Positions 1-64,000 of a stretch of 64,000 nt of DNA are shown one piece after another. The notes under the pieces were generated by a model. The model saw only the letters and a list, made by a program, of their open reading frames with translations. It had not been told where the DNA came from and ran no database searches. Position numbers and translations under genes: made by a program. This DNA is from Bacteriovoracaceae bacterium (GTDB lineage Bacteria; Bdellovibrionota; Bacteriovoracia; Bacteriovoracales; Bacteriovoracaceae), in assembly GCA_044356225.1 (NCBI GenBank), contig JBIKWR010000001.1, positions 17,244 to 81,243 of the forward strand, given 5' to 3'. Positions within the stretch are counted from its first letter, which is position 1; every line of letters starts with the position of its first letter.

Positions 1-1449
1 TTCTTCTTGGAGATTATTAAGAAGATTGCCAATGTCAGGTCCGATAAAACTGGGTGGAGGTGGCGCCAAAGCAGGAGGTAAGGCCGATGTGAAAGAAGAA
101 TTTCCAGGCCCAGCTTCAGAGGCGAGATTAGCAAACATAGAATTGCCAGAGGCCATCGCCATTCCTTGGCCAAAAGATTCAACCTTTCCAGTGATGGCGA
201 TGGCCGGTAAAACCATTTCATTTTTTGCTGGCAAATTATTCTCCGTATTGGCGATGACATTACTATTTCCGCTTGGACTATTGGCCTCAGAATTGGCCAT
301 GGCAGAGACGGATTGATTGACGACTAATGTCCCTTGGGGACTCACTTCTAAAGCGACAATTTTTCCATCGGCGGTTTCCATCGCTATCGCCATTTCGCCA
401 GTTTTTGGATCGAAGGCAAAGTTGGCCGGAGGAATAAAAACTCCCGTATTGGCATCAAAGGCGGAACCTGGTGGAGGGGGAATATAAAGACCAGTATTGA
501 GATCCACAAAGCCTCCGGCGGGGGGAGCAAAACTGCCAGTCTTTGCATCATAAAAACCTTCGGGAGGTGCAAATTGAGAGGCATTTGTCGATACTTCGGC
601 AGTGGCGGTGGCGACTACATTCGCGCCAATTTCTGAAGTCATTGCTGCATCGATTGCCTGCGAGTCATTAGTTGTCGCAGAGAGGGGAATTCCTGGAGGA
701 GAGATACTACCAATTCCTTTGGCCTGATTGGCAATGTCTTTTGTGAGTGAAGCCTTATCGGATTCCACCAGAGGTTTATCGGTGGCATCTCTTAATGCCG
801 ACAATTGCCCAGGATTTATTTTTACTGGTTCACTCATTCGGTCTTGATTCGGATTGGCCATTATGGCAGATCCAGGTGCGGTTAGTATGCCACTAGCAAT
901 GATCATCTTTTCTAGAGCTTGTGGACTAAAAAAGCGATTGTCATTCATTTTTGTCGCCGCTACTTGCCCCTCAAAAGTCACAGTCGCGGTATTTCCGTTT
1001 TCTGGATTAAAATTAGTTTGTAAATCAGTCCCGCGGATACCCATGGCCGCGGTTTTGGTTTTAATAAATAATTTTGATTTGTTGGCATTGGCGCCTGCGG
1101 GAGCATTTTCTTTTGAAACTTGAGATCGTAATTGACCTTTAACTAAGGTGATAACACCGGGATCATTTTCAGGAAATTGATCGATCACCATTTGGGAATC
1201 AGGGCCTAAACTCATGACTGATTTATCGATAAAAAGCAGTTTGGCAAAACTTTTAGCAGAAGTCTGAATCGTGGATCCCTCTTCAACCCAATCATCTTTT
1301 TTGAGTGTTGTGAGGGTCCCAGTAACCGATTTGGAACGTACTTCACCTTTGATCAATTGGATTTGGGCCACTGGTTTGGATTGTAAATTGAGTGATAATA
1401 AAAATAAGATACCAAGAAAATATTTTAAAGAAGTTTTTTTTAAACACAT
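1..1449 (-). CDS. FecR-domain exported protein; C-terminus lies beyond the left window edge
   Basis: Absent from the ORF track because it runs off the edge. Manual minus-strand translation from ATG at 1449 gives MCLKKTSLKYFLGILFLLSLNLQSKPVAQIQLIKGEVRSK..., open for all 483 codons to position 1. It has a signal peptide, a FecR-like segment (LVKGQLRSQV...AAMGIRGTDLQ), then repeated D-x-x-TG-x-F/Y-x-PP motifs. AGGGA lies 6 nt upstream of the ATG. Confidence 0.65.
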   Translation of the reverse strand, partial: MCLKKTSLKYFLGILFLLSLNLQSKPVAQIQLIKGEVRSKSVTGTLTTLKKDDWVEEGSTIQTSAKSFAKLLFIDKSVMSLGPDSQMVIDQFPENDPGVITLVKGQLRSQVSKENAPAGANANKSKLFIKTKTAAMGIRGTDLQTNFNPENGNTATVTFEGQVAATKMNDNRFFSPQALEKMIIASGILTAPGSAIMANPNQDRMSEPVKINPGQLSALRDATDKPLVESDKASLTKDIANQAKGIGSISPPGIPLSATTNDSQAIDAAMTSEIGANVVATATAEVSTNASQFAPPEGFYDAKTGSFAPPAGGFVDLNTGLYIPPPPGSAFDANTGVFIPPANFAFDPKTGEMAIAMETADGKIVALEVSPQGTLVVNQSVSAMANSEANSPSGNSNVIANTENNLPAKNEMVLPAIAITGKVESFGQGMAMASGNSMFANLASEAGPGNSSFTSALPPALAPPPPSFIGPDIGNLLNNLQEE

Positions 1450-1584
1450 TTAAACATCCCTGTTTAGTTTCTATTGTCTACTAGATCAATGAAGATCTCT
1501 ACCTGCACCGGTCTTCAATTCTAAAAGTACTAGGAGAGTCCGACAAGGATTTCTCTGCTCGATGGCCGAAATGAAAATAAGGTT

Positions 1585-3330
1585 TTAAGGGAGTGGTAGT
1601 CTAGTCGTTGGATCTCCGAAAAGATGATACCAGCGAAAATTATCAATAACATCTGGTCGATGGTGATGCAGCCGTAAAAGTTCCAGCTGTCCCATCCATA
1701 GGGCATCGCCCAGTCTGGTTACTTGGTTTTTTACCATTTGATCGGTCATTTGCGCCGCCATAATGGCAGGAGGATCCCAGGATATATTGACCGAGCCTCC
1801 ATAGAAAGCAACAGCACCACTTGGAACACCATTGACCTCGGCGTTGATAAACATTTTTCCCAAACTCTCTTGACCATCAAATCGGCCGTTTTGGCAGGCG
1901 ACATCGATAATGATGGGTTTGATTTTGGATGGTTGGTAATCTTGAATATCGTCTCCATGATACTCTTCATATTCATAAAGACTAGGCCAGCTAAGGCCGC
2001 TACCATGACCGATGTAGTTCATCCAGATCGCTCCTTGAGATAAGGCGCGATTGATTTCTAGCACATTGGCATTCGGATTTTTCTGCAAAAAATTGTTGGT
2101 GGTGATTGAAAAATTTTGCAACAGAGGCTTTTGAGCTTGCGCCAGATACTCTTCATCAGAGGGAGCAAATCCTTCATCAGAAGCGATGCCGATTAGATGG
2201 TGAGAAATGCTTGGGTCTAATTGTTCATACTCGATTATTTTTTTGGTTTGAATCAAGAGGTCATGCGCTTGATCGATCACAAAACGAGCATAAAACACTT
2301 CTGGCAAAAAATCATTTTCCCCATCCATGGTAAAATAATTTAAATCAGAAGGGGTCTGGACGCTCATCGATGTTGCAACAAATTCGGTGGGCATTTCATT
2401 TAAGTTACCGATTAAAATCGTATAACTCATTTCTAATTCTTGGTATTTTTGATGCAGAAAATTTTTGACTTTGAAACTGTCATTTAAGCTTTCATCCACA
2501 ACATAGGTGACATCAAAACCTAAGGATTTTTTCCAGGTCATATAATCGCTTAATTCCCATTCATAATTTTTAGTGGAGAGAATCAACATTTTATTATTAT
2601 GGCGAATCAGCGACCATAAATCTTTTGGCGAATGGATGATTGTCGCATGCTCATGATGAATTTGAATTTTTAACTCGGGGTAGAGTTTGGTCGATCTAGT
2701 TTTTAGATCAACTTGCAATGGATAGATGAGTAATCGCGATAACTGAACACCTCGAAATTTCCCCAGGGCCTCAATTTTAAAAAATGGCGAAGGGTCTTGA
2801 TTTTTATTTTTTTGCCAAAGATCATAAGCTTTTAATTCTAAAAATTTTATGGTCTGAGAGTCTTTGTCTATCAGTTGACTCTCTTTTTCACAACGACAAG
2901 GCTTTTGGATGCCAGCACTGGGTAAGCTGTCAGCATAAAAAATATTTTTTTCTAAAGAACTCTGAATCACGTCGATATCGTTTTCATGAATTTCGCCGGC
3001 CAAAATCAAGGAATAAAAGGGGATGTTGGGACTTTTCACTTCATTGGTTTGAGCAAGTCCAGGAACTTGGTAATCTAAAATGGTTAATTCATGGGCGAGG
3101 TTAACCTCTGACGGTGAGGAAGGTGAAATGGTGGTTTCCCAATTTTTTTTGGCATGGAAATCAGCAAGCGTGAACTCCAAAACGGTTTGATGTGATGTGG
3201 TCCGTATTTTAACGGGAGCTTCGGTATTTATTTTCTGAGCGAGCACCAGTTGGTTGTTTGCGCTGACCTGGTAAAAAATTGTAAATAAAATGAGGATGTG
3301 AATTAAAAAACTTCGAATCATTGTTTTCAT
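1585..3330 (-). CDS. secreted cysteine peptidase, C25 (gingipain)-like
   Basis: 581-aa ORF with N-terminal signal peptide. The C-terminal half carries a NYIGHGSGLSW (His-Gly) motif and an IIIDVACQNGRFDG (Ala-Cys) motif, in the order and spacing typical of the clan CD/C25 catalytic dyad. GAGG lies 7 nt upstream of the ATG. Confidence 0.55.
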   Translation of the reverse strand: MKTMIRSFLIHILILFTIFYQVSANNQLVLAQKINTEAPVKIRTTSHQTVLEFTLADFHAKKNWETTISPSSPSEVNLAHELTILDYQVPGLAQTNEVKSPNIPFYSLILAGEIHENDIDVIQSSLEKNIFYADSLPSAGIQKPCRCEKESQLIDKDSQTIKFLELKAYDLWQKNKNQDPSPFFKIEALGKFRGVQLSRLLIYPLQVDLKTRSTKLYPELKIQIHHEHATIIHSPKDLWSLIRHNNKMLILSTKNYEWELSDYMTWKKSLGFDVTYVVDESLNDSFKVKNFLHQKYQELEMSYTILIGNLNEMPTEFVATSMSVQTPSDLNYFTMDGENDFLPEVFYARFVIDQAHDLLIQTKKIIEYEQLDPSISHHLIGIASDEGFAPSDEEYLAQAQKPLLQNFSITTNNFLQKNPNANVLEINRALSQGAIWMNYIGHGSGLSWPSLYEYEEYHGDDIQDYQPSKIKPIIIDVACQNGRFDGQESLGKMFINAEVNGVPSGAVAFYGGSVNISWDPPAIMAAQMTDQMVKNQVTRLGDALWMGQLELLRLHHHRPDVIDNFRWYHLFGDPTTRLPLP

Positions 3331-3499
3331 TTTTTTACCTCAGTCATTCCCTTACTTTTATTTCCCTGTATGAAGAGCTAATAGGCTAAGGACATCGGAA
3401 AAATGTTCCCTTTCCTTGAGGATGCTAAACTAAAAATGTCGGGGATAGTGCAAGCCGAATGTTCTAATCTTTAAGATTGATCAATTAAACAGATGAGGT

Positions 3500-4201
3500 T
3501 TAGAAAATTGTCATCCCGATGGAAACTAAAAAAGTTTTTTCGCGATTTTTATAGGGTGGAGTTTCTTGAGTGATCAGTTTAACTTTTTGCGCCGAACCTC
3601 CTACTAAACTGGCCTCTTCAGTCCAGCTATATTTATAGTTAAACTCCACAAAGATTGGTCGTAATTTTTTTGGTAAAATTTCTTCAAATCCAATCGAGGC
3701 CACGTAACCATAAGATTCATAAGTTATTTTATGGGCAGAATCATATTCTCCGGAGAGTGTTTGGATGGTTTCAAACTTAAAAGTTTGTAACCCAACCGCC
3801 GGGCCAAACGAAACAAACGGCCGCCAATTTTTTTTGATGGATAGTTGATGGTCAAAAATCCATTTAACAGGAGCGACAAAACTCACCGAGCGGAATGTGC
3901 CATCACCGAGAATGGTCGATCGATTGATTGAATGTTTGCTTTGATCGGCATTGCCAAAATTGATATATGAAGACGCATTCATTTCTAATTGTATCCAGCG
4001 ATAACCAAAATGAGTGCTAAAACCAAGGGCAAACAAGTCCGATAGAATTTGATCTTGAGTTTCAATTTCGCTTCGGCCAAGGGAAATTCCCGCTTTGACC
4101 GCCGCCATATGATCGTAGGCAATACAATGTTTAGAGATGATGAGTAACCCACTCACTATGTTGGTCAAGAGAATCGAGGTAAAAACTCTTTTTATCTTCA
4201 T
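3500..4201 (-). CDS. outer-membrane beta-barrel protein (hypothetical)
   Basis: Signal peptide, alternating hydrophobic pattern and a C-terminal aromatic residue (..SIGMTIF). I prefer ATG at 4201 (MKIKRVF...) over 4213 because GGAG sits 6 nt upstream of it. This start overlaps the upstream gene stop in a TGATG junction. Confidence 0.5.
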   Translation of the reverse strand: MKIKRVFTSILLTNIVSGLLIISKHCIAYDHMAAVKAGISLGRSEIETQDQILSDLFALGFSTHFGYRWIQLEMNASSYINFGNADQSKHSINRSTILGDGTFRSVSFVAPVKWIFDHQLSIKKNWRPFVSFGPAVGLQTFKFETIQTLSGEYDSAHKITYESYGYVASIGFEEILPKKLRPIFVEFNYKYSWTEEASLVGGSAQKVKLITQETPPYKNREKTFLVSIGMTIF

Positions 4202-4971
4202 CAAAAACTCCATACTAAATTAAGGGAGTGTTGATCCACATAATTAGTCTGAGGTATGATTTTTATTTTACCGTCATAAAACCACAACAATGGATAAGGG
4301 TTTAACAGGTATCCAAAAAATTGGGCGGCGGGGTGACCAGTATTGAGCAAGTAGAGACTAACTTTTTCAAATGTAATGCCTAAGATCGAACCAAGAACGG
4401 GAGTTTGATAAAGATCTTGGTAACTGGCCGGTTCAGTATAAATTTCAACAAAAAATTCAAAAAGTGAACTGGAGATAAAGGCCATTTTGATCGAGTCAAT
4501 TTGACTATAACCATCAGCACGATAGAACAAGTAGAGCTGACTGCCAGAATAGGGATGAACAATCCAATTCCAAAAAGGTTCGTCATTATCAAATACTAAC
4601 TCACCAAAGTTATCCGCGTATTTTTCAAAGGACCCCTCTTCGAGAAAAGTTACAGGTTGTGAGAGAAAGTAGGTGACCCAACTGGCGGCATAGATAAATC
4701 CAATGTTATTGATATCTTCTTGCCAAGTATGTTCGCGGTCGAGGTAAGTGAACTGATAGATTGGTTCGCGGCGACCATACTTAGTTAAATTATCTCCAGA
4801 TTTTTGATCTTTTTTATGAGTTTGTAACAGATCTTTTGATTCATCGAGGTTGGGAAGTTTGAGCGATAAACCCTCAGTTTGAATTGGGGAAGTGTCTTCG
4901 GCCATTCCAAGACTGAGAAAAGTCAGCAAACTCCAACTAAAAATCCAATAATGTGTAACTTTGAAAAACAT
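4201..4971 (-). CDS. hypothetical exported/membrane protein
   Basis: The ORF-track version starts at TTG 5028, which would abut the hemF start on the opposite strand. The internal ATG at 4971 gives MFFKVTHYWIFSWSLLTFLSLGMAEDT, a plausible signal peptide. I recognise no domain. Confidence 0.45.
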   Translation of the reverse strand: MFFKVTHYWIFSWSLLTFLSLGMAEDTSPIQTEGLSLKLPNLDESKDLLQTHKKDQKSGDNLTKYGRREPIYQFTYLDREHTWQEDINNIGFIYAASWVTYFLSQPVTFLEEGSFEKYADNFGELVFDNDEPFWNWIVHPYSGSQLYLFYRADGYSQIDSIKMAFISSSLFEFFVEIYTEPASYQDLYQTPVLGSILGITFEKVSLYLLNTGHPAAQFFGYLLNPYPLLWFYDGKIKIIPQTNYVDQHSLNLVWSF

Positions 4972-5027
4972 TTTAGGCGTGGTAATGGTGGTTAATAGAA
5001 TTAAGAAATTATCACAGGGATAGGCCA

Positions 5028-5936
5028 ATGGGTAATGAAAAAATGCAGTCGATCAAAGAACAATTCCATCTTCAGGTTCTTTCATTGCAAAAAAAAATTG
5101 TCGATGAAATGAAAAAAATTGATGCAAGTTTAGTCGTCGCAGATGACTCTTGGACGAGAGTTGATGCCCAAGGTGCACCGGGAGGTGGTGGGTTAACGAT
5201 CGCTTTGAATGGTCAAGTTTTTGAAAATGCGGGAGTCAATACCTCGCTGGTTTATGGTGCGATCTCTCCCGAATTCAGTCAAAAGTTGGGGTTAAAAATG
5301 GCCCATATCTGGGCCACCGGAATTAGTTTAATCATCCATCCCTTTAATCCTCGTGTTCCAACCGTGCATGCTAATTTCCGTTTACTGCAAAGTGAGGATC
5401 AGTGGTGGTTTGGCGGAGGTGCCGACCTGACGCCTTTTTATCCACATGAAGAAGATTTTCGTTACTTTCACCATGTCTGGAAACGTGCGAGTGAAAAATA
5501 TGGTTGTTATGAGGTTTTCAAAAAAAATTGTGATGAATATTTTGTCAATCATCATCGACAAAATGAAATGCGAGGAATTGGTGGACTTTTTTTTGATCAT
5601 TACAATTCGGGGGATGAAATAAAAGACTTGGCGATGGTCACGGATCTCTCCAATCATTTTATTGAAAGTTATTTTCCCATCGTTAAAAAACGTATTTTAG
5701 AACCCTGGACCATGGAAGATGAAGATTTTCAACAGCATCGAAGGGGAAGATATGTTGAATTTAATTTACTTCACGATCGAGGCACTCATTTTGGTCTTAA
5801 GACAAATGGCCGCACCGATTCAATTTTAATTAGTTTACCTAGACGTTGCAAATTTACTTATCTTTACCAACCTAAACCTGATTCTGCCCATGAAAGAATG
5901 ATGAAGTATTATTACCCTCATAACTGGATAGATTAA
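5028..5936 (+). CDS. hemF: oxygen-dependent coproporphyrinogen III oxidase
   Basis: 302 aa. Family-typical stretches are GGGGLTIALNGQVFENAGVN, HANFRLL, WWFGGGADLTPFYP and RRGRYVEFNLLHDRGTHFGL. Confidence 0.9.
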   Translation: MGNEKMQSIKEQFHLQVLSLQKKIVDEMKKIDASLVVADDSWTRVDAQGAPGGGGLTIALNGQVFENAGVNTSLVYGAISPEFSQKLGLKMAHIWATGISLIIHPFNPRVPTVHANFRLLQSEDQWWFGGGADLTPFYPHEEDFRYFHHVWKRASEKYGCYEVFKKNCDEYFVNHHRQNEMRGIGGLFFDHYNSGDEIKDLAMVTDLSNHFIESYFPIVKKRILEPWTMEDEDFQQHRRGRYVEFNLLHDRGTHFGLKTNGRTDSILISLPRRCKFTYLYQPKPDSAHERMMKYYYPHNWID

Positions 5937-5945
5937 AAATATAAA

Positions 5946-7010
5946 TTAATGATCGATCGTCTCGAGAATTGATTTTTGAGGAATCATCATTTTAATAAAC
6001 TTTTTTAAGAGGTCTTGATCAAATCGACCAATATCTTCTTTCATTATTCTAAGTGCATCGGCGGGAGAAAATTTTTCTTGGCGATGAGGTCCGGTGGTAA
6101 TCAGTGAAGTAAAGACATCGGCAATGCCGACTATTTTTGCAAGGTAATAAATTTCTTTTTCATTCAAGTGATTTGGATAGCCCATACCGTTGGGCTGTTC
6201 ATGATGCTGTAATATGATCATCCTTACTTCTGGTCCCACGCCACGAATGTCAGTGATCATTTTGGCGCCTAAGGAAGGATGCTCTTTGATTTCTTTCCAC
6301 TCTCTGGGAGTTAAATCTTTTTTATCTATCAATTCGGGATCGATCCGCGACATTCCAATATCATGAAGTAATCCACCGATACCTACACGATGAATAGATC
6401 GTTCACTTTCAAGTCCTGCTGCCTTGGCCAATAAGATAGAAAAAATACTGACCATAAAACTATGTTTCATTTGATATGGTCTGGCCCCTAAGTTTTTGAT
6501 AATGCGACAAAGGCCTTCAAAATCTGATTCCAAAATACGATGACAACCTTTCAGTGAGGACTCCGCCCACTTTAATGTATTGGGACCTAAGTCCACATTT
6601 AAATGAATTTCATGAAGTGCAATATTAATCATTTCGTCAGTAATTGTTCTGACGGTGTTAAGTGAAAAATGAGTCATGGAAGTTAAAGTTCTCTCCATTA
6701 ATTTTTCCACATAAAACTGAAATGATTTTTTTTGTTTGTTGTGAACATAAAAACATTTAATTTCTTTATCGAGATACTTATTCAAAATTACTTTATCGAT
6801 GGGATTTCCCTGATGAAAAATTTTAGTATAAGAATTTTCACCTCGTTTTAAAAAAATATCAAAAGGAAGATCACCATAAAAAGCTTCAATCAAACGAGCT
6901 CTTAAACGGATATAGTTTTGTAATATACTTGGATCAAGAGCACTTTCGGGAGAATCTGATCTTTCATTCTCTTTGACTGTGATGAATTTCTTTTTTAATG
7001 CTTGGCCCAT
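5946..7010 (-). CDS. HD-GYP domain protein (probable c-di-GMP phosphodiesterase)
   Basis: The C-terminal domain carries LLHDIGM (HD) and HHEQPNGMGYPN (GYP) motifs. I do not recognise the N-terminal ~150 aa. Confidence 0.8.
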   Translation of the reverse strand: MGQALKKKFITVKENERSDSPESALDPSILQNYIRLRARLIEAFYGDLPFDIFLKRGENSYTKIFHQGNPIDKVILNKYLDKEIKCFYVHNKQKKSFQFYVEKLMERTLTSMTHFSLNTVRTITDEMINIALHEIHLNVDLGPNTLKWAESSLKGCHRILESDFEGLCRIIKNLGARPYQMKHSFMVSIFSILLAKAAGLESERSIHRVGIGGLLHDIGMSRIDPELIDKKDLTPREWKEIKEHPSLGAKMITDIRGVGPEVRMIILQHHEQPNGMGYPNHLNEKEIYYLAKIVGIADVFTSLITTGPHRQEKFSPADALRIMKEDIGRFDQDLLKKFIKMMIPQKSILETIDH

Positions 7011-7264
7011 AAAACACCTTGGTTGGATCTATTTTATCAAGTAAATAAACTTTCCTGTAAATGGTCGATATTTAAGAAGCAAAATGTCTCATTTAATGAG
7101 GATAAAAATTAAAAGGGTAAATATCCGTGGCAGATAAATAATCTAGCTATATTTAGCGATATAAAGGAGGAAAATAACTGAAAAAAAATGGGGAAGTAGC
7201 CGAAAAGAGATCGACCATAAAAAAATTAAAAAACATAAATGTTGAGAAATACTCCAGCTTATTT

Positions 7265-10200
7265 ATGAATATTATTTTAAAAATATTTATCATTAACACC
7301 TTTCTGTATGTCGCATCGAGTGTTGCGGCTCAATCAACTTCTCATTTAGTGGGATTGGAAAATTTAACTAATGATCAATCGTTAAACGATTGTCAGGCAA
7401 CAGAAGAAATTTTAGAAAACAGTACCATCAGTGAAGAAAATCAAAATATGTTTTCAAGTCTTTTGGATGTTCTGCCTCAACTTTCTGGGAATGGTCATCA
7501 GTTAAGTTCTCTAGTCCCTCCTGGTCCATCAATGACTTTAACCCTGGAGCATTTAGATTGTTTTCCAACTCCCAAAAAAGACAATCAAGAATTCTGTTTA
7601 AAATCAGATTTAGCTAGGTTTTATTTAACATTTTACAGTCTAAAACTGGAGCATCACCAAGACCAGATTCTTCAAGTCATTCGGAAACAGATCAACGATG
7701 ATATGAAAAGTCTAATAATCCTGGCGCAGGATTCCTACAAAAATAAAAAAGAAAAAATTCCTTTATCCGATTTTAAAAAATTGGCATGGTATTTTTCACA
7801 AGCCAGACACCCAAAAAATAATATTTTAATATTTGATGAGTCAAACTGGTTAAATTTTATTCAAACCTCCTTAGAAATACGTCGTCTGGATAATAGTGCA
7901 GAAAATGATGAGGATCTAGCAGCGATTATTGCGATTGCGCTCCAATCTCCGGCCATCACTGCGTTAGGTATCAAAAAAATTGTCGAGATCATTCAAAATG
8001 AAACAGTAAAAATTAATAAAGACGAAATGATTCTCCAGGCCTTGGCATCACGGATTCAAAATTTTCCAACGCCGGAATTAGAGCAAGATCGAGCTTATCT
8101 TTTAGGGGGACTTTTTCAATTAATTACTCAATCAAAGATGAATCAATTGGCCAAAAATTTAGCGTTAGATCAAGTCAGACAAGTGGCGATCAATTGGAAA
8201 TTAGATCCTCAAATCTTGGTGACGGTTAAAGTCCTGACTGAAGATAAACCAGCACCAGACTTAGATCCACTCTTAGGTGGGAGTTATCCTCAGACTCCTT
8301 TTCGCATGCAGTTAGACGAAAATGACTCTACTCCAAGCAAAGGAGAGGGAAGTGGAAGAGTCGAAGATTTTTTTACCAATCTTTTGGGTGGATTAGTTGT
8401 GCCTTTTGGATCAAAAAAAGATGATTTTAAAAAGGCCGATGACTTTTTAAGAAAAGAAATTCGAGAAGTATTAAAAACGACCAAAGAACTCCAAGATTAT
8501 CTTTTTACCCCAATAACAGATGACATGAGCGATAGGGGAAAATTAGTCACGAGAATGGAAAACGAAGATCTCGAAGACCAAATCATTGAAAGAATTATTG
8601 ATCTTAAAAAAAATAAACACAAATTTTTAGGTTTTAAAGAAGGAATTGTTAAAACGAAAGATCGAGTCATCGGTTTATCTAATTTTGTCATCTTGCAAGA
8701 AATTGTTCTCAAACAATTACAAAAAGCACTCAATCTCCCAAGGCTTTCAACCTCAGCTGAACTTGACGAATTACTTTTAAAACAAGTAGCAGAAGTGACA
8801 AAGGTTTTTGGCGACTGTATCGAAGCCGCCAAGCATGATGATCAAAAAGTTGATGGATGTGCAAAAAAAATTCAATCATCACTCCCTTATCGTATTGGAC
8901 ACCAATTGATTCCCATTTTGTTAAGGGAAAATATGGCATCCCAATTTCAAGATCAAGACGGTAAACTAAATAGTGAAGGTTTAGATCGACTGATTGTAGG
9001 GGCCTTGAATGACTATGATCAATGTTCTGAAAACCATCTTTTTTTAACTGCAAAACAAGAAGAAATTTATCGTCAAAAATATAAAAATGATTTTAATGAT
9101 TTACAAAAGCTGCTAGGCAAAAAGAATCAATCGGCGATAGGCACAACGACCAATGGCATTTCACAAGAGGATCGCCAAAATGTATTAGAAGTTCCCGTGA
9201 TGAATCCCTTGTCAATGGTTCAAGGTTGCGTCTTTTTTGCTTTTCTTAATTCAACGGTTAATGGGGGCGTTATCGACCAAGCGCTGAGCAGTTCTTTAGG
9301 TCCTATTTTTACTGGCCAAACACCTGAGGAAAAAAAACAGTTAATTAGTAAAGTAACGGCAAGAGTCTACAGTTGTTTAGAAAATAAAGGCTTGCTAAAA
9401 AATGGCCAACCAGTTTATGTGAACCCAGAAAAAATAAAAAATCTTTATCAGCAGCGGTTTGAAATTTTAAAAGAGTATCATCAATTTGCCGAGTCGTTAC
9501 AAAACATTTACAAAAAAGATCCGAAAAAAAGAACTGAAAAAGAAAGAACCAATCTGATGGTTTGGCAATTGAGGGAAAAAGATATTTTTGCCTCTATAAA
9601 AAAGATCGATGAAGACTTGGTCAATATTAATCCTCTAACCTCAATGGACCAAAATGAGTTTGTAGATAGTCTCAAAGAAGAATGCACCGTTAAAATTGCC
9701 CTCGATGAAGTGATTCGGTTTTTTGTCAACGATAATGAATTGGCGAAAAATTACTATCGGGAGTTTCCCGCCAAGTTGGATCAAGTGATCAATCAAGTCA
9801 TGGCCCTTGGTTTAGAACAATGTTTGGCCACCCAACAGCAAGTGATTGACCAACAAATGGAGAAAGTGAGTACGGATTTCCATCGCGGCCGCTTTATCGA
9901 GGGCGAAAAATACAATGGTTCAAAAGAAAGGAAAATTATTCGTGAGATAAAGAGTAAACAAAATATGGGCCATTGTATCGACTTAATCAAAAGCACAGCG
10001 CTTGGATTAATTTTTAGTGATATAATTAATGGTCAGTCGATCGAAATGTTTAATGCTACTTTACAAGATGTCGGATTGACTTGGGAGGAATTTTATAATG
10101 ATCCTCGCTTAAGTAAATTGGGAAATGAATTTTCCTTAGCAACTAGTCAAGGACTAGCAGAAACTGAAAAGTGCTTTGAGAATTTACGAGTTTCAGCTTT

Positions 10201-13200
10201 AAAATATATTCAAGATCATTTAGTTTTAGGTAAAATTACTGAAGCCGAGCAAATTCATTGTTTAAAGCTTGGAATCGAGAAATTGGCCAGTGGACTTGTG
10301 CGCTTAACTATCGAGCTTAAAGTAGCGAAGGATCAGGCCTTACAAGATTTTGCTGCTCTGATCACTCCACAAATTAAAAACGAAGCGATTTTAACAGTCC
10401 AAAACTGTTTTGGATCATATCTTAAAAAAGCTGAAAACTTTGACCAGTTAACTTTAGCGCTGGATAATGCTAAAAGAGTTTGTGCCATTGATGCATTTTC
10501 TTCGATTTTGGGAAATCTATTACCAATAGTTATAGAGAAAGAATTAAAAGATAAACTAAAACCTGAAGGTAATGAAACACCTGAAGAGTTAAGTGATCTG
10601 TTGACTTTACAGAAATCCCTTAAAGATACATTTGTTGATCAATATTTAAATCAAAATCTTCCCCGAAAAATTAAAGAAATAAAAGAAAAGATTACAGATG
10701 ATAACATGGAATTGTTAACCGGTGAATTAACCCAAGATCTTAAAGCGGAAGCGATTTGGTTTTTTGCCAACCAATTGATCGGTGATAAATTAGTCGATAT
10801 GTTGGGAGAGGTAAAAAATGCTAATAGCACTGATAGCAACAATGGCGAAAAGATTTTAAACCTAGAACAACTCAACCCCTACCTGCAATTGGCCCTAACC
10901 AAATCCGAACAAGAAGCTTTCAAAAGTAAACTTGGCAATAAAAATTATGCAGAATTATCCATCAATGAACGTCCCTTAGGCTTAATTAGTGATCAATTAA
11001 GTAAACGACTGATGGAGGCCAAAACCGAATCAGAAATGCAGCTAGTATTGGATGATATAATTTTCACGACCACCGCCTCGTTAGCAGAAGTTATTCTTAA
11101 CAAAGAAATAGGTCAGTTGATTATTGGCAATCCCAATAATCAAAAGTCAGTAGCAGATCGCGATAAATTAGTAGGAGATCTAGTTACCGATTTAAAAACT
11201 TGTTTAGCAGCGGCTTCGAATGTATCTGGTATGGCCAAGTCCAATGAATGTTTAAGCAATTTATTAAAACAAGCAGTCTCAAAAATTACCGACTATATCC
11301 TTTATGATTCTATTTTTTCAATGGTCGATAGTTCCATCAATGATGAATTGAAAAGAAACAATATTAAAGCCGAGATGGAGACTAGTTTTAAGGCGGTGGT
11401 TGAAAATTGTATGGCAACGATCCCCGAAAAAGTTAAAAGTAGATTAAAGCTTGAGATTTACATGCCTGGTGAGAGGTTGAGTGAAGAACTCGCAGAGTTA
11501 AATGTTTGTGCTGATAAAATCAAGCGATATGCGATTGAATATTTTGGTGGCGCTGTAGTGCAAATGATTTATGAAGAAATGTTTCCCTATTTAAGTTCAG
11601 AGCAAGTGGAAATTGTCGTCGAACGCGTGAGAGAAGATGTCGCCTTTATTTATCAAATTGATGATAATGTAGGGCACATTAAAAACTTTGTTAAGTATCT
11701 GACCGCAAATGATATTGTGAATAGGAAATTATCAGAAGTTGTTGAACCGGTTTTTAATTACGATCAAAAGAAACTCAAGGAAAATCTTGTCAAGTATCAA
11801 AACATGTTTGATCAATGTCTTGATGTTTATGTGAATTCTGCGGGCGAAGAGTTTAGCTACTTAGCAGTCAAAGATAAATTAACGTCAGGTCAAAAAGCTG
11901 GGCTTGATCAGTTGTCAATTGATTATGATTTTGGAAAAAAGTTTTTCCAAGCGGATTATTTAAAACAAATTGGTTATGAAAGTTTACTCTTTGATAAGGA
12001 TTGGAAGTTTGATGCTCGGTTTAACAGTTGTTTAGTGAATTTTTTGGGCACCTTGCTCAAAGATTTAATCAAAGATACCGCTCTAGATTACGGAATTATG
12101 TTCGATCAAGCATTCCAAGATAAGATAAATCATATAATGAATGCTTGCATTGAAGAGAAAAACCTCAAGCTTTTTTCGTCAAAAACAATCGGTGCTGATT
12201 TTTTTATCATGAATCCCACATTTTCTTTAAATGATGTCACGAAGGCCTATCTTGGCAATGAGAATTCCTGTAAAGAGTTAGCGATTCAAGAAATTTCAGT
12301 CTATATCGAAAACTTTTTTATTGAAAAAGCCTCTGCTCATATGACGGCAGTCAGTAAACTTAACAATGAATTGATGGATGCTAACTCAATTCAAACAAAA
12401 CAAGAATTACTCAAAAGCTTTATCGATTTAGGGATGCTCTACGGGCGGAATTTAGAACGCGGCCAAGATGCAGGTATGAAAAATGGATTAGGCCCACCCC
12501 AGCTTTTAGAATACTTTGATCGAGTGGCGGCTTTTATGGCCAATGGAGTGATTAAAGAAACAGAATTATTAACAAATGATATTCGCTCTTTAGAACAATC
12601 GGTCAAGGAAGCAGTAGCGCAAGGAAAATCTTTTTCTATCGATGAGGTGGTTAAATCATTAATAAAAAGTAAAAAAGAAAAAGACGATGTTAAAGCCTCG
12701 GGAGTGATCCTTAATTTGTTAAAGGCGAATTTTATTGCCGAGGGTAAAACAAAACACTCCGCTAGGACAGAGTTATTTTTAGATGAACTCTTTTTAGGCC
12801 TTTCTAAGCCAAGTTTATTTGATCGACTGTCGCTGAAGGTTTTGTTAGCTGGTAATCAAGAGTCCTCAGAAACGAGTACCTTAAAACTTGAAATGGGGGA
12901 AATCGAATCCTTAGCAAAAACCGTTCTTACCACCTTAGAAGCGATTGCTGATTATCAATCAGAATCTGACCTACAACCGATCAGTTCACAGGCAATTGTG
13001 TATTTAAATGAATTTTTCGCTCAGTTAGAAAAAGTTGCAGGAGAGCTAACTTATCCTGTTATCGTTAACGAGTTACAAAAAAGTAATCTTTTTAATCACG
13101 CCAAAGAGGCGATCATCGCCGATAGTGTTAAAAAAGGATTAACGTCATCTTTTACCAATTTATTTTATTCTCAATTAGACAGTGTTTTGGCCGATCATCA

Positions 13201-14458
13201 ATTCTATCGTCCTACTTACGAAGGTATCTTTATTGAAGAAATTCTCAATGAAAAAGGCGAAAGAATCACCAAAGAATACAATGTGGATGAAGTCCTTAAA
13301 CGGCTAGATCAAAAGTATCGTGATCAATTTTATGACTATTTGTCCGATCCCCTTTATAGTGCCAGTAAGGCGTATCAGTATTTAGCTTCGGTGAGCGGAT
13401 TAAAAAGAAAACCTGATGATGATCAATATTATCCATTAAAGTCTAGGAACATAAATATTGATATTTATTTTATCAATAGATTAGAAATGAATAAAAAAGA
13501 TGGCCAATTCACTCATCCATTTTTTCGAGGCTTAATGGATTTAAAAAAAGATCAAACATTTTTTGATCTCTTACCCACTAAAGAGATGAAACATCTTTTT
13601 AACCGGTTTCCCAATGATGAATTAGCAACAAAACTCTTAACTAGAAGGCTCATGACGGAGTTTCAAAAACCCAATAGTTGGCTTCTTAAACTAAATGACA
13701 ATTCGGATGTGATTTATTATCTCAGACAAGCTGGTGGATTATCTATGCTTGATCTTAGTAAACCAAAAACCATCGCTCAAATGCGAGCAGATAAAAAACT
13801 TCATGAAAAAATTGATGAAAAGAACCATCAACAATTTTTACAATTTTGGTCAGTGGTGGGTGATGATAAAAACGTGAAGATGGTGGGAAGTCTTGCTCGC
13901 ATAAAGTCCATCGTGGATCAGGCCACTTCACAAACGGTGATGGGTCCGTTGATTAATTCCGAGTTAGGAAAAAGGTTTTTTGCAGAGCAGATGAATCCAA
14001 AAATCGAAAAACTTTTATTGGATCCTGACTACGACTTTAATGACTTATCCCATGATCTAAACTCACCTGAGATGATGAATCCGTTAACCAACCTTTTAAT
14101 ATCTAATCGAAAAGGTGGAAGTTTAGTTGATTCTATTGCCCATTTATCGATGCAAGATACGATTTATGCTTTTGTCTATGATCATGCCCCTAGTGCAATG
14201 ATATTTAATGGAAATTTTGAACTTAAGAGTATGTTTACTGAAGAGAACTGGGCCCAGATTAGTAAAAATGATAAAGAGAATTTTATCACTAACTATTTTG
14301 CGGATTATATTTTAAAACCTTCGATCAATAGTGAGGTTTTTGATGCTAAATCCAATATCAAAACATTGGGTAAGATTGTAGAAATTATTGTTGCCCAAGA
14401 TGATGATTGGGATGATATTCAGTCTGAATATAAAGAATTAATGGATAAGAAAAACTAA
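7265..14458 (+). CDS. giant secreted protein, unknown function (2397 aa)
   Basis: Uninterrupted 7.2-kb ORF with signal peptide MNIILKIFIINTFLYVASSVAAQ. Composition is K/E/L/D/Q/N-rich and looks helical. It contains recurring paired-Cys modules and no catalytic motif I recognise. Confidence 0.8.
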   Translation: MNIILKIFIINTFLYVASSVAAQSTSHLVGLENLTNDQSLNDCQATEEILENSTISEENQNMFSSLLDVLPQLSGNGHQLSSLVPPGPSMTLTLEHLDCFPTPKKDNQEFCLKSDLARFYLTFYSLKLEHHQDQILQVIRKQINDDMKSLIILAQDSYKNKKEKIPLSDFKKLAWYFSQARHPKNNILIFDESNWLNFIQTSLEIRRLDNSAENDEDLAAIIAIALQSPAITALGIKKIVEIIQNETVKINKDEMILQALASRIQNFPTPELEQDRAYLLGGLFQLITQSKMNQLAKNLALDQVRQVAINWKLDPQILVTVKVLTEDKPAPDLDPLLGGSYPQTPFRMQLDENDSTPSKGEGSGRVEDFFTNLLGGLVVPFGSKKDDFKKADDFLRKEIREVLKTTKELQDYLFTPITDDMSDRGKLVTRMENEDLEDQIIERIIDLKKNKHKFLGFKEGIVKTKDRVIGLSNFVILQEIVLKQLQKALNLPRLSTSAELDELLLKQVAEVTKVFGDCIEAAKHDDQKVDGCAKKIQSSLPYRIGHQLIPILLRENMASQFQDQDGKLNSEGLDRLIVGALNDYDQCSENHLFLTAKQEEIYRQKYKNDFNDLQKLLGKKNQSAIGTTTNGISQEDRQNVLEVPVMNPLSMVQGCVFFAFLNSTVNGGVIDQALSSSLGPIFTGQTPEEKKQLISKVTARVYSCLENKGLLKNGQPVYVNPEKIKNLYQQRFEILKEYHQFAESLQNIYKKDPKKRTEKERTNLMVWQLREKDIFASIKKIDEDLVNINPLTSMDQNEFVDSLKEECTVKIALDEVIRFFVNDNELAKNYYREFPAKLDQVINQVMALGLEQCLATQQQVIDQQMEKVSTDFHRGRFIEGEKYNGSKERKIIREIKSKQNMGHCIDLIKSTALGLIFSDIINGQSIEMFNATLQDVGLTWEEFYNDPRLSKLGNEFSLATSQGLAETEKCFENLRVSALKYIQDHLVLGKITEAEQIHCLKLGIEKLASGLVRLTIELKVAKDQALQDFAALITPQIKNEAILTVQNCFGSYLKKAENFDQLTLALDNAKRVCAIDAFSSILGNLLPIVIEKELKDKLKPEGNETPEELSDLLTLQKSLKDTFVDQYLNQNLPRKIKEIKEKITDDNMELLTGELTQDLKAEAIWFFANQLIGDKLVDMLGEVKNANSTDSNNGEKILNLEQLNPYLQLALTKSEQEAFKSKLGNKNYAELSINERPLGLISDQLSKRLMEAKTESEMQLVLDDIIFTTTASLAEVILNKEIGQLIIGNPNNQKSVADRDKLVGDLVTDLKTCLAAASNVSGMAKSNECLSNLLKQAVSKITDYILYDSIFSMVDSSINDELKRNNIKAEMETSFKAVVENCMATIPEKVKSRLKLEIYMPGERLSEELAELNVCADKIKRYAIEYFGGAVVQMIYEEMFPYLSSEQVEIVVERVREDVAFIYQIDDNVGHIKNFVKYLTANDIVNRKLSEVVEPVFNYDQKKLKENLVKYQNMFDQCLDVYVNSAGEEFSYLAVKDKLTSGQKAGLDQLSIDYDFGKKFFQADYLKQIGYESLLFDKDWKFDARFNSCLVNFLGTLLKDLIKDTALDYGIMFDQAFQDKINHIMNACIEEKNLKLFSSKTIGADFFIMNPTFSLNDVTKAYLGNENSCKELAIQEISVYIENFFIEKASAHMTAVSKLNNELMDANSIQTKQELLKSFIDLGMLYGRNLERGQDAGMKNGLGPPQLLEYFDRVAAFMANGVIKETELLTNDIRSLEQSVKEAVAQGKSFSIDEVVKSLIKSKKEKDDVKASGVILNLLKANFIAEGKTKHSARTELFLDELFLGLSKPSLFDRLSLKVLLAGNQESSETSTLKLEMGEIESLAKTVLTTLEAIADYQSESDLQPISSQAIVYLNEFFAQLEKVAGELTYPVIVNELQKSNLFNHAKEAIIADSVKKGLTSSFTNLFYSQLDSVLADHQFYRPTYEGIFIEEILNEKGERITKEYNVDEVLKRLDQKYRDQFYDYLSDPLYSASKAYQYLASVSGLKRKPDDDQYYPLKSRNINIDIYFINRLEMNKKDGQFTHPFFRGLMDLKKDQTFFDLLPTKEMKHLFNRFPNDELATKLLTRRLMTEFQKPNSWLLKLNDNSDVIYYLRQAGGLSMLDLSKPKTIAQMRADKKLHEKIDEKNHQQFLQFWSVVGDDKNVKMVGSLARIKSIVDQATSQTVMGPLINSELGKRFFAEQMNPKIEKLLLDPDYDFNDLSHDLNSPEMMNPLTNLLISNRKGGSLVDSIAHLSMQDTIYAFVYDHAPSAMIFNGNFELKSMFTEENWAQISKNDKENFITNYFADYILKPSINSEVFDAKSNIKTLGKIVEIIVAQDDDWDDIQSEYKELMDKKN

Positions 14459-14478
14459 CTAGTCCTTAGTTCAATGGA

Positions 14479-15084
14479 CTAAAACTCTGGTGCCGTATAA
14501 ACATCAATCTCAGGATCAAATTGCTCTTTTAAAATCGATTTAATCGCTTGCAGTGTTCCAGCACTAGAGCTTGGACAAGTCCCACAAGCTCCCTGATATT
14601 TTATAATCAGAATATGATCTTCATAAGACAAACAAACGAGATCTCCGCCATCACCTTGCAATCCTGGACGAATGGTATGATCGAGAATTTCTTCAATTTG
14701 TTTTAACTCGGGACTTAACTTATTTCGTCTCTCGGCTTCCGGGTTAGGGTCATGATAATCGGGATTATGTTGGGGTAAATTGATCTGCAAAGAATTGATC
14801 GCTTGAGATTCAATTTCATCCCAGTCCGCATAACTAAACTTTGATAGTGTGATGACATTTTGAAAAAGATGAACTTGGTCCACTCCACGAATTTTAAATA
14901 ATTCTAAAACTAATGGAACATGCTGACATTCATCAGGGCCACGATAACTGGATCTTCCTTCGGCCTTAACATCTTTTTCTAAGATAATTTTATAAGCGTT
15001 GGGATTAGGGGTAGGTTGAATAGACATTTGTAGGTCGTTAACCTGTTCCATATTCTGTATCTCCATAGTATTCATTGTTATCAT
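14479..15084 (-). CDS. Nfu/NifU-type Fe-S cluster carrier (Nfu_N plus NifU C-terminal domain)
   Basis: N-terminal TPNPNAYKI motif and C-terminal DGGDL...QGACGTCPSS CxxC motif. The start overlaps the sufU stop (TAATG). Confidence 0.8.
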   Translation of the reverse strand: MITMNTMEIQNMEQVNDLQMSIQPTPNPNAYKIILEKDVKAEGRSSYRGPDECQHVPLVLELFKIRGVDQVHLFQNVITLSKFSYADWDEIESQAINSLQINLPQHNPDYHDPNPEAERRNKLSPELKQIEEILDHTIRPGLQGDGGDLVCLSYEDHILIIKYQGACGTCPSSSAGTLQAIKSILKEQFDPEIDVYTAPEF

Positions 15085-15548
15085 TACTCCGTTTTAACGA
15101 TTTCTTTTTTTCCATCCAGCATATTTTTTAATGTATGCCAAGCGAGCGAGGCGCATTTTACGCGGGCCGGGTATTTCCAGATGCCACTAAAAATCTGTAA
15201 TTTCCCTAGAGCATGAGGCCCGCTAGAGGGATCGAGCTTACCGGTTAACAATTGATGAAATTGTTCAAAAATCAAAAGCGCCTCAGATTTATTTTTGCCC
15301 TTTAAAAAACTGGTCATCATAGAAGTTGAGGCCTTGGAAATGGCACAGCCTTGGCCCTCAAAACTTAAGGCGTCTATTTGATGGTCTTTATTCATTTTTA
15401 AATACAAATGGTAATGGTCACCACAAAGAGGATTATAACCTTCCAGGTGATGAGTGGGATTTTCCATAGTATGAAAATTTCGAGGATTGCGGTTATGATC
15501 CAGAATTACTTCTTGATAAAGTTGCATCATTTCAGCATTTAAACTCAT
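15084..15548 (-). CDS. sufU: SufU sulfur-transfer/zinc-dependent scaffold-like protein
   Basis: YQEVILDHNRNPRNF, NPLCGD, GQGCAISKASTSMM and KYPARVKCASLAW are collinear with the SufU/IscU-like fold as I recall it from Bacillus SufU. Confidence 0.9.
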   Translation of the reverse strand: MSLNAEMMQLYQEVILDHNRNPRNFHTMENPTHHLEGYNPLCGDHYHLYLKMNKDHQIDALSFEGQGCAISKASTSMMTSFLKGKNKSEALLIFEQFHQLLTGKLDPSSGPHALGKLQIFSGIWKYPARVKCASLAWHTLKNMLDGKKEIVKTE

Positions 15549-16777
15549 TTAAAAAACTCCACTGTTTTTTTAAGTGATTGCACTAAGAGATCAATTTCCT
15601 TTTCGTTATTATAAAAACAAAACGACGCTCTTGTGGTGGCCGGAACTTTAAAAAATTCCATCACCGGTTGCGTACAGTGATGGCCAGTTCGAACCGCTAT
15701 TCCATCTTGATCCGTGAAGGTCCCGATGTCATGGGGATGAATATTTTCCAACACAAAACTGATGATGGAGGCCTTTTTTTCCGCAGTCCCGATTATTCTC
15801 AGTCCTGGAACCGTTAACAACTGAGAGGTGGCATATTTTAACAACTCATCTTCGCGTTTTTGAATGGCGGCAAGACCAATATGATTAATATAGCGAATCG
15901 CCTCACCTAAACCTAAAACCCCAGCAATATTGGGAGTCCCGGCCTCAAATTTGTCGGGCAAGGGGGCATAAGTAGTTTTAGCAAAAGTAACTGACTCAAT
16001 CATGGCACCTCCACCTTGGTAAGGTGGCATTTGTTCTAACCATGCTTTTTTTCCGTATAAAACGCCAATTCCCGTTGGCCCAAACATTTTGTGTCCCGAG
16101 AAAACTAAAAAGTCGCAATCGAGATCTTGCACATCGGTTTTAAAATGAGCGATGGACTGAGCGGCGTCCACCACCACCTTGGCCTTCATTTTATGCGCCA
16201 TCGAGATCATTTGTTTGATGGGATTGATGGTTCCTAAACTATTTGAAACATGCACTACCACTACTAATTTCGTTTTTGCGGTTAATAATTGGGCATATTG
16301 GTCGATGAGTAATTCCCCTTTTTCGTTCATGGGAATCACTTTTAAAATCGCTTTTTTTCGCTCGCATAAAAACTGCCAAGGAACAATATTAGAATGGTGT
16401 TCCATTGCACTGATCAGAATTTCATCCCCAGCATTGATATAAGCATCACCAAAAGATGAGGCCAATAAATTAAGTGAGTCGGTCGTACCTTTGGTAAAAA
16501 TAATTTCACTACGATCATGAGCATGAATAAAATTTTGCACCAATTCGCGTGCCTCTTCATACTTGATCGTGGCCATCTGAGAAAGATGATGAACTCCCCG
16601 ATGGACGGTGGCGGTTTCATCGCGGTTATAACGATTGATTTCTTCCACCACTTGGATCGGTTTTAGAGTGGTAGCAGCATTATCAAAATAGACCAAGGGT
16701 AACCCATGCACCACTTGGTTAAGTGTTTTAAAGTCATTCCGGTATTGATGAATTGAATCGTTTATATGACTTACCAT
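15545..16777 (-). CDS. sufS: cysteine desulfurase SufS
   Basis: PLP-lysine motif SGHKMFGPTGIGVLYG and catalytic Cys loop RTGHHCTQP. It overlaps sufU by 4 nt. Confidence 0.9.
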   Translation of the reverse strand: MVSHINDSIHQYRNDFKTLNQVVHGLPLVYFDNAATTLKPIQVVEEINRYNRDETATVHRGVHHLSQMATIKYEEARELVQNFIHAHDRSEIIFTKGTTDSLNLLASSFGDAYINAGDEILISAMEHHSNIVPWQFLCERKKAILKVIPMNEKGELLIDQYAQLLTAKTKLVVVVHVSNSLGTINPIKQMISMAHKMKAKVVVDAAQSIAHFKTDVQDLDCDFLVFSGHKMFGPTGIGVLYGKKAWLEQMPPYQGGGAMIESVTFAKTTYAPLPDKFEAGTPNIAGVLGLGEAIRYINHIGLAAIQKREDELLKYATSQLLTVPGLRIIGTAEKKASIISFVLENIHPHDIGTFTDQDGIAVRTGHHCTQPVMEFFKVPATTRASFCFYNNEKEIDLLVQSLKKTVEFFK

Positions 16778-17781
16778 GAGATGGTATTTCCTTTAAGGGC
16801 CAAATAATGATTGGTTAAAAAATGACAAGCTTCTTTAATTTGTGCGTTTTCCAGTGACATAAAAATATCAAGAGCAAAACCATGGGCCATCATTGTTTGC
16901 GCCCGCTGGACTGGAATACCGCGACTTTGGAGATAAAAAATTTGATCTTCGTCAAGTTGCCCGATGGTGGCACCATGGGTGCATTTGACATCATTATTAT
17001 CGATCAGAAGAATTGGTTCACTGATCATTTTACAACGATCTCCCATCATGAGACTTTTATTTAACTGCTCAGAATGTGATTCACTGGCCCCTTTCGCCAC
17101 TGCCACGGATCCTTGAAAACTGGCCTTGGATTCATCCCATAAAACATTTTTAAAAAGTTGGGAAGAAAAGGTTTGGGGTTTTAAATGATTGATGATGGTT
17201 TTAAGATTTGATCTTTCATGAGATCGAGTGAGTGTCAGCCCAAACAAATCCGCCTTGGCCCCTTCACCTTTAAGATCAATTTTTAAAGACTTTTCACAGT
17301 CATGGGTAGTTAAGTTAAAACATTTTAGCTGAGCGTTTTCCATCAAAGAAAATTGATGAAGATAATTTTGTTGTTGTCCTAAATCCCATAACATGTAAGT
17401 GAGGGAAGAATCTTTTTCTAAAAAGAGGTGAAATTCTTTTTGGCCATCTTCCATCATGGTTTGATTAACAATGACAATCGTCACTTGGATTTGTGGTGGT
17501 AAATGAATATGCCACTTCGCTTGGCAATTTACTTTATTTCCTACAGCAGCAGTTGCATTCTCAGCAAAAAAAATAAATGGTTTTTGTGTACTTTTTTTAA
17601 TGGTGAAATCAATTTTCTGCTGATCTTTGGAAAACTTAAAATCAAAAACATCATTGGATGAATCTACCAGATTGAGGGTAATAAAATGATCGCCTAACTG
17701 CTGAAAAAATCCCGTTAACTCATTTGCTGATTTTTGCCAGGGTCTTGCCGCCGGTGAATAAGTTTCATTCGATCTAATCAT
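16771..17781 (-). CDS. sufD: Fe-S cluster assembly protein SufD (short form)
   Basis: Lies between sufC and sufS. The C-terminal SufB/D-family beta-helix signature is [25 protein letters not shown]. At 336 aa it is shorter than typical SufD. Confidence 0.8.
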
Positions 17782-18572
17782 GAGTTCATTCCTAAGCCGC
17801 TGCTAGAGTCTGTCTCACTAACTGGTAACAGCCAGTCGTAACCTTTCGCCTCTAATTCTAAGGCCAATTCTTTTGGACCGGTTTTAATAATTTGGCCATT
17901 GGCCATCACATGGACAAAATCAGGCACAATGTAATCAAGTAAACGTTGATAATGAGTAACTAAAACCACGGCATTAAATCGGTTGCGAAGGGTATTAACT
18001 CCTTTGGCAACAATTTTAAGAGCATCGATATCGAGGCCGGAATCAGTTTCGTCTAACAAGGCCAAACGTGGATTAAGCACGGCCATTTGGAGGATTTCAT
18101 TTTTTTTCTTTTCGCCACCAGAAAAACCTTCATTAACGGGACGATGAATAAAGCTTTCAGGCATTTCTAAGAGTTTTATTTTTTCTTTTAAAAATATTTC
18201 AAAATCGTAGGGATCCATCGTGTCCGCCCCTTGTGCCAGACAAACTTCGTTAAAGGCCTCACGTAAAAAAGTGGAGTTGGGAATACCTGGAAGTTCTACC
18301 GGGTATTGAAACCCTAAAAAAATGCCGGCCTTGGCGCGTTCATTGGGTTCTAAGTCTAAGAGGTTGATGGTTTTTTGATTATGGATAAATTCAATACTTC
18401 CTGCCGTCACTTCATAGTGAGGATGGCCAGCGATGATTTTCGCTAAAGTTGATTTCCCGCTGCCATTGGGTCCCATGATGGCGTGAATTTCACCAGCTTT
18501 AACCGATAAATTGATGCCCTTTAAAATAGGATTGCCATCGACCGAAGCATGCAGATTTGTAATTTTAATCAT
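17778..18572 (-). CDS. sufC: Fe-S cluster assembly ATPase SufC
   Basis: Walker [10 protein letters not shown], signature FSGGEKKK and Walker [13 protein letters not shown]. Confidence 0.95.
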
Positions 18573-18590
18573 AACCTAGTTTCCTTTTAT

Positions 18591-20030
18591 TTATCCAACG
18601 GAGTTTTCTAATTTCATTTCTAAAAGTTTGACCGCTTCAACTGAAAATTCCAAAGGTAGTGTTTTAAAAACTTCTTTGCAAAAACCATTAATTAACAAAC
18701 TAATGCATTTTTCGCGATTCAGTCCACGCGATTCTAAATAAAAAAGTTGATCCTCACTGATTTTAGAAGTCGAGGCCTCATGCTCCACCACTGAGTCGGA
18801 GTTTTTCACGTCGATCACCGGAAAAGTATTCGCGTGACATTGATCTCCAATCAGCATGGAATCACATTGAGTATAATTTTTTGCACCCTTAGCACTGGGA
18901 TTTATTTGGACTAATCCGCGATAGGAGTTCACCGACTCTTCCGCTGAAATTCCTTTAGAAATAATGGTACTTTTTGTTCTTTTTCCCACATGAATCATTT
19001 TGGTGCCGGTATCGGCCTGCATTTTGTTATTGGTCACTGCCACACTATAAAAAGCTCCTTCAGATTCATCACCTAAGAGTAAACATGAAGGATATTTCCA
19101 GGTGATGGCCGATCCGGCTTCCACTTGCGTCCAAGAAATTCGTGAACGATAACCTAAACACTTTCCGCGTTTAGTAACAAAATTATAAATTCCGCCTAAA
19201 CCATTTCGATCGCCGGCGTACCAATTTTGCACGGTTGAGTACTTTATTTCCGCTCGATCAAGGGCCACGAGCTCGACAATCGCTGCATGCAATTGATTTT
19301 CATCACGCATCGGGGCGGTACAACCTTCGAGGTAATTAACAAAACTATCATCATCAGCAATGACTAAGGTTCTTTCAAATTGTCCGGTATCTTTGGCGTT
19401 AATGCGAAAATAGGTGGAGAGATCCAACGGGCAGGTAACACCTTTCGGGATATAAACAAATGAACCATCGGAAAAAACTGCAGAATTAAGAGCAGCATAA
19501 AAATTATCGGTGACCGGAACAACCGTTCCTAAGTATTTTTTTACTAAGTCGGGATATTTTTGAACTGCTTCCGAAATTGAACAAAAAATAACTCCCACTT
19601 TTTCTAATTCTTCCTGATGAGTCGTCCCCACCGAAACGCTATCAAAAACCGCATCGACCGCCACTCCAGTTAAACGTTTTTGTTCTTGAAGAGGGATTCC
19701 CAGTTTTTCAAAAGTTTTGATCAGTTCAGGATCGACTTCTTTCAGATCCTTTGGTGATTGTCCTTCAGGTTTTTTAGGAGCTGCATAATAATACAGATCT
19801 TCGTAATCAATTTTAGGAAATGTTAAATGTTGCCATGTTGGATGCTCCATTTTTTGCCACAATCGAAAGGCCTTGAGACGAAACTCTAACATCCAATCGG
19901 GTTCGTTTTTTTTAGCAGAAATCATCTGCACGATATTTTCATTTAGCCCTTTGGGAAATTCTTCTGTTTCAATATCGGTGATAAATCCATATTTATAGGA
20001 TGAATCGGGATCATGATTATTGATTCTCAT
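18591..20030 (-). CDS. sufB: Fe-S cluster assembly scaffold SufB
   Basis: 479 aa with typical SufB stretches ([41 protein letters not shown]). It sits at the head of the sufBCDS order. Confidence 0.95.
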
Positions 20031-20443
20031 AATTTTTTTGCTCCCAGTAACAAATCGGCCAGAGAAAGTTCTTGTAAAAAAGACTTAATTTTTTTATCCA
20101 GTAAAATAAGTGGAGTGACAATATTGCAATAAGGAAGTTGAGCACAATCCTTATTTTCGACTAAACAATCCACGACGCTACTCTTGCCTTCGACCATCTC
20201 ATCCAAATCAGCAAAAGAAATATCGGCCAAGGATTTTTTTAAAAAATAACCACCTTGAACACCTTGTTCGGAATCAAGGATTTTGTGTCCGTGCAGTTTT
20301 TGTAATATTTTTGCGGTGGTATCAAAGGGGATTTGATATTCAGAGGCAATTTCTCTGGCGGTGGATTTTTCCCCTGGTTTTTTGCTCGCCATATGTTTCA
20401 AGGCGATGAGTGAATACTCCACCTTACGATTGATCTTAATCAT
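20027..20443 (-). CDS. Rrf2-family transcriptional regulator (IscR/SufR-like, probable Fe-S sensor)
   Basis: N-terminal wHTH ([19 protein letters not shown]...) and a C-x6-C-x5-C cluster ([14 protein letters not shown]). I prefer ATG at 20443 to the track's TTG at 20458. It overlaps the sufB start by 4 nt. Confidence 0.8.
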
Positions 20444-20474
20444 AAAAAAATTTCTCAAAGATTATTTAAGGATG

Positions 20475-20513
20475 TTTTAACCTAAAAATAGAAATAAGGC
20501 AAATTTTAACCTA
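20475..20513 (-). promoter_or_regulatory. candidate operator: direct repeat TTTTAACCTA x2 upstream of the rrf2-suf operon
   Basis: Identical 10-mers at 20475-20484 and 20504-20513 (29-bp period), 32-70 bp upstream of the rrf2 start. A CCTAA...TAAGG imperfect dyad lies between them. Confidence 0.25.
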
Positions 20514-20562
20514 TATTCAGCTAAACAGGACAAAATTGGCCTAATAAATGTTTTATAACCGA

Positions 20563-23500
20563 CTACTGAACCTTAAATTGGCGAGAAAATTCCTCTAAAA
20601 AGAGGGCATCATTTTCTAGATTTGAAAGTCGATAATAAGCCGCCAGATCTAAGATTCTGGTACTCTCAGTGGCAGTTAACTCAGAAAGTTGATTAATCAT
20701 GGATTGTGATTCAACTAAGCGATTCATCTTTAACTGGGCGATGGTTGAAAGTCTTAAGGCCTCAGCTAACAGGTAACTCGATTGAAAATTTTGGGCCAAT
20801 GAATTTATCGCCTTTTCATATTCACCCAACTCCAAGTAGTACTGACCTAACAATAGATCAAAATAAGGTCCACAATCATTTTTTAGTTTGGCAGCACGAG
20901 AGAGAAGATCATTTTCATTAATTTTATCGGCCGATTTGGGATCAATATTGAGATTAATCAGGGTTTCATAACAAAAAGTGGTGTCATCTTTTAACGAAGC
21001 AGTCGTTTCCGCCAAAAGTTTTTGCGCCTCGATCCAATTTTTACTAATTAAATGTATTTGCAACATCGAATTGAGCGAGTAGGTGTCTGGATTTTTCTTC
21101 ATCGCCAGATTGAAGTAATAAAGTGCGCTGTGGTAGCGCTCTAGATTTTTAGTGGTTTCACCTAAATACTGGTAATCTTCTTCCGCTTGTTTTTGACGTT
21201 CAAAGTGGGCAAATTTTTGATAAAGCTTTTCGGTTTTTTGATAACTCAAATAGTGATTGATAATATTTTTATTAAAAGAATCTAAGGCCACCTTGTCTTC
21301 TTTTAAAGGACCTAGCAGAGTGCCAAAATTTCCTTTAAAACTTACATGAAAAAAGTTATCGACCCCTTGTTGAGCTTCATTATTATAATAAAGTTTTGAT
21401 TGCCTTACTTCAGCGTAGGCATTGTCGTCAGTGTTGATCACCGCGGATTCAATCAATGGCCAAACGTCTTCTCTGGTGAAGGCAAAATTTGAAAAAAAAC
21501 CTTCTTTCGATTCAATCGGTACCATTTGTAAAACATTTTTCCAGCGCTGGCCGCGTTTGAGTTTTTCAAACTGCTCATGGTTAAATTGCAGAGGTGAAGA
21601 TGACCCAAGCATGATCAGTTCGTCGTCGACGGAATCGGTGAAAACTGCACCATGAGGAAAGACTTCATAAAAAGATTTTAAAATACTTTTTAAGACAGTT
21701 TCATCCATATTGTAGAGATTGAGCCATTGAGCAAAAATTCCCTTTTGGTTAAGATTATTTTTAACAATTTTAAAAAAATCGATGGTAAAAAGATTCGCGA
21801 CCCCAGTCAGCCAACTATGACTTGGTTGAGAGACGACAAAATCATACTGTTGATCTTGCATAGAGTTTAATGAATAACGAGCATCTTCAATTTCAAGCTT
21901 GAGATTTTTACGTCTTAAAACGGGATTGGCCCCTTGATAGACATAATCAGCTGCTTCTAAAATTCCTTTTTCAAGTTCAACCACATGAACCATGGGAATT
22001 TGTAGATTAGTTAAAAGATCGACGGTGTAGCCTCCTCCATATCCTACGATATAGGCCTTTTGCGGTCGATCGCTAAAAAGATAAGGTAGTAAACCTAACA
22101 ACGCTTCATATTTGGGTAACACTTCCAGGGCATTTTGAAAGTAAACAGATTCATTGAGCCCATTGGTTTTAAGTCTTAAAATTTCTTGATAATTTTGCCC
22201 GTCATTTTTGTCATTACTCAAACTGATAATCGCCGTTTCACCCTCGCGGATCATTTTAAAATCTTCGTTTTCTTTTGAGAGCGCTTTTTTAACATCGGCA
22301 AAACTAGCAAAACTGTGACGGTAATTAAAATAAGCTGCTTTAATCACTTGATGAAAACGCACACTAGGGGCAAAGAGCATAATCAAAACTAAAACGACGG
22401 TCACTGCCGAATAATTTTTATTTAACTTGAGAGATTGCCAAAATGAGCTGGGCCCATCTTCTCTTAATCCCCAAACAATCATGACCACTAAACTAACTAT
22501 CAAAAAAAGCACCGCCATTAATATGGCGGCGGCAGAACCCCAAAGCGGTAGAATGATAATGCCCGTGATATAGGAGCCTAAAATTGACCCACAAGTATTA
22601 ATCGAATACGCTAGACCGACTTGCCACGAGGCCTTTTTTCCATCGACAGTTAAGGTGCTAATTGCCAGCGGAAGCAAGGATCCAAAAATGATGGTTGGCA
22701 ATGTTAATATCATGGTTGCCGCAATCGCCTTAACTGTTAATTGTCCAAGCTCGAAATTAAACATTTTAGAAACAAAAAAGGCGATGTAGGCCAGTTCATC
22801 TAACAAATAACTAGTCGCCATGACACTTAAAACATTTACCACTATTAACTGGGTCAAAAAGCGATACTTATTTTTCAAGCGATCAATAAAGACAGCAAGT
22901 ATAAAAGAACCAATCGCCATTCCAAAAAGATAAATCGCCAAAATTAATCCTAAACCATAAATATTAGTGCCAAAAAAGACTCCCAAATATTTATTCCACA
23001 CCACTTGGGCGGTGAGAGAGGCCATCCCACTGGCACCACAGGCGATTAAAATCGCTTTTGACTGGGTTGGCATTTTAACTTTGATAGAAATCGTTTTTTC
23101 TTCTGGGGATAAGGTCTTTTGAAGATCTTCATTCTCATTTTCATTCTCAGTGGTTTCTTTCGCTAAAATTAACTGGTGAATAATAACTGCCGCCACCATG
23201 ATGGCAAAATTAACTATCGCCATGGCAGTGTTGGCCTTAGAAATCCCCCATAAAGGAATAAGATGAAATCCCGATATAAATGCACCAATCGCCGCACCAA
23301 AAGTGTTGATCCCATAAAGAAGTGAAATAATTTTTCCGGTATTTTTTTTGTTACTTTGTAACTCTCGTCGAGAAAACAACTGAACGAGAATCGGAAGTGA
23401 TGCTCCCATACCCAAGGTAGGAGGTAACAAAAATAAAAAGACTAATCCAAACTTGATCATCAAGAAAAATGCTGAATCAGGAGTTACACTTAATAAATCG

Positions 23501-23808
23501 CAAACAGTTGAAAGAATCGTTTGAAAATTCAATAGTCCTTTGATCAGAAAAAAACTATACAGGCCAATCAGACCTTCTATCACCCCATAAAAAACTAAAG
23601 GTCTGTTAATCTTCTCAATATATTTACCGGCAAAAAAGCTACCTAAACTAAGCCCAAAAAAGAAAATAGAGAGAACCAAACTCATCGATGCAGAGGTGGA
23701 TCCAACTCCCAAGGCAATGACTCGAATCCAAAGAACTTCATAAACTAGACTGGTCAGTCCAGATAAAATAAAGAGCAAAGCAATCGGCAAAAGTTTAGAT
23801 ATTTTCAT
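20563..23808 (-). CDS. fused polytopic membrane domain / spermidine-synthase-like domain / TPR protein
   Basis: The first ~480 aa are many hydrophobic helices (MFS-like). The middle has a Rossmann-type GYGGGYTVDLL...VELEKGI...DFVVSQPSHSW segment resembling spermidine synthase-like proteins. The C-terminal ~250 aa are TPR-like helical repeats. Confidence 0.65.
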   Translation of the reverse strand: MKISKLLPIALLFILSGLTSLVYEVLWIRVIALGVGSTSASMSLVLSIFFFGLSLGSFFAGKYIEKINRPLVFYGVIEGLIGLYSFFLIKGLLNFQTILSTVCDLLSVTPDSAFFLMIKFGLVFLFLLPPTLGMGASLPILVQLFSRRELQSNKKNTGKIISLLYGINTFGAAIGAFISGFHLIPLWGISKANTAMAIVNFAIMVAAVIIHQLILAKETTENENENEDLQKTLSPEEKTISIKVKMPTQSKAILIACGASGMASLTAQVVWNKYLGVFFGTNIYGLGLILAIYLFGMAIGSFILAVFIDRLKNKYRFLTQLIVVNVLSVMATSYLLDELAYIAFFVSKMFNFELGQLTVKAIAATMILTLPTIIFGSLLPLAISTLTVDGKKASWQVGLAYSINTCGSILGSYITGIIILPLWGSAAAILMAVLFLIVSLVVMIVWGLREDGPSSFWQSLKLNKNYSAVTVVLVLIMLFAPSVRFHQVIKAAYFNYRHSFASFADVKKALSKENEDFKMIREGETAIISLSNDKNDGQNYQEILRLKTNGLNESVYFQNALEVLPKYEALLGLLPYLFSDRPQKAYIVGYGGGYTVDLLTNLQIPMVHVVELEKGILEAADYVYQGANPVLRRKNLKLEIEDARYSLNSMQDQQYDFVVSQPSHSWLTGVANLFTIDFFKIVKNNLNQKGIFAQWLNLYNMDETVLKSILKSFYEVFPHGAVFTDSVDDELIMLGSSSPLQFNHEQFEKLKRGQRWKNVLQMVPIESKEGFFSNFAFTREDVWPLIESAVINTDDNAYAEVRQSKLYYNNEAQQGVDNFFHVSFKGNFGTLLGPLKEDKVALDSFNKNIINHYLSYQKTEKLYQKFAHFERQKQAEEDYQYLGETTKNLERYHSALYYFNLAMKKNPDTYSLNSMLQIHLISKNWIEAQKLLAETTASLKDDTTFCYETLINLNIDPKSADKINENDLLSRAAKLKNDCGPYFDLLLGQYYLELGEYEKAINSLAQNFQSSYLLAEALRLSTIAQLKMNRLVESQSMINQLSELTATESTRILDLAAYYRLSNLENDALFLEEFSRQFKVQ

Positions 23809-23903
23809 ATAAGCTTCTGTACCTCAATTTAAGGTCAAACAATTTTTAAAATGATGAGAGATGAAAATGAATTCACCCAACTTAAGGTTTTGCTTAAGGT
23901 TAT

Positions 23904-23933
23904 GAAAGTAAAGCCCTTTCGGGCCTTACTTTC
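23904..23933 (-). terminator. strong hairpin downstream of the repeat-protein gene
   Basis: GAAAGTAAAGCCC-TTTC-GGGCCTTACTTTC forms a 13-bp stem with one mismatch, 33 nt past the stop at 23966. There is no clear U-tract, so terminator function is uncertain. Confidence 0.4.
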
Positions 23934-23965
23934 AAGAGATGGTGTAATTTCTTACTGATAAAATT

Positions 23966-26146
23966 TTACAATTGTGCAGGATTATCAAAGGCCATTCCCA
24001 TAGGCATAGGAACCGGTCTTGGAGGCATTGGTCCCGGACCCGGTGCTGGAGCTGGCATTGGTCTTGGCGGCAACGGCATTGGTGCTGGGGCCGGAGCTGG
24101 ATCTGGCATCGGTCTTGGTGGCAACGGCATTGGTGCTGGAGCTGGACCCGGTGCTGGTGATGGCATCGGTCTTGGCGGCAACGGCATTGGTGCTGGAGCT
24201 GGACCAGGTGCTGGTGCTGGATCTGGCATCGGTCTTGGCGGCAACGGCATTGGTGCTGGAGCTGGACCAGGTGCTGGTGCTGGATCTGGCATCGGTCTTG
24301 GTGGCAACGGCATTGGTGCTGGAGCTGGACCAGGTGCTGGTGCTGGATCTGGCATCGGTCTTGGTGGCAACGGCATTGGCCCTGGTCCTGGCATCGGCCC
24401 TGGTCCTGGCATCGGCCCTGGTCCTGGTATCGGCCCTGGTCCTGGCATCGGCCCTGGTCCTGGCATCGGCCCTGGTCCTGGCATCGGCCCTGGTCCTGGC
24501 ATTGGCCCTGGTCCTGGCATCGGCCCTGGTCCTGGCATCGGTCCTGGTCCTGGCATCGGTCCTGGTCCTGGCATCGGTCCGGGTCCTGGCATCGGTCCGG
24601 GAAATGGCATCGGCATTGGAGCTGGCCCTGGTCCTGGATTTGGCAATGGCATTGGAGTTGGTCTCATCGGCATAGGAAACGGCATTGGATATGTAGGCGG
24701 CACCGGAATTGGGCGCATTGGCCATGGCATCGGCTTCCAAGGAACTGGAACTGGTTTGTAGTGAGGAACACAACCGCCATAGTTAGGAGAGTAGTGTGAT
24801 CCAGGTCCGCATAATTTATTTTTATGATATTGGCCATGGTACCAGTTATTGTTGTTCCAAACACACTGGCCTAAAACCCAAGACCAACTTTGGCCAACTC
24901 CACAATAACCATTTTGATGATTGGCAATACATCCACCATGGTAAGCACTGTAATGAGTGCCTGGCGAACAGTAATTATACCATTGAGTGGGCCGACAAGT
25001 GAGATCTAAACCACCCCACCAACTCCAACCAACTTTACAACCAGAGTAGCTTGGTAAACAGCTTCCAGAATAATGATCATAGTATGTACCTGAGTAACAT
25101 TTTTTAGCACCCCACCATACACATTTGTCTATGACCCATGAATACTTCGTTCCCACCGGGCAAAAATTGGCATTTGGTCGGCAACGGTTACTCCAAGGAT
25201 CAAAGGTCCAGTTAAAAGGACATCGCTGATAAGTGTTTTTAATACATTCATAAGTGAAATGATCGTAACTATATCCAACTGGACAATAATTATAAGGATG
25301 AGATGGATAATTAACACAGCGATTTAACTGGTTATCGTAAAACTGACCAGCAGGACAAAATTTTCCTGAGTTTGGTTTACAAAATCCATGGAGATCATCG
25401 TAATAATATCCAGGAGCACAAGCATAGTCGTTATTGTTTTCTTCTAATACAGTAACTTCAAATTGTTTAAAAGTTTGATTTCCCCATTCATCTGTCGCAC
25501 TCACGACAAACTGATTTGAACCAGTTTCGATAGGGTAACCAGAAATAGAGAATGAATTTTCATAAACATCAGTGCGAACTTCAAGCCCTAAGGGAGCATT
25601 TCCCGAAACTAACTCACCATTAAAAAAAGTGCTATTAGACGGTAATCCTACCTCGATGGTTTCATCATAATACTGTTGTAATCTTGCTACTTTTAACTCG
25701 CGAAAATCGTTGAATTGATAATGATCTATTTGCTCGCTATTTTCAGAATATAAACAGAATCGTTCGGCGGTTGATCGCTCGCCACTATTATCATAAACAG
25801 TTGCTCTTAAAACAAAACACCAAGAACCAACAAAGGCCGGAGTTCCAAACAAAGTCGCATAAGCGCTTGAACCGTTTGCTAGATCGAGACCCGCTGGTAG
25901 ATCATCTTGATGAATATCCCAATCCACTCTTGCCGAAGAAAGAGCTCCTCGAAGTGAAAATTCCAATTCAGAATATTCACCATACTTAACAACTAGGTCA
26001 TCTGCTTGACTAACAATTTGCAGTTGACGGTCTAAAGTGTCGTTGTCGTAATCTGAATCTCCCCATTGGGCGAAGGCCGGAGCAATAATCAGACTACAAC
26101 ACAGAAATGTTAGCATCCACCAGTAATTCCAAATGCGTTTTTTCAT
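23966..26146 (-). CDS. secreted modular protein: two Ig-like (He_PIG-type) domains, Cys-hairpin repeats, proline-rich repeat tail
   Basis: Signal peptide, then LPAGLDL..GTPAFVGSW and APLGLEV..ISGYPIETGSNQF segments. About ten C-P-x-G-x-x-Y-x(5-7)-C units follow, then (MPGPGP)n and (PAPAPMPLPPRPMPDPAPAPG)n. GAGG lies 4 nt upstream of the ATG. Confidence 0.8.
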   Translation of the reverse strand: MKKRIWNYWWMLTFLCCSLIIAPAFAQWGDSDYDNDTLDRQLQIVSQADDLVVKYGEYSELEFSLRGALSSARVDWDIHQDDLPAGLDLANGSSAYATLFGTPAFVGSWCFVLRATVYDNSGERSTAERFCLYSENSEQIDHYQFNDFRELKVARLQQYYDETIEVGLPSNSTFFNGELVSGNAPLGLEVRTDVYENSFSISGYPIETGSNQFVVSATDEWGNQTFKQFEVTVLEENNNDYACAPGYYYDDLHGFCKPNSGKFCPAGQFYDNQLNRCVNYPSHPYNYCPVGYSYDHFTYECIKNTYQRCPFNWTFDPWSNRCRPNANFCPVGTKYSWVIDKCVWWGAKKCYSGTYYDHYSGSCLPSYSGCKVGWSWWGGLDLTCRPTQWYNYCSPGTHYSAYHGGCIANHQNGYCGVGQSWSWVLGQCVWNNNNWYHGQYHKNKLCGPGSHYSPNYGGCVPHYKPVPVPWKPMPWPMRPIPVPPTYPMPFPMPMRPTPMPLPNPGPGPAPMPMPFPGPMPGPGPMPGPGPMPGPGPMPGPGPMPGPGPMPGPGPMPGPGPMPGPGPMPGPGPIPGPGPMPGPGPMPGPGPMPLPPRPMPDPAPAPGPAPAPMPLPPRPMPDPAPAPGPAPAPMPLPPRPMPDPAPAPGPAPAPMPLPPRPMPSPAPGPAPAPMPLPPRPMPDPAPAPAPMPLPPRPMPAPAPGPGPMPPRPVPMPMGMAFDNPAQL
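24040..24377 (-). repeat. imperfect tandem repeat, 51-63 bp unit, about 6 copies (coding)
   Basis: The GGCAACGGCATTGG anchor recurs at 24069, 24120, 24177, 24240, 24303 and 24366. It encodes the 17-21-aa PAPAPMPLPPRPMPDPAPAPG unit. Confidence 0.9.
24378..24611 (-). repeat. 18-bp tandem repeat GGCCCTGGTCCTGGCATC, about 12-13 copies (coding)
   Basis: Head-to-tail units start at 24378 with only synonymous-type variation (GGTCCT/GGCCCT, ATC/ATT). They encode (MPGPGP)n. Confidence 0.9.
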
Positions 26147-26487
26147 ATTCCCTCTCTGTGGTTGTGAGTATTCAAGTTCTTCATAAACTTTTCGGTTACT
26201 TAATTTTGATTATTAGATGGTTAAAAAGGATGCAGCAATGAGCATTAATGTTAAGGAGCATAAAAAACGATCAATGTAAGAAAATGCTTAATTTCTTACG
26301 TATGGTGACGAAAAAAAATGTAAGTCGCTCCTACCTAAAGTGTCAGTTTGACCTAATGAGTTTAAAACAAAAGCTTTAAAATAATGAAATGTGCTAACAT
26401 TTTTCGCATGAATTAAAGGATAAGACGAATATTGACTTGATGCGCCGTGAAAATTCTTTTCGCGTTTGTAAAAAAAATTTTTAACAA

Positions 26488-28089
26488 CTAAAAACAAGGT
26501 CCAGCAGATAAAACTTCTGGACTGCTGTCGGCTTTAAATTTTTCAAAATTTGCCTTAAATAGTTTTGCCAAATGTTTTGCTTTTTCTTCATAACTTTCAC
26601 CATTGGCCCAAGCGTACTTTGGCCAAAGTAGTTTTTCTGAAAGATCGCCGCAGGTTTTTGGTACCCGCAAACCAAAAATCGCATCGGTTCTAAACTCAGC
26701 TTTAAGTATAAGTCCGCTGTGGATCGAATCGATAATAGTGCGAGTATGTTTTAAGGAAATTCTTTTTCCCACTCCTGGTCCACCACCAGTCCAACCAGTG
26801 TTGACCAACCAAACATTTACTTTTTCTTTTTTAATTTTTTGCGCCAAAAGTGACGCGTATTTGGCGGGAGACCAAACCATAAACGCCGCTCCAAAACAAG
26901 CCGAGAAGGTGGTTTGTGGTTCTTTAACGCCCATTTCGGTGCCGGCCACTTTCGCGGTATAGCCACTGATAAAATGATACATCGCCTGTTCAGGGGAGAG
27001 TTGACTAATAGGCGGTAAAACACCAAAAGCATCACACGTTAAAAAGATAATATTGGTAGGCTTCGGGCCGATCGCGGGCAAGCGAATACTTTCCATATAT
27101 TCTAACGGATAACTACAACGGGTATTTTCAGTGATAGAGGAATCATTGTAGTCGACGGCACCATTTTGAGGATTGACCACAACATTTTCCAGCACGGATC
27201 CATATCTAATCGCTCGATAAATTTCCGGTTCTTTATCTTCAGAGAGATTAATGCACTTGGCATAACAACCACCTTCAATATTAAAAATGCTTTGATCTGC
27301 CCAACAATGTTCATCATCGCCAATCAGTAATCGCTGGGGGTCTGCTGAAAGAGTGGTTTTTCCTGTACCAGAAAGACCAAAAAAAAGAGTTAGGTCGTGA
27401 TTGGTTTTGCCGACATTCGCAGAACAATGCATCGATAACAGTCCACGATCGGGCATCAGAAAATTCATGATGGTAAAGACACCTTTTTTCATTTCTCCGG
27501 CATACTGAGTTCCTAGAATAACCATTTCATGAGTTTGAAAATTCACACTCACACTCGTGGGCGAAGAAACTTGTGGAATAGACTGATCAGCAAACGTTTC
27601 GCCGGCATTAAAAATGACAAAATCAACTTTAGTAAAATCCTTTAACTCATTTTCTGATGGTTTGATCAGCATGTTCTTCATAAATAAGGCGTGATAAGCA
27701 CGAGTGGTAATGACTCGCACTTTAAGTCGGTAAAGAGGATCCCAACCAGCAAAACCATCGATGACAAATAAAGTTTCTCTAGTATTTAAGTACTCAATCG
27801 CATCTTTTCTTAACAACGAATAGCTTTCTGGAGAAAGAGGCTTATTCACTTCTCCCCAGGAAATTTTCTCATTGATTCCTTGCGGATTTTTCGGGTCTTT
27901 GACAATTCTTTTATCGTTTGGGCTTCGGCCGGTTTTTTCACCAGATCTCACCGCCAAAGCCTTTTTGTCCGTAACCATGGTTCCAGCTTCGAATTTCAAA
28001 GCATGTTCATAGAGTTCTGAAATGCCAGAATTTCTTTGTACATTTTTTACTAAGATTCCGTATTCTTTAAGCAATAAAGAGATATCCAT
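26488..28089 (-). CDS. pckA: phosphoenolpyruvate carboxykinase (ATP)
   Basis: 533 aa with kinase-1a motif FFGLSGTGKTTLSADP and typical LIGDDEHCW and NTGWTGG stretches. Confidence 0.95.
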   Translation of the reverse strand: MDISLLLKEYGILVKNVQRNSGISELYEHALKFEAGTMVTDKKALAVRSGEKTGRSPNDKRIVKDPKNPQGINEKISWGEVNKPLSPESYSLLRKDAIEYLNTRETLFVIDGFAGWDPLYRLKVRVITTRAYHALFMKNMLIKPSENELKDFTKVDFVIFNAGETFADQSIPQVSSPTSVSVNFQTHEMVILGTQYAGEMKKGVFTIMNFLMPDRGLLSMHCSANVGKTNHDLTLFFGLSGTGKTTLSADPQRLLIGDDEHCWADQSIFNIEGGCYAKCINLSEDKEPEIYRAIRYGSVLENVVVNPQNGAVDYNDSSITENTRCSYPLEYMESIRLPAIGPKPTNIIFLTCDAFGVLPPISQLSPEQAMYHFISGYTAKVAGTEMGVKEPQTTFSACFGAAFMVWSPAKYASLLAQKIKKEKVNVWLVNTGWTGGGPGVGKRISLKHTRTIIDSIHSGLILKAEFRTDAIFGLRVPKTCGDLSEKLLWPKYAWANGESYEEKAKHLAKLFKANFEKFKADSSPEVLSAGPCF

Positions 28090-28162
28090 AACCCAAAGAC
28101 CTCAGATTTTTTTGGGGATCCTAACCCAAATGATGCACGAACACTATCCGAAGATAGAGAAT

Positions 28163-29941
28163 TTACATTTCATCGGGAACCGAGATTCCAAGTAGTGATA
28201 ATCCTTTGGTCATGGTGATCAAGACCGCCTTGGATAAACGTAAACGAGTGTATTTTGAAGAACCTTCTGCCGCTTGGCCGATGGGGCATTCGGCATAGAA
28301 TTTGTTAAAAAGTTTTCCCAGCGAGAAGAGATATTGGCAAAGATAACTAGGTTTAAACTCTCTTTGCACCCGATTGATGACTTTATTGAAATCTAAGAGA
28401 TGACAAAAAATTTCTTTCTCCACTTCTTTTGCATAACTGTTTTGGTCGAGCGCCGTTCTTTTTGACAGTTCGGCATCATACTTTTTTAATAATCGATTGA
28501 TCCGAGCGCAGACATATTGGAGATAGGGTCCAGAATCCCCATCAAGTTTTAGCCATTCGTTCATATCAAAAACAATTTTTTTGGCCGGATCAGGTTTCAG
28601 CATGCCATAACAGATCGCGGCTTTAGCAATTTGGGCGGCGGTAGATTTTTTAAGGAGAAGTGGCCAATCAGCATGATTTTTTTCTAAATAGTCATCCAAT
28701 ATTTTTTGTTCCATTTGCAGGATTAACTGGTCTGCTAAAATAAAATTTCCCAAGCGAGAGCTCATCGCACCCGTCGGAAGTTCCACCATCTCATAGGCGA
28801 GGTGAAAGCACTGATGAGCATGTGGAAAACCAGCTTTTTCTAAAATTTTAAAAATTTGTTTAAAATGCTGTGATTGTCGATTGTCGACGATGTAAATGTT
28901 TTTTTGGATTTTGTGATCAATAAACTTTTGCCGAGCGAGCTCCAGGTCTTTAGTCGCATAAAGTCCGTTGCCATCACTTTTGACGACTAAACAAAAACCC
29001 AAACCTTCGGCCGAAAGATCTGCCCCAATTGCCCCTTGGTCTTTGATTAAAACACCTTGACGGAGGAGCTCTTGAGCATAAACCAAAGAAGGAGAGTCCA
29101 CATCAGATTCAAAATACCATTGGTCAAAATTGATTCCGAGCCATTGATAAGTATTTTTCATGAGAGTCAGCGACCACTCTCTCGTTTCTTTCCATAGCTG
29201 GTAATAGTCGCCAGATTTTTTTTCTAACTGAGCTAAAACCAGCGTTAATTCTTGTTGAGCTATTGGAAGTTTAGGATCTTTATTCTTTTCCCATTCTGTT
29301 AATAGATTATTTGATTTTGAATACATTTTTCCAATCCAACTTCCTCGCATTTCAGGAGATAAGGGAACCGGCTCTTGATTGATGTTTTTGTAATACCAAA
29401 GAACTTTCGCTACATGAGTTCCTGCATCCCCAGGGAAAGTAGCGGCAATAACCTCAAAATTTAAATAACGAAAAATGGCGACTAAGCTAAGACCTAAACA
29501 GGCATTTCTTAAATGTCCCACATGTAATTCTTTGTGCGTGTTGGGTTGAGAGTATTCAATCATCGTTTTTTCGGTATGTTCGATTTTGTCTTCTTGAAAA
29601 AAACTATGTGTTTGAATAATGGATTCGATCAGGCCATCAATAACAGTAGGTTTAATAAAAAAATTAAGATACGGCCCGGCGATTTTAACCGACTGGGCAA
29701 CGTCAGCGTCCTCGATCGCTATTTGTTCGGCCAATAGTTTTGCCAGCTCTGCCGGAGAACGTTTAAAAACTTTAGCGGCTTCAAAACAAGGAAAACTCAG
29801 ATGGCCCATGGTAATATTAGGAGGAGAAATTAACTGATCATAAATTTTATCTTCACTAAAAGGATGTTCAGCGCTGATTTTACTTAATTCATTTTTAATT
29901 TTCTTGGCCAAAGAAAACTTTAAAGGATTTTTTTTATTCAT
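28163..29941 (-). CDS. argS: arginine--tRNA ligase
   Basis: HIGH-type motif HVGHLRN, MSSRLG (KMSK-equivalent) and a C-terminal DALR anticodon-binding-like domain. I prefer ATG at 29941 (MNKKNPLKF...), which lies 1 nt after the upstream GNAT stop. The track's 29995 start would overlap that gene. Confidence 0.9.
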   Translation of the reverse strand: MNKKNPLKFSLAKKIKNELSKISAEHPFSEDKIYDQLISPPNITMGHLSFPCFEAAKVFKRSPAELAKLLAEQIAIEDADVAQSVKIAGPYLNFFIKPTVIDGLIESIIQTHSFFQEDKIEHTEKTMIEYSQPNTHKELHVGHLRNACLGLSLVAIFRYLNFEVIAATFPGDAGTHVAKVLWYYKNINQEPVPLSPEMRGSWIGKMYSKSNNLLTEWEKNKDPKLPIAQQELTLVLAQLEKKSGDYYQLWKETREWSLTLMKNTYQWLGINFDQWYFESDVDSPSLVYAQELLRQGVLIKDQGAIGADLSAEGLGFCLVVKSDGNGLYATKDLELARQKFIDHKIQKNIYIVDNRQSQHFKQIFKILEKAGFPHAHQCFHLAYEMVELPTGAMSSRLGNFILADQLILQMEQKILDDYLEKNHADWPLLLKKSTAAQIAKAAICYGMLKPDPAKKIVFDMNEWLKLDGDSGPYLQYVCARINRLLKKYDAELSKRTALDQNSYAKEVEKEIFCHLLDFNKVINRVQREFKPSYLCQYLFSLGKLFNKFYAECPIGQAAEGSSKYTRLRLSKAVLITMTKGLSLLGISVPDEM

Positions 29942-29942
29942 G

Positions 29943-30407
29943 TTAACCAAGCTCATAAAAAAGAGTTTGATGAGGACCGACACTGGGGATTTCAAAAAAC
30001 TCGGGAGTTAAAATGCCAAAACCGATAGAGAGATAAAAGTCTACCGCTTTTTCTCGAGCGTGACACCATAGATGAGTGGTCTTTTGATCTCTTAAATAGA
30101 CCAATGATTGTTGGATTAATTTTTTGCCCAAACCTTGACCTTGGTATTGTGGATGCGTGGCCATGCCTCTCAACCGATACTGTTTTAAGCTGATGATCAG
30201 AGGATGCTCTTCGGGCATAAAACTGGCGATACCAAGGAGCTGTTCTTGGTGCCACAGGCCCAAATGAAAACTTAACTTTTCTCGGTCGCCAGCAAATTCA
30301 CAAGCACTTAGGGGTAAACCAGGACGTAAAACCAAGGATCTTAAAGGATATGTCTGTTCAACTGAAATTTTGTCTATGCGAAGATTGTTTAGTTGAGTTG
30401 TCATCAT
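29943..30407 (-). CDS. GNAT-family N-acetyltransferase
   Basis: 154 aa with acetyl-CoA-binding motif RGMATHPQYQGQGLGKKLI. It overlaps the upstream gene by 4 nt. Confidence 0.8.
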   Translation of the reverse strand: MMTTQLNNLRIDKISVEQTYPLRSLVLRPGLPLSACEFAGDREKLSFHLGLWHQEQLLGIASFMPEEHPLIISLKQYRLRGMATHPQYQGQGLGKKLIQQSLVYLRDQKTTHLWCHAREKAVDFYLSIGFGILTPEFFEIPSVGPHQTLFYELG

Positions 30408-31048
30408 AATGAGCTCACTCTAAAAATTTTCTCCATGGCGATCTGAGAAGCAGTTGAGGAGAAAACACTGAGAATTGAATCTAAAAAACCGGTGTGAGGA
30501 CCTACCCAAGAGGCGGTGGTGTAAAAAGCGCAACGGTTTTGGAATTCAAAAACATGAATCTTCCCTTTAAGATTGGGTAAAAATCCAGTGGGAAAAACAT
30601 AAGGATAAGTGCCGGCTTCTTTAATTCTTGGAATCTGAAAAGAAACCGAAAGGGCGATCGGAAAAAGCGAATGTTCAACTCCCAGGTAAATTTGTTGCGT
30701 CTTTTCGTCGTAGTTACTTTCTTTGACAAAATCAATAAGGTTTTTAAAGTTTTCATACTGAGAGATGACTCGCAAAGCATGAGTGCAATTCAACGGGTGC
30801 AATCCCAGAATCTTAAATTCTAAACTTTGTTGTTTGCCGATAGGAGGAAAAGTATTTTCAGAGCTTTGCTGATCAGAGGTAAATGAATTGACTTCACAAT
30901 GGGAAAAGACTTTTCCTTTGATCACTTGATTTTTAGTTTCGTCGGATAAAGAGACATCTTCCCAGCGAATAGGCGAGCTATTTTCCATCAAGGTTGCCGC
31001 CATCGAAAAAGAAATTGTCTGGACAAAAAGCATGAATAATTTAAACAT
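30404..31048 (-). CDS. hypothetical exported protein
   Basis: 214 aa with signal peptide MFKLFMLFVQTISFSMAA. I recognise no motif. It appears operonic with the GNAT gene and argS. Confidence 0.5.
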   Translation of the reverse strand: MFKLFMLFVQTISFSMAATLMENSSPIRWEDVSLSDETKNQVIKGKVFSHCEVNSFTSDQQSSENTFPPIGKQQSLEFKILGLHPLNCTHALRVISQYENFKNLIDFVKESNYDEKTQQIYLGVEHSLFPIALSVSFQIPRIKEAGTYPYVFPTGFLPNLKGKIHVFEFQNRCAFYTTASWVGPHTGFLDSILSVFSSTASQIAMEKIFRVSSL

Positions 31049-31136
31049 GTTATTTTCTCGTGATCCTTTTTTACCTCTTGTGGGTATAATGAATTAAATT
31101 GATCATATCAAAAACTTGAAGAAGGTGGGCCCATTT

Positions 31137-33131
31137 ATGCAAATAGAAACGGTAAAACGCAAGGGCAAAACCGTAGATGCAGTTATTGAAAGTAAAGATC
31201 AGCGCTGGCATTGTCGCAATCGAGTGACTTTAGTGTTTGGTTCCAACGACCCAGAGGAGTTAGAGACTTATATTTATAAAGATAAATCATTAGAGTTTAA
31301 AACCGTCCAATTTCATCAAGCAAAATCCAAGGCGGTGGAAGAAATTCTGGACAACTGCATCGATGAATTTTACCGCGGGCACGTTACCGAGATTCGAGCT
31401 GAATTGTCTGCCGATAAAAAAACAGTCACGATTACCGACAATGGCATTGGTATGCCATTGGATAAAATTGAGCAAGTTTACACAGAATTTAGAACCGGTT
31501 CAAAATTTAAAGATGAGGAAGTGGATGAAAAGGGCTACCTCCATCGAACCCTTGGCCAAAATGGTTTGGGGGCCTCGGCTACTTGTTTGACCAGTGATTT
31601 ATTTGAGGTAACGGTTAAACATTACAATTCCAAAAAAGAGCAAAATTTTAAATTTATCGATGGGGCCTTAAAAGTTGAAAAATCCAAAGTGAAGGGATTT
31701 AAAGGGCCATCAGGCGTTTCTGTCAGCGTTACTCTGAGTGAAGAAGTTTATAAAGATAATGTGATCGATCCCGTTTTACTTAAAAAACGAATTATTGATT
31801 TGGCCTACAATAATCCTGGGCTCATTTTTTATTTAGGAAAAGAAAAGTTTGTTTATAAAAAAGGCCTCTTTGAGTTGGCGCAAAGAATTAGTCCCAAGTT
31901 TTCTTCAGAGATTGGCGTTGATCACTACTCTTTTGAAATACAACTCAAAGGGACGGGAAAACGCAAAAAGGCCAAGGGAAAAATTGATCTTTCGGTTTCG
32001 GTTGTTTTAGATGCAAATTCTGATGATCGCGAACGATTTATTAGTTTTGTCAATTCCACTCCCACCTTTGATGGTGGATTTCATCAAGATCGCTTTAAAA
32101 GATTTTTTATTAATATGATCAAAGAAAAATTAGATCGAACCGCCAAAAAAGAGAAAGTTTTAGTCAATGATAATGACGTCTTGGCCGGTACGACCTTTGT
32201 TCTTGGCGTGACCATGCCTAATCCTCGATTTGAATCTCAAACCAAAAGAAAATTAGTGCGCGATTTAGATCTAGAAAAATCCATTGAAAAGTTCATGAAT
32301 AAACACATGCTCAATTGGATCAAAAATCATGCCGATTATTTGGAAGTGGTTTTAGAGAGAGCGAAAAATCGCGTAAAATTTCAGGCCCTTAAAGATGCTT
32401 CGAAGTTAGGAAAAAAACAAAAAAGACAAAGAGTTGAAAAATTGCTCGATGCCAATGAAAGAAAAGATCGTAGCCTTTGTTCTCTCTTTATTTGCGAAGG
32501 TGATTCAGCGATCGGTGGATTGCGATCTTCGCGAGATAAATTGTTACATGGTGGAATTGCCTTAAAGGGAAAACCCATGAATGTCCTTCAGGCGACCATT
32601 CCTGACGTCCTTAAAAATCAAGAATTTTTAGATATTATGGCCTCGATCAATTTAACTCTTGGTCAGCCGGTCGATTTTGAAAATTTAAGATACCAAAAGA
32701 TTGTATTTTTGGCGGATTCGGATGTTGACGGTGGCCATATTAACACCTTGTTAACTAATTTCTTTTTTAAGTTTTGGCCGGAACTTTTTGAACGAGGTTG
32801 TATTCAAATTGCCAAGGCACCATTGTTTGAAGTGGTGACCGAAAAAGGAGTGCAGTTTGCGGAAACACCTCATGAGCTGGAAAAAATAAAAAAATCTCAT
32901 AAGGTTAAAGAGGTGATGAGAAATAAAGGTTTGGGTGAAATGAGTCCAGAAGCATGGAAATATGTTATGCAAAGAACCAAACACACTATTATTGAAGTAA
33001 AAAATAAAAAAGATGCCGGCCATGTTTTGGAAATATGTTTTGGCAAAGAAACTCAACATCGAAAAGAGTTATTGATGGATGAAGAGATGACCAGTGGCAA
33101 GTCCAAGGCCAAACGACATACTCATAAATAA
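31137..33131 (+). CDS. type IIA DNA topoisomerase, ATPase/Toprim (B) subunit, divergent
   Basis: GHKL motifs EILDNCIDE, DNGIGMP and GQNGLGAS; transducer QTKRKL; Toprim EGDSAIGG and DSDVDGGHI. I prefer ATG at 31137 (MQIETVKRKGK) to TTG at 31116. Confidence 0.85.
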   Translation: MQIETVKRKGKTVDAVIESKDQRWHCRNRVTLVFGSNDPEELETYIYKDKSLEFKTVQFHQAKSKAVEEILDNCIDEFYRGHVTEIRAELSADKKTVTITDNGIGMPLDKIEQVYTEFRTGSKFKDEEVDEKGYLHRTLGQNGLGASATCLTSDLFEVTVKHYNSKKEQNFKFIDGALKVEKSKVKGFKGPSGVSVSVTLSEEVYKDNVIDPVLLKKRIIDLAYNNPGLIFYLGKEKFVYKKGLFELAQRISPKFSSEIGVDHYSFEIQLKGTGKRKKAKGKIDLSVSVVLDANSDDRERFISFVNSTPTFDGGFHQDRFKRFFINMIKEKLDRTAKKEKVLVNDNDVLAGTTFVLGVTMPNPRFESQTKRKLVRDLDLEKSIEKFMNKHMLNWIKNHADYLEVVLERAKNRVKFQALKDASKLGKKQKRQRVEKLLDANERKDRSLCSLFICEGDSAIGGLRSSRDKLLHGGIALKGKPMNVLQATIPDVLKNQEFLDIMASINLTLGQPVDFENLRYQKIVFLADSDVDGGHINTLLTNFFFKFWPELFERGCIQIAKAPLFEVVTEKGVQFAETPHELEKIKKSHKVKEVMRNKGLGEMSPEAWKYVMQRTKHTIIEVKNKKDAGHVLEICFGKETQHRKELLMDEEMTSGKSKAKRHTHK

Positions 33132-33160
33132 GAAACGGTAATAAAAGGAAGATCAATCGC

Positions 33161-34585
33161 ATGCAAGATACTTACCTCCATAATTTAGCTTCTATACCGC
33201 TAACTGAAATCGTCAAAGAAGAGTATCGCAACTATCAAATATATACGTTGATGGATCGAGCGATTCCCTATTTAGAAGATGGGCTAAAACCTGTTCAGCG
33301 TCGAATCCTTTACATGCTGTGGAAAAATCAAAGTAAAGGATTAATGAAGGTATCTTCTGCCACGGGATTGATCTTAACTCTTCATCCCCATGGTCCTGCT
33401 TCGATTGAAGCTTCAATTGTCAATTTGGCGCAAGATTATACCTTCTCGAATAATTATCCATTAATCGATAAAAAAGGATACTTTGGCGAGCGAATGGAGA
33501 ATATGGCGGCCGCCTCCAGATATATAGAGTGTAAATTAGGAAAGGTCGCCGATCTCATTTTATTTGATGATATGAACCAAGTGGAGATGGTGCCAAATTA
33601 CGACGAACGTTCGGTGGAACCAAGTCATTTGTTACCCAAATTGCCCATTATGCTGTTAAATGGCGCTGAAGGAATTGGCACAGGTTTTTCTTCCATGATT
33701 CCTTCGTTTAATCACACTGACATTATTAAATCCATGATTTCGGTGGTTGAAACTGGTTCACCAAAAAAAATTAAACCATGGGTGCGAAATTTTAAAAATA
33801 CGATTGAAGAACGTGACGGAAAGTTTCATTACCCCGCCAAGTTTGAAGAAAAAAGCGGAAAAGTTTTTATTACTGAATTACCCAAAGGTTATGATGGTCA
33901 AAAAACCAATAAGTATTTAATTAAGTGGCAAGAGAAAGATTATTTACGCGATTTTATTGATTCTACCGTCAATAATGAAGTAGATATTGAACTGATTTTT
34001 AAACGTGGTCAAACTCCCGCTTTGGCCGAAATCCAAGAAAAAATGGGAATTTCTACTTCGGTGTCTCCTAACTATACGTTGATCAATGAAAGAGGAATTA
34101 AAATATTTGATAAACCAGAAGAGATCATCACCATTTTTACCAATCGCCGATTGGCGGTGGTTAAAAAACGTTATCAGTTGTTGGCCGAAGAAACTCAGAA
34201 TAGACTTAATCAAAATAATGAAATCATCCGATTTATTAAAGATAAACATTATGCTCAAGCAGAGAAAAAAGCGAATCGTAAGGCCTTTGTAGATTACTTA
34301 TCGTCAGAAAAATTTCATTTTGCTGAGTATTTAGCAGATATGGCGATTTATCGTATGACAAAAGAAGAGGTCGAAAAGCGATTAGCACTGATTAAAGAAG
34401 ATAAAACAAAATTGGCAGACTATGTAAAAGTGGCGGGAAGTTCAAAACTGGTGGCCGAAAAATTGATTGAAGAGTTAAAAGAGCTCGATCTCAATTTAAC
34501 GCAAGTGATGAAGCAAAAAGAAGATGAAAAAATGCGTTCAAGTATCAAACAGAAAACAAAAACCACCGCCAGAAAAAATCAGTAG
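33161..34585 (+). CDS. type IIA DNA topoisomerase, breakage-reunion (A) subunit lacking the GyrA/ParC C-terminal domain
   Basis: DGLKPVQRRILY, LHPHGPASIE, and the active-site Tyr context AASRYIECKL. At only 474 aa it ends after a coiled-coil/C-gate-like region with a K-rich tail. AAGGAAG lies upstream of the ATG. Confidence 0.85.
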   Translation: MQDTYLHNLASIPLTEIVKEEYRNYQIYTLMDRAIPYLEDGLKPVQRRILYMLWKNQSKGLMKVSSATGLILTLHPHGPASIEASIVNLAQDYTFSNNYPLIDKKGYFGERMENMAAASRYIECKLGKVADLILFDDMNQVEMVPNYDERSVEPSHLLPKLPIMLLNGAEGIGTGFSSMIPSFNHTDIIKSMISVVETGSPKKIKPWVRNFKNTIEERDGKFHYPAKFEEKSGKVFITELPKGYDGQKTNKYLIKWQEKDYLRDFIDSTVNNEVDIELIFKRGQTPALAEIQEKMGISTSVSPNYTLINERGIKIFDKPEEIITIFTNRRLAVVKKRYQLLAEETQNRLNQNNEIIRFIKDKHYAQAEKKANRKAFVDYLSSEKFHFAEYLADMAIYRMTKEEVEKRLALIKEDKTKLADYVKVAGSSKLVAEKLIEELKELDLNLTQVMKQKEDEKMRSSIKQKTKTTARKNQ

Positions 34586-34588
34586 CGG

Positions 34589-34611
34589 CCTAAAACATAA
34601 AAAGTTTTAGG
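34589..34611 (+). terminator. hairpin after the topoisomerase A-subunit gene
   Basis: CCTAAAAC-ATAAAAA-GTTTTAGG forms an 8-bp stem 4 nt after the TAG stop. A short T-run (GTTTTC) follows a few nt later. Confidence 0.45.
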
Positions 34612-34796
34612 AATAAGTTTTCGCTGATTATATCCAAGGCCTTGAATTTGTTGATATTTTATAGGCCATAGCCTTGTTTTTATGGCAAATCCCAAATTGT
34701 CTTTTCAATAAGTTAGGCACTTTTTAGGTGTTTAAAAGATTTTGAGTTACTGTTGTTAAGAGTCAAAAAATCCTGCAAGAAAAAATGGAGATCATT

Positions 34797-35000
34797 ATGT
34801 TAAAGCGAATTTTGGTAGAAAAAAACAAAAGTAAAAATCTTGGTGTCAGTTTAAAAGGCCAGAAAGGTTTTACTGTTTTAGAAATGATAGCGGTTGTCGC
34901 AATGATTGGTATTTTATCAGCGTCCACTGTTCCGTTCTATAAACAAGTTTATAATGATGCTTCACATGTTCATAACTTAAAAAAAGGTCCAATATCTTAA
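34797..35000 (+). CDS. prepilin-type N-terminal cleavage/methylation protein, helix-only mini-pilin
   Basis: KG|FTVLEMIAVVAMIGILSA matches the class III signal (G-F-T-x-x-E plus hydrophobic helix). The mature product is only about 43 aa. I prefer ATG at 34797 because GGAG (34787-34790) lies 6 nt upstream; the track start is 34785. Confidence 0.6.
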   Translation: MLKRILVEKNKSKNLGVSLKGQKGFTVLEMIAVVAMIGILSASTVPFYKQVYNDASHVHNLKKGPIS

Positions 35001-35044
35001 TTGGGATTATTTTTTTAGCTTTAAGTTGATGAAAATCGTAATTC

Positions 35045-35896
35045 TTAAAGCTGATGTTCAAAAATCATTTCACCATTTTGAAAATGCCGACAACGTCCAT
35101 GAATAGTTAACTCGATCAAGCCGCGAATAAGTTCTCCAGGATTTTGTGGGCCATTATTTTGACTCATTGAGTGTGACATAGAAAATCCAGAAATGGATTG
35201 ATTAAATTCATGTTGATAATTTTCGATAATGTTTTCTTTATCAATCGCAAAAGGAATTCGAGAGATATATTCTGGTTGTATTGATGGATGCATCACCGAG
35301 TCTACTGAAAAATCATATTCATGAAAAAGTCCCAAGAGATGTCCTAATTCATGGATGGCCACAGAGGGTAAATCAAAGGTTGAAGCGGATTGAACTAAGC
35401 TCCAATCATGATCACGATAGTTAAAAACAATATCACCATGGATAAGACTTACTTCATTGCCATTTTTAAAACCAAAGTATTGAGTTAAGGCCAAAACATA
35501 ACTGCCAATCCCCTCAAACCATTGATAACTTTTATACATTCCAATTTCATTATCACGATAAAGATCGAGGTTATTTAAATCTTTATTAGGAGTTTCATCC
35601 AAAGGAATTTGAAAAAAATTAAGTTCTTGATCGATCGCCAAAGACCATTCTGATGCTGCATCTTCAATTAAAGTTATTTCTTGTGGATCAAAATCACTCG
35701 AAATTTTCAAGGCCAAGGGTAAATCTATGGCATTCCAGTAAACATGGTACTGAGTTGGCTCAGGAATCGTTTGTTTATTATTACCTAACAAATTGGGAGC
35801 TGGAAGGTCTTCTCCGTTACAACCGATCCATAAAAAAAGAAAAAACAGACTAGTGAGTTGAAGTAATCTTAGAAAGTGTTGGGCAAAGAATGGAAT
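35045..35896 (-). CDS. metzincin (matrixin/M10-like) zinc metalloprotease lipoprotein; proposed ATT start
   Basis: HELGHLLGLFHE (HExxHxxGxxH) plus the Met-turn DSVMHPS. The track ORF (35045..35791, TTG) lacks a signal peptide. The same frame is open upstream to 35977 and encodes PFFAQHFLRLLQLTSLFFLFLWIGC (lipobox). ATT at 35896-35894 lies 5 nt downstream of GAGG. Confidence 0.65.
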   Translation of the reverse strand: MPFFAQHFLRLLQLTSLFFLFLWIGCNGEDLPAPNLLGNNKQTIPEPTQYHVYWNAIDLPLALKISSDFDPQEITLIEDAASEWSLAIDQELNFFQIPLDETPNKDLNNLDLYRDNEIGMYKSYQWFEGIGSYVLALTQYFGFKNGNEVSLIHGDIVFNYRDHDWSLVQSASTFDLPSVAIHELGHLLGLFHEYDFSVDSVMHPSIQPEYISRIPFAIDKENIIENYQHEFNQSISGFSMSHSMSQNNGPQNPGELIRGLIELTIHGRCRHFQNGEMIFEHQL

Positions 35897-35978
35897 AAAA
35901 ACCTCAAGACAAAAGTCCTTCTTAGGAGGTTTTTCGGTACAAAGTAAACAAGACTCAAAGGAGAGAAAAAACTTGTTT

Positions 35979-36003
35979 TAGAGAGGCAAAAACTGCCTCT
36001 CTA
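35979..36003 (-). terminator. hairpin downstream of the transaldolase gene
   Basis: TAGAGAGGCA-AAAAC-TGCCTCTCTA forms a perfect 10-bp stem, 9 nt past the stop at 36012. On the minus strand a T6 run follows after 6 nt. Confidence 0.55.
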
Positions 36004-36011
36004 AAGTAAAT

Positions 36012-36653
36012 TTATTTTTGATTTTTAGCATCTTGAAGAAATTTTTCTAATCCATTTGTGGTTAAAGGATGTTCTATACATTGGTAAAGAACAGAGAGTG
36101 GAATTGTACAAACATCTGCACCAATCAGCGCTGCTTCTTTCATATGCCAGGGATGGCGAATTGAAGCTGCTAAAATTTGAGTTTTATAATCATAGTTTTG
36201 GTAAATAGTTTTAATTTCTTGAATGAGATCCATCCCCGTATGACCGACATCATCGAGTCGACCTATAAAAGGCGAGATATAAGTGGCCCCATTCTTGGCC
36301 GCTAACAAGGCTTGTAGCGGTGAAAAACAAAGAGTTACATTAGTTTTAATTTTTTCTTTAGTTAACTGACCACAAACGGTCAGCCCATCAGCGGTGAGAG
36401 GTAGTTTAATCACCACATTTTTTGCAATTTTTGAAAGTTTTATCGCCTCATCAAACATCGGGCCTTTTTCGATTGATAAAACTTCTGCCGAAATATCTCC
36501 AGCAACAAGATCACATAATTCTTTAATGACTTCCTCGCGTTTTCTTCCCGATTTTGCAATCAAAGAAGGATTAGTGGTCACGCCATCAATCAGGCCTAAA
36601 GGTAAGGCCTTTTTAACTTCTTCAATAATTCCAGTATCTAAAAAAATTTTCAT
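36012..36653 (-). CDS. tal: transaldolase, short type (fructose-6-phosphate aldolase-like family)
   Basis: 213 aa: [20 protein letters not shown], the Schiff-base Lys context VVIKLPLT, and [10 protein letters not shown]. Confidence 0.9.
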
Positions 36654-36771
36654 GGGAACCTCGGTTTAAGTGCATACAATTCATTGATTAAAACATATTA
36701 GCAAAAGCAAAACGGTCGAGTAATTGTTTTTTTACTGCTGACAATTATGTTATCAGGCATAATATTCTAAA

Positions 36772-37617
36772 GTGAAGCTATTGCTATTTTTTATTTTTAT
36801 CCAGTTTTTATCTCTTGGCTTGGCCCTTGCTGTGTCTTCAGGACCAGTGTTACCTGATCAAGGGGTCCTAGAGAGACACACCGATTCATTTTATGACCCA
36901 GATATAAATTATGCTCAATTTCCTGCCCGGGTAACAGATAAAAATCCGGTAGGAGATGTTTTAAAAATTCAAAGTGAAACTGAGAATATTAAATTTTTTC
37001 GTGCAGGTGATGAAGTCAAATTTAAAATATCAACATTATTAAAAAATCCTCCGTGTACCGGACATGTGCGTTCTGTTGAATCTCCATATTTTACCATTCA
37101 TATTAATGACATAAAACAGTGTTGGAAGCAGGTAGAATATTTTAGAAGAGGAAGCTTATTGCATTTTGATAGTCCCATTTTGGCCACCAGAATAAAAAAT
37201 GCAAGTTTTTTTCGATTAGTTTTAATGCAAAGGAAGAAAGACTATTTGGCCCAGTTAAATGAAAATAATCAATTTTTATGGCGTTTTAACGAGCTTCAAG
37301 TGAATGCGGTAGCGGAGTTTGATCTGCAGATTGCAGAGATTGAAAAAAGAAAACAGAAGGCCTTAGATGATTTAATTGTAAAAAAGAAAGAGGCTTCCGT
37401 CTTGCAACAAACCTTGATTCGAAAATTAGATGAAGTTGATAATGATCTACTTTTTTATCAAATTGAGCGCCAAGATATTATTGTGGATCGTTGGTTTTTA
37501 GATCATGACTTAGGAAAACCGGTGTCTGAACGACCACAAGAATTGATCAAAAGTGATGCTGGAGGTCCTCAAGGAAGACGGTGGGAAGCTAAAAATTTTT
37601 TAGAAATGGGAAAATAA
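36772..37617 (+). CDS. hypothetical exported protein with C-terminal coiled coil
   Basis: GTG start, signal peptide MKLLLFFIFIQFLSLGLALA, and a heptad-like K/E/Q-rich region (IAEIEKRKQKALDDLIVKKKEA). I recognise no domain. Confidence 0.5.
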   Translation: MKLLLFFIFIQFLSLGLALAVSSGPVLPDQGVLERHTDSFYDPDINYAQFPARVTDKNPVGDVLKIQSETENIKFFRAGDEVKFKISTLLKNPPCTGHVRSVESPYFTIHINDIKQCWKQVEYFRRGSLLHFDSPILATRIKNASFFRLVLMQRKKDYLAQLNENNQFLWRFNELQVNAVAEFDLQIAEIEKRKQKALDDLIVKKKEASVLQQTLIRKLDEVDNDLLFYQIERQDIIVDRWFLDHDLGKPVSERPQELIKSDAGGPQGRRWEAKNFLEMGK

Positions 37618-37620
37618 AAA

Positions 37621-37639
37621 AGGCGCTATAAAAGCGCCT
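37621..37639. terminator. bidirectional intrinsic terminator between convergent genes
   Basis: AGGCGCT-ATAAA-AGCGCCT forms a perfect 7-bp GC-rich stem. It is flanked by an A-run upstream and T-runs downstream, so it is U-tract competent on both strands. Confidence 0.65.
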
Positions 37640-37675
37640 CTTTCTAATTTTTTTCTAATTTTTTTTCAAAAATTG

Positions 37676-38677
37676 TTATTGTTCAAATTGGTAATAAACT
37701 TCTTTTAAAAACTCATCCGCAAATAGATTATTTTCTAAGTGAGATTTATAAAGTTTAAGTGAGTAACTAGGAGTTACACCCATCCATTCTTTAATCAAAG
37801 AATGTTTTTTATCTTGGCAGAGCCATTTAAAAATACAAGCTTGTCTTAAAGACTTAGGAGTTAAGGTAATAGTGAGTTTATTTCTCAATTCTTCAAAAAT
37901 GATTTCTAGACCTCGAGGAGATAACCCACCAGAAAGTATTCTGTAAGGATTGGCGTTAAAAAGAACTTCATCAAAACTAATGTTTGATTCTCTTTTAACT
38001 TCATCTAATAAACTTTTATAAGAAGCAAAAACCGGATTAAAGATTTCTGGAAGTGGTACCGAGTAAGGATCTCGTTTGGTAGGAGTTACCATTACTCGAG
38101 GTTCATTACCTTCATAGATATGATCCATTTTAAGTTTTGCTAAATCGGAAACCTTCAATCCACCACCATAGACCAAAACCACGATGACTTGGTTTCGTCG
38201 AGCGATCAAACTGCCTAGTTTAGTTTTTGTTTTACTATCTTCACATAAGTGCTTCCACAGAGTTTTTACATCTTGTAAAGGAGTTGGTCTGGGAATATCT
38301 AAAAACTTAGGAGAAGTTGGTAATTTACGAACGGGATTTTCGCTATAAAGACCTTTTTGCACCATAAAATCAAAGAAAATACGCAAGGCTTGAACTCGGC
38401 GGCGTCTGGAGTTATCGGAGGTGTATTTTTGATTGAGGAAAGCTCCGTATTCCATGACTTTGGTATTGTTAAAATTGATTAGGGTGAGGTTACCCTGTTT
38501 ATCGATTAAGTATTTGTTAAAACACTCTAAGTCAGTTCGATAGTTTTTGAGAGTATTGGCACTTTTCCCTTGAACTCTTAATAAATCAAAAAAATCTTTT
38601 TGAAGTTCCCCAAGCATGATGGGTGAAGATGAAATGATGGTGTTGTCTGAACCTACGTTTGGTGTGCTTAATTCCAT
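37676..38677 (-). CDS. tyrosine-recombinase-like protein (Xer/integrase fold) with degenerate catalytic residues
   Basis: N-terminal SAM-like core-binding motif (KSANTLKNYRTDLECFNKYL). The C-terminal domain is alignable to XerD boxes: GGGLKVSDL (Arg-I replaced by K), TPKSLRQAC (HxxR replaced by KxxR, next His replaced by Q), and WMGV..LKLYKSH (His/Trp replaced by V, Tyr retained). Confidence 0.55.
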   Translation of the reverse strand: MELSTPNVGSDNTIISSSPIMLGELQKDFFDLLRVQGKSANTLKNYRTDLECFNKYLIDKQGNLTLINFNNTKVMEYGAFLNQKYTSDNSRRRRVQALRIFFDFMVQKGLYSENPVRKLPTSPKFLDIPRPTPLQDVKTLWKHLCEDSKTKTKLGSLIARRNQVIVVLVYGGGLKVSDLAKLKMDHIYEGNEPRVMVTPTKRDPYSVPLPEIFNPVFASYKSLLDEVKRESNISFDEVLFNANPYRILSGGLSPRGLEIIFEELRNKLTITLTPKSLRQACIFKWLCQDKKHSLIKEWMGVTPSYSLKLYKSHLENNLFADEFLKEVYYQFEQ

Positions 38678-38889
38678 TTGGCAATCCGTTTTCTTTAGAG
38701 GTTTGTAAAATTTTTATGTGTAAGTGGCGGCATAGTACTGAAAGAATTTCAGATCGACAAACAAATTCGTCGTTTCCCGAAGTTGATTGCATTTACTCTT
38801 AATCTGACGTATGGATTGGCGCTACATTTATTTGATCCAAAAATTGCTCTCACAGACTGAAAAGTGGTCGAGATCAAGAGGATGACCAG

Positions 38890-39795
38890 ATGCAAAAGAA
38901 GCACCCAATTAAGGCGCAAAAATCGACCTTAAGAACAAGTTCACAGAATCCAAAACGAGAACGATCTCCTTCTAGATATCCGTACAAAGTCATTGCCGAT
39001 TTAAAAAATAAATCGGTTAAAAGAAGCAAGTCTACTGCTGGCCGATTTTCCCATCCCGAGTTTTTAAAACAATGGTTAGCGCAGAATTCATTACGGAGTT
39101 TCTGTTTGGAACACCAACTTAACTTAACTCCAGCAGATTTGATTCCTGCCTTTGTTCATACCAGCTATATCAATGAAAATCAGGTGGAAGACTTGGCCAG
39201 TTATGAACGAGTGGAATTTTTGGGAGATGCGGTGATTGGACTAACGATTGCTGAATATCTTTTCAAAACATTTCCCGCACAAGAAGAAGGTTGGCTTTCA
39301 AAAATGCGTGGATCACTTGTCAATGAAGCAATTTTGGCCCAACTGGCGAAGTACTTAGGCCTCCATCAATGGATCATCGTGGGAAAAGGAGTGGCGGAAA
39401 CCCAAGAGCGCGCGGGGTTGTTAGCGGATTGTTATGAAGCTTTGATTGGAGTCATTTTTCTGCGCAGAGGGGCGAATTTTGCTAAAAAATTTATTCTTAA
39501 AAGTTTTTTTCAGTATGAGCAAATTTCTGGAGAAAAACTTTTTGACTTGGATCGCTTAGCTCAATTTGATCCGAGAACTCAAGTTCAAGAATTATCTTTA
39601 AAAAAATATAAGTCGTTACCAGTTTATAAAACCATTACGCTGAGTGAAGGTGAGAATGAAGGTCAGTATCAAGTCTCCCTTTTGATTAACGATCAGTTAA
39701 TCCATACGACTATAAATGCTTCAAAAAAACGAGCAATAAAAGAATTAGCGGCTTTTGCCTTAGAAAAAAAAGAACAAATATTTACTTTACACTAG
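38890..39795 (+). CDS. rnc: ribonuclease III with basic N-terminal extension
   Basis: Signature ERVEFLGDAVIG and a C-terminal dsRBD (DPRTQVQELSL...SKKRAIKELAAFAL). GAGGA lies 7 nt upstream of ATG 38890, supporting the ~70-aa K/R/S-rich extension. Confidence 0.9.
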   Translation: MQKKHPIKAQKSTLRTSSQNPKRERSPSRYPYKVIADLKNKSVKRSKSTAGRFSHPEFLKQWLAQNSLRSFCLEHQLNLTPADLIPAFVHTSYINENQVEDLASYERVEFLGDAVIGLTIAEYLFKTFPAQEEGWLSKMRGSLVNEAILAQLAKYLGLHQWIIVGKGVAETQERAGLLADCYEALIGVIFLRRGANFAKKFILKSFFQYEQISGEKLFDLDRLAQFDPRTQVQELSLKKYKSLPVYKTITLSEGENEGQYQVSLLINDQLIHTTINASKKRAIKELAAFALEKKEQIFTLH

Positions 39796-39822
39796 AGTGA
39801 ATTTTAGCAAAGAAGGAACAAT

Positions 39823-40971
39823 ATGTTATTAATGAATCAACACCCTCACAATAAAAGTATCATGGTTAGTGTGATTGGGGTGCCCAATGTGGGTAAAAGC
39901 AGTCTCATTAACACCATGATGGGCTTTGATTTTACCATCGTCAGCCCTAAGCCTCAAACCACCAGGAATGCTTACCATGCGGTGGTGACCATCGATCATA
40001 CTGAAATTATTTTTGTTGATACTCCAGGACTTCATAAGGCCAAAAAAGAGTTAAATCGTCGAATGAATGGCCAGGCGATAGAGGGTGGAGAAGAATGTGA
40101 TTTGCAAATAGTTCTTCTCGATGCCACTAAAAATTTGGCCCAGCAGTTAAGCGAACTGAAACAACATTTGCCTGAGAATATTCAAAATGTTTGGATTGTG
40201 GTGAATAAAGTCGACTTAGTGCCGGATTTTTTTGCTTTAAATGATGGGCAAAAAAAAGATTTAATGGTCGCCCTTAAAATGGAGATCAAAACCGCTTCAA
40301 AACTATTTTTGATTTCAGCTAAAACCGAAGAAAATATTCATTTGTTAACCCAGGCGATTTGTGAAGCTGCTCAGCCTGGTCCTCATCTTTATGGAGGAGG
40401 GCAGATGTCGAATAAAAATGAACGATTTTTTGTCGGTGAATACATACGGGAACAGGCTTTTGAAATATTAAAAGACGAACTTCCTTATGAATTAGCGGTG
40501 GTGATTGAAGAATTTAAATACTCTAAAAAAAGAGCAAGAGAAGAACAATCTCATAATCATTTGTCTCATAATCATTTGTCTCATAATCATTTGTCTCATA
40601 ATCATTTGTCTCATAATCATTTGTCTCATAATCATTTGTCCGCGCTTGAAAATAAACAAGCAATGTTAGAATCGGCCCGTGATGATGAAAAACGTGCTGA
40701 AGATCATGGTCGAATTTCTGCGTCGTTGCTGGTTAATCGACCCTCACAAAGAGCGATTGTGGTGGGAAAACAAGGGGCGGTGATCAGGTCCATTGGAATC
40801 GGTGCTCGTCATAAAATCGAAAAGTTTTTAGGGACAAAAGTATTTTTAAATTTACATGTTAAAGTTTCTCCCAAATGGTTTACCAATAATGCCATTTTAG
40901 AAGAGTTGGGATTGCCCAGGGTAAAAGATAGCACTCGTGTTTGGCATAAAAAGGATTATCACCATGTCTAA
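39823..40971 (+). CDS. era: GTPase Era with ~64-aa insertion in the KH domain
   Basis: G1 [10 protein letters not shown]3 DTPG, G4 NKVD and the KH-domain [13 protein letters not shown]. The insertion (about 40522-40713) contains (SHNHL)x6. Confidence 0.9.
40549..40638 (+). repeat. perfect 15-bp tandem repeat TCTCATAATCATTTG x6 inside era
   Basis: Six identical head-to-tail copies, counted base by base. They are in frame and encode SHNHL x6. Confidence 0.95.
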
Positions 40972-42643
40972 TCCTTTAGTTATTTCTATTGTTGGCAGGC
41001 CGAATGTTGGAAAAAGTACGCTGTTTAACCGTTTATTAAAGTCTCAACATAAAGCGATTACTTACGATCTTCCGGGAGTGACTCGCGATCGAAATTACGC
41101 TCTTTTTAAAATCGATTATGATTCACGTTTGCCAACTTTTGACGCGATTTTGGTCGATACCGGAGGGTTTTATCCGGAAAAAATTGATGAAGTCAAAGGC
41201 AATGAAGTGTTTTTTGCTCCCATGGTCGAGCATGCTCATGTGGCGATAGCAGAGAGTGACTTAGTTTTAATGGTGGTTGATGTGTTGACAGGTCTTTTGC
41301 CGATGGAAAAAAAGATTTTAAAAGTGATCAAAGATTATAAAAAGCCCTTTCGGCTTATTATTAATAAATACGATAATCCTCACAATATTGGTCTCGAAGC
41401 AGATTTTTATGAACTTGGCCCAGCGCCAGAAGAAATTCTCTGTGTTTCCAGTGCTCATGGCTCTGGCTTTTTAGATTTGGAAGAAAATTTGCACCAATTC
41501 GCACATCAACGAGAGTTGAAGATTGCTGAATCTGGTCGCCAAGATTTGACGGAAAAAGGAATTTTACCTTGTTTCCCGGTGGTGGGTTCATTGGCGATTA
41601 TTGGTACCCCGAATGTGGGAAAATCCACCTTGCTCAATGCGCTTTCGAAGAGTAATCGATCACTTGTTTCGCCGATAGCAGGTACCACAGTGGACTCGAT
41701 CGAGGCCTACGTGCATTTAGATTTTGGTAAAAAGGCCCATTATTTTGCTCAGGCCTGGCAGAAAAATAAAGTGGCCTTAAAACAAGATGCAGAAAATGAT
41801 TACATAGAACCAGAAGAGTTTTTCGTATCAGAGGACCCAGAGATTTTAGCTGAGATGGATTTAAATGCCGAAGATGACTTCGATCTTGGGGCTGCGTTTG
41901 ATCAAGAGGGACAACCGATCAGCGCGGACCTCGACCAGTCGGGGCCTGATCAAGATGGCAAAAGAAGTTTGAAAATTATCGACACCGCCGGTATTCGCCG
42001 AAAATCCTCAGTCAGCGAACAAGTGGAAATTTATTCGGTCTATCATGCTTTAAAATCCATGACCGAGGCGGATGTGGTATTGCTCATGATTGATCCCAAC
42101 AAAGGTTTGACTCATCAAGATCGTCGCTTGTGCCAAATTGCCATTGAAAAAGGCAAATCACTCATATTAGTGGCCAATAAATTAGACTTAATGAAAGATC
42201 AATTTAAGTCTAAAAAACAACAGGAAAATTATTTAACCGAGCTACGCCGCGAGCATAAGTGGTTAGATTTTTGCCAACTGATTTTTATCAGCGCGAAAGA
42301 GTATTTAGGGATTGATTCTTTGGTGGATAGTATCCGGGCAACGGTCATTCAGCGTTACCGAAAAATCAGCACTGGCAAAGTGAATCGTGCACTCCAAGAA
42401 CTGATCTCTCGTCGTCCAATTTATGTTAAAGGTGGAAAGAATAAACCTTTTAAAATTAAGTATTCGACGATGGTGAAAACTTCGCCACCAACTTTTTTAA
42501 TTTATGCCAACAAAGCGCAAAATATCCCCGAGGATTTTAGCCGATTTTTAAAAAATGGTTTGCGTGAACGCTTTCAATTAAAAAATTCTCCAGTTCATCT
42601 TATTTTTAGAACCGGAAAAGACATGGCAACTACTCGTCGATAA
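40964..42643 (+). CDS. der: GTPase Der/EngA (double G domain) with acidic insertion in G-domain 2
   Basis: [17 protein letters not shown] and [17 protein letters not shown], plus a C-terminal KH-like domain. I prefer ATG at 40964 ([11 protein letters not shown]), which overlaps the era stop by 8 nt. Confidence 0.9.
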
Positions 42644-42646
42644 TCA

Positions 42647-43462
42647 TCACCAATTGATGACGTAAGAAACCATGAATGAAACTGCATTGCCGGTGAGATC
42701 TTCAACGTTTTCTTGAGAGCCAGTATTGGTGGTCGATTCGCGAAAAAATTGAGTGTATTTATCAAAGTAGTTAACCACGTGATAAAGAAACTCCACTCCA
42801 ATATAATATTCTTTTAAAACGATCGGAAATTCTAAACCCCCGCCAAAGCCAAATCCCAGACCCCCACCTTGTTGATCGGTGAGATTAGGTTGGTTGATAA
42901 ATTTATTTTTTTGATACCAGTATTCAATTCGACTTGTGAGGTAAGGGTTGGAATAAGTCAAGGCCGTGCCTAAATCGGAAGTATCGATATGGTAGCGCAA
43001 ACCAAAATAAGGTCTGGTCATATTCACTTCCACTAACCCGGGAATTGAACTTCCCGAACCATTCACTGGGCCATTAAAAAGCATATTATGTTTGGAGTGT
43101 TCAATGCCTATTTGGTAACTCACACGAAAATTGAGAAAGTAGCTTAGTTGCAGTGAAAAAGTGGGAGGTTCATTTTGGGTCACCGAACCGCGGTTGCCGG
43201 TAAACCCTGTATTTCCTACGCCAATCGAAAAAGTAAAAAATCGACCATAGCGAAAAAAGCGTTCGTCTTCCATGATTTGAACGGCTTCCACGTCTTCATT
43301 GTAATCGCTAAAAATATCAGCTCCGATATTGAGATCATCATCGTCGATATCGATTAAGTCCGCCCCGGTGACTTGGGCGTTCAGTGGAGTGATCAAGAAA
43401 GTCCCTTGGATAATAAGTAGGCTTAGCAGGGGAATAAAAAATTTAACAGTTGAGTGAATAAT
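42647..43462 (-). CDS. outer-membrane beta-barrel protein; proposed ATT start
   Basis: Beta-strand periodicity and a C-terminal ..SYVINW. The track ORF (TTG 43396) lacks a signal peptide. The frame is open upstream to 43465 and encodes IIHSTVKFFIPLLSLLIIQGTFLITPLNA|QV. GGAG (43472-43469) lies 6 nt before ATT at 43462-43460. Confidence 0.55.
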   Translation of the reverse strand: MIHSTVKFFIPLLSLLIIQGTFLITPLNAQVTGADLIDIDDDDLNIGADIFSDYNEDVEAVQIMEDERFFRYGRFFTFSIGVGNTGFTGNRGSVTQNEPPTFSLQLSYFLNFRVSYQIGIEHSKHNMLFNGPVNGSGSSIPGLVEVNMTRPYFGLRYHIDTSDLGTALTYSNPYLTSRIEYWYQKNKFINQPNLTDQQGGGLGFGFGGGLEFPIVLKEYYIGVEFLYHVVNYFDKYTQFFRESTTNTGSQENVEDLTGNAVSFMVSYVINW

Positions 43463-43473
43463 TTCTTACTCCG

Positions 43474-44046
43474 TTAGAGGTAAAAATGAATTCCGGCAGT
43501 GACGAAATGGTACCCAGCGGTCCGGATAACTGATCGGTCGTAAACGTTATTAAAGCTTATGCCAAATTCAAACGAAAACCCTAAACTTTCTAAACCGACA
43601 AAATTAAATTCCGATCCTAAAGTTAAATCCACTTGGAATCCGGAGTTATCCACAGAATTGACTTTATCGGCCACTAGCGCAAAAAGGGCGGCAGAATAAA
43701 AATGAAGTTGAGGTTCGTCAAAAATATTACGAAAGAATTTAATGCCAGCACCATGTCCGCCCTCATTGTCATCTAATTCCATCGCTACTAAGGCTCCAAT
43801 TCCAAAAGCGCGAGATTTTTGGAGTTTAAAAGATACTGCGGGAATTCCGTTTACGTACTGATTGCTCATGCCAACGCCTAGCCGTCCACGCATATCTCTT
43901 GCCAGTACCGATTGATTTAAAGTGAGATGAGCAAGGAGTAAAAAAAACACCCAAGAGTGAATAGTTTTAACGTTAGAAAAAAATTGAGGATTATGGAGTT
44001 TTAGGGATCTAAATAATCTTAAGCATCTAAGAAAAGTCTTCATCAT
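43474..44046 (-). CDS. small outer-membrane beta-barrel protein (hypothetical)
   Basis: 190 aa with a long signal region ending LNQSVLA. Gly/aromatic-rich alternating strands run to the C-terminal ..GIHFYL. Confidence 0.45.
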   Translation of the reverse strand: MMKTFLRCLRLFRSLKLHNPQFFSNVKTIHSWVFFLLLAHLTLNQSVLARDMRGRLGVGMSNQYVNGIPAVSFKLQKSRAFGIGALVAMELDDNEGGHGAGIKFFRNIFDEPQLHFYSAALFALVADKVNSVDNSGFQVDLTLGSEFNFVGLESLGFSFEFGISFNNVYDRSVIRTAGYHFVTAGIHFYL

Positions 44047-44191
44047 ACGATCATTCCAATTTTAGAGAGGTTGAGGTCTTCATAAAATGATAACGAACCA
44101 TACAGTTTTTGACAACTTAACTTCAGACTCCTAGAATGACTCGTCATCACAACAATCAGAAATGTCAGTCAAACAATAAAAGGATTTCTTT

Positions 44192-44935
44192 ATGAATAAC
44201 CCTCGATCTGGAATTATTTCACCCAAGCTGAAAGAAAAGGCGATCAATCATTCCCATCATTCTAATGATTCAAAAGATGTGCAAGAACTCAATAAAAATC
44301 TCAAAAAAACAGAATTAGGAAAAAGTCTGCTGGCGCACAAAAACTTTATGTTGGCCTCAGTTGTTTTGATCGTCACACTGGCTTTAGGACTAACTTTTTA
44401 CTTTCAAAATTCACAAAAAAAACTTCAAACTCAAGCCAACTTAGTTCATCAATATGAGCAATCAGCATTAAAAGAGTTTCGCGAAAAGAAATTGGAAGTA
44501 GGGCAATTGTTAACCGCCACTGAGCAATTATTGGTGGCCACCCAAAATTTTTCACATACGGGAAAACAGCTTTTACTGGCGGTCACTCATGAGCTCCAAA
44601 ATCAGAATAAAACCCAAGAAGCTTTTGACCTTTTAAATAATTTTAAAGGGAAAGTTGCGAATGATTCAACTTTGGGAATTTTGTTAAGTTTAAAAAAATC
44701 GACCTTAGCAGAAAATTTAGGGAAAAAAACGGAGGCTTTAGAAATATTAAATAAGCTGATTAAAATTAAAGGTGAGTTATTAAAAGATAGAATTTATTTT
44801 GAGTTGGGTCGTTTGCATTGGGAAGCAGGGAATCAGTTAGCGGCAAAAGAAAATTTTAATAAAATTGTTTCAACTTATAATAAAAATGATCAGTTTGTGA
44901 AAATGGCGAAGTATTATTTAAGGCAAGCAGAGTGA
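44192..44935 (+). CDS. membrane-anchored TPR-like protein (YfgM-like position upstream of bamB)
   Basis: A single TM helix (FMLASVVLIVTLALGLTFYF) is followed by helical repeats. It is translationally coupled to bamB (TGATG). The call rests mainly on synteny with E. coli yfgM-bamB-der. Confidence 0.45.
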   Translation: MNNPRSGIISPKLKEKAINHSHHSNDSKDVQELNKNLKKTELGKSLLAHKNFMLASVVLIVTLALGLTFYFQNSQKKLQTQANLVHQYEQSALKEFREKKLEVGQLLTATEQLLVATQNFSHTGKQLLLAVTHELQNQNKTQEAFDLLNNFKGKVANDSTLGILLSLKKSTLAENLGKKTEALEILNKLIKIKGELLKDRIYFELGRLHWEAGNQLAAKENFNKIVSTYNKNDQFVKMAKYYLRQAE

Positions 44936-46176
44936 TGCGGCCGATAGCGACGTCATTGTTTAAGAATCACGCCATTTTTTTATTGATCATGAGTTTTGCT
45001 CTGTCCGCTTGTTCAACCGCCAATAAACTTTTTGAGCAAGTTCGAGGTTCAAAGAAAAGGGCCGACGTTTATACCATTCGTTGGATAAAAAATCTTGATC
45101 CCGTTTATCAATCTGGAAATTTGCCGATCAGTTTATCGGGACCTTTTGGATACGAAGGCCTGGTTTTTGCCGGTGATGGGGATGGACGGATGAACGCCTT
45201 CAATTTGTATAACGGTCGACCAGTTTGGCAATCGTCGTTAAATGAAAGCTTGAAGAAAAAGAAGATTGATAATGCCGATAAGAATATTATTAATGATGAT
45301 CAAAGAAAAATCAGCGATTTTCTTTCCGGAAATCATTCAGGTTTTCATAGCGCTCCTGGAGTTTTTAACAATCGTTTAATCTATGGAAATGCCGATGGAA
45401 GAGTTTATTCACGGGAAGTTCGTTCAGGCAAAGAAGTTTTTGCGGTTGATTTAGGCTCCCCGATAGAAACTGCTCCAACATTTCATCAAGGAAGAGTTCT
45501 TTTTCAATTAAGAAATCACAAGTTAGTAGTTCTCGATAGTGAAACTGGCAAGATTTTGTGGACTTATCAAAGATCTGTTTCATTTAATACATCAGTTCAA
45601 CGGGCCTCGAAACCAGTAGTCTCTGAAAATATTATTTATGTAGGATTTGCCGATGGGTTCGTTGCCGCTTTTGGGTTAGAAGATGGAAGAGTTTTATGGG
45701 AAAGAAAAATCAATAATGGCACAAAATTTATCGATGCAGATTTAACTCCCATGATCGATGCTGAGAATCTCTATGTGGGTTCGGTCGCAGGTCCTTTAAT
45801 GATTCTTGATCCTTTAACTGGAACTGTCAGAAGAACGTTTGATTTTAATGCCTCTCGCACACCACTTCTATTGCCGAAGGATCAGATGGGAGTTGGTACT
45901 TGGGATGGCCAAGTGATTAAAATTGATAAAAGCGGAAATATTATTTTTAGAAGAAAAATCTCTGATTTTCCCATTACCGGATTAATTTTTTGGAAAAATT
46001 CATTAGTGGTTGGAACCGCCAACGGTATGATTCATTTTTTAGAACTAGAAAAACTGTCATCGAAAGCACAATTGGAAATGGGCAGTTTGCATTCGGCACT
46101 CATTTCCAATATGCAAGTCATTGAAGATCATTTGCTGATTCAATCGGCCCGTAATCGACTTTATGTTTTAAAATAA
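44935..46176 (+). CDS. bamB: outer-membrane protein assembly factor BamB (PQQ-like beta-propeller lipoprotein)
   Basis: Lipobox FALSAC. Repeated blade motifs are VFAGDGDGRMNAFNLYNGRPVWQ, VVLDSETGKILWTY, ADGFVAAFGLEDGRVLWE and LMILDPLTGTV. Confidence 0.75.
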   Translation: MRPIATSLFKNHAIFLLIMSFALSACSTANKLFEQVRGSKKRADVYTIRWIKNLDPVYQSGNLPISLSGPFGYEGLVFAGDGDGRMNAFNLYNGRPVWQSSLNESLKKKKIDNADKNIINDDQRKISDFLSGNHSGFHSAPGVFNNRLIYGNADGRVYSREVRSGKEVFAVDLGSPIETAPTFHQGRVLFQLRNHKLVVLDSETGKILWTYQRSVSFNTSVQRASKPVVSENIIYVGFADGFVAAFGLEDGRVLWERKINNGTKFIDADLTPMIDAENLYVGSVAGPLMILDPLTGTVRRTFDFNASRTPLLLPKDQMGVGTWDGQVIKIDKSGNIIFRRKISDFPITGLIFWKNSLVVGTANGMIHFLELEKLSSKAQLEMGSLHSALISNMQVIEDHLLIQSARNRLYVLK

Positions 46177-46201
46177 AGTCATGTGAAGGTGATTTAAGTC
46201 C

Positions 46202-47245
46202 TCAATCGAGGGGATTTGCAATGACCTCGAGATAAGGATTATTGAACTCCACATCCATTCTTTTAAAGACTTCAACGGTATAAACAAAACGGGAATTGTT
46301 TGGAGAAATAGTAGAAGCAGGACTGCGTCCTTGGGAGTTTGGCAACGGTTTGCTCGTCTGGTTTGACTGTAACCCGATCAGTGAGGTCATCAGAGCTTGG
46401 TTACTATAAAGACTGGTCTTTAATAAAGTTGTCATTCCTTCTTTAGATAAAGTGAAAGTCGGGTTTTGCTGAGAATGATTAATCACGTTTATTAAAACAT
46501 AAAGATTATCGCTGTGACCATACTCACAAAGCTCATAGAGTTCATGAGACATTTTTTTTAAATGCGTTTTTATTGCTCGAGTGAGGGCCTCGGGAAAAGT
46601 CTCCACTCCTTTTTTTTGTAAATAGTCACCTAAGAGAAGGTTGGGTTGAGATTCTTCCATCGGAAAAAAAAGAAAAGGCATTTTCCCCCATTGATCACGT
46701 TGCGGCAGAGTCAATGAATTGAATGTAGATAATGCAGAGATGGATTGATCATTTAAAGAGATCACTTCCTGAGAGTCTTTGGTCGTTTTTTGATTCGCTT
46801 TTTCTTTGGTCATGAGCGAATGAAACTGAGGGCAGTTTTGAATTTTAGGTTCCGAAAAATTGACTAATCCATTAAAAAATTCAAATTGATGATGGAGAGT
46901 AAGAAAGTATAAATTTTTATTGGAGTATTGGCTTAGAGCGGTTTTTTGTTGCCCGTTATGAGCTGCAGTATTTGTTACATCGATTGAATCCTCATTAACC
47001 GTTAGCGCTAAAGGTGCTTTATCTTGATTCTTTTTGCTGGGATTTTTAAATGGCGCTTTGAAAGCATTATCAATTTCTGCAATCGCTGGCATTTCAATTT
47101 TTAAGGGAGGATTAACGCGTTTTTTTTCGCTATGAAAACGCGCCATTTTTTCATCGATCGACTCTGCATGATAGCGGTGCGCACATCCAGACATCATGGC
47201 GAGTAAAACTATTTGCAAGTTGAGCACTAAAATTTGAATTTTCAT
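46202..47245 (-). CDS. hypothetical lipoprotein
   Basis: 347 aa with signal peptide and lipobox LLAMMSGC. I recognise no domain. Confidence 0.5.
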   Translation of the reverse strand: MKIQILVLNLQIVLLAMMSGCAHRYHAESIDEKMARFHSEKKRVNPPLKIEMPAIAEIDNAFKAPFKNPSKKNQDKAPLALTVNEDSIDVTNTAAHNGQQKTALSQYSNKNLYFLTLHHQFEFFNGLVNFSEPKIQNCPQFHSLMTKEKANQKTTKDSQEVISLNDQSISALSTFNSLTLPQRDQWGKMPFLFFPMEESQPNLLLGDYLQKKGVETFPEALTRAIKTHLKKMSHELYELCEYGHSDNLYVLINVINHSQQNPTFTLSKEGMTTLLKTSLYSNQALMTSLIGLQSNQTSKPLPNSQGRSPASTISPNNSRFVYTVEVFKRMDVEFNNPYLEVIANPLD

Positions 47246-47387
47246 TTTTTATCCTTTGATCCATCGATTGAAAGGTCATGTGTTAGGATCTCTTCGGAGC
47301 AATAGTCTTTTTGATTAAAGAGAGAAAATTCTGACCATAAAAGAGGAAAAAATTGATGATTCGAGTTCAAATTGATAGATAATAATC

Positions 47388-47852
47388 ATGAAATATTGGC
47401 TGATGAAAACCGAACCGGCAGTTTTTTCCTTAAATGATTTGCAACAGGCAAAAAATCAAGAAAGTCCTTGGGAAGGTGTGCGAAATTATCAAGCGCGAAA
47501 CTTTATGCGAGATCAAATGCAGGTTGGTGATCGGGTGTTATTTTATCACTCCAGTTGTAACATTCCCGGGATTGTCGGATTAGCGCGAGTATCAAAAGCT
47601 GCCGAAAATGATTTGTCAGCGCTCGATTCACAATCGCCGTATTTTGATTCAAAGTCGACCACCGAAAACGTGCGATGGGTACAAGTTTGGGTGAAGTTTG
47701 AAAAAAAATTAAATCCTATGATTTCGTTAGAATTGATAAAGCAGCATCCAAAATTACAAAAAATGTTAGTTGCCAAAAAAGGCCAACGATTATCCATCCA
47801 ACCCGTGCTGAAAGAGCATTTTGAAATTTGTAGTCAGTTGAAAATTGATTAA
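47388..47852 (+). CDS. EVE (PUA-like) domain protein
   Basis: MKYWLMKTEP..FSL.DL...WEGVRNYQARNFMRDQMQVGDRVLFYHS is the typical EVE/thymocyte-nuclear-protein-like N-terminus. Confidence 0.8.
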   Translation: MKYWLMKTEPAVFSLNDLQQAKNQESPWEGVRNYQARNFMRDQMQVGDRVLFYHSSCNIPGIVGLARVSKAAENDLSALDSQSPYFDSKSTTENVRWVQVWVKFEKKLNPMISLELIKQHPKLQKMLVAKKGQRLSIQPVLKEHFEICSQLKID

Positions 47853-47855
47853 AAT

Positions 47856-48242
47856 TTAACTATTTTTAAGGATTCCCTCTATCTTGGCGATCAGATCATC
47901 GTTGGTGAAAGGCTTAACGATAATATTTTTCACTCCTAACGCCACCGCCTCTTTAATCTTATCGCCATCGAGTGTGCCAGAAGAGATAAGAACATGCGTT
48001 TTTTTTAAAAGACCTTTTAAATTCATCGCCTGAAGAACTTCGAGCCCTCCAAGCTTAGGCATACTTAAGTCAAGAATCACTAATCCAAACTCTTGATTGG
48101 ACATTTTGGTTAAAGCATCGGAGCCATTATTAGAACAGATGATCAGTTTAAACTTTTTTAAGTCTGCTAAAAGTTCTTTGACCACATCGAGAATACTTTG
48201 GTTGTCATCGACAATTAAAACACTGAGACCATTATTAGACAT
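47856..48242 (-). CDS. single-domain response regulator (CheY-like receiver)
   Basis: VLIVDDN, the phospho-acceptor context VILDLSMPKLGG, and a conserved T/S and K (IIVKPF). I prefer ATG at 48242 to TTG at 48254. Confidence 0.85.
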   Translation of the reverse strand: MSNNGLSVLIVDDNQSILDVVKELLADLKKFKLIICSNNGSDALTKMSNQEFGLVILDLSMPKLGGLEVLQAMNLKGLLKKTHVLISSGTLDGDKIKEAVALGVKNIIVKPFTNDDLIAKIEGILKNS

Positions 48243-48369
48243 AGCGAGCTCCAAGCGAAACAGTAAAGTTCAACAAATACTTTTCTATTGTAGCGGATAT
48301 AAAAAAAATGTCATTACAGTAAAAATATTCATCAATCTATTTTGAGGGCAAAATTTTCTAAAAACCTAG

Positions 48370-49275
48370 TTATTGTGAACAGGAAGAAAAAGTCACTAAG
48401 GTACCTAAGTCGGCAAATCCGGAATTCTTTTCAGGCCTTACTTGATAACATTGATAATGAGGGAAAAATAAAAATTGTTGATGACTTTTTTCAAGTATTT
48501 TTAAAATATCCAAAGGACACTTTTGGCGTAACAATTTGATTTTATCTTTTGCTGGCCGAGCAGGGACGGACCATGCTCCCTGAGGGTCAATTTTTAAATC
48601 ATAATACTGCCCATCAGCTTCCATCACAAAATAAAGTGCTGTCTGAGAAATGGAAACAGGAAGTTGGCCTACCGGAACTAAATAACTAAATTGTTTATTT
48701 TGATGAAAATAAAAAACCGGAGGTAGCGCCCAATGCTCTTGGTTTTTTAAAAAGTTTTTTTTATTTTTATGAGACGAATACCAAAGATTTTGTTTTTTGG
48801 TGTCCAAGACAAAAAATTGGCCCTCCCTTAATAATACAGGAGCTGAATGCTCGCTGGTTTTTTCTGGAGTTTTTAATGTTTGGTCACAAAATAAGTCCCA
48901 CCATACTCCTGGTAAATCAGTGTTTTGAACAAGTTGATTTTTTTGATTCGAGGAAGATGGAGAAAAAAGCGAATAGGCCTTAATCGGAAGGCCAAAACGC
49001 CCACGAAATTCTTCTATATTTTTGGCATCTGTCTTGTTTAATTCTTGCCACAATAAAAATCGTTTTCCCGTGGATTCATCACAAAACGAATTGAGGGGAC
49101 AACCTGCATTTGGGTGATCTTGTTCAATTGGTGGTAAGGATTCCGCAATTTGGGCAAAAACCTTAGTCTGAGTTAAAAATGGCGCAGAACATAGAGTAAA
49201 AATGAAAATTATATTGATCGTTAATCTTAAAATTATCCCTCTCCTGGTTGCTTCTAAATTCAAGATTTGATACAT
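48370..49275 (-). CDS. hypothetical exported protein
   Basis: 301 aa with signal-anchor/peptide LTINIIFIFTLCSAPFLTQTKVFAQ. I recognise no domain. Confidence 0.5.
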   Translation of the reverse strand: MYQILNLEATRRGIILRLTINIIFIFTLCSAPFLTQTKVFAQIAESLPPIEQDHPNAGCPLNSFCDESTGKRFLLWQELNKTDAKNIEEFRGRFGLPIKAYSLFSPSSSNQKNQLVQNTDLPGVWWDLFCDQTLKTPEKTSEHSAPVLLREGQFFVLDTKKQNLWYSSHKNKKNFLKNQEHWALPPVFYFHQNKQFSYLVPVGQLPVSISQTALYFVMEADGQYYDLKIDPQGAWSVPARPAKDKIKLLRQKCPLDILKILEKSHQQFLFFPHYQCYQVRPEKNSGFADLGTLVTFSSCSQ

Positions 49276-49464
49276 CTCATAGACCTCTTTTTCATTTTAT
49301 AACTTCTTTAAATGTTTGATAGATAAATAGTAAAATAGTAGGTTTATTTATCTAAAACGTTCAAGAGATTGCATGGAAATAAGTGGGACTGAAAATGAGT
49401 TATTGAAAGTATTAAGTAGATCGATAAACAGAAACTAAATTCTCTAAATTCTAGTGAGGAAAAT

Positions 49465-49581
49465 ATGAAAAAGTTAAAAAAATCTCGTAATAAGATCAAA
49501 AAAACCAAAAATGCTAAGAGCAAACTAAAGTTGCGCAGACTTGCGAGAAAAAGAAAGTTGCTAAAAAATCACGGTGCCTAA
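49465..49581 (+). CDS. small highly basic protein (38 aa), hypothetical
   Basis: Found manually; it is below the track cutoff. GAGGA lies 5 nt upstream of the ATG. Product is MKKLKKSRNKIKKTKNAKSKLKLRRLARKRKLLKNHGA. A 10-bp-stem hairpin follows. Confidence 0.35.
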   Translation: MKKLKKSRNKIKKTKNAKSKLKLRRLARKRKLLKNHGA

Positions 49582-49636
49582 CATCTTCTAACAATCACCT
49601 TTGATGTCTTTTTAATCAATTTTAAATTTTGATTAC

Positions 49637-49661
49637 GAAATGGGCCGTAGTGGCCCATTTC
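49637..49661 (+). terminator. hairpin downstream of the 38-aa ORF
   Basis: GAAATGGGCC-GTAGT-GGCCCATTTC forms a perfect 10-bp stem. There is no strong U-tract, so the role (terminator or leader structure) is uncertain. Confidence 0.4.
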
Positions 49662-49672
49662 AGCGTCTTTGT

Positions 49673-49688
49673 TCGCAATATATAGGGT
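49673..49688 (+). promoter_or_regulatory. NrdR box 1 (distal)
   Basis: TCGCAATATATAGGGT compared with the published NrdR-box consensus acaCwAtATaTwGtgt. It is followed immediately by TTGACA. Confidence 0.55.
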
Positions 49689-49714
49689 TATTGACAAAAA
49701 AATGACGGCCAAAA

Positions 49715-49730
49715 ACACAATATATAGTGT
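49715..49730 (+). promoter_or_regulatory. NrdR box 2 (proximal)
   Basis: ACACAATATATAGTGT matches the NrdR-box consensus at essentially every specified position. It overlaps a TTGACG -35-like hexamer and lies 115 bp upstream of the nrdJ start. Confidence 0.7.
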
Positions 49731-49844
49731 TGACGAATTCCTGAGAGTAGAAAATCATGAATGCACACCATTCATTTTGTATAAAAATGAAATTTTTTTA
49801 ACCAAATATTTTTTTAGAGACGAACTCAAGCAAGGAGCAGCTAA

Positions 49845-52800
49845 GTGAAAATCGCGCGGAAATTTACCCAGAAGAATTTGGGGCCTTACCATGGAATGGT
49901 ATTCGAAAAAAGAACCAGCCAAGTAAAAAATGTCGATGGATCAAGAAACTCGACGATGGAAGTGAGTGTTCCCCAATTTTGGTCGCAAGTGGCCACTGAT
50001 ATTTTGGCCCAAAAATACATGCGAAAAACGGGCGTACCTAAAAGAGACGACAAAGGGAAACTGATACTCGACGAACGCGATCAGCCGATGCTCGGTCCTG
50101 AAACTGAGGCGAAAGAAGTGGTCGATCGATTAGCGGGATGCTGGCGATCGTGGGGAGAAAAATTTCAATATTTTGATTCGAACGAAGATGCTCAAGCCTA
50201 TCAAGATGAAATGGCCTATATGTTGATCAATCAAATGGCGGCACCCAATAGCCCTCAATGGTTTAATACCGGGCTTTATTCTTCTTATGGCATCACTGGT
50301 TCCGCGCAAGGACACTATTATGTCGATCCCATCACGAAAGAATTGACCAAGTCCACCTCGGCTTATGAAAGACCACAACCCCATGCTTGTTTTATTCAAT
50401 CCATCAAAGATGATTTGGTGAATGAAGGTGGCATCATGGATTTATGGAATCGTGAGGCGCGACTGTTTAAATATGGTTCTGGAACAGGGACTAATTTTTC
50501 CAATATCCGCGGAAAAGGTGAAACTTTATCCGGTGGTGGAGCTTCTTCTGGTTTGATGTCTTTTTTAAAAATTGGCGATCGCGCTGCCGGTGCGATCAAA
50601 AGTGGAGGAACAACCAGAAGGGCGGCCAAAATGGTATGCCTCGATCTTAATCATCCAGATATTGAAGATTTTGTTTTATGGAAAGTGAAAGAAGAAAGAA
50701 AAGTCGCCAGCTTAGTCACTGGTTCAAAAATTTGTAAAAAACATCTCAAAGCGCTTTTTGATGCTATTTTTAATTCTGAATTAAAAGATGCTGCCAAGTA
50801 CGATCCTAAACAAAATCTAGTCCTGGCACGCGCCATTCAAAAAGCGAATCAAGATTTTGTGCCGATGAATTATGTGGCGCGAGCGATCGATTTGGCCAAA
50901 CAAGGTTATGGCCATATTGAATTTGAAACTTACGATACCGATTGGAATTCGGAAGCCTACGAAAGTGTTTCTGGCCAAAACTCAAATAACTCTATTCGTA
51001 TTCCTCATGCCTTTTTTGAGCGGCTTTCCCTCGATCAGATGTGGGAGCTTAAAAATCGTAATGAAGAAAAAGTAGTAAAAAAAATTAAGGCACGAGATCT
51101 GTGGCAAAAAATTGTGGATGCTGCCTGGCAATCAGCCGATCCAGGGGTACAGTACGATGATACCATCAATGAATGGCATACATGTCCTGTGGATGGCCGT
51201 ATCAACGCCAGCAATCCTTGTAGTGAGTACATGTTTTTAGATGACACTGCCTGCAACTTGGCCTCTTTAAATTTGGTGAAATTTCTAGATCCAGTCACCG
51301 GAATGTTTAATGTGGATGCCTTTGTTCACGCTTGTGAATTATGGACCATGACTTTAGAGATTTCAGTTTTAATGGCGCAATTCCCATCAAAAGAAATTGC
51401 TTTACGTAGTTTTCAATACCGCACACTGGGTTTGGGTTATGCCAATATTGGTGCTCTGTTAATGATTCTGGGAATTCCTTATGATAGCGATCAAGGTCGC
51501 CATTTTACCGCCGCTATCACCTCCATTATGGGTGGGGTGACTTACAAAGTTTCTGCTTTAATGGCCAAAGAGTTAGGATCTTTTGAACGTTATGAGGCGA
51601 ACAAAGAAGCGATGTTAAATGTTATCAGAAATCATCGTTTAGCAACTTATGGCGCTAATGCAGAAAAATTTAAGGGCCTGACCATCACACCACAGGTTTT
51701 AAGTCAAAAAATTACCGATAGTTATTTATTAACCATCGCCAAAAAAGTTTGGGATGAGGCCTTAGAGTTAGGAGAAAAATTTGGCTATCGAAATGCTCAA
51801 ACCACCGTGATTGCACCCACCGGGACCATTGGTTTAGTGATGGATTGTGATACCACGGGAATCGAGCCGGATTTTTCCTTGGTGAAATTTAAAAAATTGG
51901 CGGGTGGTGGATATTTCAAAATTATCAACCAATCGGTACCTGCTGCCTTAAGAAATCTGGGTTATAGCGAAAAGAAAATCGGGGATATCGTTCGTTATGC
52001 AGTAGGCGCGGCAACGTTAAAAGGTTGTCCACATGTGAATGAAGAGACACTCAAGGCCAAAGGACTAACTTCGACGGAACTGAAAAAAGTCGAGGCCGGA
52101 CTTGAGAGCGCTTTTGATATTTCTTTTGCTTTTGCTCGCTATGTTTTAGGGGATGATTTTTTAAAAAATCAATTAAAGCTAAGTGAAGCAGTCATCAATT
52201 CACCAGATTTTAATTTGTTGGTGCATTTAGGCTTTACGCAAGAACAAATTTTGGCCGCCAACAATTATGTTTGTGGAACCATGTCGTTAGAAGGTGCGCC
52301 CGGTTTAAAAGAAGAGCATTTACCCGTTTTTGATTGCGCTTCTCAATGTGGCCGTTACGGGACTCGCGTGATCAGTTATCAGGCGCATATCAAGATGATG
52401 GCCGCGGCCCAACCTTATTTATCAGGTGCTATTTCTAAAACCATCAATATGCCCAACAATGCTTTGGTGTCAGATGTTGCTGATGCCTATGAACTTTCTT
52501 GGAAATTAGGAACGAAGGCGATGGCGCTTTACCGAGATGGTTCAAAACTCAGTCAACCACTCAATGCTTCCGCTTTTGAAGATTTAGGACTCAATTTATT
52601 TGATCCCGGAGTTTCAGAGCAAGAACGCATCATGAAGGTTTCTGAAAAAATTGTGGAAAGAATTATTTACAAAGAAGTATCCAAAAGAAAAACTTTGCCC
52701 AATCGTCGTTCAGGCTACACCCAAAAGGCGAATATTGCCGGTCATAAAATTTATATTCGCACCGGCGAATACGACAACGGAACCTTGGGTGAAATTTTCA

Positions 52801-53357
52801 TCGATATGCATAAAGAAGGGGCGGCCTATCGCTCTTTGATGAACTGTTTCTCCATCGCTATCTCTCTTGGTCTCCAATATGGAGTCCCACTGGAAGAGTT
52901 TGTGGATGCTTTCACTTTTACGCGATTTGAACCCAATGGCATGGTCAGTGGGCACGATAATATAAAAATGGCGACTTCCGTGATCGATTATATCTTCCGC
53001 GATTTGGCCTTTAGGTATTTGGATCGATTTGACCTAGTTCATGTAAAACCAGAACAGTTAAAACCTGATGCCATCCATGATGAATCGGAAAAAGAAGAGC
53101 CCTTATTGGCGATTATGGAAGGCCTTGAAGTCCAACAAGAAGTTCTGCATGATGATGGTCGAGTTTCTATGAAGGCCCATCAAGTTTTTTCCCACGAGGC
53201 GGATGCTAAGATGTTGAAAGAACAGAAAAAAAGACAAGAGGCCAAGCTTAAAGGATATGAAGGTGAACCCTGTCCAGAATGTCAGGCCCTGACTTTAGTG
53301 AGAAATGGTTCGTGCTTAAAATGTGATTCTTGTGGTGCTACAACTGGATGCTCATAA
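49845..53357 (+). CDS. nrdJ: class II (adenosylcobalamin-dependent) ribonucleoside-triphosphate/diphosphate reductase
   Basis: 1170 aa with active-site [16 protein letters not shown], and a C-terminal Cys cluster [19 protein letters not shown] lies 7 nt upstream of the GTG start. Confidence 0.9.
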
Positions 53358-53385
53358 AAATAGTTTGAAAATTTGAGAATAAAAA

Positions 53386-53414
53386 AGGCCCTGGAAACAG
53401 GGCCTGATTTTTTT
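53386..53414 (+). terminator. intrinsic terminator of nrdJ
   Basis: AGGCCCTG-GAAA-CAGGGCCT forms a perfect 8-bp GC-rich stem with a GNRA-like loop, followed by GATTTTTTT. Confidence 0.8.
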
Positions 53415-53423
53415 AAGCGATGA

Positions 53424-53486
53424 CTATTTCGCTTTCTTTTTGCTCGCTTTTTTCTTAGTCGCTTTCTTTTTGGCTTTTTTCGCCAT
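53424..53486 (-). CDS. tiny lysine-rich ORF (20 aa), speculative
   Basis: Found manually. GGAG (53496-53493) lies 6 nt upstream of ATG 53486. Product is MAKKAKKKATKKKASKKKAK. The coding DNA contains a duplicated TCGCTTTCTTTTTG motif. Confidence 0.25.
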   Translation of the reverse strand: MAKKAKKKATKKKASKKKAK

Positions 53487-53604
53487 AATTGACTCCTGGT
53501 TTGAGTTAAATGGCCTAAACATGTTATGCCATATACAGATATTATAACTCAAACATCGACTTAGTGAAAAAAATCTTAAATAAATTATAAAAAAAATAGG
53601 ATTT

Positions 53605-54087
53605 TTATTTTTTATGGATCATCTTGGCCAATCGTTTTCTTGATTGCACTCTTTTTTGAGCATTTTTAAAACGCCGAATTTCATCTTTTGATTTAACTAA
53701 AATTCCTGGGACTTTCGCGGGTTTACGATTTTCATCCAGACAAACAAAAGTGAGATAAGCACTGGTGGTAATTTGAGTTTCACCGGTGGTAGGATCCTCA
53801 CTTTGAACTTTGACTCCCACTTCTAAAGAAGTTTGGCCAACATAATTGACCATCGCCTTAATCAACACGTGATCGCCCATTTTTACTGGCGCTTTAAAAC
53901 TTAGTTCATCCACGTGCACGGTCACCACGGGAGCTCGGCAATGCCTGGCCGCGGCCATCGCTGCGGCAATATCCACCCAGGCCATAATTTGGCCACCGAA
54001 AATTGTACCTTGGGGGTTGGTGTGGTTGGGCATAACCAGCTCGCGCATTTCTACCGCCGAGTCACGAGGGGATTTTTTACTTTTCAT
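53605..54087 (-). CDS. acyl-CoA thioesterase (hotdog fold, YciA-like)
   Basis: VMPNHTNPQGTIFGGQIMAWVDIAA is typical of the family. The protein is 160 aa with a basic tail. Confidence 0.85.
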   Translation of the reverse strand: MKSKKSPRDSAVEMRELVMPNHTNPQGTIFGGQIMAWVDIAAAMAAARHCRAPVVTVHVDELSFKAPVKMGDHVLIKAMVNYVGQTSLEVGVKVQSEDPTTGETQITTSAYLTFVCLDENRKPAKVPGILVKSKDEIRRFKNAQKRVQSRKRLAKMIHKK

Positions 54088-54947
54088 CTGAAAGTCCTTT
54101 GATGAATTCGTTTTTGTAACAGCTCTTTAAACCAAAAAATAAACCAAAAAATGATAAAAAAGAAAAAATAGCTCAAGGCGAGGGTTGCCCCTGGTGGAAG
54201 ATTATGCCAGTTGGCCAAGAATAAACCCACCACCGCCGCTCCCAAAGAAAAGAGGATGGAGTACCAAAAGGTTTGATAAATATTTTGGGCGTATTTAATG
54301 GCAAAAGCGCCGGGAATAATCAAAAGAGCATTAATTAAAATGGTGCCTGCCAGTTTCATGGAGCAAACAATTAAAAAGGCCAAGGCAAAAATAAGCAGAA
54401 AATGATAACGAACCACGGGAATGCCATTCACTTGCGCCCCTACTTCATCATAAACAAAAAATAGTATTTTTCTAAAATTGAGACTGATGATCAAAAAGAC
54501 CAGCAGACATAAGAAGAGCTGAAAAACTAAATCAAAAAGGGTCAAAGTGAGGATATTGCCAAAAAGAATGCTCATCATTTGTGATTGGCCAGCAGGGGAT
54601 AAGGAAAAAAGAATAATGCCAGAAGATAATGTCCCCACCAAAAAAATGCCGATCACCGCATCGCTGGGAATTTTTTGTTTGAGAGTCCCATAGGCCAAAA
54701 AAAGAGAAATGATTAAGGTAAAAAGCAGGCCGGAGAGAAAAATATTCTGCGGCGATTGGATCTGCCAAACACCAACGGTCAAGGCCATGGCGAGCACTGT
54801 ACTATGAGAAATGCCTTCGCCAATAAAGGCATATTTTTTGGCCACTAAGATGGGACTGATCAGACCACAAGTTAAGGCCAAGAGAATCGCTCCCACGAGT
54901 GCTTTGGCCAAAAAGTCATAATGAATAAAATCACTAAAAAATTCCAC
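54084..54947 (-). CDS. metal (Zn/Mn-type) ABC transporter permease, ABC-3 family
   Basis: 287 aa, polytopic (about 8-9 hydrophobic helices). It sits immediately downstream of the matching ATPase and binding protein. Confidence 0.8.
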   Translation of the reverse strand: MEFFSDFIHYDFLAKALVGAILLALTCGLISPILVAKKYAFIGEGISHSTVLAMALTVGVWQIQSPQNIFLSGLLFTLIISLFLAYGTLKQKIPSDAVIGIFLVGTLSSGIILFSLSPAGQSQMMSILFGNILTLTLFDLVFQLFLCLLVFLIISLNFRKILFFVYDEVGAQVNGIPVVRYHFLLIFALAFLIVCSMKLAGTILINALLIIPGAFAIKYAQNIYQTFWYSILFSLGAAVVGLFLANWHNLPPGATLALSYFFFFIIFWFIFWFKELLQKRIHQRTFR

Positions 54948-54949
54948 GT

Positions 54950-55759
54950 TTACGCTTTTCCTTGGTTGTTAGTAGCAGTTTTTGGGTGAAGATGATGATC
55001 ACCTTGATGCTGGCACTCTTGATGGTGGTGATCCAAAGAGTCCATTTTGGGAGTGGTATGATGGATCAGTAAGTGTTCAAACTCACAGTGATAAATTTCT
55101 TCTAGAACATCTTTGGTGAGTAGCTCTTTTTGGTTATGCCAATGGAGCGTTTTATTCAAGCAAATTAGTTTGTCGGAATAGGGAATGATATGTGCCAAGT
55201 TGTGATCCACAATCGCCAACGATGTTTGAAACTGTTTTTTTAATTTATTCAGGAGAAAAAAAAGTTGATCTTGGCCCTTGGAATCAAGGCCATTACTGGG
55301 TTCGTCTAATAAAAGCATTTGCGGTTGTTGACCAATCGCTCGACCAATCAGCACTCGCTGTTTTTCTCCACCCGACAAATGCCTCACTTGCTCATTTTCT
55401 TTTCCTGCCATGCCAATCAAGTCTAAAACTTCTGCCACCGGCAGAACTTGACGAGGATTAAGTCGCAGCACTTCTTGCACGGTTAAGGGGAGTAAATGAT
55501 TAAGGGATTCTTGTTGAGGAACGTAGGCGAGGAGACCTAGTTTTTGAAAACTGGCAAGCTTTGCCTGCTGCTGATCGATCAGGATTTCCCCTTCCGTAGG
55601 AGTGATCAGACCGGCCAAAATTTTGAGCAAGGTGGTTTTTCCGCCGCCATTGGGGCCCACGATGCCAATGGTTTCACCTTGATTAATCGTAAAACTGATA
55701 TTTTTGAGGATGGGTGTTTTTTGATAAAAAAAACCCACAGACTTAAGCTCTAAAATCAT
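54950..55759 (-). CDS. metal ABC transporter ATP-binding protein with His-rich C-terminal tail
   Basis: Walker A GPNGGGKTT, signature LSGGEKQR and Walker B LLLDEP. The tail is HHTTPKMDSLDHHHQECQHQGDHHLHPK. Confidence 0.9.
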   Translation of the reverse strand: MILELKSVGFFYQKTPILKNISFTINQGETIGIVGPNGGGKTTLLKILAGLITPTEGEILIDQQQAKLASFQKLGLLAYVPQQESLNHLLPLTVQEVLRLNPRQVLPVAEVLDLIGMAGKENEQVRHLSGGEKQRVLIGRAIGQQPQMLLLDEPSNGLDSKGQDQLFFLLNKLKKQFQTSLAIVDHNLAHIIPYSDKLICLNKTLHWHNQKELLTKDVLEEIYHCEFEHLLIHHTTPKMDSLDHHHQECQHQGDHHLHPKTATNNQGKA

Positions 55760-55762
55760 GAT

Positions 55763-56590
55763 TTATTTTAGCTCATTCACAGCGTTGATCAAACTTTTTA
55801 ATGGCGAAGTCCAATCTTTACCTGCGGGAATGAACACCGGATTCCAATGAATAACGTAATCTTGTGGGCGTCGGTGTTTTAAGAGGTGTTGATCCAAAGG
55901 CTTAAATTGGCCTTCGATGATAAAAAGCACTTTAGATTTTTGGTCTTGTAATAAATTTTGCAACTCCTTGGCCGCTTTGGTCTTCATTTCATCATGATGA
56001 TGGCCACTTCTAAGTGCCAAGGTTTTTAAACCGGCATTTCGAAAATAACTGAGAACAGTATCGTGAGAGGAGACCACCGCGGTGAAAGGGAAATTTTTTT
56101 GGGTGTAAAAGGCCTTTTCAGCTAAACTAAAATCCGTTTCAAAAGGGCAGGGAGTTTTTAAGTCGCGATTAAAATACGTGGTAAAATGCTGCTGGATTTG
56201 CTGGTCGATTAAACATGCCGCTTCGGCAGACAACCAAAAGTGCGGATTGAGGTTTTTAGGTAAGGTTAAAGTCAAAACTTTTTTAGGGTAAAGTTTAATT
56301 AACTGTTTTCCCCATTCTAAAGCTTCGATCGGGCCAAGAATAATTAGATCGGCCTTCATTAAAGCTTTAATCATATCAGGTGTGAGTTCAAAATCGTGCA
56401 AGTCTTGATCGGTTTGCACTAAAGACTCCACCTCAAACTTGACAATTTTTTTAACTAAAATCTGATGCACTCGATGGGCCAAGATAGGGGAGCTAGTTTT
56501 AATCGTCAGTTGACTAAAATCCACTTCTGCTCGAGCACTTTGCATGAGGGAAAAAAACCACAGAACAAAATGGAGCAAATAAAATTTCAT
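55763..56590 (-). CDS. periplasmic metal-binding protein (TroA/ZnuA cluster A-I like)
   Basis: Signal peptide, about 275 aa, short HHHDE patch. The call is supported by operon context with the ABC-3 permease and ATPase. Confidence 0.7.
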   Translation of the reverse strand: MKFYLLHFVLWFFSLMQSARAEVDFSQLTIKTSSPILAHRVHQILVKKIVKFEVESLVQTDQDLHDFELTPDMIKALMKADLIILGPIEALEWGKQLIKLYPKKVLTLTLPKNLNPHFWLSAEAACLIDQQIQQHFTTYFNRDLKTPCPFETDFSLAEKAFYTQKNFPFTAVVSSHDTVLSYFRNAGLKTLALRSGHHHDEMKTKAAKELQNLLQDQKSKVLFIIEGQFKPLDQHLLKHRRPQDYVIHWNPVFIPAGKDWTSPLKSLINAVNELK

Positions 56591-56628
56591 CGCTGCTTCG
56601 TATCATAGGAGGTGAATAGTGGCAATTG

Positions 56629-59600
56629 CTACTGACAGTAAAGGTGGTGATTCCAGCGATACCCATTTTGAAATTGGTTAAAACCGCGTGGGTTGTCGGG
56701 GTCAGTGTCATCATCAATATCTTCAGGACTATCGAGAAGGCCATAGACCCGGGTGAGCGATCCATCGGATGATCCAAATGAACCACTGTTCGGCTGGCCT
56801 GGATAATGGCCAAAAGCACCCCCAGCAATCACCGTGCCCGAACTACAGAAGGCCTCGCCTATATTGCGAATTTTATTTCTCACTGTATCGTTGTAAAGCG
56901 GCTCACCGGTCATGGAGTTAAAATCAGTTTCGATTAAACCACCACCTGGGAGATCCTCATCAATGCCTTCACCCGAGATAAATTTATTAAAATAAACATG
57001 CAGATCAAGCCCCGATGGCATCATGCAAGTGATTTCGCCAGTGCTGATATCGGCGACACCGTGGTTAGAGCAGCACTTGGTTTGATCGGTGACGATCGAG
57101 CCAATAGGCGCGCAGCAACTGAATTCGCTGGCGGAGAATATTTTATCCAGCGCCACTCCATCCACATAGCTCACTTGATTGCGCGAACCAACCGTTTCGG
57201 CGACGGTTTTAGTGTTATCATAAAACGCTGCGGGAGTGAGAGGAGCATTGGCATCTGCCGAACCCGTGGTGTAGTTAAAAGAAGGAGCACCAGCAATAAA
57301 AGTGGTCCAGTCAGCATCGTTGAGGAAAATTCCACCCACCATATTGCCTTGTTCATCGTTACAAGAAATTGGTTCGTAGAGAATTTGCGGGACACCGATG
57401 AGTTCAAGGCGGCCAAGTTTGGAGAGGTAATAAAATTCATTGCCCGGAGTGAGACCGACTTCTGGATCAGCGGCGACTGAACCACTATGACCAATCACGT
57501 TGTTGGGAATAAAATTTATTCTCACTGCCGCCTGATCAAGACTTCCTAGTCCTGGATTATGTTTGACATAGAGAATACCAGTCGCGGTGTCGTAACATTC
57601 AGAATTAACCGCCGCACCCACCATATTAGCGGTACAAGGCATCGCTACATTGGCCACCGCCGTGATCGTAGTGAAACTGCCATTGGTGAGGTAATTGACA
57701 ATATCGATATCAAAACTGGCCTCCAGCGGATCGATGTAGCCGGGTAATTTAAAAGCGATGTAGTCGTCATTAACCGTTCCAAAAGTAAAGTCTGATTGTA
57801 AAAGTGCACCCACCGCCGAGACAAAACGAGTTAACGGAGCAAAGGGCGTGTACTCGGTGAGGTTATCAAAAGGAATTTCAGTATAGGAATCAATCGTGGC
57901 CGTAAAGGTTGCTGGTCGAACCGGATAAATAATGCTGTTAGTGGTGCCTGGGGTGAACGCAAATTGTGGGCAACCACCAAACTCCACAAAAAAGCACATA
58001 TTACTAAAATCGATATCGTAATTGGATTGTAAAGTTCCAGCGGGTTTTTCCTTATAAATAGTATGGCGATAATTTACACACTGAAATTCTGAAACATCTA
58101 AATTGAGGCGAGTGTTATTGGTCCAATCATGGGTCCCATCGGCAAATTGTCTGACCCATCCTCCACCGCAACAGGTTTTTTCACCAGCGCGTTTAAAAGT
58201 CAGCCATTGAAAAGGTAGCGGCACTTCGCCGGCGTCAAATTCCGGAGCTTGAGGACGAACAGCAACGGTGGCGATCGCGACATTTAAATCTTCCACTACC
58301 GCATAACGAGAGTAGCGACGAGCAGTCATCGGGTTGTCCGCCAAAAAAGGTAAGTCGGTAACTCCCACACGTGCCAGTTGGCCAGAAGGATCGCCTTCTG
58401 GATCATTGGCGGTGATCATCGTAAATTTTTGGCCTTGAGCGCGGCAACAGCGATTTTCACTGATATCAAAGTCGGCAAAGAGCACGGAATTAAGAGCTGG
58501 TACCGGATTTTGTTGGCCACATATCATCGACTCTTGCCAATAATTTTTTTCAGCAGTGGAACCACCAAAAAAAGATGTGGCAAATTGCGCAGCGGTGGTG
58601 GCGTGAAGAGCATTGGGAGAACAATCCAAATCGGAATGACAAACTGCTCCTGGTCGCCTGAAACATGCGTCTTGGACTATTGAAGGAGTGACGATCGAGC
58701 TGAATGTACCAATGGCATTTTTTTCGATGTTAACAAAGGCCGACGTTCCACCTGCATTTTTAGCTCCCGCTCCACAAGTATTTTGCAATCTTAATTGTTG
58801 TTGATCGGCGGCACTGGTGAAGGTTGGGGTGGTGATAAAAGTATAATCGCCAGAAGTGGGATCGAGCATGGGACAAGACTGCACGCGGTTAAGGCCAGTA
58901 GTGGCGCTATTACAACTGCCCACCTGACTAATGTAATCGGTGCGGTTTTGATTGTCGCGATTAGCATGCTGTGTTTCCATGTGCGGATTAGCATTGGTGT
59001 CGATAAATTTTCCCGGTTGGCAAATTCCATAATCGTCATCGGTGGCAAAACTACTATGCTGATTATCGAGATTGGCCTCTAAAGTTGAGATAACGGCATT
59101 AGGTAAACTGACGCTGCCATTAAGATATTTTTCCGGTCGGCCTAAAACATTTGCCTCTTTACCAAAAAGTATATTGTCGGCTAATAAAGGAGTGCGAATG
59201 ATTTCGTCGTTAAAAGATTGAGTAATTTTTTTACACCAAAAATTAGGAGCACAAGTAAAATTTTTGCGTATGCTAAGAGGAAGGGCAGAGTAGTTTTGTT
59301 TACATACAGAACCCGATCCGCGGTAGACACATCGTTTTTTGGTAGTGGCCTTCAGTCCACCGACAATGATCTTACTGAGAAATTTTGAATCAGCGGTATT
59401 CACATTTTCATCTTCATCGGTAAATGTCGGCCATAGTGTTTTGACACTATTAATGTTGGCGCACATGTACTCCCAACCCAGCTTTGTCACACAATCGGTA
59501 TCGTCATCACACAAGTGATACTGCTGGCAACTAGCACCTTGATTTTGACTAGGGTTGTTCATCGTCAAGTCAGGATCAAAGTCATACTTGGCGACCGTAT

Positions 59601-61707
59601 CATTGGAGTTCGTCAGAGAAATGGTGACATTGGTAGAAGTTTGATCCGCCAAATCGCCCATGACTCCATTGATTGCTAAATACAGTTTGTCACTTTTGGC
59701 CGTTACTCGTCTGCCGGAACCGATGGCAAACCAGCTGACACCATCAAAAGATCCAATCAGAGCGCCTTTATTAAAACCAAACCAATCGCGCTGATACCCA
59801 TTGATCCAAAGGGCGGCTTGAGTTTGCAGACGATTGAGTCTTTGAGTTTGCCCATCGGCATTGGCAGTATGAGAAAAAGGTAACATGGTCGGTGGCACGA
59901 AGCAGGCACGACCAAAAAGGGTATCTTCATAATTTCCTAAAGTGAGGTTAGTGGAAAAAGCATCTCTGGATGTCGTGTGCCCGACTGCTTGCAATCCTCG
60001 GCCCGCCGAAGAATTGGGATGGGCGCTGAAGGCCTGAAACCAGGAGTCTTTACTACAGAGAGGACAGGGAGAATAGAATCCGGAGTTAACAAAGATGGTG
60101 TAGTTTTCATTGTCGTTAACGGGTATCATCTTTGCCGGAAAGGCCTGATCGAGTGTCACGGAAAATTGGCCGGTGATGGAGTTCATATTAAATTGGCCAT
60201 TGTCGGGATCGGTTTTATTGAGGTTATCGAGGTATTGAAACTCTGTGCCTTCAGGTATTACACCCGTGCCGGCAATGGAGGTGATGTTATCGACTGCCAG
60301 ACCATTGGTGGCGCGAAAAAAACGATGGGGCACCGATCGGGCAGAAACATCCACAAAAGTGGTGGAGAAGGGAGGATCGGTATCACTATTCAAATTATCA
60401 CAAGCCACGGCAGTGATTTTTCCCGCCGGATTTTTACTCGCATGAAAAATAAAAGTATCTTGGCAAGCGAGTGTCGGATCACCACTGGGAGGATTGCTAG
60501 GATCACAACCACACATTTTATTAACAATGGTTTGGACTTGCGCCTCAGTGACGCCAGTACCCGCCACATCACAAGAGATACTTTGAATGCCGGCACCCAA
60601 CAGCCAACGTTCCGCTTGCGTGTCGTAGGTCGGGAGGTTGGTGATGGTATTGGGACACAAATTTTCGGTTTCATTTTGGCAGGTGTAGGAGTTATCACAG
60701 TACTCACTAAAACCTTCTTCACAAAGTTGATCTGTCAAACAGTAGTAATAATTAATTTTGGTTTGCAATAATTCTTTAGCGTCTTGGGTAGGATCATTGG
60801 GATTTGACGGAGGAGGGTTGAGACCACCAGTGCCACAGACATTATAAATATGAGGATAATTCACATAGGCCAAGGGATTGATGGCAATGTCCGCCTGAGA
60901 TTGAGCAAAGTCATTCGGATACAAGCTCGAGGCATTGGATTTGAGCACTCCATCGTTGACACAATTATTGTTTAAACAACAATCAAAACCCAACGTTTGG
61001 CAGGAGGAATTGGTGCATAAACCTTGACCGCCATTATTTTGTGAGGAAGCGGTGTCAATGTTAAGTCCAAGCCCACTGAGGTTAAACAAGTTATTGGAGA
61101 CCAATGTATTATCACTAATGCCAGAACTCACTTGATAAATTTTTACCGAGGTGGATTTGATAATGGTGTTACAAGTGGTGCAAACCTCATCGAGAGCAAA
61201 AGCACTGCCGGCCATCGCTACTCCACTAACCGTACCAGTGCAGACGGAAGCATTACTGGCATTTTGATCTAGATCGATGCGAAAATATCGTTCAATGGAT
61301 TGAGTGCTAAAGTTATTAAAAAAGGCGGGAGTGGCGCGCACTCTCATTTGGGTTTTTGCCCCAGTGGCAGCATACGTGGCCAAAAGACAAAAAGTTTTTT
61401 GGAAATTGTTATTTAAATTTAGAAAGGTCTCGACCGCCTTACCTCGTAAAAAAACCACGCTGTTTAAATCTTCATTGACGGTGAGAGCATTAAAAATTTG
61501 CTGACTATTATGAAACCAAAACAGCTGACTGGTGTTCGTCCCCGCGCCATCATTTAAACCACTGGTATTGTCCTGGGTAATGCGGCGATTACTTTCAGTT
61601 TGAATTGGCAGGCAACTAGTCAAGGACAACAAGGCCCACAAGCTAAAACTGAAAAGTAAAAACTGATACTTGATCAAATGTGTTGCCTCGTAAGTTTGAG
61701 TATGCAT
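56629..61707 (-). CDS. giant Cys-rich lipoprotein, unknown function (1692 aa)
   Basis: Lipobox LLSLTSC. Composition is N/T/G/S/D-rich and looks beta-rich. By hand count there are about 57 Cys, including five CC doublets. I recognise no catalytic motif. Confidence 0.8.
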   Translation of the reverse strand: MHTQTYEATHLIKYQFLLFSFSLWALLSLTSCLPIQTESNRRITQDNTSGLNDGAGTNTSQLFWFHNSQQIFNALTVNEDLNSVVFLRGKAVETFLNLNNNFQKTFCLLATYAATGAKTQMRVRATPAFFNNFSTQSIERYFRIDLDQNASNASVCTGTVSGVAMAGSAFALDEVCTTCNTIIKSTSVKIYQVSSGISDNTLVSNNLFNLSGLGLNIDTASSQNNGGQGLCTNSSCQTLGFDCCLNNNCVNDGVLKSNASSLYPNDFAQSQADIAINPLAYVNYPHIYNVCGTGGLNPPPSNPNDPTQDAKELLQTKINYYYCLTDQLCEEGFSEYCDNSYTCQNETENLCPNTITNLPTYDTQAERWLLGAGIQSISCDVAGTGVTEAQVQTIVNKMCGCDPSNPPSGDPTLACQDTFIFHASKNPAGKITAVACDNLNSDTDPPFSTTFVDVSARSVPHRFFRATNGLAVDNITSIAGTGVIPEGTEFQYLDNLNKTDPDNGQFNMNSITGQFSVTLDQAFPAKMIPVNDNENYTIFVNSGFYSPCPLCSKDSWFQAFSAHPNSSAGRGLQAVGHTTSRDAFSTNLTLGNYEDTLFGRACFVPPTMLPFSHTANADGQTQRLNRLQTQAALWINGYQRDWFGFNKGALIGSFDGVSWFAIGSGRRVTAKSDKLYLAINGVMGDLADQTSTNVTISLTNSNDTVAKYDFDPDLTMNNPSQNQGASCQQYHLCDDDTDCVTKLGWEYMCANINSVKTLWPTFTDEDENVNTADSKFLSKIIVGGLKATTKKRCVYRGSGSVCKQNYSALPLSIRKNFTCAPNFWCKKITQSFNDEIIRTPLLADNILFGKEANVLGRPEKYLNGSVSLPNAVISTLEANLDNQHSSFATDDDYGICQPGKFIDTNANPHMETQHANRDNQNRTDYISQVGSCNSATTGLNRVQSCPMLDPTSGDYTFITTPTFTSAADQQQLRLQNTCGAGAKNAGGTSAFVNIEKNAIGTFSSIVTPSIVQDACFRRPGAVCHSDLDCSPNALHATTAAQFATSFFGGSTAEKNYWQESMICGQQNPVPALNSVLFADFDISENRCCRAQGQKFTMITANDPEGDPSGQLARVGVTDLPFLADNPMTARRYSRYAVVEDLNVAIATVAVRPQAPEFDAGEVPLPFQWLTFKRAGEKTCCGGGWVRQFADGTHDWTNNTRLNLDVSEFQCVNYRHTIYKEKPAGTLQSNYDIDFSNMCFFVEFGGCPQFAFTPGTTNSIIYPVRPATFTATIDSYTEIPFDNLTEYTPFAPLTRFVSAVGALLQSDFTFGTVNDDYIAFKLPGYIDPLEASFDIDIVNYLTNGSFTTITAVANVAMPCTANMVGAAVNSECYDTATGILYVKHNPGLGSLDQAAVRINFIPNNVIGHSGSVAADPEVGLTPGNEFYYLSKLGRLELIGVPQILYEPISCNDEQGNMVGGIFLNDADWTTFIAGAPSFNYTTGSADANAPLTPAAFYDNTKTVAETVGSRNQVSYVDGVALDKIFSASEFSCCAPIGSIVTDQTKCCSNHGVADISTGEITCMMPSGLDLHVYFNKFISGEGIDEDLPGGGLIETDFNSMTGEPLYNDTVRNKIRNIGEAFCSSGTVIAGGAFGHYPGQPNSGSFGSSDGSLTRVYGLLDSPEDIDDDTDPDNPRGFNQFQNGYRWNHHLYCQ

Positions 61708-61788
61708 TCTCTTCTCGACGGCGCGTGAGAAGTTGGGAATTAAAATTGGAGATGAATGAAAAAGCGGAAATATTTTCCGCTTAAAAGC

Positions 61789-64000
61789 TTAGGCCCTGGG
61801 TGGACTAAAATCAAATCCGCTATCGGCGACCGAGGTCCCATTGAGCATGGAAGACTGAACTCCGAAGGGATTTTGACTGCCAAACTGCCAATTAAGCGGC
61901 GGCGGAGTATAAGGAAAGATATTCGAATTGGGTTGAGCAAAATATAAACTGGCATAGGTCGCAGGATCTTTTTCTTTATAATAATCAAGGGTGTAATCCC
62001 AAGCGGCCCGATTATAAACATCTACTTCTTTTAATTTTTTATAATAACTGGTATTTCGATCTGTTTGCACTTTTAGATAATCAGTTTGTTGATAAGTCGT
62101 CAGTAGCGGGACAATTTGCCCCACTAACGGTGCCACGAGGTAGCTGCCAAAACTAGCTTCTTCGCGCCAAACTGGGCGGTAAGGATTGGTGTAATCCACA
62201 TAATGACTGCGGTGATAGGCCAGCTGCTTTTCTTTCGCTTCGCTGGCATATTTTGCTTTTTTAGACACCGTGGTGCTGGGAACATCTTCATAAATTCGAA
62301 CATTACACTGGTCTTTGATACCTTTGAGTAATTGATCGCGCGTACCCATGTGACGCTCAAAAAAATCTGGCTCAAATTTGGCGAGTATTTGATTGCCATC
62401 GCTGGCGAGGGCAAAGGCCATATAATCAGCGGGTTTTGACTGATAAGTTTTATCAAATCCTTCACAGCGAACGGCCGTGTGTGCAACAAACTTATCAGCG
62501 CATTCACTTTTGATAAAACCACCGATGGCATTTTTACAACTTTCAAATTTTTTAAACTCTTGGGTTTTTTCCATTTGTTTAATGGCATTTGTGAGAGTGC
62601 GCAAACGTTCCTTAGAACGAATAATCGCTCTGGGCACATCATCTGTTGTGAGAAGGCCAGTACATGCTTGGAAGGCAGTTCTTACTTCCGTTGTAGTGGG
62701 ATTGCCCGCGGGCATTTGGCATGCAGATTTAGGCCCGAGATTTTTTTCCGGGAAAAGATTTGGCAACGCCTGTAATAATTTGGGATATAGGGCCTGAACC
62801 ACTTGTTCGTAATTTTTGATTCGCGATTTCGGATCTGAAGTTAATTCAAGTGTTGCTTTCTCAGCAAAAATCTTTTGATTTTTTTCCAGAGAGGCCAATT
62901 TTCGGTCAACGTCTTGTTGCTGCACACCCAATTCACTTAAGGCCACGCCATTGTTAGGACGATCAGCAAGATAGCGTGCACGATCAACCAATCTTTTTTC
63001 TTCTCGTTTTAAACGTTGTGATTCGATTAAAGAAAGTTGAGCAATATTGGGTGCTAAATTTTCTAAGTTTTGTAAAATAGCTGCTTCCGCAGTGACAAAT
63101 TCTCTTTGTTTGATTCGATTAAGAAGAAATTCATCTCGGTTATCGGCCGCAGTATGATTGGCGAGATTAATTTGCACCGACAATTCATCCACCGAACGCA
63201 AAATGGGAGCAATTCCAAATTTAAAAAAAAGATCATTTTTTTGTGTTTCACCAAGACTAAAGTCGGCAAAAACATTTTCCAGTTCTATTTTTTTAATGGT
63301 TAACGCTTGATAGGTTTCTAAACATTGCGAAGAGGCGGTTAGATCGGCAGTGGTTTGAAAACATGGTTTATTTTTTTCTTCTTCTAAAAAACGATTCATG
63401 GCGATGAGTTTTTGAGAAATTTTTTCTCGCAATTGAGGGCCTAAAGGATAATCGGTCATTTCTTTTTTTAGCAATCGATCAAAGTCGGCTATTTGTAGAT
63501 CAGTGCCTCGGGCCGCCATACTTTGATAAGCGCGGACAAAACTTCCAAAAGCGTGGTACTCGGAACTTTGATCATTTTGGCCACTATTTAAATCGGATGT
63601 TTCAGATCGAAAAATTTGGAGTTGGAGACAAAAGGAGTCAAGAGTTCTATTTAGTTCATCGCATTTTTTGATCAGTAAATCAGTAATAGCAGCTCCTGAT
63701 AATTGCGCAAAAATTTCATCCGGAGTAATTCCTAAATTTTGTAATGGATTGTTTGATTCTTCCGATTTCAAATAATGATCAATGCCATTGAGAAGTTGCA
63801 CACTGCTGGTCGCATTTTTTATATTAAAGGCGAGGAGTGCACTATCGACCGGTCGAACATCATCCAAGCTCATGACGGCCTCTAAATCGGTGACCACTTT
63901 TCCTTGGAGCGATTCAATCCCTTGAAGCATCGCCAGCTTGGCCACTTCTTGATCATACTCTAAGGCCAATTGAGAAAAAGGAGTATTATTGTGGCGATGA
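61789..64000 (-). CDS. large helical paired-Cys protein, N-terminus beyond the right window edge
   Basis: The track starts it at TTG 63969, but the frame stays open (..HRHNNTPFSQ-LALEYDQ..) to position 63999, so it is 5'-truncated by the window. Its composition and C-x(12-20)-C modules resemble the 7265..14458 protein. Confidence 0.75.
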   Translation of the reverse strand, partial: HRHNNTPFSQLALEYDQEVAKLAMLQGIESLQGKVVTDLEAVMSLDDVRPVDSALLAFNIKNATSSVQLLNGIDHYLKSEESNNPLQNLGITPDEIFAQLSGAAITDLLIKKCDELNRTLDSFCLQLQIFRSETSDLNSGQNDQSSEYHAFGSFVRAYQSMAARGTDLQIADFDRLLKKEMTDYPLGPQLREKISQKLIAMNRFLEEEKNKPCFQTTADLTASSQCLETYQALTIKKIELENVFADFSLGETQKNDLFFKFGIAPILRSVDELSVQINLANHTAADNRDEFLLNRIKQREFVTAEAAILQNLENLAPNIAQLSLIESQRLKREEKRLVDRARYLADRPNNGVALSELGVQQQDVDRKLASLEKNQKIFAEKATLELTSDPKSRIKNYEQVVQALYPKLLQALPNLFPEKNLGPKSACQMPAGNPTTTEVRTAFQACTGLLTTDDVPRAIIRSKERLRTLTNAIKQMEKTQEFKKFESCKNAIGGFIKSECADKFVAHTAVRCEGFDKTYQSKPADYMAFALASDGNQILAKFEPDFFERHMGTRDQLLKGIKDQCNVRIYEDVPSTTVSKKAKYASEAKEKQLAYHRSHYVDYTNPYRPVWREEASFGSYLVAPLVGQIVPLLTTYQQTDYLKVQTDRNTSYYKKLKEVDVYNRAAWDYTLDYYKEKDPATYASLYFAQPNSNIFPYTPPPLNWQFGSQNPFGVQSSMLNGTSVADSGFDFSPPRA

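Follow-up and report, generated by a model that had tools for sequence, protein, structure and literature searches.

The locus lies in a 64,000-nucleotide window of a Bacteriovoracaceae genome, by which we mean the whole stretch of DNA analysed, and it carries one large open reading frame (7265..14458, plus strand) which starts with ATG and runs uninterrupted through 2397 codons to its stop, confirming the single open frame described in a first-pass annotation of this DNA. Its mature product is an acidic protein of ~270 kDa (pI 5.2). The same 2397-aa product was found, sequence-identical, in three public assemblies (NCBI, JGI 3300059473 and Logan) on contigs of up to 94.7 kb. Two members of its 90%-identity cluster, P0002 and P0003, are fragments sequence-identical to it and therefore hold no information on polymorphism. 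In synonymous codon usage the large ORF is close to the window's housekeeping genes (distance 0.079), that is, native, and arithmetic on the local base composition (35% G+C, ~0.07 stops per codon) makes a chance open frame of 2397 codons essentially impossible.

Upstream, a divergent intergenic region of 254 bp (7011..7264) separates the large ORF from an HD-GYP gene of the c-di-GMP phosphodiesterase type (5946..7010, minus strand), which matches HD_5 and carries the motifs LLHDIG and GMGYPN; both this neighbour and the length of the spacer had been correctly recognised earlier. Downstream, nfu (14479..15084, minus strand), with which the suf cluster ends, converges on the large ORF and provides a synteny anchor; it begins 20 bp past the stop on the opposite strand, and no candidate immunity gene is found there. 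No secretion-system genes were found near the large ORF, no sigma-70-like match was noticed in 7011..7264, and no Shine-Dalgarno sequence precedes the ATG, whereas most genes of the window have one. We considered a recent horizontal transfer or a mobile element and rejected it, as the gene uses codons in the native manner and is adjoined neither by flanking repeats nor by a tRNA or an integrase. A Bacteroidota origin, hinted at by C25 and DUF3943 neighbours and by the missing Shine-Dalgarno sequence, was also rejected, since most genes of the window do possess such a sequence and the nearest relatives belong to Bacteriovoracia.

The product begins with a Sec-type signal peptide (7265..7333, plus strand; aa 1-23, MNIILKIFIINTFLYVASSVAA), recognised by inspection of the sequence, with predicted cleavage before QS. 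The n/h/c layout reads MNIILK, IFIINTFLYVASSV and AA/QS, i.e., a positive n-region, a hydrophobic h-region and an AxA-type cleavage site, and no lipobox cysteine is present in it. The hydropathy peak of the whole protein falls on residues 1-22, where the strongly hydrophobic 19-mers lie, with a few weaker ones inside the protein, and a hydropathy scan over the full length showed no further segment hydrophobic enough to span a membrane. The signal peptide claimed in the first-pass annotation was thus upheld, and these features support export of the protein as predicted from its sequence.

Searches against Pfam, NCBIfam, PHROGs, PADLOC and PDB sequences with the whole protein gave nothing above noise, and neither the C-terminal 397 aa (2001-2397) nor an alignment of the protein with its one relative (alignment A1, described below) produced a significant match in Pfam, PADLOC or PDB. 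The best profile match in these scans, DUF1413, scored 19 bits, below the cut-off of 25. The Pfam scan of the whole protein contained no Sel1 or TPR family at E <= 1, and the catalytic motifs HExxH, GxSxG and P-loop are absent from the sequence. A word-indexed search of 5.8 billion proteins yielded no family, homologue searches yielded 0 matches for the full-length protein and for aa 1-1200 even at E <= 1, and an exhaustive phmmer search of aa 1198-2397 against 1.84 billion representatives retrieved nothing but a fragment of the protein itself. No relatives emerged when genome, metagenome and viral contigs were pattern-scanned with the protein, nor in a metagenome scan with alignment A1. The earlier statement that the protein has no recognisable domain was therefore borne out, and the profile and PDB-sequence scans that had been proposed along with it led to no characterised family. 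A phage or defence-system origin was rejected on the empty PHROGs, PADLOC and viral contig scans.

The only relative was found via synteny and not by sequence search. It lies on the metagenome contig L012, the closest relative found, whose SufS, SufU and Nfu proteins are 72%, 67% and 69% identical to those of the window and whose gene order is sufS-sufU-nfu followed by a partial ORF (2769-3746, minus strand) at the same position and likewise convergent on nfu. The last 297 aa of this ORF align with aa 2076-2362 of the large-ORF protein at 28% identity (E 4e-26; tblastn E 1e-20), and in this alignment (A1) the open frame is kept and hydrophobic, Gly and Pro positions are conserved. The shared C-terminal domain and the same genomic position place the two ORFs in one family. 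The L012 fragment itself contains no cysteine and covers only the cysteine-free C-terminus of the large-ORF protein. Six further related contigs have no copy of the large ORF in this slot, the HD-GYP gene is absent between nfu and hemF in L006, L007, L009, L010, L011 and L015, and no relic similarity to the large ORF was seen in the fetched loci other than L012. A scan of genome contigs with SufS gave matches of <=51% identity only, from unrelated taxa, which were of no use for synteny. The closest Nfu homologues are named Halobacteriovoraceae and Bacteriovorax. Mapping the homologues taxonomically, as had been suggested, thus produced one syntenic relative, with more distant Bacteriovoracia lacking the gene at the locus. 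The syntenic orthologue and the restricted distribution show that this is a small, very fast-evolving family confined to one sub-lineage of Bacteriovoracia, a predatory, Bdellovibrio-like group. The gene seems an absolute orphan because it changes at about the limit of what sequence searches can track and because the clade is barely sampled.

Structure models were made with AF2 without an alignment and gave a mean pLDDT of 40.3 for aa 24-1223 and 35.7 for aa 1198-2397. At this low confidence DSSP assigned 63% helix and 9 strand residues in ~2370, which, together with amphipathic periodicity, agrees with the helical character proposed earlier; since the pLDDT is 36-40, the helix boundaries and the hairpin geometry are weak evidence. 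Following the signal peptide, an N-terminal region (aa 24-517; 7334..8815, plus strand) is ~52% helix and holds three cysteines (43, 99 and 111), and within it aa ~143-313 form the only stretch with a pLDDT of 50-70, modelled as stacked helices. A cysteine-bearing helical core (aa 518-1669; 8816..12271, plus strand) holds the remaining 20 cysteines, several of them 5-6 residues from a predicted helix end, with 71-74% predicted helix, and is followed by a cysteine-free region (aa 1670-2075; 12272..13489, plus strand) in which AF2 also places helices at low confidence. The conserved C-terminal domain (aa 2076-2362; 13490..14350, plus strand), the only part with a known homologue, is cysteine-free as well and has 37% helix in the AF2 DSSP assignment as against 71-75% in aa 501-2030. 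The Foldseek comparison with PDB that had been proposed was run on these low-confidence models (pLDDT 36-40) and gave no match at E <= 0.001, the best being E 0.008 with TM <0.12 over the full length; all that it returned were non-significant alpha-solenoid and designed helical-repeat structures. Local matches to 5cwj (TM 0.67 normalised to target, E 0.77) and 6xh5 (E 0.07), both non-significant, probably belong to the modelled stretch aa ~143-313.

The first-pass annotation had described a module of two cysteines and an amphipathic helix recurring at least seven times. All five peptides that it quoted do occur in the protein, and what stood of the claim is a weak but shared context of about 20 residues around the cysteines; a repeated domain was not found. 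Self-BLASTP at E <= 10 and Smith-Waterman alignment of 150-aa segments detected no internal repeat, tile-versus-tile hhalign reached a top probability of 8.7% against 9.6% in reversed controls, TRF found no tandem array in 7265-14458, and a DNA repeat search gave only short two-copy matches of a kind that often arises by chance. This absence in self-comparison is an outcome which the annotation had itself named as refuting. The pairing of the cysteines likewise found little support. The protein contains 23 cysteines, an odd count in the mature form and an ordinary content (0.96%), all within aa 43-1669, at irregular gaps of 12-407 residues. Consecutive cysteines 12-45 residues apart occur ~8 times, about as often as random placement gives, and in aa 500-1700 gaps of <=35 residues number 5 against 8.5 expected, so that close pairs are not enriched over chance; the cysteines of this region are instead over-dispersed, with a minimum gap of 14 (P ~0.009). 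Their absence from the last 728 aa has P ~2e-4 under uniform placement of 23 cysteines.

The surroundings of the cysteines are nevertheless non-random (z = 4.6; 0/2000 random sets), windows anchored on M, F, V, I, L, A or Y showing no such pattern. Polar residues stand at -2 and -1, whereas a hydrophobic one is found in 83% at +1 and in ~65% at -7, -3, +4, +8 and +12, an amphipathic periodicity which in the core (8816..12271, plus strand) can be written loosely as [VLF]-[NED]-x-C-[LFIA]-x-x-[AI]-x-x-x-[ALI]-x-x-x-[IFL]. Under a leave-one-out PSSM the cysteine contexts of this protein are set apart from those of other proteins of the window at P = 8e-6; the motif is weak, because the leave-one-out scores are negative on average. 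As for regular spacing, a Rayleigh test of the cysteine positions over the whole core gave P = 0.82. A period of 24.5/49 in aa 640-1100 gave R = 0.84 (P = 0.028) for a sub-region picked post hoc, six cysteine gaps measure 46-55 residues, and core segments aligned on this lattice do not resemble each other. Only three pairs of consecutive cysteines, 518/532, 1313/1329 and 999/1048, lie roughly symmetrically across a helix-turn-helix in the low-confidence AF2 secondary structure. Taken together, the protein is best explained as a multi-region helical protein and not as a tandem-repeat protein.

The protein encoded at 61789..64000, said to be a second one of the same style, is a minus-strand product truncated where the window ends; no similarity to the large-ORF protein could be detected in it, and its cysteine contexts show only a trend to the same motif (P = 0.087). 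A relation of the large-ORF protein to either of the window's other large orphans, this truncated one (726+ aa) and one of 1692 aa, was rejected. Cysteine counts after removal of signal-peptide and lipobox cysteines are even in both, 56 in the 1692-aa lipoprotein and 22 in the 726-aa repeat protein. That the organism has such cysteine-rich exported proteins suggests an oxidising periplasm.

We tentatively favour the reading that the large ORF encodes a lineage-specific, exported helical protein of the envelope or surface, probably with some disulfide-locked helix pairs. The acidic, nearly all-helical ~270-kDa protein would be exported by Sec into an oxidising periplasm. Each core cysteine would directly follow two polar residues as the first hydrophobic position and lie on the buried side of an amphipathic helix, often ~1.5 turns from its predicted end, and some of the exported cysteines might form intramolecular disulfides that lock neighbouring helices, the best candidates being 518-532, 1313-1329 and 999-1048. 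The protein may in that case have a structural or contact role in the envelope or at the cell surface, and its rapid divergence would fit exposure to prey or to the environment. A somewhat less likely explanation is that the protein is an exported helical orphan whose cysteines are buried core residues, free thiols or otherwise incidental, with no disulfide-stapled module, the shared context merely marking where a small hydrophobic residue fits. Average cysteine frequency, the odd count, close pairs that are no more frequent than chance, negative self-comparisons throughout and leave-one-out scores below zero on average all agree with it; other hydrophobic anchors in the same protein, however, lack the pattern, the cysteines are confined to one region and missing from the last 728 aa, and proteins that are exported to an oxidising periplasm generally avoid unpaired thiols.

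The recurring cysteine context, the gaps of 46-55 residues, the post hoc period in aa 640-1100 and the solenoid and designed-repeat structures returned by Foldseek might also come from a true alpha-solenoid (HEAT, ARM, TPR or Sel1-like) with repeats diverged past detection, in which cysteine marks the equivalent position of many repeats. We regard this as improbable, as periodicity fails over the whole core, the lattice-aligned segments are unlike each other, hhalign, BLAST and Smith-Waterman self-comparisons are negative, Pfam repeat families are lacking at E <= 1, and the Foldseek matches, obtained with a low-confidence model, do not reach significance. More doubtful still is a secreted effector or polymorphic-toxin-like protein with its C-terminal ~290 aa as the active module and the helical part for delivery or presentation. 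The C-terminal domain is indeed the only part known to be conserved and is distinct in composition (less helical, cysteine-free), and the protein is large, diverges fast and is patchily distributed; yet it matches no toxin, enzyme or immunity family and bears none of the catalytic motifs sought, the convergent nfu takes the place where an immunity gene might stand, and the L012 homologue is truncated. That the ORF is spurious or decaying and makes no functional protein is hardly credible: the missing Shine-Dalgarno sequence, the empty promoter search and the want of close homologues would fit, but chance can neither produce nor maintain a 7.2-kb open frame in DNA of 35% G+C, the codon usage is that of a native gene, the ORF opens with a clean signal peptide, and the L012 orthologue, 28% identical, still has an open frame and a pattern of conserved hydrophobic, Gly and Pro residues.

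A bolder form of the favoured reading, which we consider a long shot, would make the protein the founding member of a new class of giant Sec-exported helical proteins, in which a single cysteine at a fixed helix position staples successive helices into a disulfide-locked rod or scaffold, specific to one predatory clade, used where predator meets prey and perhaps turned on or off by the adjacent HD-GYP protein. The HD-GYP gene occupies the same variable slot and c-di-GMP-linked control is therefore possible; such control of the large ORF is speculative, the link being adjacency in one genome only. As it stands, this is a fast-evolving protein showing a modest peculiarity of sequence, with a candidate mechanism only. 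It also illustrates how fast evolution (28% identity against ~70% in the housekeeping neighbours) can make a 2400-aa protein look like an orphan.

Several classes of large exported proteins can be set beside it. RTX and type I giant adhesins are marked by GGxGxD nonapeptides, Ig-like or cadherin repeats and a secretion signal at the C-terminus, whereas this protein has no GGxGxD, no Pfam repeats and no predicted strands, and it has a Sec signal instead. Autotransporter and two-partner adhesins, with their C-terminal beta-barrel or TPS domain and beta-helical passenger, found no Pfam match and fit poorly with 9 strand residues in ~2370. Polymorphic toxins are likewise not indicated, since neither aa 2001-2397 nor alignment A1 matched a toxin and the next gene is the convergent nfu. 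Many homologue-less genes have been reported for Bacteriovorax and Halobacteriovorax genomes, and the protein has in common with the large secreted proteins of Bdellovibrio-like predators its export, its size, its poor conservation and a gene position amid housekeeping genes. We found no characterised predator protein homologous to it; known examples such as the fibre adhesins and PopA are beta-rich or trimeric fibres rather than helical monomers of 2400 aa. Little is known of how predatory bacteria make contact with prey, and the protein would, if our reading is true, add a lineage-specific component of the predator envelope.

Among helical systems, alpha-solenoids (HEAT, ARM and TPR; 5cwj) resemble the modelled protein in being all-helical and elongated, and the comparison yields all-helical AF2 models at a pLDDT of 36-40 with only non-significant solenoid matches. 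The cysteine-rich Hcp proteins of Helicobacter (HcpB and HcpC, Sel1-like) may offer an analogy, being exported alpha/alpha proteins with cysteines on neighbouring helices able to bridge. They are, however, small and have clear 36-aa tandem repeats seen by Pfam Sel1 (PF08238), whereas the large-ORF protein is about ten times larger, has one cysteine per helix at irregular spacing (12-407) and shows no Sel1 or TPR match at E <= 1, no internal repeat and no core periodicity. In CagY the repeat region is followed by a VirB10 domain. CagY, of the H. pylori cag T4SS, is a very large envelope or surface protein with a helical, Lys/Glu-rich region whose regular cysteines have been proposed to give extensive disulfide linkage (PMC2581425), and the large-ORF protein would resemble it in size, in location and in having a helical region rich in Lys and Glu. 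The CagY motifs, near-identical at both DNA and protein level (A motif 38-39 aa), stand in tandem between transmembrane segments; the large-ORF protein, in contrast, has no tandem repeats (TRF and self-BLASTP negative, DNA repeats only short and two-copy), transmembrane segment, VirB10 match or nearby secretion-system genes. If the disulfide-locked reading is true, it would represent a third independent disulfide-locked helical architecture in bacterial exported proteins, after Hcp/Sel1 and CagY.

The large open reading frame at 7265..14458(+) runs from an ATG through 2397 codons in one open frame, as seen in both the ORF listing and its translation, and since ~7% of random codons are stops at the window's G+C of ~35%, a frame of this length does not arise by chance. 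Public gene callers predict the identical 2397-aa product on contigs of up to 94.7 kb (NCBI, JGI sample 3300059473, Logan), and the synonymous codon usage of the gene lies at a distance of 0.079 from that of the window's housekeeping genes, within the mutual spread of those genes. It is very unlikely that such a frame is a non-functional ORF; its ATG lacks the preceding Shine-Dalgarno motif that is present for most genes of the window. The N-terminus (MNIILKIFIINTFLYVASSVAA followed by QS) shows the classical n/h/c arrangement of a Sec signal peptide without a lipobox, in agreement with the first-pass annotation, and no segment beyond it is sufficiently hydrophobic to span a membrane. The mature, acidic protein (~270 kDa, pI 5.2) has a high content of L, K, E, I, D and N. 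The absence of a recognisable domain was likewise borne out, as Pfam, NCBIfam, PHROGs and PADLOC returned nothing above noise and no PDB chain sequence was matched by phmmer at E <= 1. A word-indexed search of 5.8 billion proteins found no match to the full length and none at E <= 1 to aa 1-1200, while aa 1198-2397, compared exhaustively by phmmer with 1.84 billion representatives, recovered only the target's own fragment, its 90% cluster consisting of identical fragments only. Nor did pattern scans over collections of genome, metagenome and viral contigs turn up a relative.

The gene lies in a chromosomal setting (suf cluster, hemF, pckA, argS, parE/parC-like genes, era, der, bamB, class II ribonucleotide reductase), and tRNA and Rfam searches of the window gave no match. 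Within era (39823..40971), positions 40549..40640 carry six perfect in-frame tandem copies of a 15-bp unit encoding (SHNHL)6; they partly explain the unusual length of this Era GTPase (382 aa), and their 100% identity points to a recent expansion. Halobacteriovoraceae and Bacteriovorax are the source names attached to the closest Nfu homologues (59-69% identity), so the host is a Bdellovibrio-like predator of Bacteriovoracia without a close sequenced relative. Comparison of 5937..14478 with seven related contigs showed that the nfu-hemF interval of Bacteriovoracia is a slot of variable content between conserved suf and hemF-DUF3943 blocks, whose order is Rrf2-sufBCDS-(sufU)-nfu ... hemF-DUF3943-~236-aa protein-FecR-TPR. 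The slot holds EamA and small ORFs in five contigs (L006, L007, L009, L010, L011), one 201-aa ORF in L015, which has sufU as the window does, and the 2397-aa ORF with an HD-GYP gene in the window; no similarity to the target is left in these six contigs. The variation is not explained by flanking repeats, a tRNA or an adjacent integrase, none of which was found. A SufU-type scaffold (NifU_N; 15084..15548(-) in the window) and an Nfu-type carrier both follow sufS in the window, L012 and L015, and sufU, missing from the five more distant contigs, is a handy clade marker. A protein of 1081 aa (20563..23808(-)), fusing an MFS transporter domain with a spermidine-synthase-like domain, lies beside the suf cluster, as it also does in L015. 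A C25 (gingipain-type) cysteine peptidase (1585..3330(-)) separates the DUF3943/237-aa pair from FecR and is a second lineage-specific insertion in this neighbourhood; L009, L010, L011 and L015 lack it there, the first three having an ArsC-family gene instead and L015 nothing.

The nearest relative was found on L012, a 3.7-kb contig of JGI 3300041081, whose SufS, SufU and Nfu are 72%, 67% and 69% identical to those of the window and whose sufS-sufU-nfu order is followed by a convergent ORF running past the contig end. The C-terminal 325 residues of this ORF match target aa 2076-2362 with 28% identity over 297 residues (E 4e-26; tblastn E 1e-20), and the alignment has 86 invariant positions, many of them hydrophobic, Gly or Pro; the fragment has no Cys, as in the matching part of the target. 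This syntenic orthologue shows that the target is not a singleton. The exact L012 fragment sequence is absent from a collection of 15 billion proteins, which probably accounts for the failure of the sequence searches, and a metagenome scan with the two-sequence alignment found no further family member. With one fragmentary relative, the target founds a new sequence family, which diverges far faster than its neighbour genes and which just a part of the clade possesses. The target stop codon is 20 bp from that of convergent nfu. On the other side, the predicted divergent HD-GYP neighbour was confirmed at 5946..7010(-) (HD_5 domain, motifs LLHDIG and GMGYPN), separated by a 254-bp spacer with no match to a sigma-70-like promoter. 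Slots without the large gene also lack HD-GYP, the L012 contig ending short of its position; this co-absence and the shared divergent control region make c-di-GMP-linked regulation of the target a hypothesis worth considering.

The first-pass annotation had described a recurring paired-Cys helical module. The target contains 23 Cys (0.96%, an ordinary frequency), at positions 43, 99 and 111 and twenty in the core at 518-1669; the final 728 residues lack Cys altogether (P about 2e-4 if placement were uniform). Close pairs were not enriched (5 gaps of <=35 residues in aa 500-1700 vs 8.5 expected), and the minimum gap there was 14 (P about 0.009), so that the Cys avoid one another instead of pairing. 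Nor did we find a repeated domain: self-BLASTP (E <= 10) gave the identity match only, Smith-Waterman scores of 150-aa segments barely exceeded shuffles, an excess expected from common amphipathic periodicity, hhalign of overlapping 150-aa tiles reached 8.7% probability vs 9.6% for reversed-sequence controls, and TRF and a DNA repeat search found nothing within the gene. The top self-match in two methods, a weak similarity of aa 1552-1583 to aa 2230-2260 (nt 11918-12013 and 13952-14044; IDYDFGKKFFQADYLKQIGYESLLFDKDWKFD vs INSELGKRFFAEQMNPKIEKLLLDPDYDFN), was not significant (BLAST E 0.09, hhalign 8.7%). Cys periodicity over the core was not significant (P = 0.82); a 24.5/49-residue period in sub-region 640-1100 (P = 0.028) was picked after seeing the data, and segments aligned on this lattice had no mutual resemblance. 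What stood of the module is a short shared Cys/helix context, approximately [VLF]-[NED]-x-C-[LFIA]-x-x-[AI]-x-x-x-[ALI]-x-x-x-[IFL], in which the hydrophobic share is only 13-17% at -2/-1, 83% at +1 and ~65% at -7, -3, +4, +8 and +12. Anchoring on M, F, V, I, L, A or Y instead gave windows without this pattern; Cys windows had a higher mean pairwise score than 2000/2000 random sets (z = 4.6) and than every set anchored on other hydrophobic residues, and a leave-one-out PSSM separated the target's Cys windows from 189 Cys windows of other window proteins (P = 8e-6). What recurs at the Cys is thus a structural position on amphipathic helices, not a repeated domain.

AlphaFold2 without an alignment gave mean pLDDT of 40.3 (aa 24-1223) and 35.7 (aa 1198-2397), and DSSP on these low-confidence models assigned 63% helix and 9 strand residues. 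A diverged alpha-solenoid is a rival reading; the structures that Foldseek returned from PDB were all generic alpha-solenoids or designed helical repeats, none at E <= 0.001. Another rival is an effector whose C-terminal domain is active. Helix falls to 37% in the last 370 residues. A scan of the target for catalytic or anchoring motifs found no HExxH, GxSxG, P-loop, CxxC, GGxGxD or LPxTG. A further rival holds that the Cys are incidental and buried. In the low-confidence models 16 of the 20 core Cys lie within predicted helices, several of them 5-6 residues off the helix end, and the consecutive pairs 518/532, 1313/1329 and 999/1048 are about symmetric across the predicted turn of adjacent helices. 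Such geometry is that expected of a hairpin-stapling disulfide, and is suggestive only, as helix boundaries are unreliable at pLDDT 40. The reading with the best support is a Sec-exported helical protein of the envelope or surface of a predatory bacterium, specific to its lineage and evolving fast, with a Cys-bearing core in which some intramolecular disulfides are probably present. In general, proteins facing prey, phage or environment tend to diverge rapidly and to be distributed patchily, and large fast-evolving exported orphans are common in poorly sampled lineages. Altogether the first-pass description was largely correct and overstated on repeats, and its interpretation, disulfide-stapled helices in an oxidising compartment, is plausible but unproven.

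An oxidising periplasm in the host is plausible because two other Cys-rich exported proteins of the window have even Cys counts (56 and 22, after subtracting signal-peptide or lipobox Cys). A 1692-aa predicted lipoprotein at 56629..61707(-) (lipobox LTSC, Cys32) has 57 Cys (3.4%), several CC doublets and no Pfam family. Its gene lies directly downstream, on the same strand, of a cut-off orphan of 726+ aa (61789 to the window end, minus strand, N-terminus beyond the window), with which it possibly forms a two-gene unit of exported orphans. The orphan, earlier taken for a second protein of the same style as the target, has ten Cys, mostly in close pairs, no similarity to the target and only a trend towards its Cys context. 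A 726-aa exported protein at 23966..26146(-) carries ten tandem C-x12/13-C modules (aa 243-459), after which DNA tandem repeats at 24024-24614 encode a long tail rich in proline, (PGPGPM)n and (APAPMPLPPRPMPDP)n; its gene has a G+C of 0.48 vs ~0.38 around it, and CBM_14 and He_PIG were its only matches, both weak. Unlike the target, this is a genuine paired-Cys tandem repeat.

Compared with known systems, the target fails the defining features of RTX adhesins, autotransporters and polymorphic toxins. Membership of either Hcp/Sel1 or the CagY type is ruled out by irregular Cys spacing and by the lack of a Sel1/TPR profile match and of a tandem repeat in protein or DNA. Its nearest functional analogues are the Hcp/Sel1-like proteins of Helicobacter and the CagY repeat region, which are exported, helical and carry regularly placed Cys with documented or proposed disulfide bridging (PMC2581425).

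What the first reader, a model, noticed from the sequence alone, without database searches (positions are those of the whole stretch)
31137..34585. Compact type IIA topoisomerase pair: A subunit lacks the GyrA/ParC C-terminal DNA-wrapping domain, and B-subunit motifs diverge from GyrB/ParE
The A subunit is 474 aa. It has the winged-helix region with active-site Tyr (AASRYIECKL), then tower and C-gate-like regions, and ends in a K-rich tail. The ~300-aa beta-pinwheel CTD that defines gyrase and Topo IV is absent. In the 664-671-aa B subunit the Toprim context is EGDSAIGG...LLHGGIALKGKPMNV, where E. coli GyrB has EGDSAGGS...QAILPLKGKILNV. The subunit sizes (about 670 plus about 470 aa) resemble T4-type phage topoisomerase II (gp39+gp60 / gp52) rather than cellular bacterial enzymes. 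No other phage genes flank the pair.
Basis: partly seen in the sequence, partly recalled or inferred. Interest (0 to 1): 0.6.

Follow-up and report, generated by a model that had tools for sequence, protein, structure and literature searches.

The report
Third kind of bacterial topoisomerase II
This gene pair encodes a complete, tail-less type IIA DNA topoisomerase from a previously undescribed bacterial lineage, shared with Leptospira and distinct from gyrase, topoisomerase IV and T4-phage enzymes, and it probably untangles daughter chromosomes in bacteria that otherwise have only gyrase.

Summary
An operon encodes a 664-aa B subunit (31137-33131) and a 474-aa A subunit (33161-34585). All catalytic motifs are intact. 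There is no beta-pinwheel CTD here or as an orphan anywhere in the genome.

The organism is a Bacteriovoracaceae MAG. It also has one canonical gyrB-gyrA pair, but no ParC/ParE and no Topo VI. The pair is a vertically inherited core gene:
- It is present in 30/30 high-quality family genomes.
- Its housekeeping synteny (argS side) is conserved.
- It is more conserved than ArgS.

No curated NCBI family accepts either subunit.

A concatenated B+A tree (LG+C20, bootstraps) shows three groups:
- canonical gyrase/Topo IV, including plasmid-borne pairs (100/100);
- phage plus eukaryote-type Topo II (98/91);
- a third clade joining this pair with a similar compact pair found throughout Leptospiraceae (99/94).

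AU tests reject grouping with the ParC sets tested (p=0.023 and 4e-44) and with T4-like gp52 (p=4.5e-11).

Across the phylum the second type II enzyme is mutually exclusive: the compact pair in Bacteriovoracaceae, Topo VI in most other families, and a ParC-like protein in one.

The most likely role is ATP-dependent decatenase/relaxase. The T4-type reading is only partly right. I found no paper describing this clade. The scan's earlier "compact pair" notes concerned ordinary short ParC in other genomes; that explanation was tested here and failed.

The parts
31085..31090 (+). Possible -10 box (TATAAT) upstream of the B gene
   Evidence: Read directly from the sequence. The consensus scan found no matching -35, so it did not list this site. 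This is inference only.
31122..31128 (+). Shine-Dalgarno AAGGTGG, 8 nt before the ATG at 31137
   Evidence: Sequence read. It favours the 664-aa start over the TTG at 31116.
31137..33131 (+). B subunit (664 aa): GHKL ATPase, transducer, Toprim and C-terminal tail domain
   Evidence: Pfam finds HATPase_c, DNA_gyraseB, Toprim and GyrB_C. The motifs are intact: EILDNCIDE, GQNGLG, QTK, EGDSA, KGK and DSDVDG. phrog_543 scores 460 bits. GyrB and ParE NCBIfam models reach at most 294 bits against cutoffs of 723 or more.
33145..33151 (+). Shine-Dalgarno AAGGAAG of the A gene, inside the 29-nt B-A spacer (operon junction)
   Evidence: Sequence read.
33161..34585 (+). A subunit (474 aa): WHD with the catalytic Tyr, tower and coiled-coil C-gate; no beta-pinwheel CTD
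   Evidence: PF00521 matches at 292 bits over its full model. The AF2 model has pLDDT 85 and pTM 0.82 and shows WHD, tower and coiled coil. Foldseek gives TM 0.76-0.82 to GyrA cores, T4/T6 gp52 and eukaryotic Topo II.
33518..33523 (+). Codons for the catalytic Arg120-Tyr121
   Evidence: They align with E. coli GyrA R121-Y122 and are invariant in alignment A1.
34478..34582 (+). Lys/Arg-rich C-terminal tail (residues 440-474, net charge +5)
   Evidence: A basic tail of 25-50 aa with net charge +3 to +16 is present in all 18 Bacteriovoracaceae proteins aligned (the window protein and 17 orthologs). It is absent from the Leptospiraceae proteins.
34589..34611 (+). Terminator-like hairpin followed by a T-rich run; the likely end of the operon
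   Evidence: Consensus scan.

Best explanation
The two genes form an operon for a heterotetrameric (B2A2), ATP-dependent, strand-passing type IIA topoisomerase with no DNA-wrapping C-terminal domain. The enzyme belongs to a distinct, deep clade of cellular type IIA topoisomerases. That clade is shared by Bacteriovoracaceae and Leptospiraceae and lies outside the gyrase/Topo IV clade and outside the sampled phage and eukaryote-type clade. In this organism, which has a genuine gyrase but neither Topo IV nor Topo VI, the enzyme most likely acts as the decatenase and supercoil relaxase during replication and segregation. That is the job done by Topo IV in most bacteria and, judging by distribution, by Topo VI in most other Bdellovibrionota. 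The conserved Lys/Arg-rich tail of the A subunit may give non-specific DNA contacts in place of a CTD. Shown here: gene integrity, motifs, architecture, vertical inheritance, phylogenetic position and complementary distribution. Inferred: the enzymatic activities, the cellular role and the function of the tail.
For: Architecture and motifs are complete. There is no CTD anywhere outside the canonical GyrA. The genome has only two A and two B homologs: a canonical gyrB-gyrA pair on C128, whose GyrA carries a QRRGGVG GyrA-box, and this pair. No Topo VI-A was found. The pair is present in 30/30 family genomes of at least 90% completeness. It sits in conserved synteny next to the 214-aa gene, GNAT and argS across 10 genera, with 63-70% identity against 46-51% for ArgS. 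Across 151 genomes of the phylum the second type II enzyme is mutually exclusive: the compact pair in family f1 (Topo VI 0/30), Topo VI-A in nearly all GyrA-only families (106 genomes), and a ParC-like protein in f3. Allen et al. 2024 (PMC11302465) report independently that Bdellovibrio has gyrase plus Topo VI and no Topo IV. Leptospiraceae likewise have GyrA plus a compact pair and no Topo VI. In the concatenated B+A tree the canonical clade gets 100/100, the compact clade (Bacteriovoracaceae plus Leptospiraceae) 99/94, and the phage/eukaryote-type clade 98/91. Among 1.84 billion representatives, nothing lies between 64% identity (own clade) and 37% (Leptospira). CTD-less gyrase and T4/T6 Topo II are known ATP-dependent relaxases (PMC8216471, PMC11461880).
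Against: One family genome, G021 (98% complete), has neither the pair nor Topo VI, so the enzyme may be dispensable or replaceable by gyrase. Families f5, f7 and f16 also manage with gyrase alone. The complementary distribution reflects few independent evolutionary events. Single-subunit trees join the two compact clades only weakly, at SH-aLRT 67 for A and 87 for B. Both clades sit on long stems, so some long-branch effect cannot be excluded. The deep-branching TopoNM of M. smegmatis introduces positive supercoils (PMC8084294), which shows that atypical enzymes can have unexpected activities.
Confidence: 0.75

Rival explanations
1. It is an ordinary Topo IV (ParC/ParE) that lost its CTD, as in Chlamydia or the short spirochaete and Nanopelagicaceae forms, and then evolved fast, so that its deep position is a long-branch artefact.
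For: CTD loss in ParC is documented: zero blades in Chlamydia (PMC8216471). Earlier scan notes found ordinary short or CTD-less ParC in other genomes. The clade sits on a long stem of about 1.0-1.1. Databases label it gyrase/Topo IV subunit A.
Against: The recognised short ParC family is a different clade, inside the canonical group. A spirochaete ParC passes NF007209 at 858 bits against a cutoff of 644, while the window A scores 171. Forcing the window clade together with the short ParC clade costs 50.8 lnL (p-AU 0.023). Forcing it together with all ParC-type rows gives p=4e-44. The canonical clade excludes it at 100/100 under LG+C20. The B subunit has the GxNGxG ATP-lid form of phage and eukaryote enzymes, not GGLHGVG. 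The A tower region aligns with yeast Topo II and gp52 but not with GyrA/ParC in phmmer.
Confidence: 0.1
2. It is a recently acquired phage or mobile-element topoisomerase (T4-type gp39/gp52), carried as cargo and not part of the host's core machinery.
For: PHROG phage Topo II profiles give the best scores, 460 and 367 bits. The sizes and B->A order resemble jumbo phage Munch at 657+472 aa. Megaplasmids often carry their own type IIA pairs.
Against: There are no phage genes nearby. Chromosomal synteny is conserved across 10 genera. The pair is in 30/30 family genomes at 63-70% identity. Identity to any phage protein is only 25-32%. No IMG/VR contig carries the clade's motifs. A clade with T4-like gp52 is rejected (p-AU 4.5e-11). 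The plasmid-borne pairs fall in the canonical clade, not with the window pair.
Confidence: 0.03
3. It has a specialised activity other than general decatenation, for example TopoNM-like positive supercoiling, or a role tied to a particular process such as multi-chromosome filament resolution.
For: The only characterised deep-branching bacterial type IIA enzyme, TopoNM, introduces positive supercoils and is poorly inhibited by quinolones (PMC8084294). The window A has Ala at both quinolone-anchoring positions, equivalent to S83 and D87. The Bacteriovoracaceae clade has a specific basic tail. G021 and several families live with gyrase alone.
Against: The same clade occurs in non-predatory Leptospiraceae, so the role is not specific to predation. 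The mutually exclusive distribution with Topo VI and ParC fits a generic second type II topoisomerase role. The relation to TopoNM could not be tested.
Confidence: 0.12

Closest known systems
Leptospiraceae compact type IIA pair (462-aa A plus 711-aa B, annotated 'DNA gyrase subunit A/B'; uncharacterised)
   Same: It is the sister clade in the concatenated tree (99/94) and the nearest relative among 1.84 billion representatives (37% identity). It has no CTD. It is chromosomal and conserved across the genus and family. The host genomes have GyrA plus the compact pair only, with no Topo VI. It is below every NCBIfam cutoff.
   Different: Identity is only 28-37%. The gene order is reversed (A->B, overlapping). 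The B subunit is longer at 711 aa. There is no basic C-terminal tail. Position 87 of the QRDR keeps Asp.
Phage Topo II of T4/T6 (gp39[+gp60]/gp52) and of jumbo and other phages (Munch, Atu_ph04, RsoM2USA)
   Same: Split B and A subunits of about 600-660 and 440-470 aa with no CTD. The ATP lid is GxNGxG. The alignments are full-length (PDB 8ylu/8yo3). PHROG 543 and 551 match. T4/T6 enzymes relax DNA with ATP (PMC11461880).
   Different: Identity is 25-32%. The phage enzymes form a separate clade (98/91), and sisterhood with T4-like gp52 is rejected. The window pair is encoded by a cellular chromosome as a core gene.
Bacterial Topo IV, including CTD-less and short forms (Chlamydia; NF007208/NF007209 spirochaete and Bacteroidota ParC)
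   Same: The probable cellular role is the same: decatenation and relaxation alongside gyrase. It is also a two-subunit enzyme. Some ParC proteins also lack the CTD (PMC8216471).
   Different: It is a different clade. Scores are far below the curated cutoffs. The ATP-lid motif and the tower region differ.
TopoNM of Mycobacterium smegmatis (Jain & Nagaraja 2005, as summarised in PMC2647321 and PMC8084294)
   Same: It is a bacterial two-subunit type IIA enzyme reported to branch between Bacteria and T4 phages. A viral origin is suspected, and its quinolone sensitivity is reduced. It is the one published precedent for a non-gyrase, non-Topo IV bacterial lineage.
   Different: It is reported as a stand-alone enzyme of one species, additional to the core set, and it has positive-supercoiling activity. 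A possibly related M. intracellulare plasmid pair falls in the canonical clade on a long branch.

Membership tests
Type IIA topoisomerase superfamily | GHKL ATPase N-box and ATP lid, QTK loop, Toprim E...DxD, and WHD catalytic Arg-Tyr | tested here: met
   EILDNCIDE, GQNGLG, ESQTKRKL, EGDSA, DSDVDG and R120-Y121 are all present. Pfam finds the expected domains.
DNA gyrase (GyrA/GyrB) | Beta-pinwheel CTD carrying a GyrA-box | tested here: not met
   There is no PF03989 hit in A or anywhere else except the canonical GyrA on C128. The A protein ends 35 aa after the coiled coil.
DNA gyrase (GyrA/GyrB) | Score above the curated equivalog cutoffs (TIGR01063, NF004043, TIGR01059) | tested here: not met
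   A scores 142-147 bits against cutoffs of 877-902. B scores 278 bits against 882.
Topoisomerase IV (ParC/ParE) | Score above the curated cutoffs (TIGR01061/01062, NF007208, NF007209, NF009397; TIGR01055/01058) | tested here: not met
   A scores 115-171 bits against cutoffs of 598-813. B scores 212-226 bits against 723-900. As a positive control, a spirochaete ParC scores 858 against 644.
Topoisomerase IV (ParC/ParE) | Phylogenetic placement within the GyrA/ParC and GyrB/ParE clade | tested here: not met
   The canonical clade excludes the pair at 100/100. AU tests give p=0.023 and 4e-44.
T4-type phage Topo II (gp39/gp60/gp52) | Split subunits without a CTD; match to phage Topo II profiles | tested here: met
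   phrog_543 matches at E=2e-137 and phrog_551 at E=4e-109. The alignment to 8ylu_A/8yo3_A is full-length.
T4-type phage Topo II (gp39/gp60/gp52) | Clade membership with Straboviridae gp52/gp39 | tested here: not met
   p-AU 4.5e-11 against a clade with T4-like gp52. The T4-like chimera row lies in the other starred clade.
T4-type phage Topo II (gp39/gp60/gp52) | Encoded in a phage genome | tested here: not met
   Housekeeping flanks, conserved chromosomal synteny, and no viral contig match.
Eukaryotic/NCLDV Topo II | Single-chain B-A fusion | tested here: not met
   Two ORFs are separated by 29 nt, and the second has its own SD.
TopoNM (M. smegmatis) | Sequence relationship to TopoN/TopoM | not testable with these tools
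Only literature descriptions were available.

The most novel reading that the evidence does not exclude
Bacteriovoracaceae and Leptospiraceae share a third cellular lineage of type IIA topoisomerases, neither gyrase/Topo IV nor eukaryotic Topo II. It branches at the junction between the bacterial enzymes and the viral/eukaryotic ones. It was probably captured from unsampled viruses and domesticated as the host's decatenase. This would be a third solution, besides Topo IV and Topo VI, to the same cellular problem, and a new anchor point for rooting the Topo IIA tree and for the 'viral origin' debate.
Probability: 0.5. Interest if true: 0.75.

Novelty: new variant of a known kind. Interest (0 to 1): 0.62.

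Why it matters
Published phylogenomics treats bacterial Topo IIA as one monophyletic group (gyrase plus Topo IV), with M. smegmatis TopoNM as a lone oddity (PMC2647321, PMC9752973). This finding adds a well-supported extra clade. It is a core, vertically inherited enzyme in two unrelated bacterial families, one of which contains the Leptospira pathogens. Databases label it 'DNA gyrase subunit A/B' everywhere.

Within one phylum, Topo VI, a ParC-like protein and the compact enzyme replace one another. This is a clear case of non-orthologous displacement of the second type II topoisomerase.

The finding also makes several things directly testable with culturable Bacteriovorax/Halobacteriovorax and Leptospira biflexa:
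- how a CTD-less bacterial enzyme recognises its substrates;
- whether the basic tail substitutes for a CTD;
- where the bacterial and viral branches of the Topo IIA tree meet.

The quinolone-anchoring residues differ from those of GyrA and ParC. Drug-target assumptions based on the 'ParC' label may therefore not hold for this enzyme.

Tried and rejected
- **Detached CTD:** I looked for a CTD detached by a frameshift or encoded elsewhere and found none.
- **Prophage or mobile island:** rejected on the flanks, the synteny and the IMG/VR scan.
- **Short-form or CTD-less ParC (NF007209/NF007208):** rejected on scores and trees.
- **Single-subunit quick trees:** these left a trichotomy, and the side of the central branch was unresolved (p-AU 0.55). 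Only the concatenated tree resolved it.
- **First AU test of Bacteriovoracaceae plus Leptospiraceae (p=0.025):** this was confounded because I left out P0133, the sister of the Leptospira clade. With P0133 included, the group is the ML topology.
- **P0133:** my last homolog search on it found only unnamed metagenomic relatives and no link to TopoNM.
- **Deferribacter plasmid 'B' ORF:** it is too divergent (branch length 8) and was uninformative.
- **Literature:** searches for Bacteriovorax, Halobacteriovorax, Bdellovibrio or Leptospira together with Topo IIA or Topo IV found no description of this enzyme.
Full report
**What is there**

The window holds two co-directional ORFs 29 nt apart:
- A B subunit at 31137-33131 (664 aa; a TTG at 31116 would give 671 aa).
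- An A subunit at 33161-34585 (474 aa).

Each has its own Shine-Dalgarno sequence. The AAGGTGG at 31122-31128 favours the ATG start at 31137. A terminator-like hairpin follows the A stop codon.

Pfam finds HATPase_c, DNA_gyraseB, Toprim and GyrB_C in B. In A it finds only PF00521, over the full model.

All catalytic elements are intact:
- N-box EILDNCIDE
- ATP lid GQNGLG
- QTK loop
- EGDSA
- KGK
- DSDVDG
- Arg120-Tyr121

An AlphaFold2 model of A (pLDDT 85, pTM 0.82) shows WHD, tower, a long coiled coil and a helical basic tail, with no beta-pinwheel.

**Genomic context**

The window lies on contig C12 of a 3.14-Mb MAG that is 94% complete. Names attached to orthologs identify it as Bacteriovoracaceae, in Bdellovibrionota.

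The genome contains exactly two A-type and two B-type homologs:
- an adjacent canonical gyrB-gyrA pair on C128, in 826- and 833-aa frames;
- this pair.

All six GyrA-CTD blades in the genome are inside the canonical GyrA. That GyrA carries a GyrA-box variant, QRRGGVG. No ParC/ParE and no Topo VI-A were found.

The flanking genes are housekeeping: PEPCK, ArgS, GNAT, a pilin-like ORF, a matrixin-like peptidase, transaldolase and RNase III.

**Inheritance**

The compact A subunit is present at 63-70% identity in almost all genomes of the family and in 30 of 30 genomes that are at least 90% complete.

In ten genera the B->A pair sits next to the same 214-aa gene, GNAT and argS. It is more conserved (63-70%) than ArgS (46-51%).

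There are three apparent exceptions:
- G021 (98% complete) lacks both subunits and also lacks Topo VI.
- G022 has the pair, but a contig end cuts it.
- G002 is only 75% complete.

**What it is not**

*Not an accepted NCBI family.* No curated NCBI family accepts either subunit. A scores at most 176 bits against cutoffs of 598 or more. B scores at most 294 bits against cutoffs of 723 or more.

*Not the short ParC form.* The recognised short ParC family is different. A spirochaete ParC passes NF007209 at 858 bits against a cutoff of 644. It also scores 492 bits against NF007208 (below that model's 598 cutoff), a 479-position model that I take, from memory, to be the Chlamydia-type CTD-less ParC. 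These proteins fall in the canonical clade. Earlier notes of this scan on other genomes described such ordinary short or CTD-less ParC proteins. That explanation fails here.

*Not like GyrA/ParC beyond the WHD.* phmmer against PDB sequences aligns A with yeast Topo II over residues 6-360 and with T4/T6 gp52 over residues 14-423. With GyrA and ParC it aligns only over the WHD, residues 10-198.

*Not close to any phage protein.* Phage proteins are 25-32% identical. No IMG/VR contig carries the clade's motifs.

**Nearest relatives**

A search of 1.84 billion representative proteins found one full-length representative of the window's own clade at 64% identity. The next hit drops to 37%. After that come gp52-like proteins of about 440-460 aa and fused Topo II proteins of about 1,050-1,500 aa.

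The 37% hit is a chromosomal Leptospira protein. The whole genus Leptospira, Leptospiraceae and some other Spirochaetota MAGs carry this 460-480-aa A subunit.

In Leptospira the A gene is followed by an overlapping 711-aa B gene, so the order is A->B, and the pair lies beside gltX. Five Leptospiraceae genomes have GyrA plus the compact A and nothing else, and none of the four searched for it has Topo VI-A.

Other spirochaetes have GyrA alone or GyrA plus a 630-770-aa ParC.

**Phylogeny**

*A-subunit trees.* I built a FastTree of 168 rows and IQ-TREE LG+C20 trees of 86 and 97 rows. Canonical GyrA/ParC proteins, including short ParCs and megaplasmid-borne copies, form a strongly supported clade on a long stem. 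The phage and eukaryote-type proteins form another. The Bacteriovoracaceae clade and the Leptospiraceae clade branch between them.

*AU tests.*

| Constraint | Result |
|---|---|
| Window clade with T4-like gp52 | rejected, p=4.5e-11 |
| Window clade with all ParC-type proteins | rejected, p=4e-44 |
| Window clade with the short ParC clade | rejected, p=0.023 |
| Window clade on the phage/eukaryote side of the central branch | not rejected, p=0.55 |

*B-subunit trees.* These agree with the A trees.

*Concatenated B+A tree.* The alignment had 1,081 columns and 42 taxa. The model was LG+C20 PMSF with ultrafast bootstrap and SH-aLRT support. It resolves three groups:
- canonical enzymes (100/100, stem 0.79);
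- the compact clade, Bacteriovoracaceae plus Leptospiraceae (99/94);
- phage plus eukaryote-type enzymes (98/91).

Relative to the deepest, best-supported split, the compact clade lies with the viral and eukaryotic enzymes, but as its own lineage. The ATP-lid form GxNGxG, shared with phage and eukaryotic enzymes, fits this. GyrB and ParE have GGLHGVG instead.

*Caveats.* Both compact clades have long stems. The single-gene supports for their union are weak, at 67 and 87. The T4-like row in the concatenated tree is a chimera of two Tevenvirinae phages.

**Function**

Across the same sample of 151 Bdellovibrionota genomes, the second type II topoisomerase is mutually exclusive:

| Group | Second type IIA A subunit | Topo VI-A |
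|---|---|---|
| Bacteriovoracaceae (f1) | compact pair, 30/30 | 0/30 |
| Family f3 | ~770-aa ParC-like, 3/3 | 0/3 |
| Nearly all other families | none (GyrA only) | present (106 genomes in all) |
| Small-genome families f5, f7, f16 | none | none |

Allen et al. 2024 report independently that Bdellovibrio has gyrase plus Topo VI and no Topo IV (PMC11302465).

Gyrase without its CTD is an ATP-dependent relaxase, and so are the CTD-less T4/T6 enzymes (PMC8216471, PMC11461880). On that basis, the most likely activity here is ATP-dependent relaxation and decatenation without negative supercoiling. The most likely role is that of a Topo IV or Topo VI equivalent.

The A subunit's Lys/Arg-rich tail is conserved in composition in all Bacteriovoracaceae orthologs and absent in Leptospiraceae. 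A DNA-binding role for it is an inference.

The positions equivalent to GyrA S83 and D87 are Ala and Ala. This suggests weak quinolone binding, as reported for TopoNM. That too is an inference.

**Novelty**

A CTD-less ParC is known in Chlamydia (PMC8216471). A deep-branching bacterial Topo IIA, TopoNM, is also known (PMC2647321, PMC8084294).

I found no paper describing this clade in Bacteriovoracaceae or Leptospiraceae. Recent phylogenomics treats bacterial Topo IIA as monophyletic (PMC9752973). The library searched is incomplete, and I could not compare the pair with TopoNM sequences.

I therefore rate this as a new variant of a known kind: a new subfamily of type IIA topoisomerase.

Noticed in passing
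window 34785-35000 (+): A 71-aa ORF with a prokaryotic N-terminal methylation motif (PF07963, 23 bits), i.e. a very short pilin or pseudopilin-like protein, lies directly downstream of the operon.
   Followed up: partly
window 37676-38677 (-): A 333-aa tyrosine-recombinase-like protein. It has the SAM-like N-domain, but its catalytic domain is below the Pfam cutoff. It is probably a divergent Xer-type recombinase. It is not syntenic with the topoisomerase pair in the relatives examined.
   Followed up: no
window 35045-35791 (-): A 248-aa matrixin-like zinc metalloprotease (PF00413) with an HELGHxxGxxH motif. It is conserved next to the pair in only one relative (L017).
   Followed up: no
window 24001-26000 and 56001-62000: Local GC rises to 0.45-0.49 against a background of 0.34-0.40.
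   Followed up: no
G021 (same family, 98% complete): This is the only high-quality Bacteriovoracaceae genome without the compact pair. It also lacks Topo VI-A, so it is apparently gyrase-only.
   Followed up: partly
Bdellovibrionota families f5, f7, f16: These small-genome families (1.6-2.2 Mb) have GyrA only: no second type IIA A subunit and no Topo VI-A.
   Followed up: no
L116 (Lactococcus phage PMBT69) and L123 (C. perfringens plasmid pCP_P201): Their B+A pairs are sisters (100/100) and fall inside the canonical bacterial clade. This is a phage/plasmid lineage of gyrase-like enzymes distinct from T4-type Topo II.
   Followed up: partly
L119-L122, L126 (megaplasmids of Acetobacter, Deferribacter, M. 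intracellulare, A. caldus, Variovorax): Large plasmids carry their own type IIA A subunit, with an annotated B-subunit gene next to or near it (a divergent 654-aa ORF in Deferribacter). In the trees, the subunits fall in the canonical clade, except that Deferribacter ORF, which was too divergent to place. The M. intracellulare plasmid pair (677+709 aa) sits on a very long branch and might be TopoNM-like.
   Followed up: partly
G000:C128 canonical GyrA: The QRDR position equivalent to E. coli D87 is Gln, and the GyrA-box reads QRRGGVG rather than QRRGGKG.
   Followed up: no
P0133 group (metagenomic, 543-677 aa): A small unnamed group of five A-subunit proteins is sister to the Leptospiraceae compact clade. 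It has about 100-200 extra residues, and its host is unknown.
   Followed up: partly

Follow-up and report, generated by a model that had tools for sequence, protein, structure and literature searches.

The chlamydial 60 kDa protein OmcB and the lipoprotein OmcA form a lineage-restricted, cysteine-rich outer-membrane complex whose disulfides confer rigidity and resistance on the envelope. The gliding machinery of Myxococcus xanthus includes CglB, a Cys-rich adhesin of about 400 residues that is anchored in the outer membrane as a lipoprotein and is built on a VWA domain carrying a MIDAS. Dense, conserved Cys spacing is characteristic of myxococcal cysteine-rich repeat, DUF4215-type and EGF/LDL-A-like modules, and LpoA/LpoB and RcsF share a layout of lipid anchor, disordered S/T-rich linker and folded part. 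The predicted lipoprotein analysed here was compared with each of these. Like OmcA/OmcB, it is assigned to a Gram-negative envelope, has many conserved cysteines and is restricted to one lineage, and OmcA is also a lipoprotein; however, it is three times larger and non-repetitive, the parity of its cysteines suggests intramolecular disulfides and the lifestyle of its host is different. Homology to chlamydial OMP3/OMP6 was rejected, with 0 Pfam families at E ≤ 1 in the protein itself and neither of these two families among the matches of 23 family members. CglB resembles it as a Cys-rich lipoprotein with partner proteins in a related predatory/gliding group, but gliding genes are absent near the present locus, and a CglB-like VWA/MIDAS adhesin was rejected (no VWA match; DxSxS motif absent). 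The spacing C-x5-C-x5-C-x9-C and the CxDxDC-like motifs at aa 733-739 and 1023-1029 recall bacterial Cys-rich repeat modules, whereas no Pfam or NCBIfam match to such modules was obtained at E ≤ 1 in any of the 23 members. The anchor, linker and folded part follow the order seen in LpoA/LpoB and RcsF; these, however, are small proteins of unrelated sequence that are not rich in Cys, and the 180 kDa body of the present protein would not fit through peptidoglycan pores.

The window is the whole stretch of DNA analysed, 64,000 nucleotides from Bacteriovoracaceae bacterium. A complete ATG-started ORF on its minus strand encodes 1692 amino acids. The ORF and the regions of its product are as follows.

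56629..61707, minus strand: Cys-rich lipoprotein ORF (stop codon 56629-56631), with full-length homologues at 27-41% identity
61612..61707, minus strand: predicted lipoprotein signal peptide, aa 1-32 (K13 n-region, hydrophobic h-region, lipobox L-T-S-C ending in Cys32)
61528..61611, minus strand: probably disordered tether after the lipid Cys, aa 33-60 (S/T/G/N-rich, length varying in homologues; pLDDT 24-37, model residues 1-28)
61048..61524, minus strand: N-terminal β-sandwich-like domain, aa ~62-220 (AF2 strands, pLDDT 70-90)
60835..61017, minus strand: small Cys-dense module, aa 231-291 (C231, C236, CC243/244, C249, C291; consensus GFDCCLDGQCVNDG)
60358..60810, minus strand: variable region, aa ~300-450 (conservation 0.18-0.24; low pLDDT)
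58408..60360, minus strand: conserved α/β core, aa ~450-1100 (Cys clusters 727-749, 793-825 and 1015-1088; pLDDT mostly 76-92 at aa ~600-1090)
59653..59925, minus strand: hyperconserved segment, aa 595-685 (GRAC.VPPTM...QR.NRL..Q....NGYQRDWYGF..G.LIGSFDG.WF.IG..R.....L.LA.N....D)
57508..57960, minus strand: variable, weakly Ig-like β region, aa ~1250-1400 (conservation 0.17-0.18; strands at pLDDT 50-65)
56632..57450, minus strand: conserved C-terminal domain, aa ~1420-1692 (CC1531/1532, CC1545/1546, C1561, C1621; ends RWNHH.YC)

The product is predicted to be a lipoprotein of the Lgt/LspA-substrate type. K13 precedes an h-region at aa 15-28, and L29-T30-S31-C32 agrees with the lipobox pattern [LVI][ASTVI][GAS]C. 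The Cys equivalent to Cys32 is 98% conserved (n = 226 members), and a lipobox-like Cys was found in 71 of the 73 complete genomic homologues and in about 138 of 150 database members. The residue at +2 is V, L, M, I or T and at +3 mainly Pro. Because Asp is never found at +2 in the family, the lipoprotein is probably anchored in the outer membrane by the E. coli +2 sorting rule, which may not apply in Bdellovibrionota. After cleavage at Cys32 the mature chain would be acidic (pI 4.6; ~180 kDa). Rfam and tRNA scans of the 64-kb window gave no matches, and no paralogue of the lipoprotein was found within it.

Two AlphaFold (AF2) models of the lipoprotein were used, with mean pLDDT values of 62-67 and therefore of moderate confidence only. 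The C-terminal domain is modelled at pLDDT 81-93 over aa ~1524-1630 and 84-90 at the C-terminus. Some orthologues carry a 288-residue β-propeller-like insertion in a loop of the N-terminal domain after aa 159, which the window protein lacks; marginal Reg_prop/BNR/Sortilin matches in P0004, P0009 and P0072 correspond to this module. Each of the six cysteines of the aa 231-291 module is at least 99% conserved (226 sequences). In the variable region that follows it, Cys 329, 337 and 379 are specific to the window protein, Cys 343 is found in 27% of members and the paralogue clade has an insertion of about 120 residues. Since the internal-repeat search gave a single short Cys-module similarity, the protein is not a repeat array.

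The original prediction, made from the DNA alone, described an N/T/G/S/D-rich lipoprotein with a lipobox, some 57 cysteines of which an even number follow the lipidated one, CC doublets and tight Cys clusters, and these details were borne out: the composition is T/N/A/S/G/D-rich, a script counted exactly 57 Cys (3.37%, against 1.11% for the remaining 40 window ORFs), 56 remain after Cys32, all five doublets (aa 243, 1087, 1179, 1531 and 1545) lie in the contexts quoted, and the clusters are CQQYHLCDDDTDCVTKLGWEYMC (aa 727-749) and CFRRPGAVCHSDLDC (aa 1015-1029). It also named poorly conserved cysteines as grounds for its rejection; in the 226-member set, conservation reaches 95% or more at 45 of the 57. 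Across 23 aligned sequences 41 of 57 are invariant (72%), and the next residue type, Arg, reaches 24%. Variable cysteines come and go in pairs: C932 and C978 co-occur (175/175/175 sequences of the 226-member set), C1210 and C1449 do so with r = 0.93, C1238 and C1246 also covary, and insertions bring Cys in pairs as well. The count beyond the lipid Cys is even in 138 of 150 members as scored, or about 147 of 150 with nine mis-picked lipobox positions corrected, and in 66 of 71 genomic ORFs. An even number of cysteines has been applied as a criterion for exported disulfide-bonded proteins (PMC2823432; PMC7678975). The features expected of a Dsb substrate (an even mature Cys number, conserved positions, paired gain and loss) were all found, and because the cysteines are conserved, paired where variable and even in number, we infer from these family statistics that this extracytoplasmic lipoprotein would contain about 28 disulfides. 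Parity suggests that they are intramolecular rather than intermolecular.

The family to which the protein belongs is unnamed and comprises about 375 clusters among 1.84 billion representatives, the best 150 of which are all full-length. The full profile, run in a second word-index search, found no further members. The public names of the homologues all read 'hypothetical protein', and a literature search found no paper on the family; two CASP highlight papers were set aside, as the Bdellovibrio proteins they describe, Bd0675 and a cyclic-nucleotide binder, are unrelated. One syntenic copy is present in every locus examined, with an ancient paralogue in at least one of those genomes, and the lipoprotein is, on this distribution, taken to be a vertically inherited component of the class Bacteriovoracia.

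The fold had been called unrecognised in the original prediction, and the searches agree. The window lipoprotein has no Pfam or NCBIfam match at E ≤ 1. Pfam on the 23 aligned members gave sub-threshold Sortilin/PorZ matches only, and this identity was dropped as the matches fall in the accessory insertion absent from the window protein. The best match of a PDB sequence-profile search was influenza haemagglutinin (E = 0.12), treated as noise. Foldseek returned 0 matches at E ≤ 0.001 for both models against the PDB and for model 1 against BFVD, and the α/β core at aa ~450-1100 likewise had none at this threshold. The top-ranked, non-significant matches were generic Ig-like sandwiches, and the Ig-domain matches of the aa ~1250-1400 region were not significant either. 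RGD, MIDAS, RTX, HExxH and GGxGxD motifs are absent from the lipoprotein, and the fixed positions of its sole GxSxG (aa 1645) are conserved in just 1-25% of members; membership of the zincins, serine hydrolases, or RTX or β-helix adhesins was rejected accordingly. A thioredoxin-fold oxidoreductase was rejected as well: the CPxC of the core (C548-P-L-C551) is invariant, yet no thioredoxin/DsbA family or Foldseek match was obtained. Within Pfam, NCBIfam, the PDB and BFVD, the predicted lipoprotein has no counterpart among described families or solved structures, and the strong family match that the original prediction would have taken as a refutation was not obtained.

Conservation is concentrated in the 91 residues at aa 595-685, where 33 positions show 95% identity or more across the 226 members, which span both paralogue clades. 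Over the whole lipoprotein, 12 of 51 Arg and 0 of 49 Lys reach this level; the conserved Arg beyond the segment are 792, 796, 838, 857, 1017, 1089, 1134 and 1186. A word-index search with the 126-residue core alone gave fragments of the same family and nothing else. The near-invariance of aa 595-685 therefore suggests a candidate ligand-binding or catalytic site.

The surroundings of the gene are conserved to different degrees, and the following features flank it.

61789..64000, minus strand: 3' 737 codons of the partner gene, whose 5' end lies beyond the window (secreted, helical product)
61762..61782, minus strand: terminator-like hairpin directly past the partner stop codon (9-bp stem, then TTTCATTCAT)
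54084..56590, minus strand: ZnuA-like binding protein, ABC ATPase and ABC-3 permease, downstream and co-directional (context, not a demonstrated part)

The partner protein is rich in L, A, K, E and Q, contains about 10-14 Cys and ends in a tail rich in Y, G, P and S, with a C-terminal [GS][FY][ND]F motif. The original prediction paired the lipoprotein with a 'helical giant' encoded directly upstream. The pairing held, with a co-directional homologous partner upstream in 64 of the 67 loci with enough flank, as did the helical character and position; the size did not. Partners are ~650-830 residues long, and as the partner in the window matches positions 48-643 of the 646 in a profile of 50 upstream genes (E = 3.6e-17), it is not a giant, and its length is estimated at about 780-840 residues. 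Mean column identity in the partner family is only 17%, with cysteines as the main anchors, so that by these alignments the partner appears to be a fast-evolving yet conserved neighbour of the lipoprotein gene. Its link to the lipoprotein is one of synteny only, and the partner HMM found no match in paralogue loci. Amphipathic periodicity is slightly higher in the partner than in an unrelated control (1.28 versus 1.21). A relationship to apolipoprotein A-I (E about 0.02) was treated as compositional. The hairpin separates the two genes in the window, and it was rejected as a conserved operon feature, a similar one being found in only 4 of 58 loci. The housekeeping block reads ffh - HAD - dus - partner - lipoprotein - [znuABC-like] - 4HBT - nrdJ.

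We tentatively favour, at somewhat less than even confidence, a reading in which the lipoprotein is a conserved disulfide-stapled envelope component whose core binds, and possibly processes, a ligand together with the partner. The signal peptide would be cleaved at Cys32 and the mature lipoprotein sent to the outer membrane, where it would hang on its flexible tether of about 30 residues. Oxidation of the 56 remaining cysteines in the periplasm would give the ~28 intramolecular disulfides; these would hold a multi-domain, non-repetitive α/β architecture together as a rigid body that resists proteases. The Arg/Asp/aromatic-rich core (aa 595-685 and the conserved Arg) would bind, and possibly process, an invariant, probably anionic envelope ligand, the lipoprotein acting jointly with the secreted helical product of the adjacent upstream gene. 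A variable prey-recognition adhesin and a metal store or binder were both judged less likely than this.

An apparatus for prey contact or invasion, in which the lipoprotein would be surface-exposed and would form with its helical partner the two-component surface structure suggested in the original prediction, attaching the predator to prey or helping to breach the prey envelope, is unlikely on present evidence. The best 80 of 343 genomic matches all lie in Bacteriovoracia-type records, the carriers seen being labelled Bacteriovoracia-type predators or evidently mislabelled MAGs, so that among these matches the family is confined to obligate predators. Such a role would suit an extracytoplasmic protein that is large, acidic, rich in N, T, S and G and flexibly tethered, and a partner that evolves very fast, as expected of exposed proteins; disulfide stapling might guard against the predator's own hydrolases, and the propeller-like insertion of some orthologues, with the variable regions, is a pattern also typical of surface ligand-binding proteins. 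The fixed architecture, the near-invariant core and the single-copy syntenic position with one ancient paralogue nevertheless argue against a variable adhesin, known adhesin motifs and domains are absent, and the neighbourhood is a housekeeping one in which no pilus, gliding or secretion genes were found.

The near-invariant core could be catalytic instead of a binding site. The lipoprotein would then be a new extracytoplasmic enzyme acting on a polymer of the predator's or the prey's envelope (e.g. a glycan, peptidoglycan or a lipid head group), with D595, R600, H613, R623, R626, N636, D641, S653, R666, N680 and D685 as its putative active-site cluster and the disulfide-rich remainder as a stabilizing scaffold. 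Such a density of near-identical positions in proteins only 27-40% identical overall is typical of catalytic centres, the core is confidently modelled as an α/β fold, and bacterial predators are rich in lineage-specific hydrolases. However, no enzyme family was matched by sequence or fold, a canonical catalytic motif is absent, and 1,660 residues with 28 disulfides make an unusually large frame for one active site, and we regard this alternative as improbable.

Much less probable still is metal handling, with the lipoprotein binding or buffering zinc or thiophilic metals and coupled to the ZnuA/ABC-3 transporter. The transporter genes are co-directional and begin 38 nt beyond the lipoprotein stop codon, the gap contains no terminator-like site, 27-31 of 80 loci are arranged alike, and CxxC, CxC and CC motifs are conserved. 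In about 60% of loci, though, the lipoprotein gene is followed directly by a 4HBT thioesterase gene and not by the transporter. His is scarce (1.4%; 2 of 24 conserved), periplasmic thiols are normally oxidised by the Dsb system, and metal ligation is disfavoured because even parity and the paired gain and loss of Cys point to disulfides rather than thiolate ligands. A chance ORF, decaying pseudogene or assembly artefact is refuted by full-length homologues in hundreds of genomes, by strong, position-specific conservation and by the absence of interruption, which the original prediction had also named as grounds for rejection, from all 80 genomic homologues (73 complete and 7 contig-truncated copies).

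Returning to the conserved envelope component, the 180 kDa lipoprotein stands out as a strong candidate to carry an envelope function that defines the lineage, because it is intact in every locus examined, nearly all its cysteines are conserved and it appears unrelated to described families and folds. With ~28 disulfides it would be, to our knowledge, among the most disulfide-rich single bacterial polypeptides; so many in one chain would represent an extreme of bacterial oxidative folding and raise the question of how the Dsb machinery copes. The 91-residue core offers a precise target for mutagenesis, and the gene pair a clean marker for the class Bacteriovoracia. Predators of this class (Halobacteriovorax, Bacteriovorax, Peredibacter), which feed on Gram-negative bacteria, are abundant; at the molecular level, much less is known about them than about Bdellovibrio. 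It is possible, if doubtful, that the two gene products, lipoprotein and helical partner, make up an envelope apparatus across the Bacteriovoracia that is specific to predators and has not been recognized before, with new folds, ~28 disulfides and a core whose new binding or catalytic activity is needed for predation; its candidate activities would be the handling of prey-derived envelope material and protection of the predator's own envelope during attack. If related to predation, the lipoprotein would add a component that is missing from current, mostly Bdellovibrio-based models.

The lipoprotein gene and that of its partner, a secreted helical protein encoded directly upstream, were located as follows.

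56629..61707, minus strand: lipoprotein ORF, ATG start, 1692 aa
61789..>64000, minus strand: partner ORF, running off the window

The plus strand at 56629..61707 contains stops throughout. The original prediction had counted about 57 Cys residues by hand; a script gave 57 (3.37%, against a mean of 1.11% for the other 40 ORFs of the window), placed the claimed CC doublets at aa 243, 1087, 1179, 1531 and 1545 and found the quoted tight Cys clusters. The lipobox was likewise recovered as L-T-S-C, its last residue being Cys32, preceded by a hydrophobic h-region. The precursor features of a lipoprotein are present in the product, which is rich in T, N, A, S, G and D by script; the computed mature form has 1660 aa, a mass of ∼180 kDa and a pI of 4.6. 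Because the +2 residue after the lipid Cys is V, L, M, I or T in family members and never Asp, the lipoprotein is probably anchored in the outer membrane (E. coli +2 rule).

Relatives were collected by a word-index protein search (at least 22), an exhaustive HMM scan (375) and a genome scan (343). Searches of Pfam and NCBIfam with the lipoprotein gave no match even at E ≤ 1, and no Pfam domain was found in the 22 full-length word-index relatives (1627–1984 aa, 27–41% identity). The HMMER scan, in which a core profile (aa 440–1250) was run against 1.84 billion representatives, returned 375 proteins, with E ≤ 1e-30 for 266; the best 150 of the 375 all belong to the lipoprotein family and, apart from a few truncated entries, are full-length (1,600–2,150 aa). 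With the 126-aa hyperconserved core alone as query, nothing was found beyond short fragments of the same family. The 343 relatives come from a pattern scan in which each GTDB species was represented by one genome. The best 80 of these come from records labelled Bacteriovoracaceae, Halobacteriovoraceae, Bacteriovorax, Halobacteriovorax, Peredibacter, 'Bdellovibrionales' or Oligoflexia, or from evidently mislabelled MAGs, and include the isolates Peredibacter sp. HCB2-198, Halobacteriovorax marinus and Halobacteriovorax sp. CON-3. All 80 are a single ORF across the whole match (73 complete, seven cut by contig ends only), and no interrupted copies occur among them. The public name of the proteins is 'hypothetical protein', and no paper on the family was found in literature searches.

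The family has two clades, of which the window carries the first only. A second-clade protein (P0021) shares a MAG assembly with a first-clade locus (L038); the clades are therefore paralogues within Bacteriovoracaceae genomes. Second-clade members at loci L081 (8001–12995) and L083 (8001–13013) show ∼29% identity and a ∼120-aa insertion after aa 343–357. They lie elsewhere in the same genomes, adjoining cinA, an HI0933-like flavoprotein gene and bipA, and are followed downstream by secreted proteins of ∼1,000 aa with 22–24 Cys and by lipoproteins of ∼860 aa. The partner HMM did not match the neighbours of either paralogue.

In an alignment of 23 sequences 41 of the 57 Cys residues are invariant, giving an invariance of 72% for Cys, with Arg next at 24%. 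Across 226 sequences from both clades 45 of the 57 are at least 95% conserved, as is every CC, CxxC and CxC motif. The variable Cys residues of the family are gained and lost together: in the 226-sequence alignment C932 occurs in 175 sequences and C978 in precisely those 175, the co-occurrence of C1210 with C1449 and of C1238 with C1246 has r = 0.93 and 0.83, respectively, and several Cys residues of insertions are likewise paired. Downstream of the lipid Cys, an even number of Cys residues was counted for 66 of the 71 complete ORFs from genomes and for 138 of 150 database members. Among the 12 'odd' database members, nine had been scored with the wrong lipobox Cys, leaving about three real exceptions. 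An even number of Cys residues is accepted as a mark of exported proteins with disulfide bonds (PMC2823432, PMC7678975). We infer that essentially all 56 mature Cys residues would form ∼28 disulfides in an extracytoplasmic lipoprotein.

Two overlapping AlphaFold2 models were calculated, both from the 23-sequence alignment: aa 33–1130 (mean pLDDT 66.6, pTM 0.57) and aa 720–1692 (mean pLDDT 61.7, pTM 0.67). Together with conservation, these models of moderate confidence suggest the following domain map.

aa 33–60: disordered tether
aa ∼62–220: β-sandwich (pLDDT 70–90)
aa 231–291: small Cys-dense module
aa ∼300–450: variable region
aa ∼450–1100: large α/β core (pLDDT mostly 76–92 from aa 600)
aa ∼1250–1400: variable, weakly Ig-like region
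aa ∼1420–1692: conserved C-terminal domain (pLDDT 81–93 in its best part)

Foldseek at E ≤ 0.001 gave no match for either model against the PDB or for model 1 against BFVD, and a PDB sequence-profile search was empty. Profile–profile comparison of 120-aa segments gave one short internal similarity (aa ∼789–828 with ∼1011–1038, ∼80% probability); the lipoprotein is therefore not a repeat array. In some orthologues (P0004, P0006–P0009 and P0072) a loop of the N-terminal domain carries a 288-aa β-propeller-like insertion, after window aa 159 (near window 61231), with mostly sub-threshold Reg_prop, BNR, Sortilin and PorZ matches; the window protein is without it. The lipoprotein has no relative among the described families and solved folds of the libraries searched. 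The proposal of an unrecognized fold stands: neither a match to a described family, nor unconserved Cys residues, nor an interrupted gene among the 80 genomic homologues was found.

A co-directional ORF, mostly of 640–830 aa, occupies the partner position in 64 of the 67 loci with enough flank. Fifty of these upstream ORFs form one BLAST cluster, the HMM of which matches the window ORF with E = 3.6e-17 (profile 48–643 of 646). The partner carries a type I signal peptide and 8–16 Cys residues, a few of them nearly invariant; it is rich in L, A, K, E and Q, shows helical periodicity and evolves very fast (mean column identity 17%). Weak matches to apolipoprotein A-I (E of about 0.02) look compositional and were rejected. 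The partner C-terminus (window 61792–61900, minus strand; L001–L078) is a low-complexity tail rich in Y, G, P, S and T, often ending in [GS][FY][ND]F (GFNFG, GFDFS, YFNF; ...DSGFDFSPPRA in the window), which may act as a signal for docking or sorting. Directly 3′ of the partner stop codon lies a terminator-like hairpin with a 9-bp stem (window 61762–61782, minus strand), found in only four of 58 other loci; the spacer to the lipoprotein gene is 81 nt in the window versus a median of ∼210 nt elsewhere. No terminator-like site was found in the window between the lipoprotein gene and the transporter genes 38 nt downstream.

The neighbourhood is a conserved housekeeping block, with dus, a HAD hydrolase gene and ffh farther upstream of the partner in Peredibacter and H. 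marinus, a ZnuA-like/ABC/ABC-3 transporter (27–31 of 80 loci) and a 4HBT thioesterase (41 of 80) downstream, and a class II ribonucleotide reductase gene close by. The 570-nt spacer upstream of this B12-dependent reductase gene (window 49276–49844) gave no Rfam match at the gathering threshold and so contains no recognizable cobalamin riboswitch. Within Bacteriovoracia the lipoprotein is conserved and inherited vertically, and its partner gene is conserved too.

Other ORFs of the window were also noted. A 726-aa secreted protein (23966–26146, minus strand) has 24 Cys residues (3.3%) in short repeated modules, and then a proline-rich stretch of ∼250 aa built of tandem repeats (PGPGPMP and PLPPRPMPDPAPAPGPAPAPM units), with marginal CBM_14 and He_PIG matches only. 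A 2397-aa ORF (7265–14458, plus strand) begins with a signal-peptide-like N-terminus, matches no Pfam family at E ≤ 0.001 and encodes a further large orphan secreted protein. The remaining two are a 581-aa protein containing a Peptidase_C25 domain, of the gingipain-like cysteine protease type (1585–3330, minus strand; E = 1.8e-39), and a 1081-aa protein (20563–23808, minus strand) in which a polytopic membrane region with a weak MFS_1 match is fused to a spermidine-synthase-like domain and a C-terminal helical part.

Within the core, 33 residues of aa 595–685 are at least 95% identical in all 226 members, including D595, R600, T607, H613, Q622, R623, R626, Q630, N636, Y638, D641, W642, S653, W659, R666, N680 and D685. 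The same threshold is reached by 12 of 51 Arg residues and none of 49 Lys residues over the whole protein. Such a pattern suggests a site of specific binding or of catalysis, for which the candidate ligand may be anionic. The account that we favour, while holding it somewhat short of an even chance, is of a rigid, protease-resistant envelope component with an invariant core that, acting with the partner, would bind a conserved ligand of the envelope or process it. An adhesin or invasion structure for prey contact is unlikely, and a novel enzyme is improbable to the same degree; no canonical adhesion or catalytic motif is present. Zinc handling, to which the downstream transporter would link the protein, is very improbable in view of the even Cys parity, the covariation of Cys pairs and the small number of conserved His residues. 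That the ORF is an artefact is refuted, with next to no probability left to it; the gene is real and intact.

The chlamydial OmcA/OmcB proteins, myxobacterial CglB and long-tethered lipoproteins are analogies only; in membership tests the window protein belonged to none of these groups. Phyla that have been little studied often yield orphan envelope proteins. As a family and as a fold, the lipoprotein is outside everything described in the libraries searched, and what is unusual in it is its size, the number of conserved disulfides that it would form, the intact copy at every locus examined and the near-invariant core.
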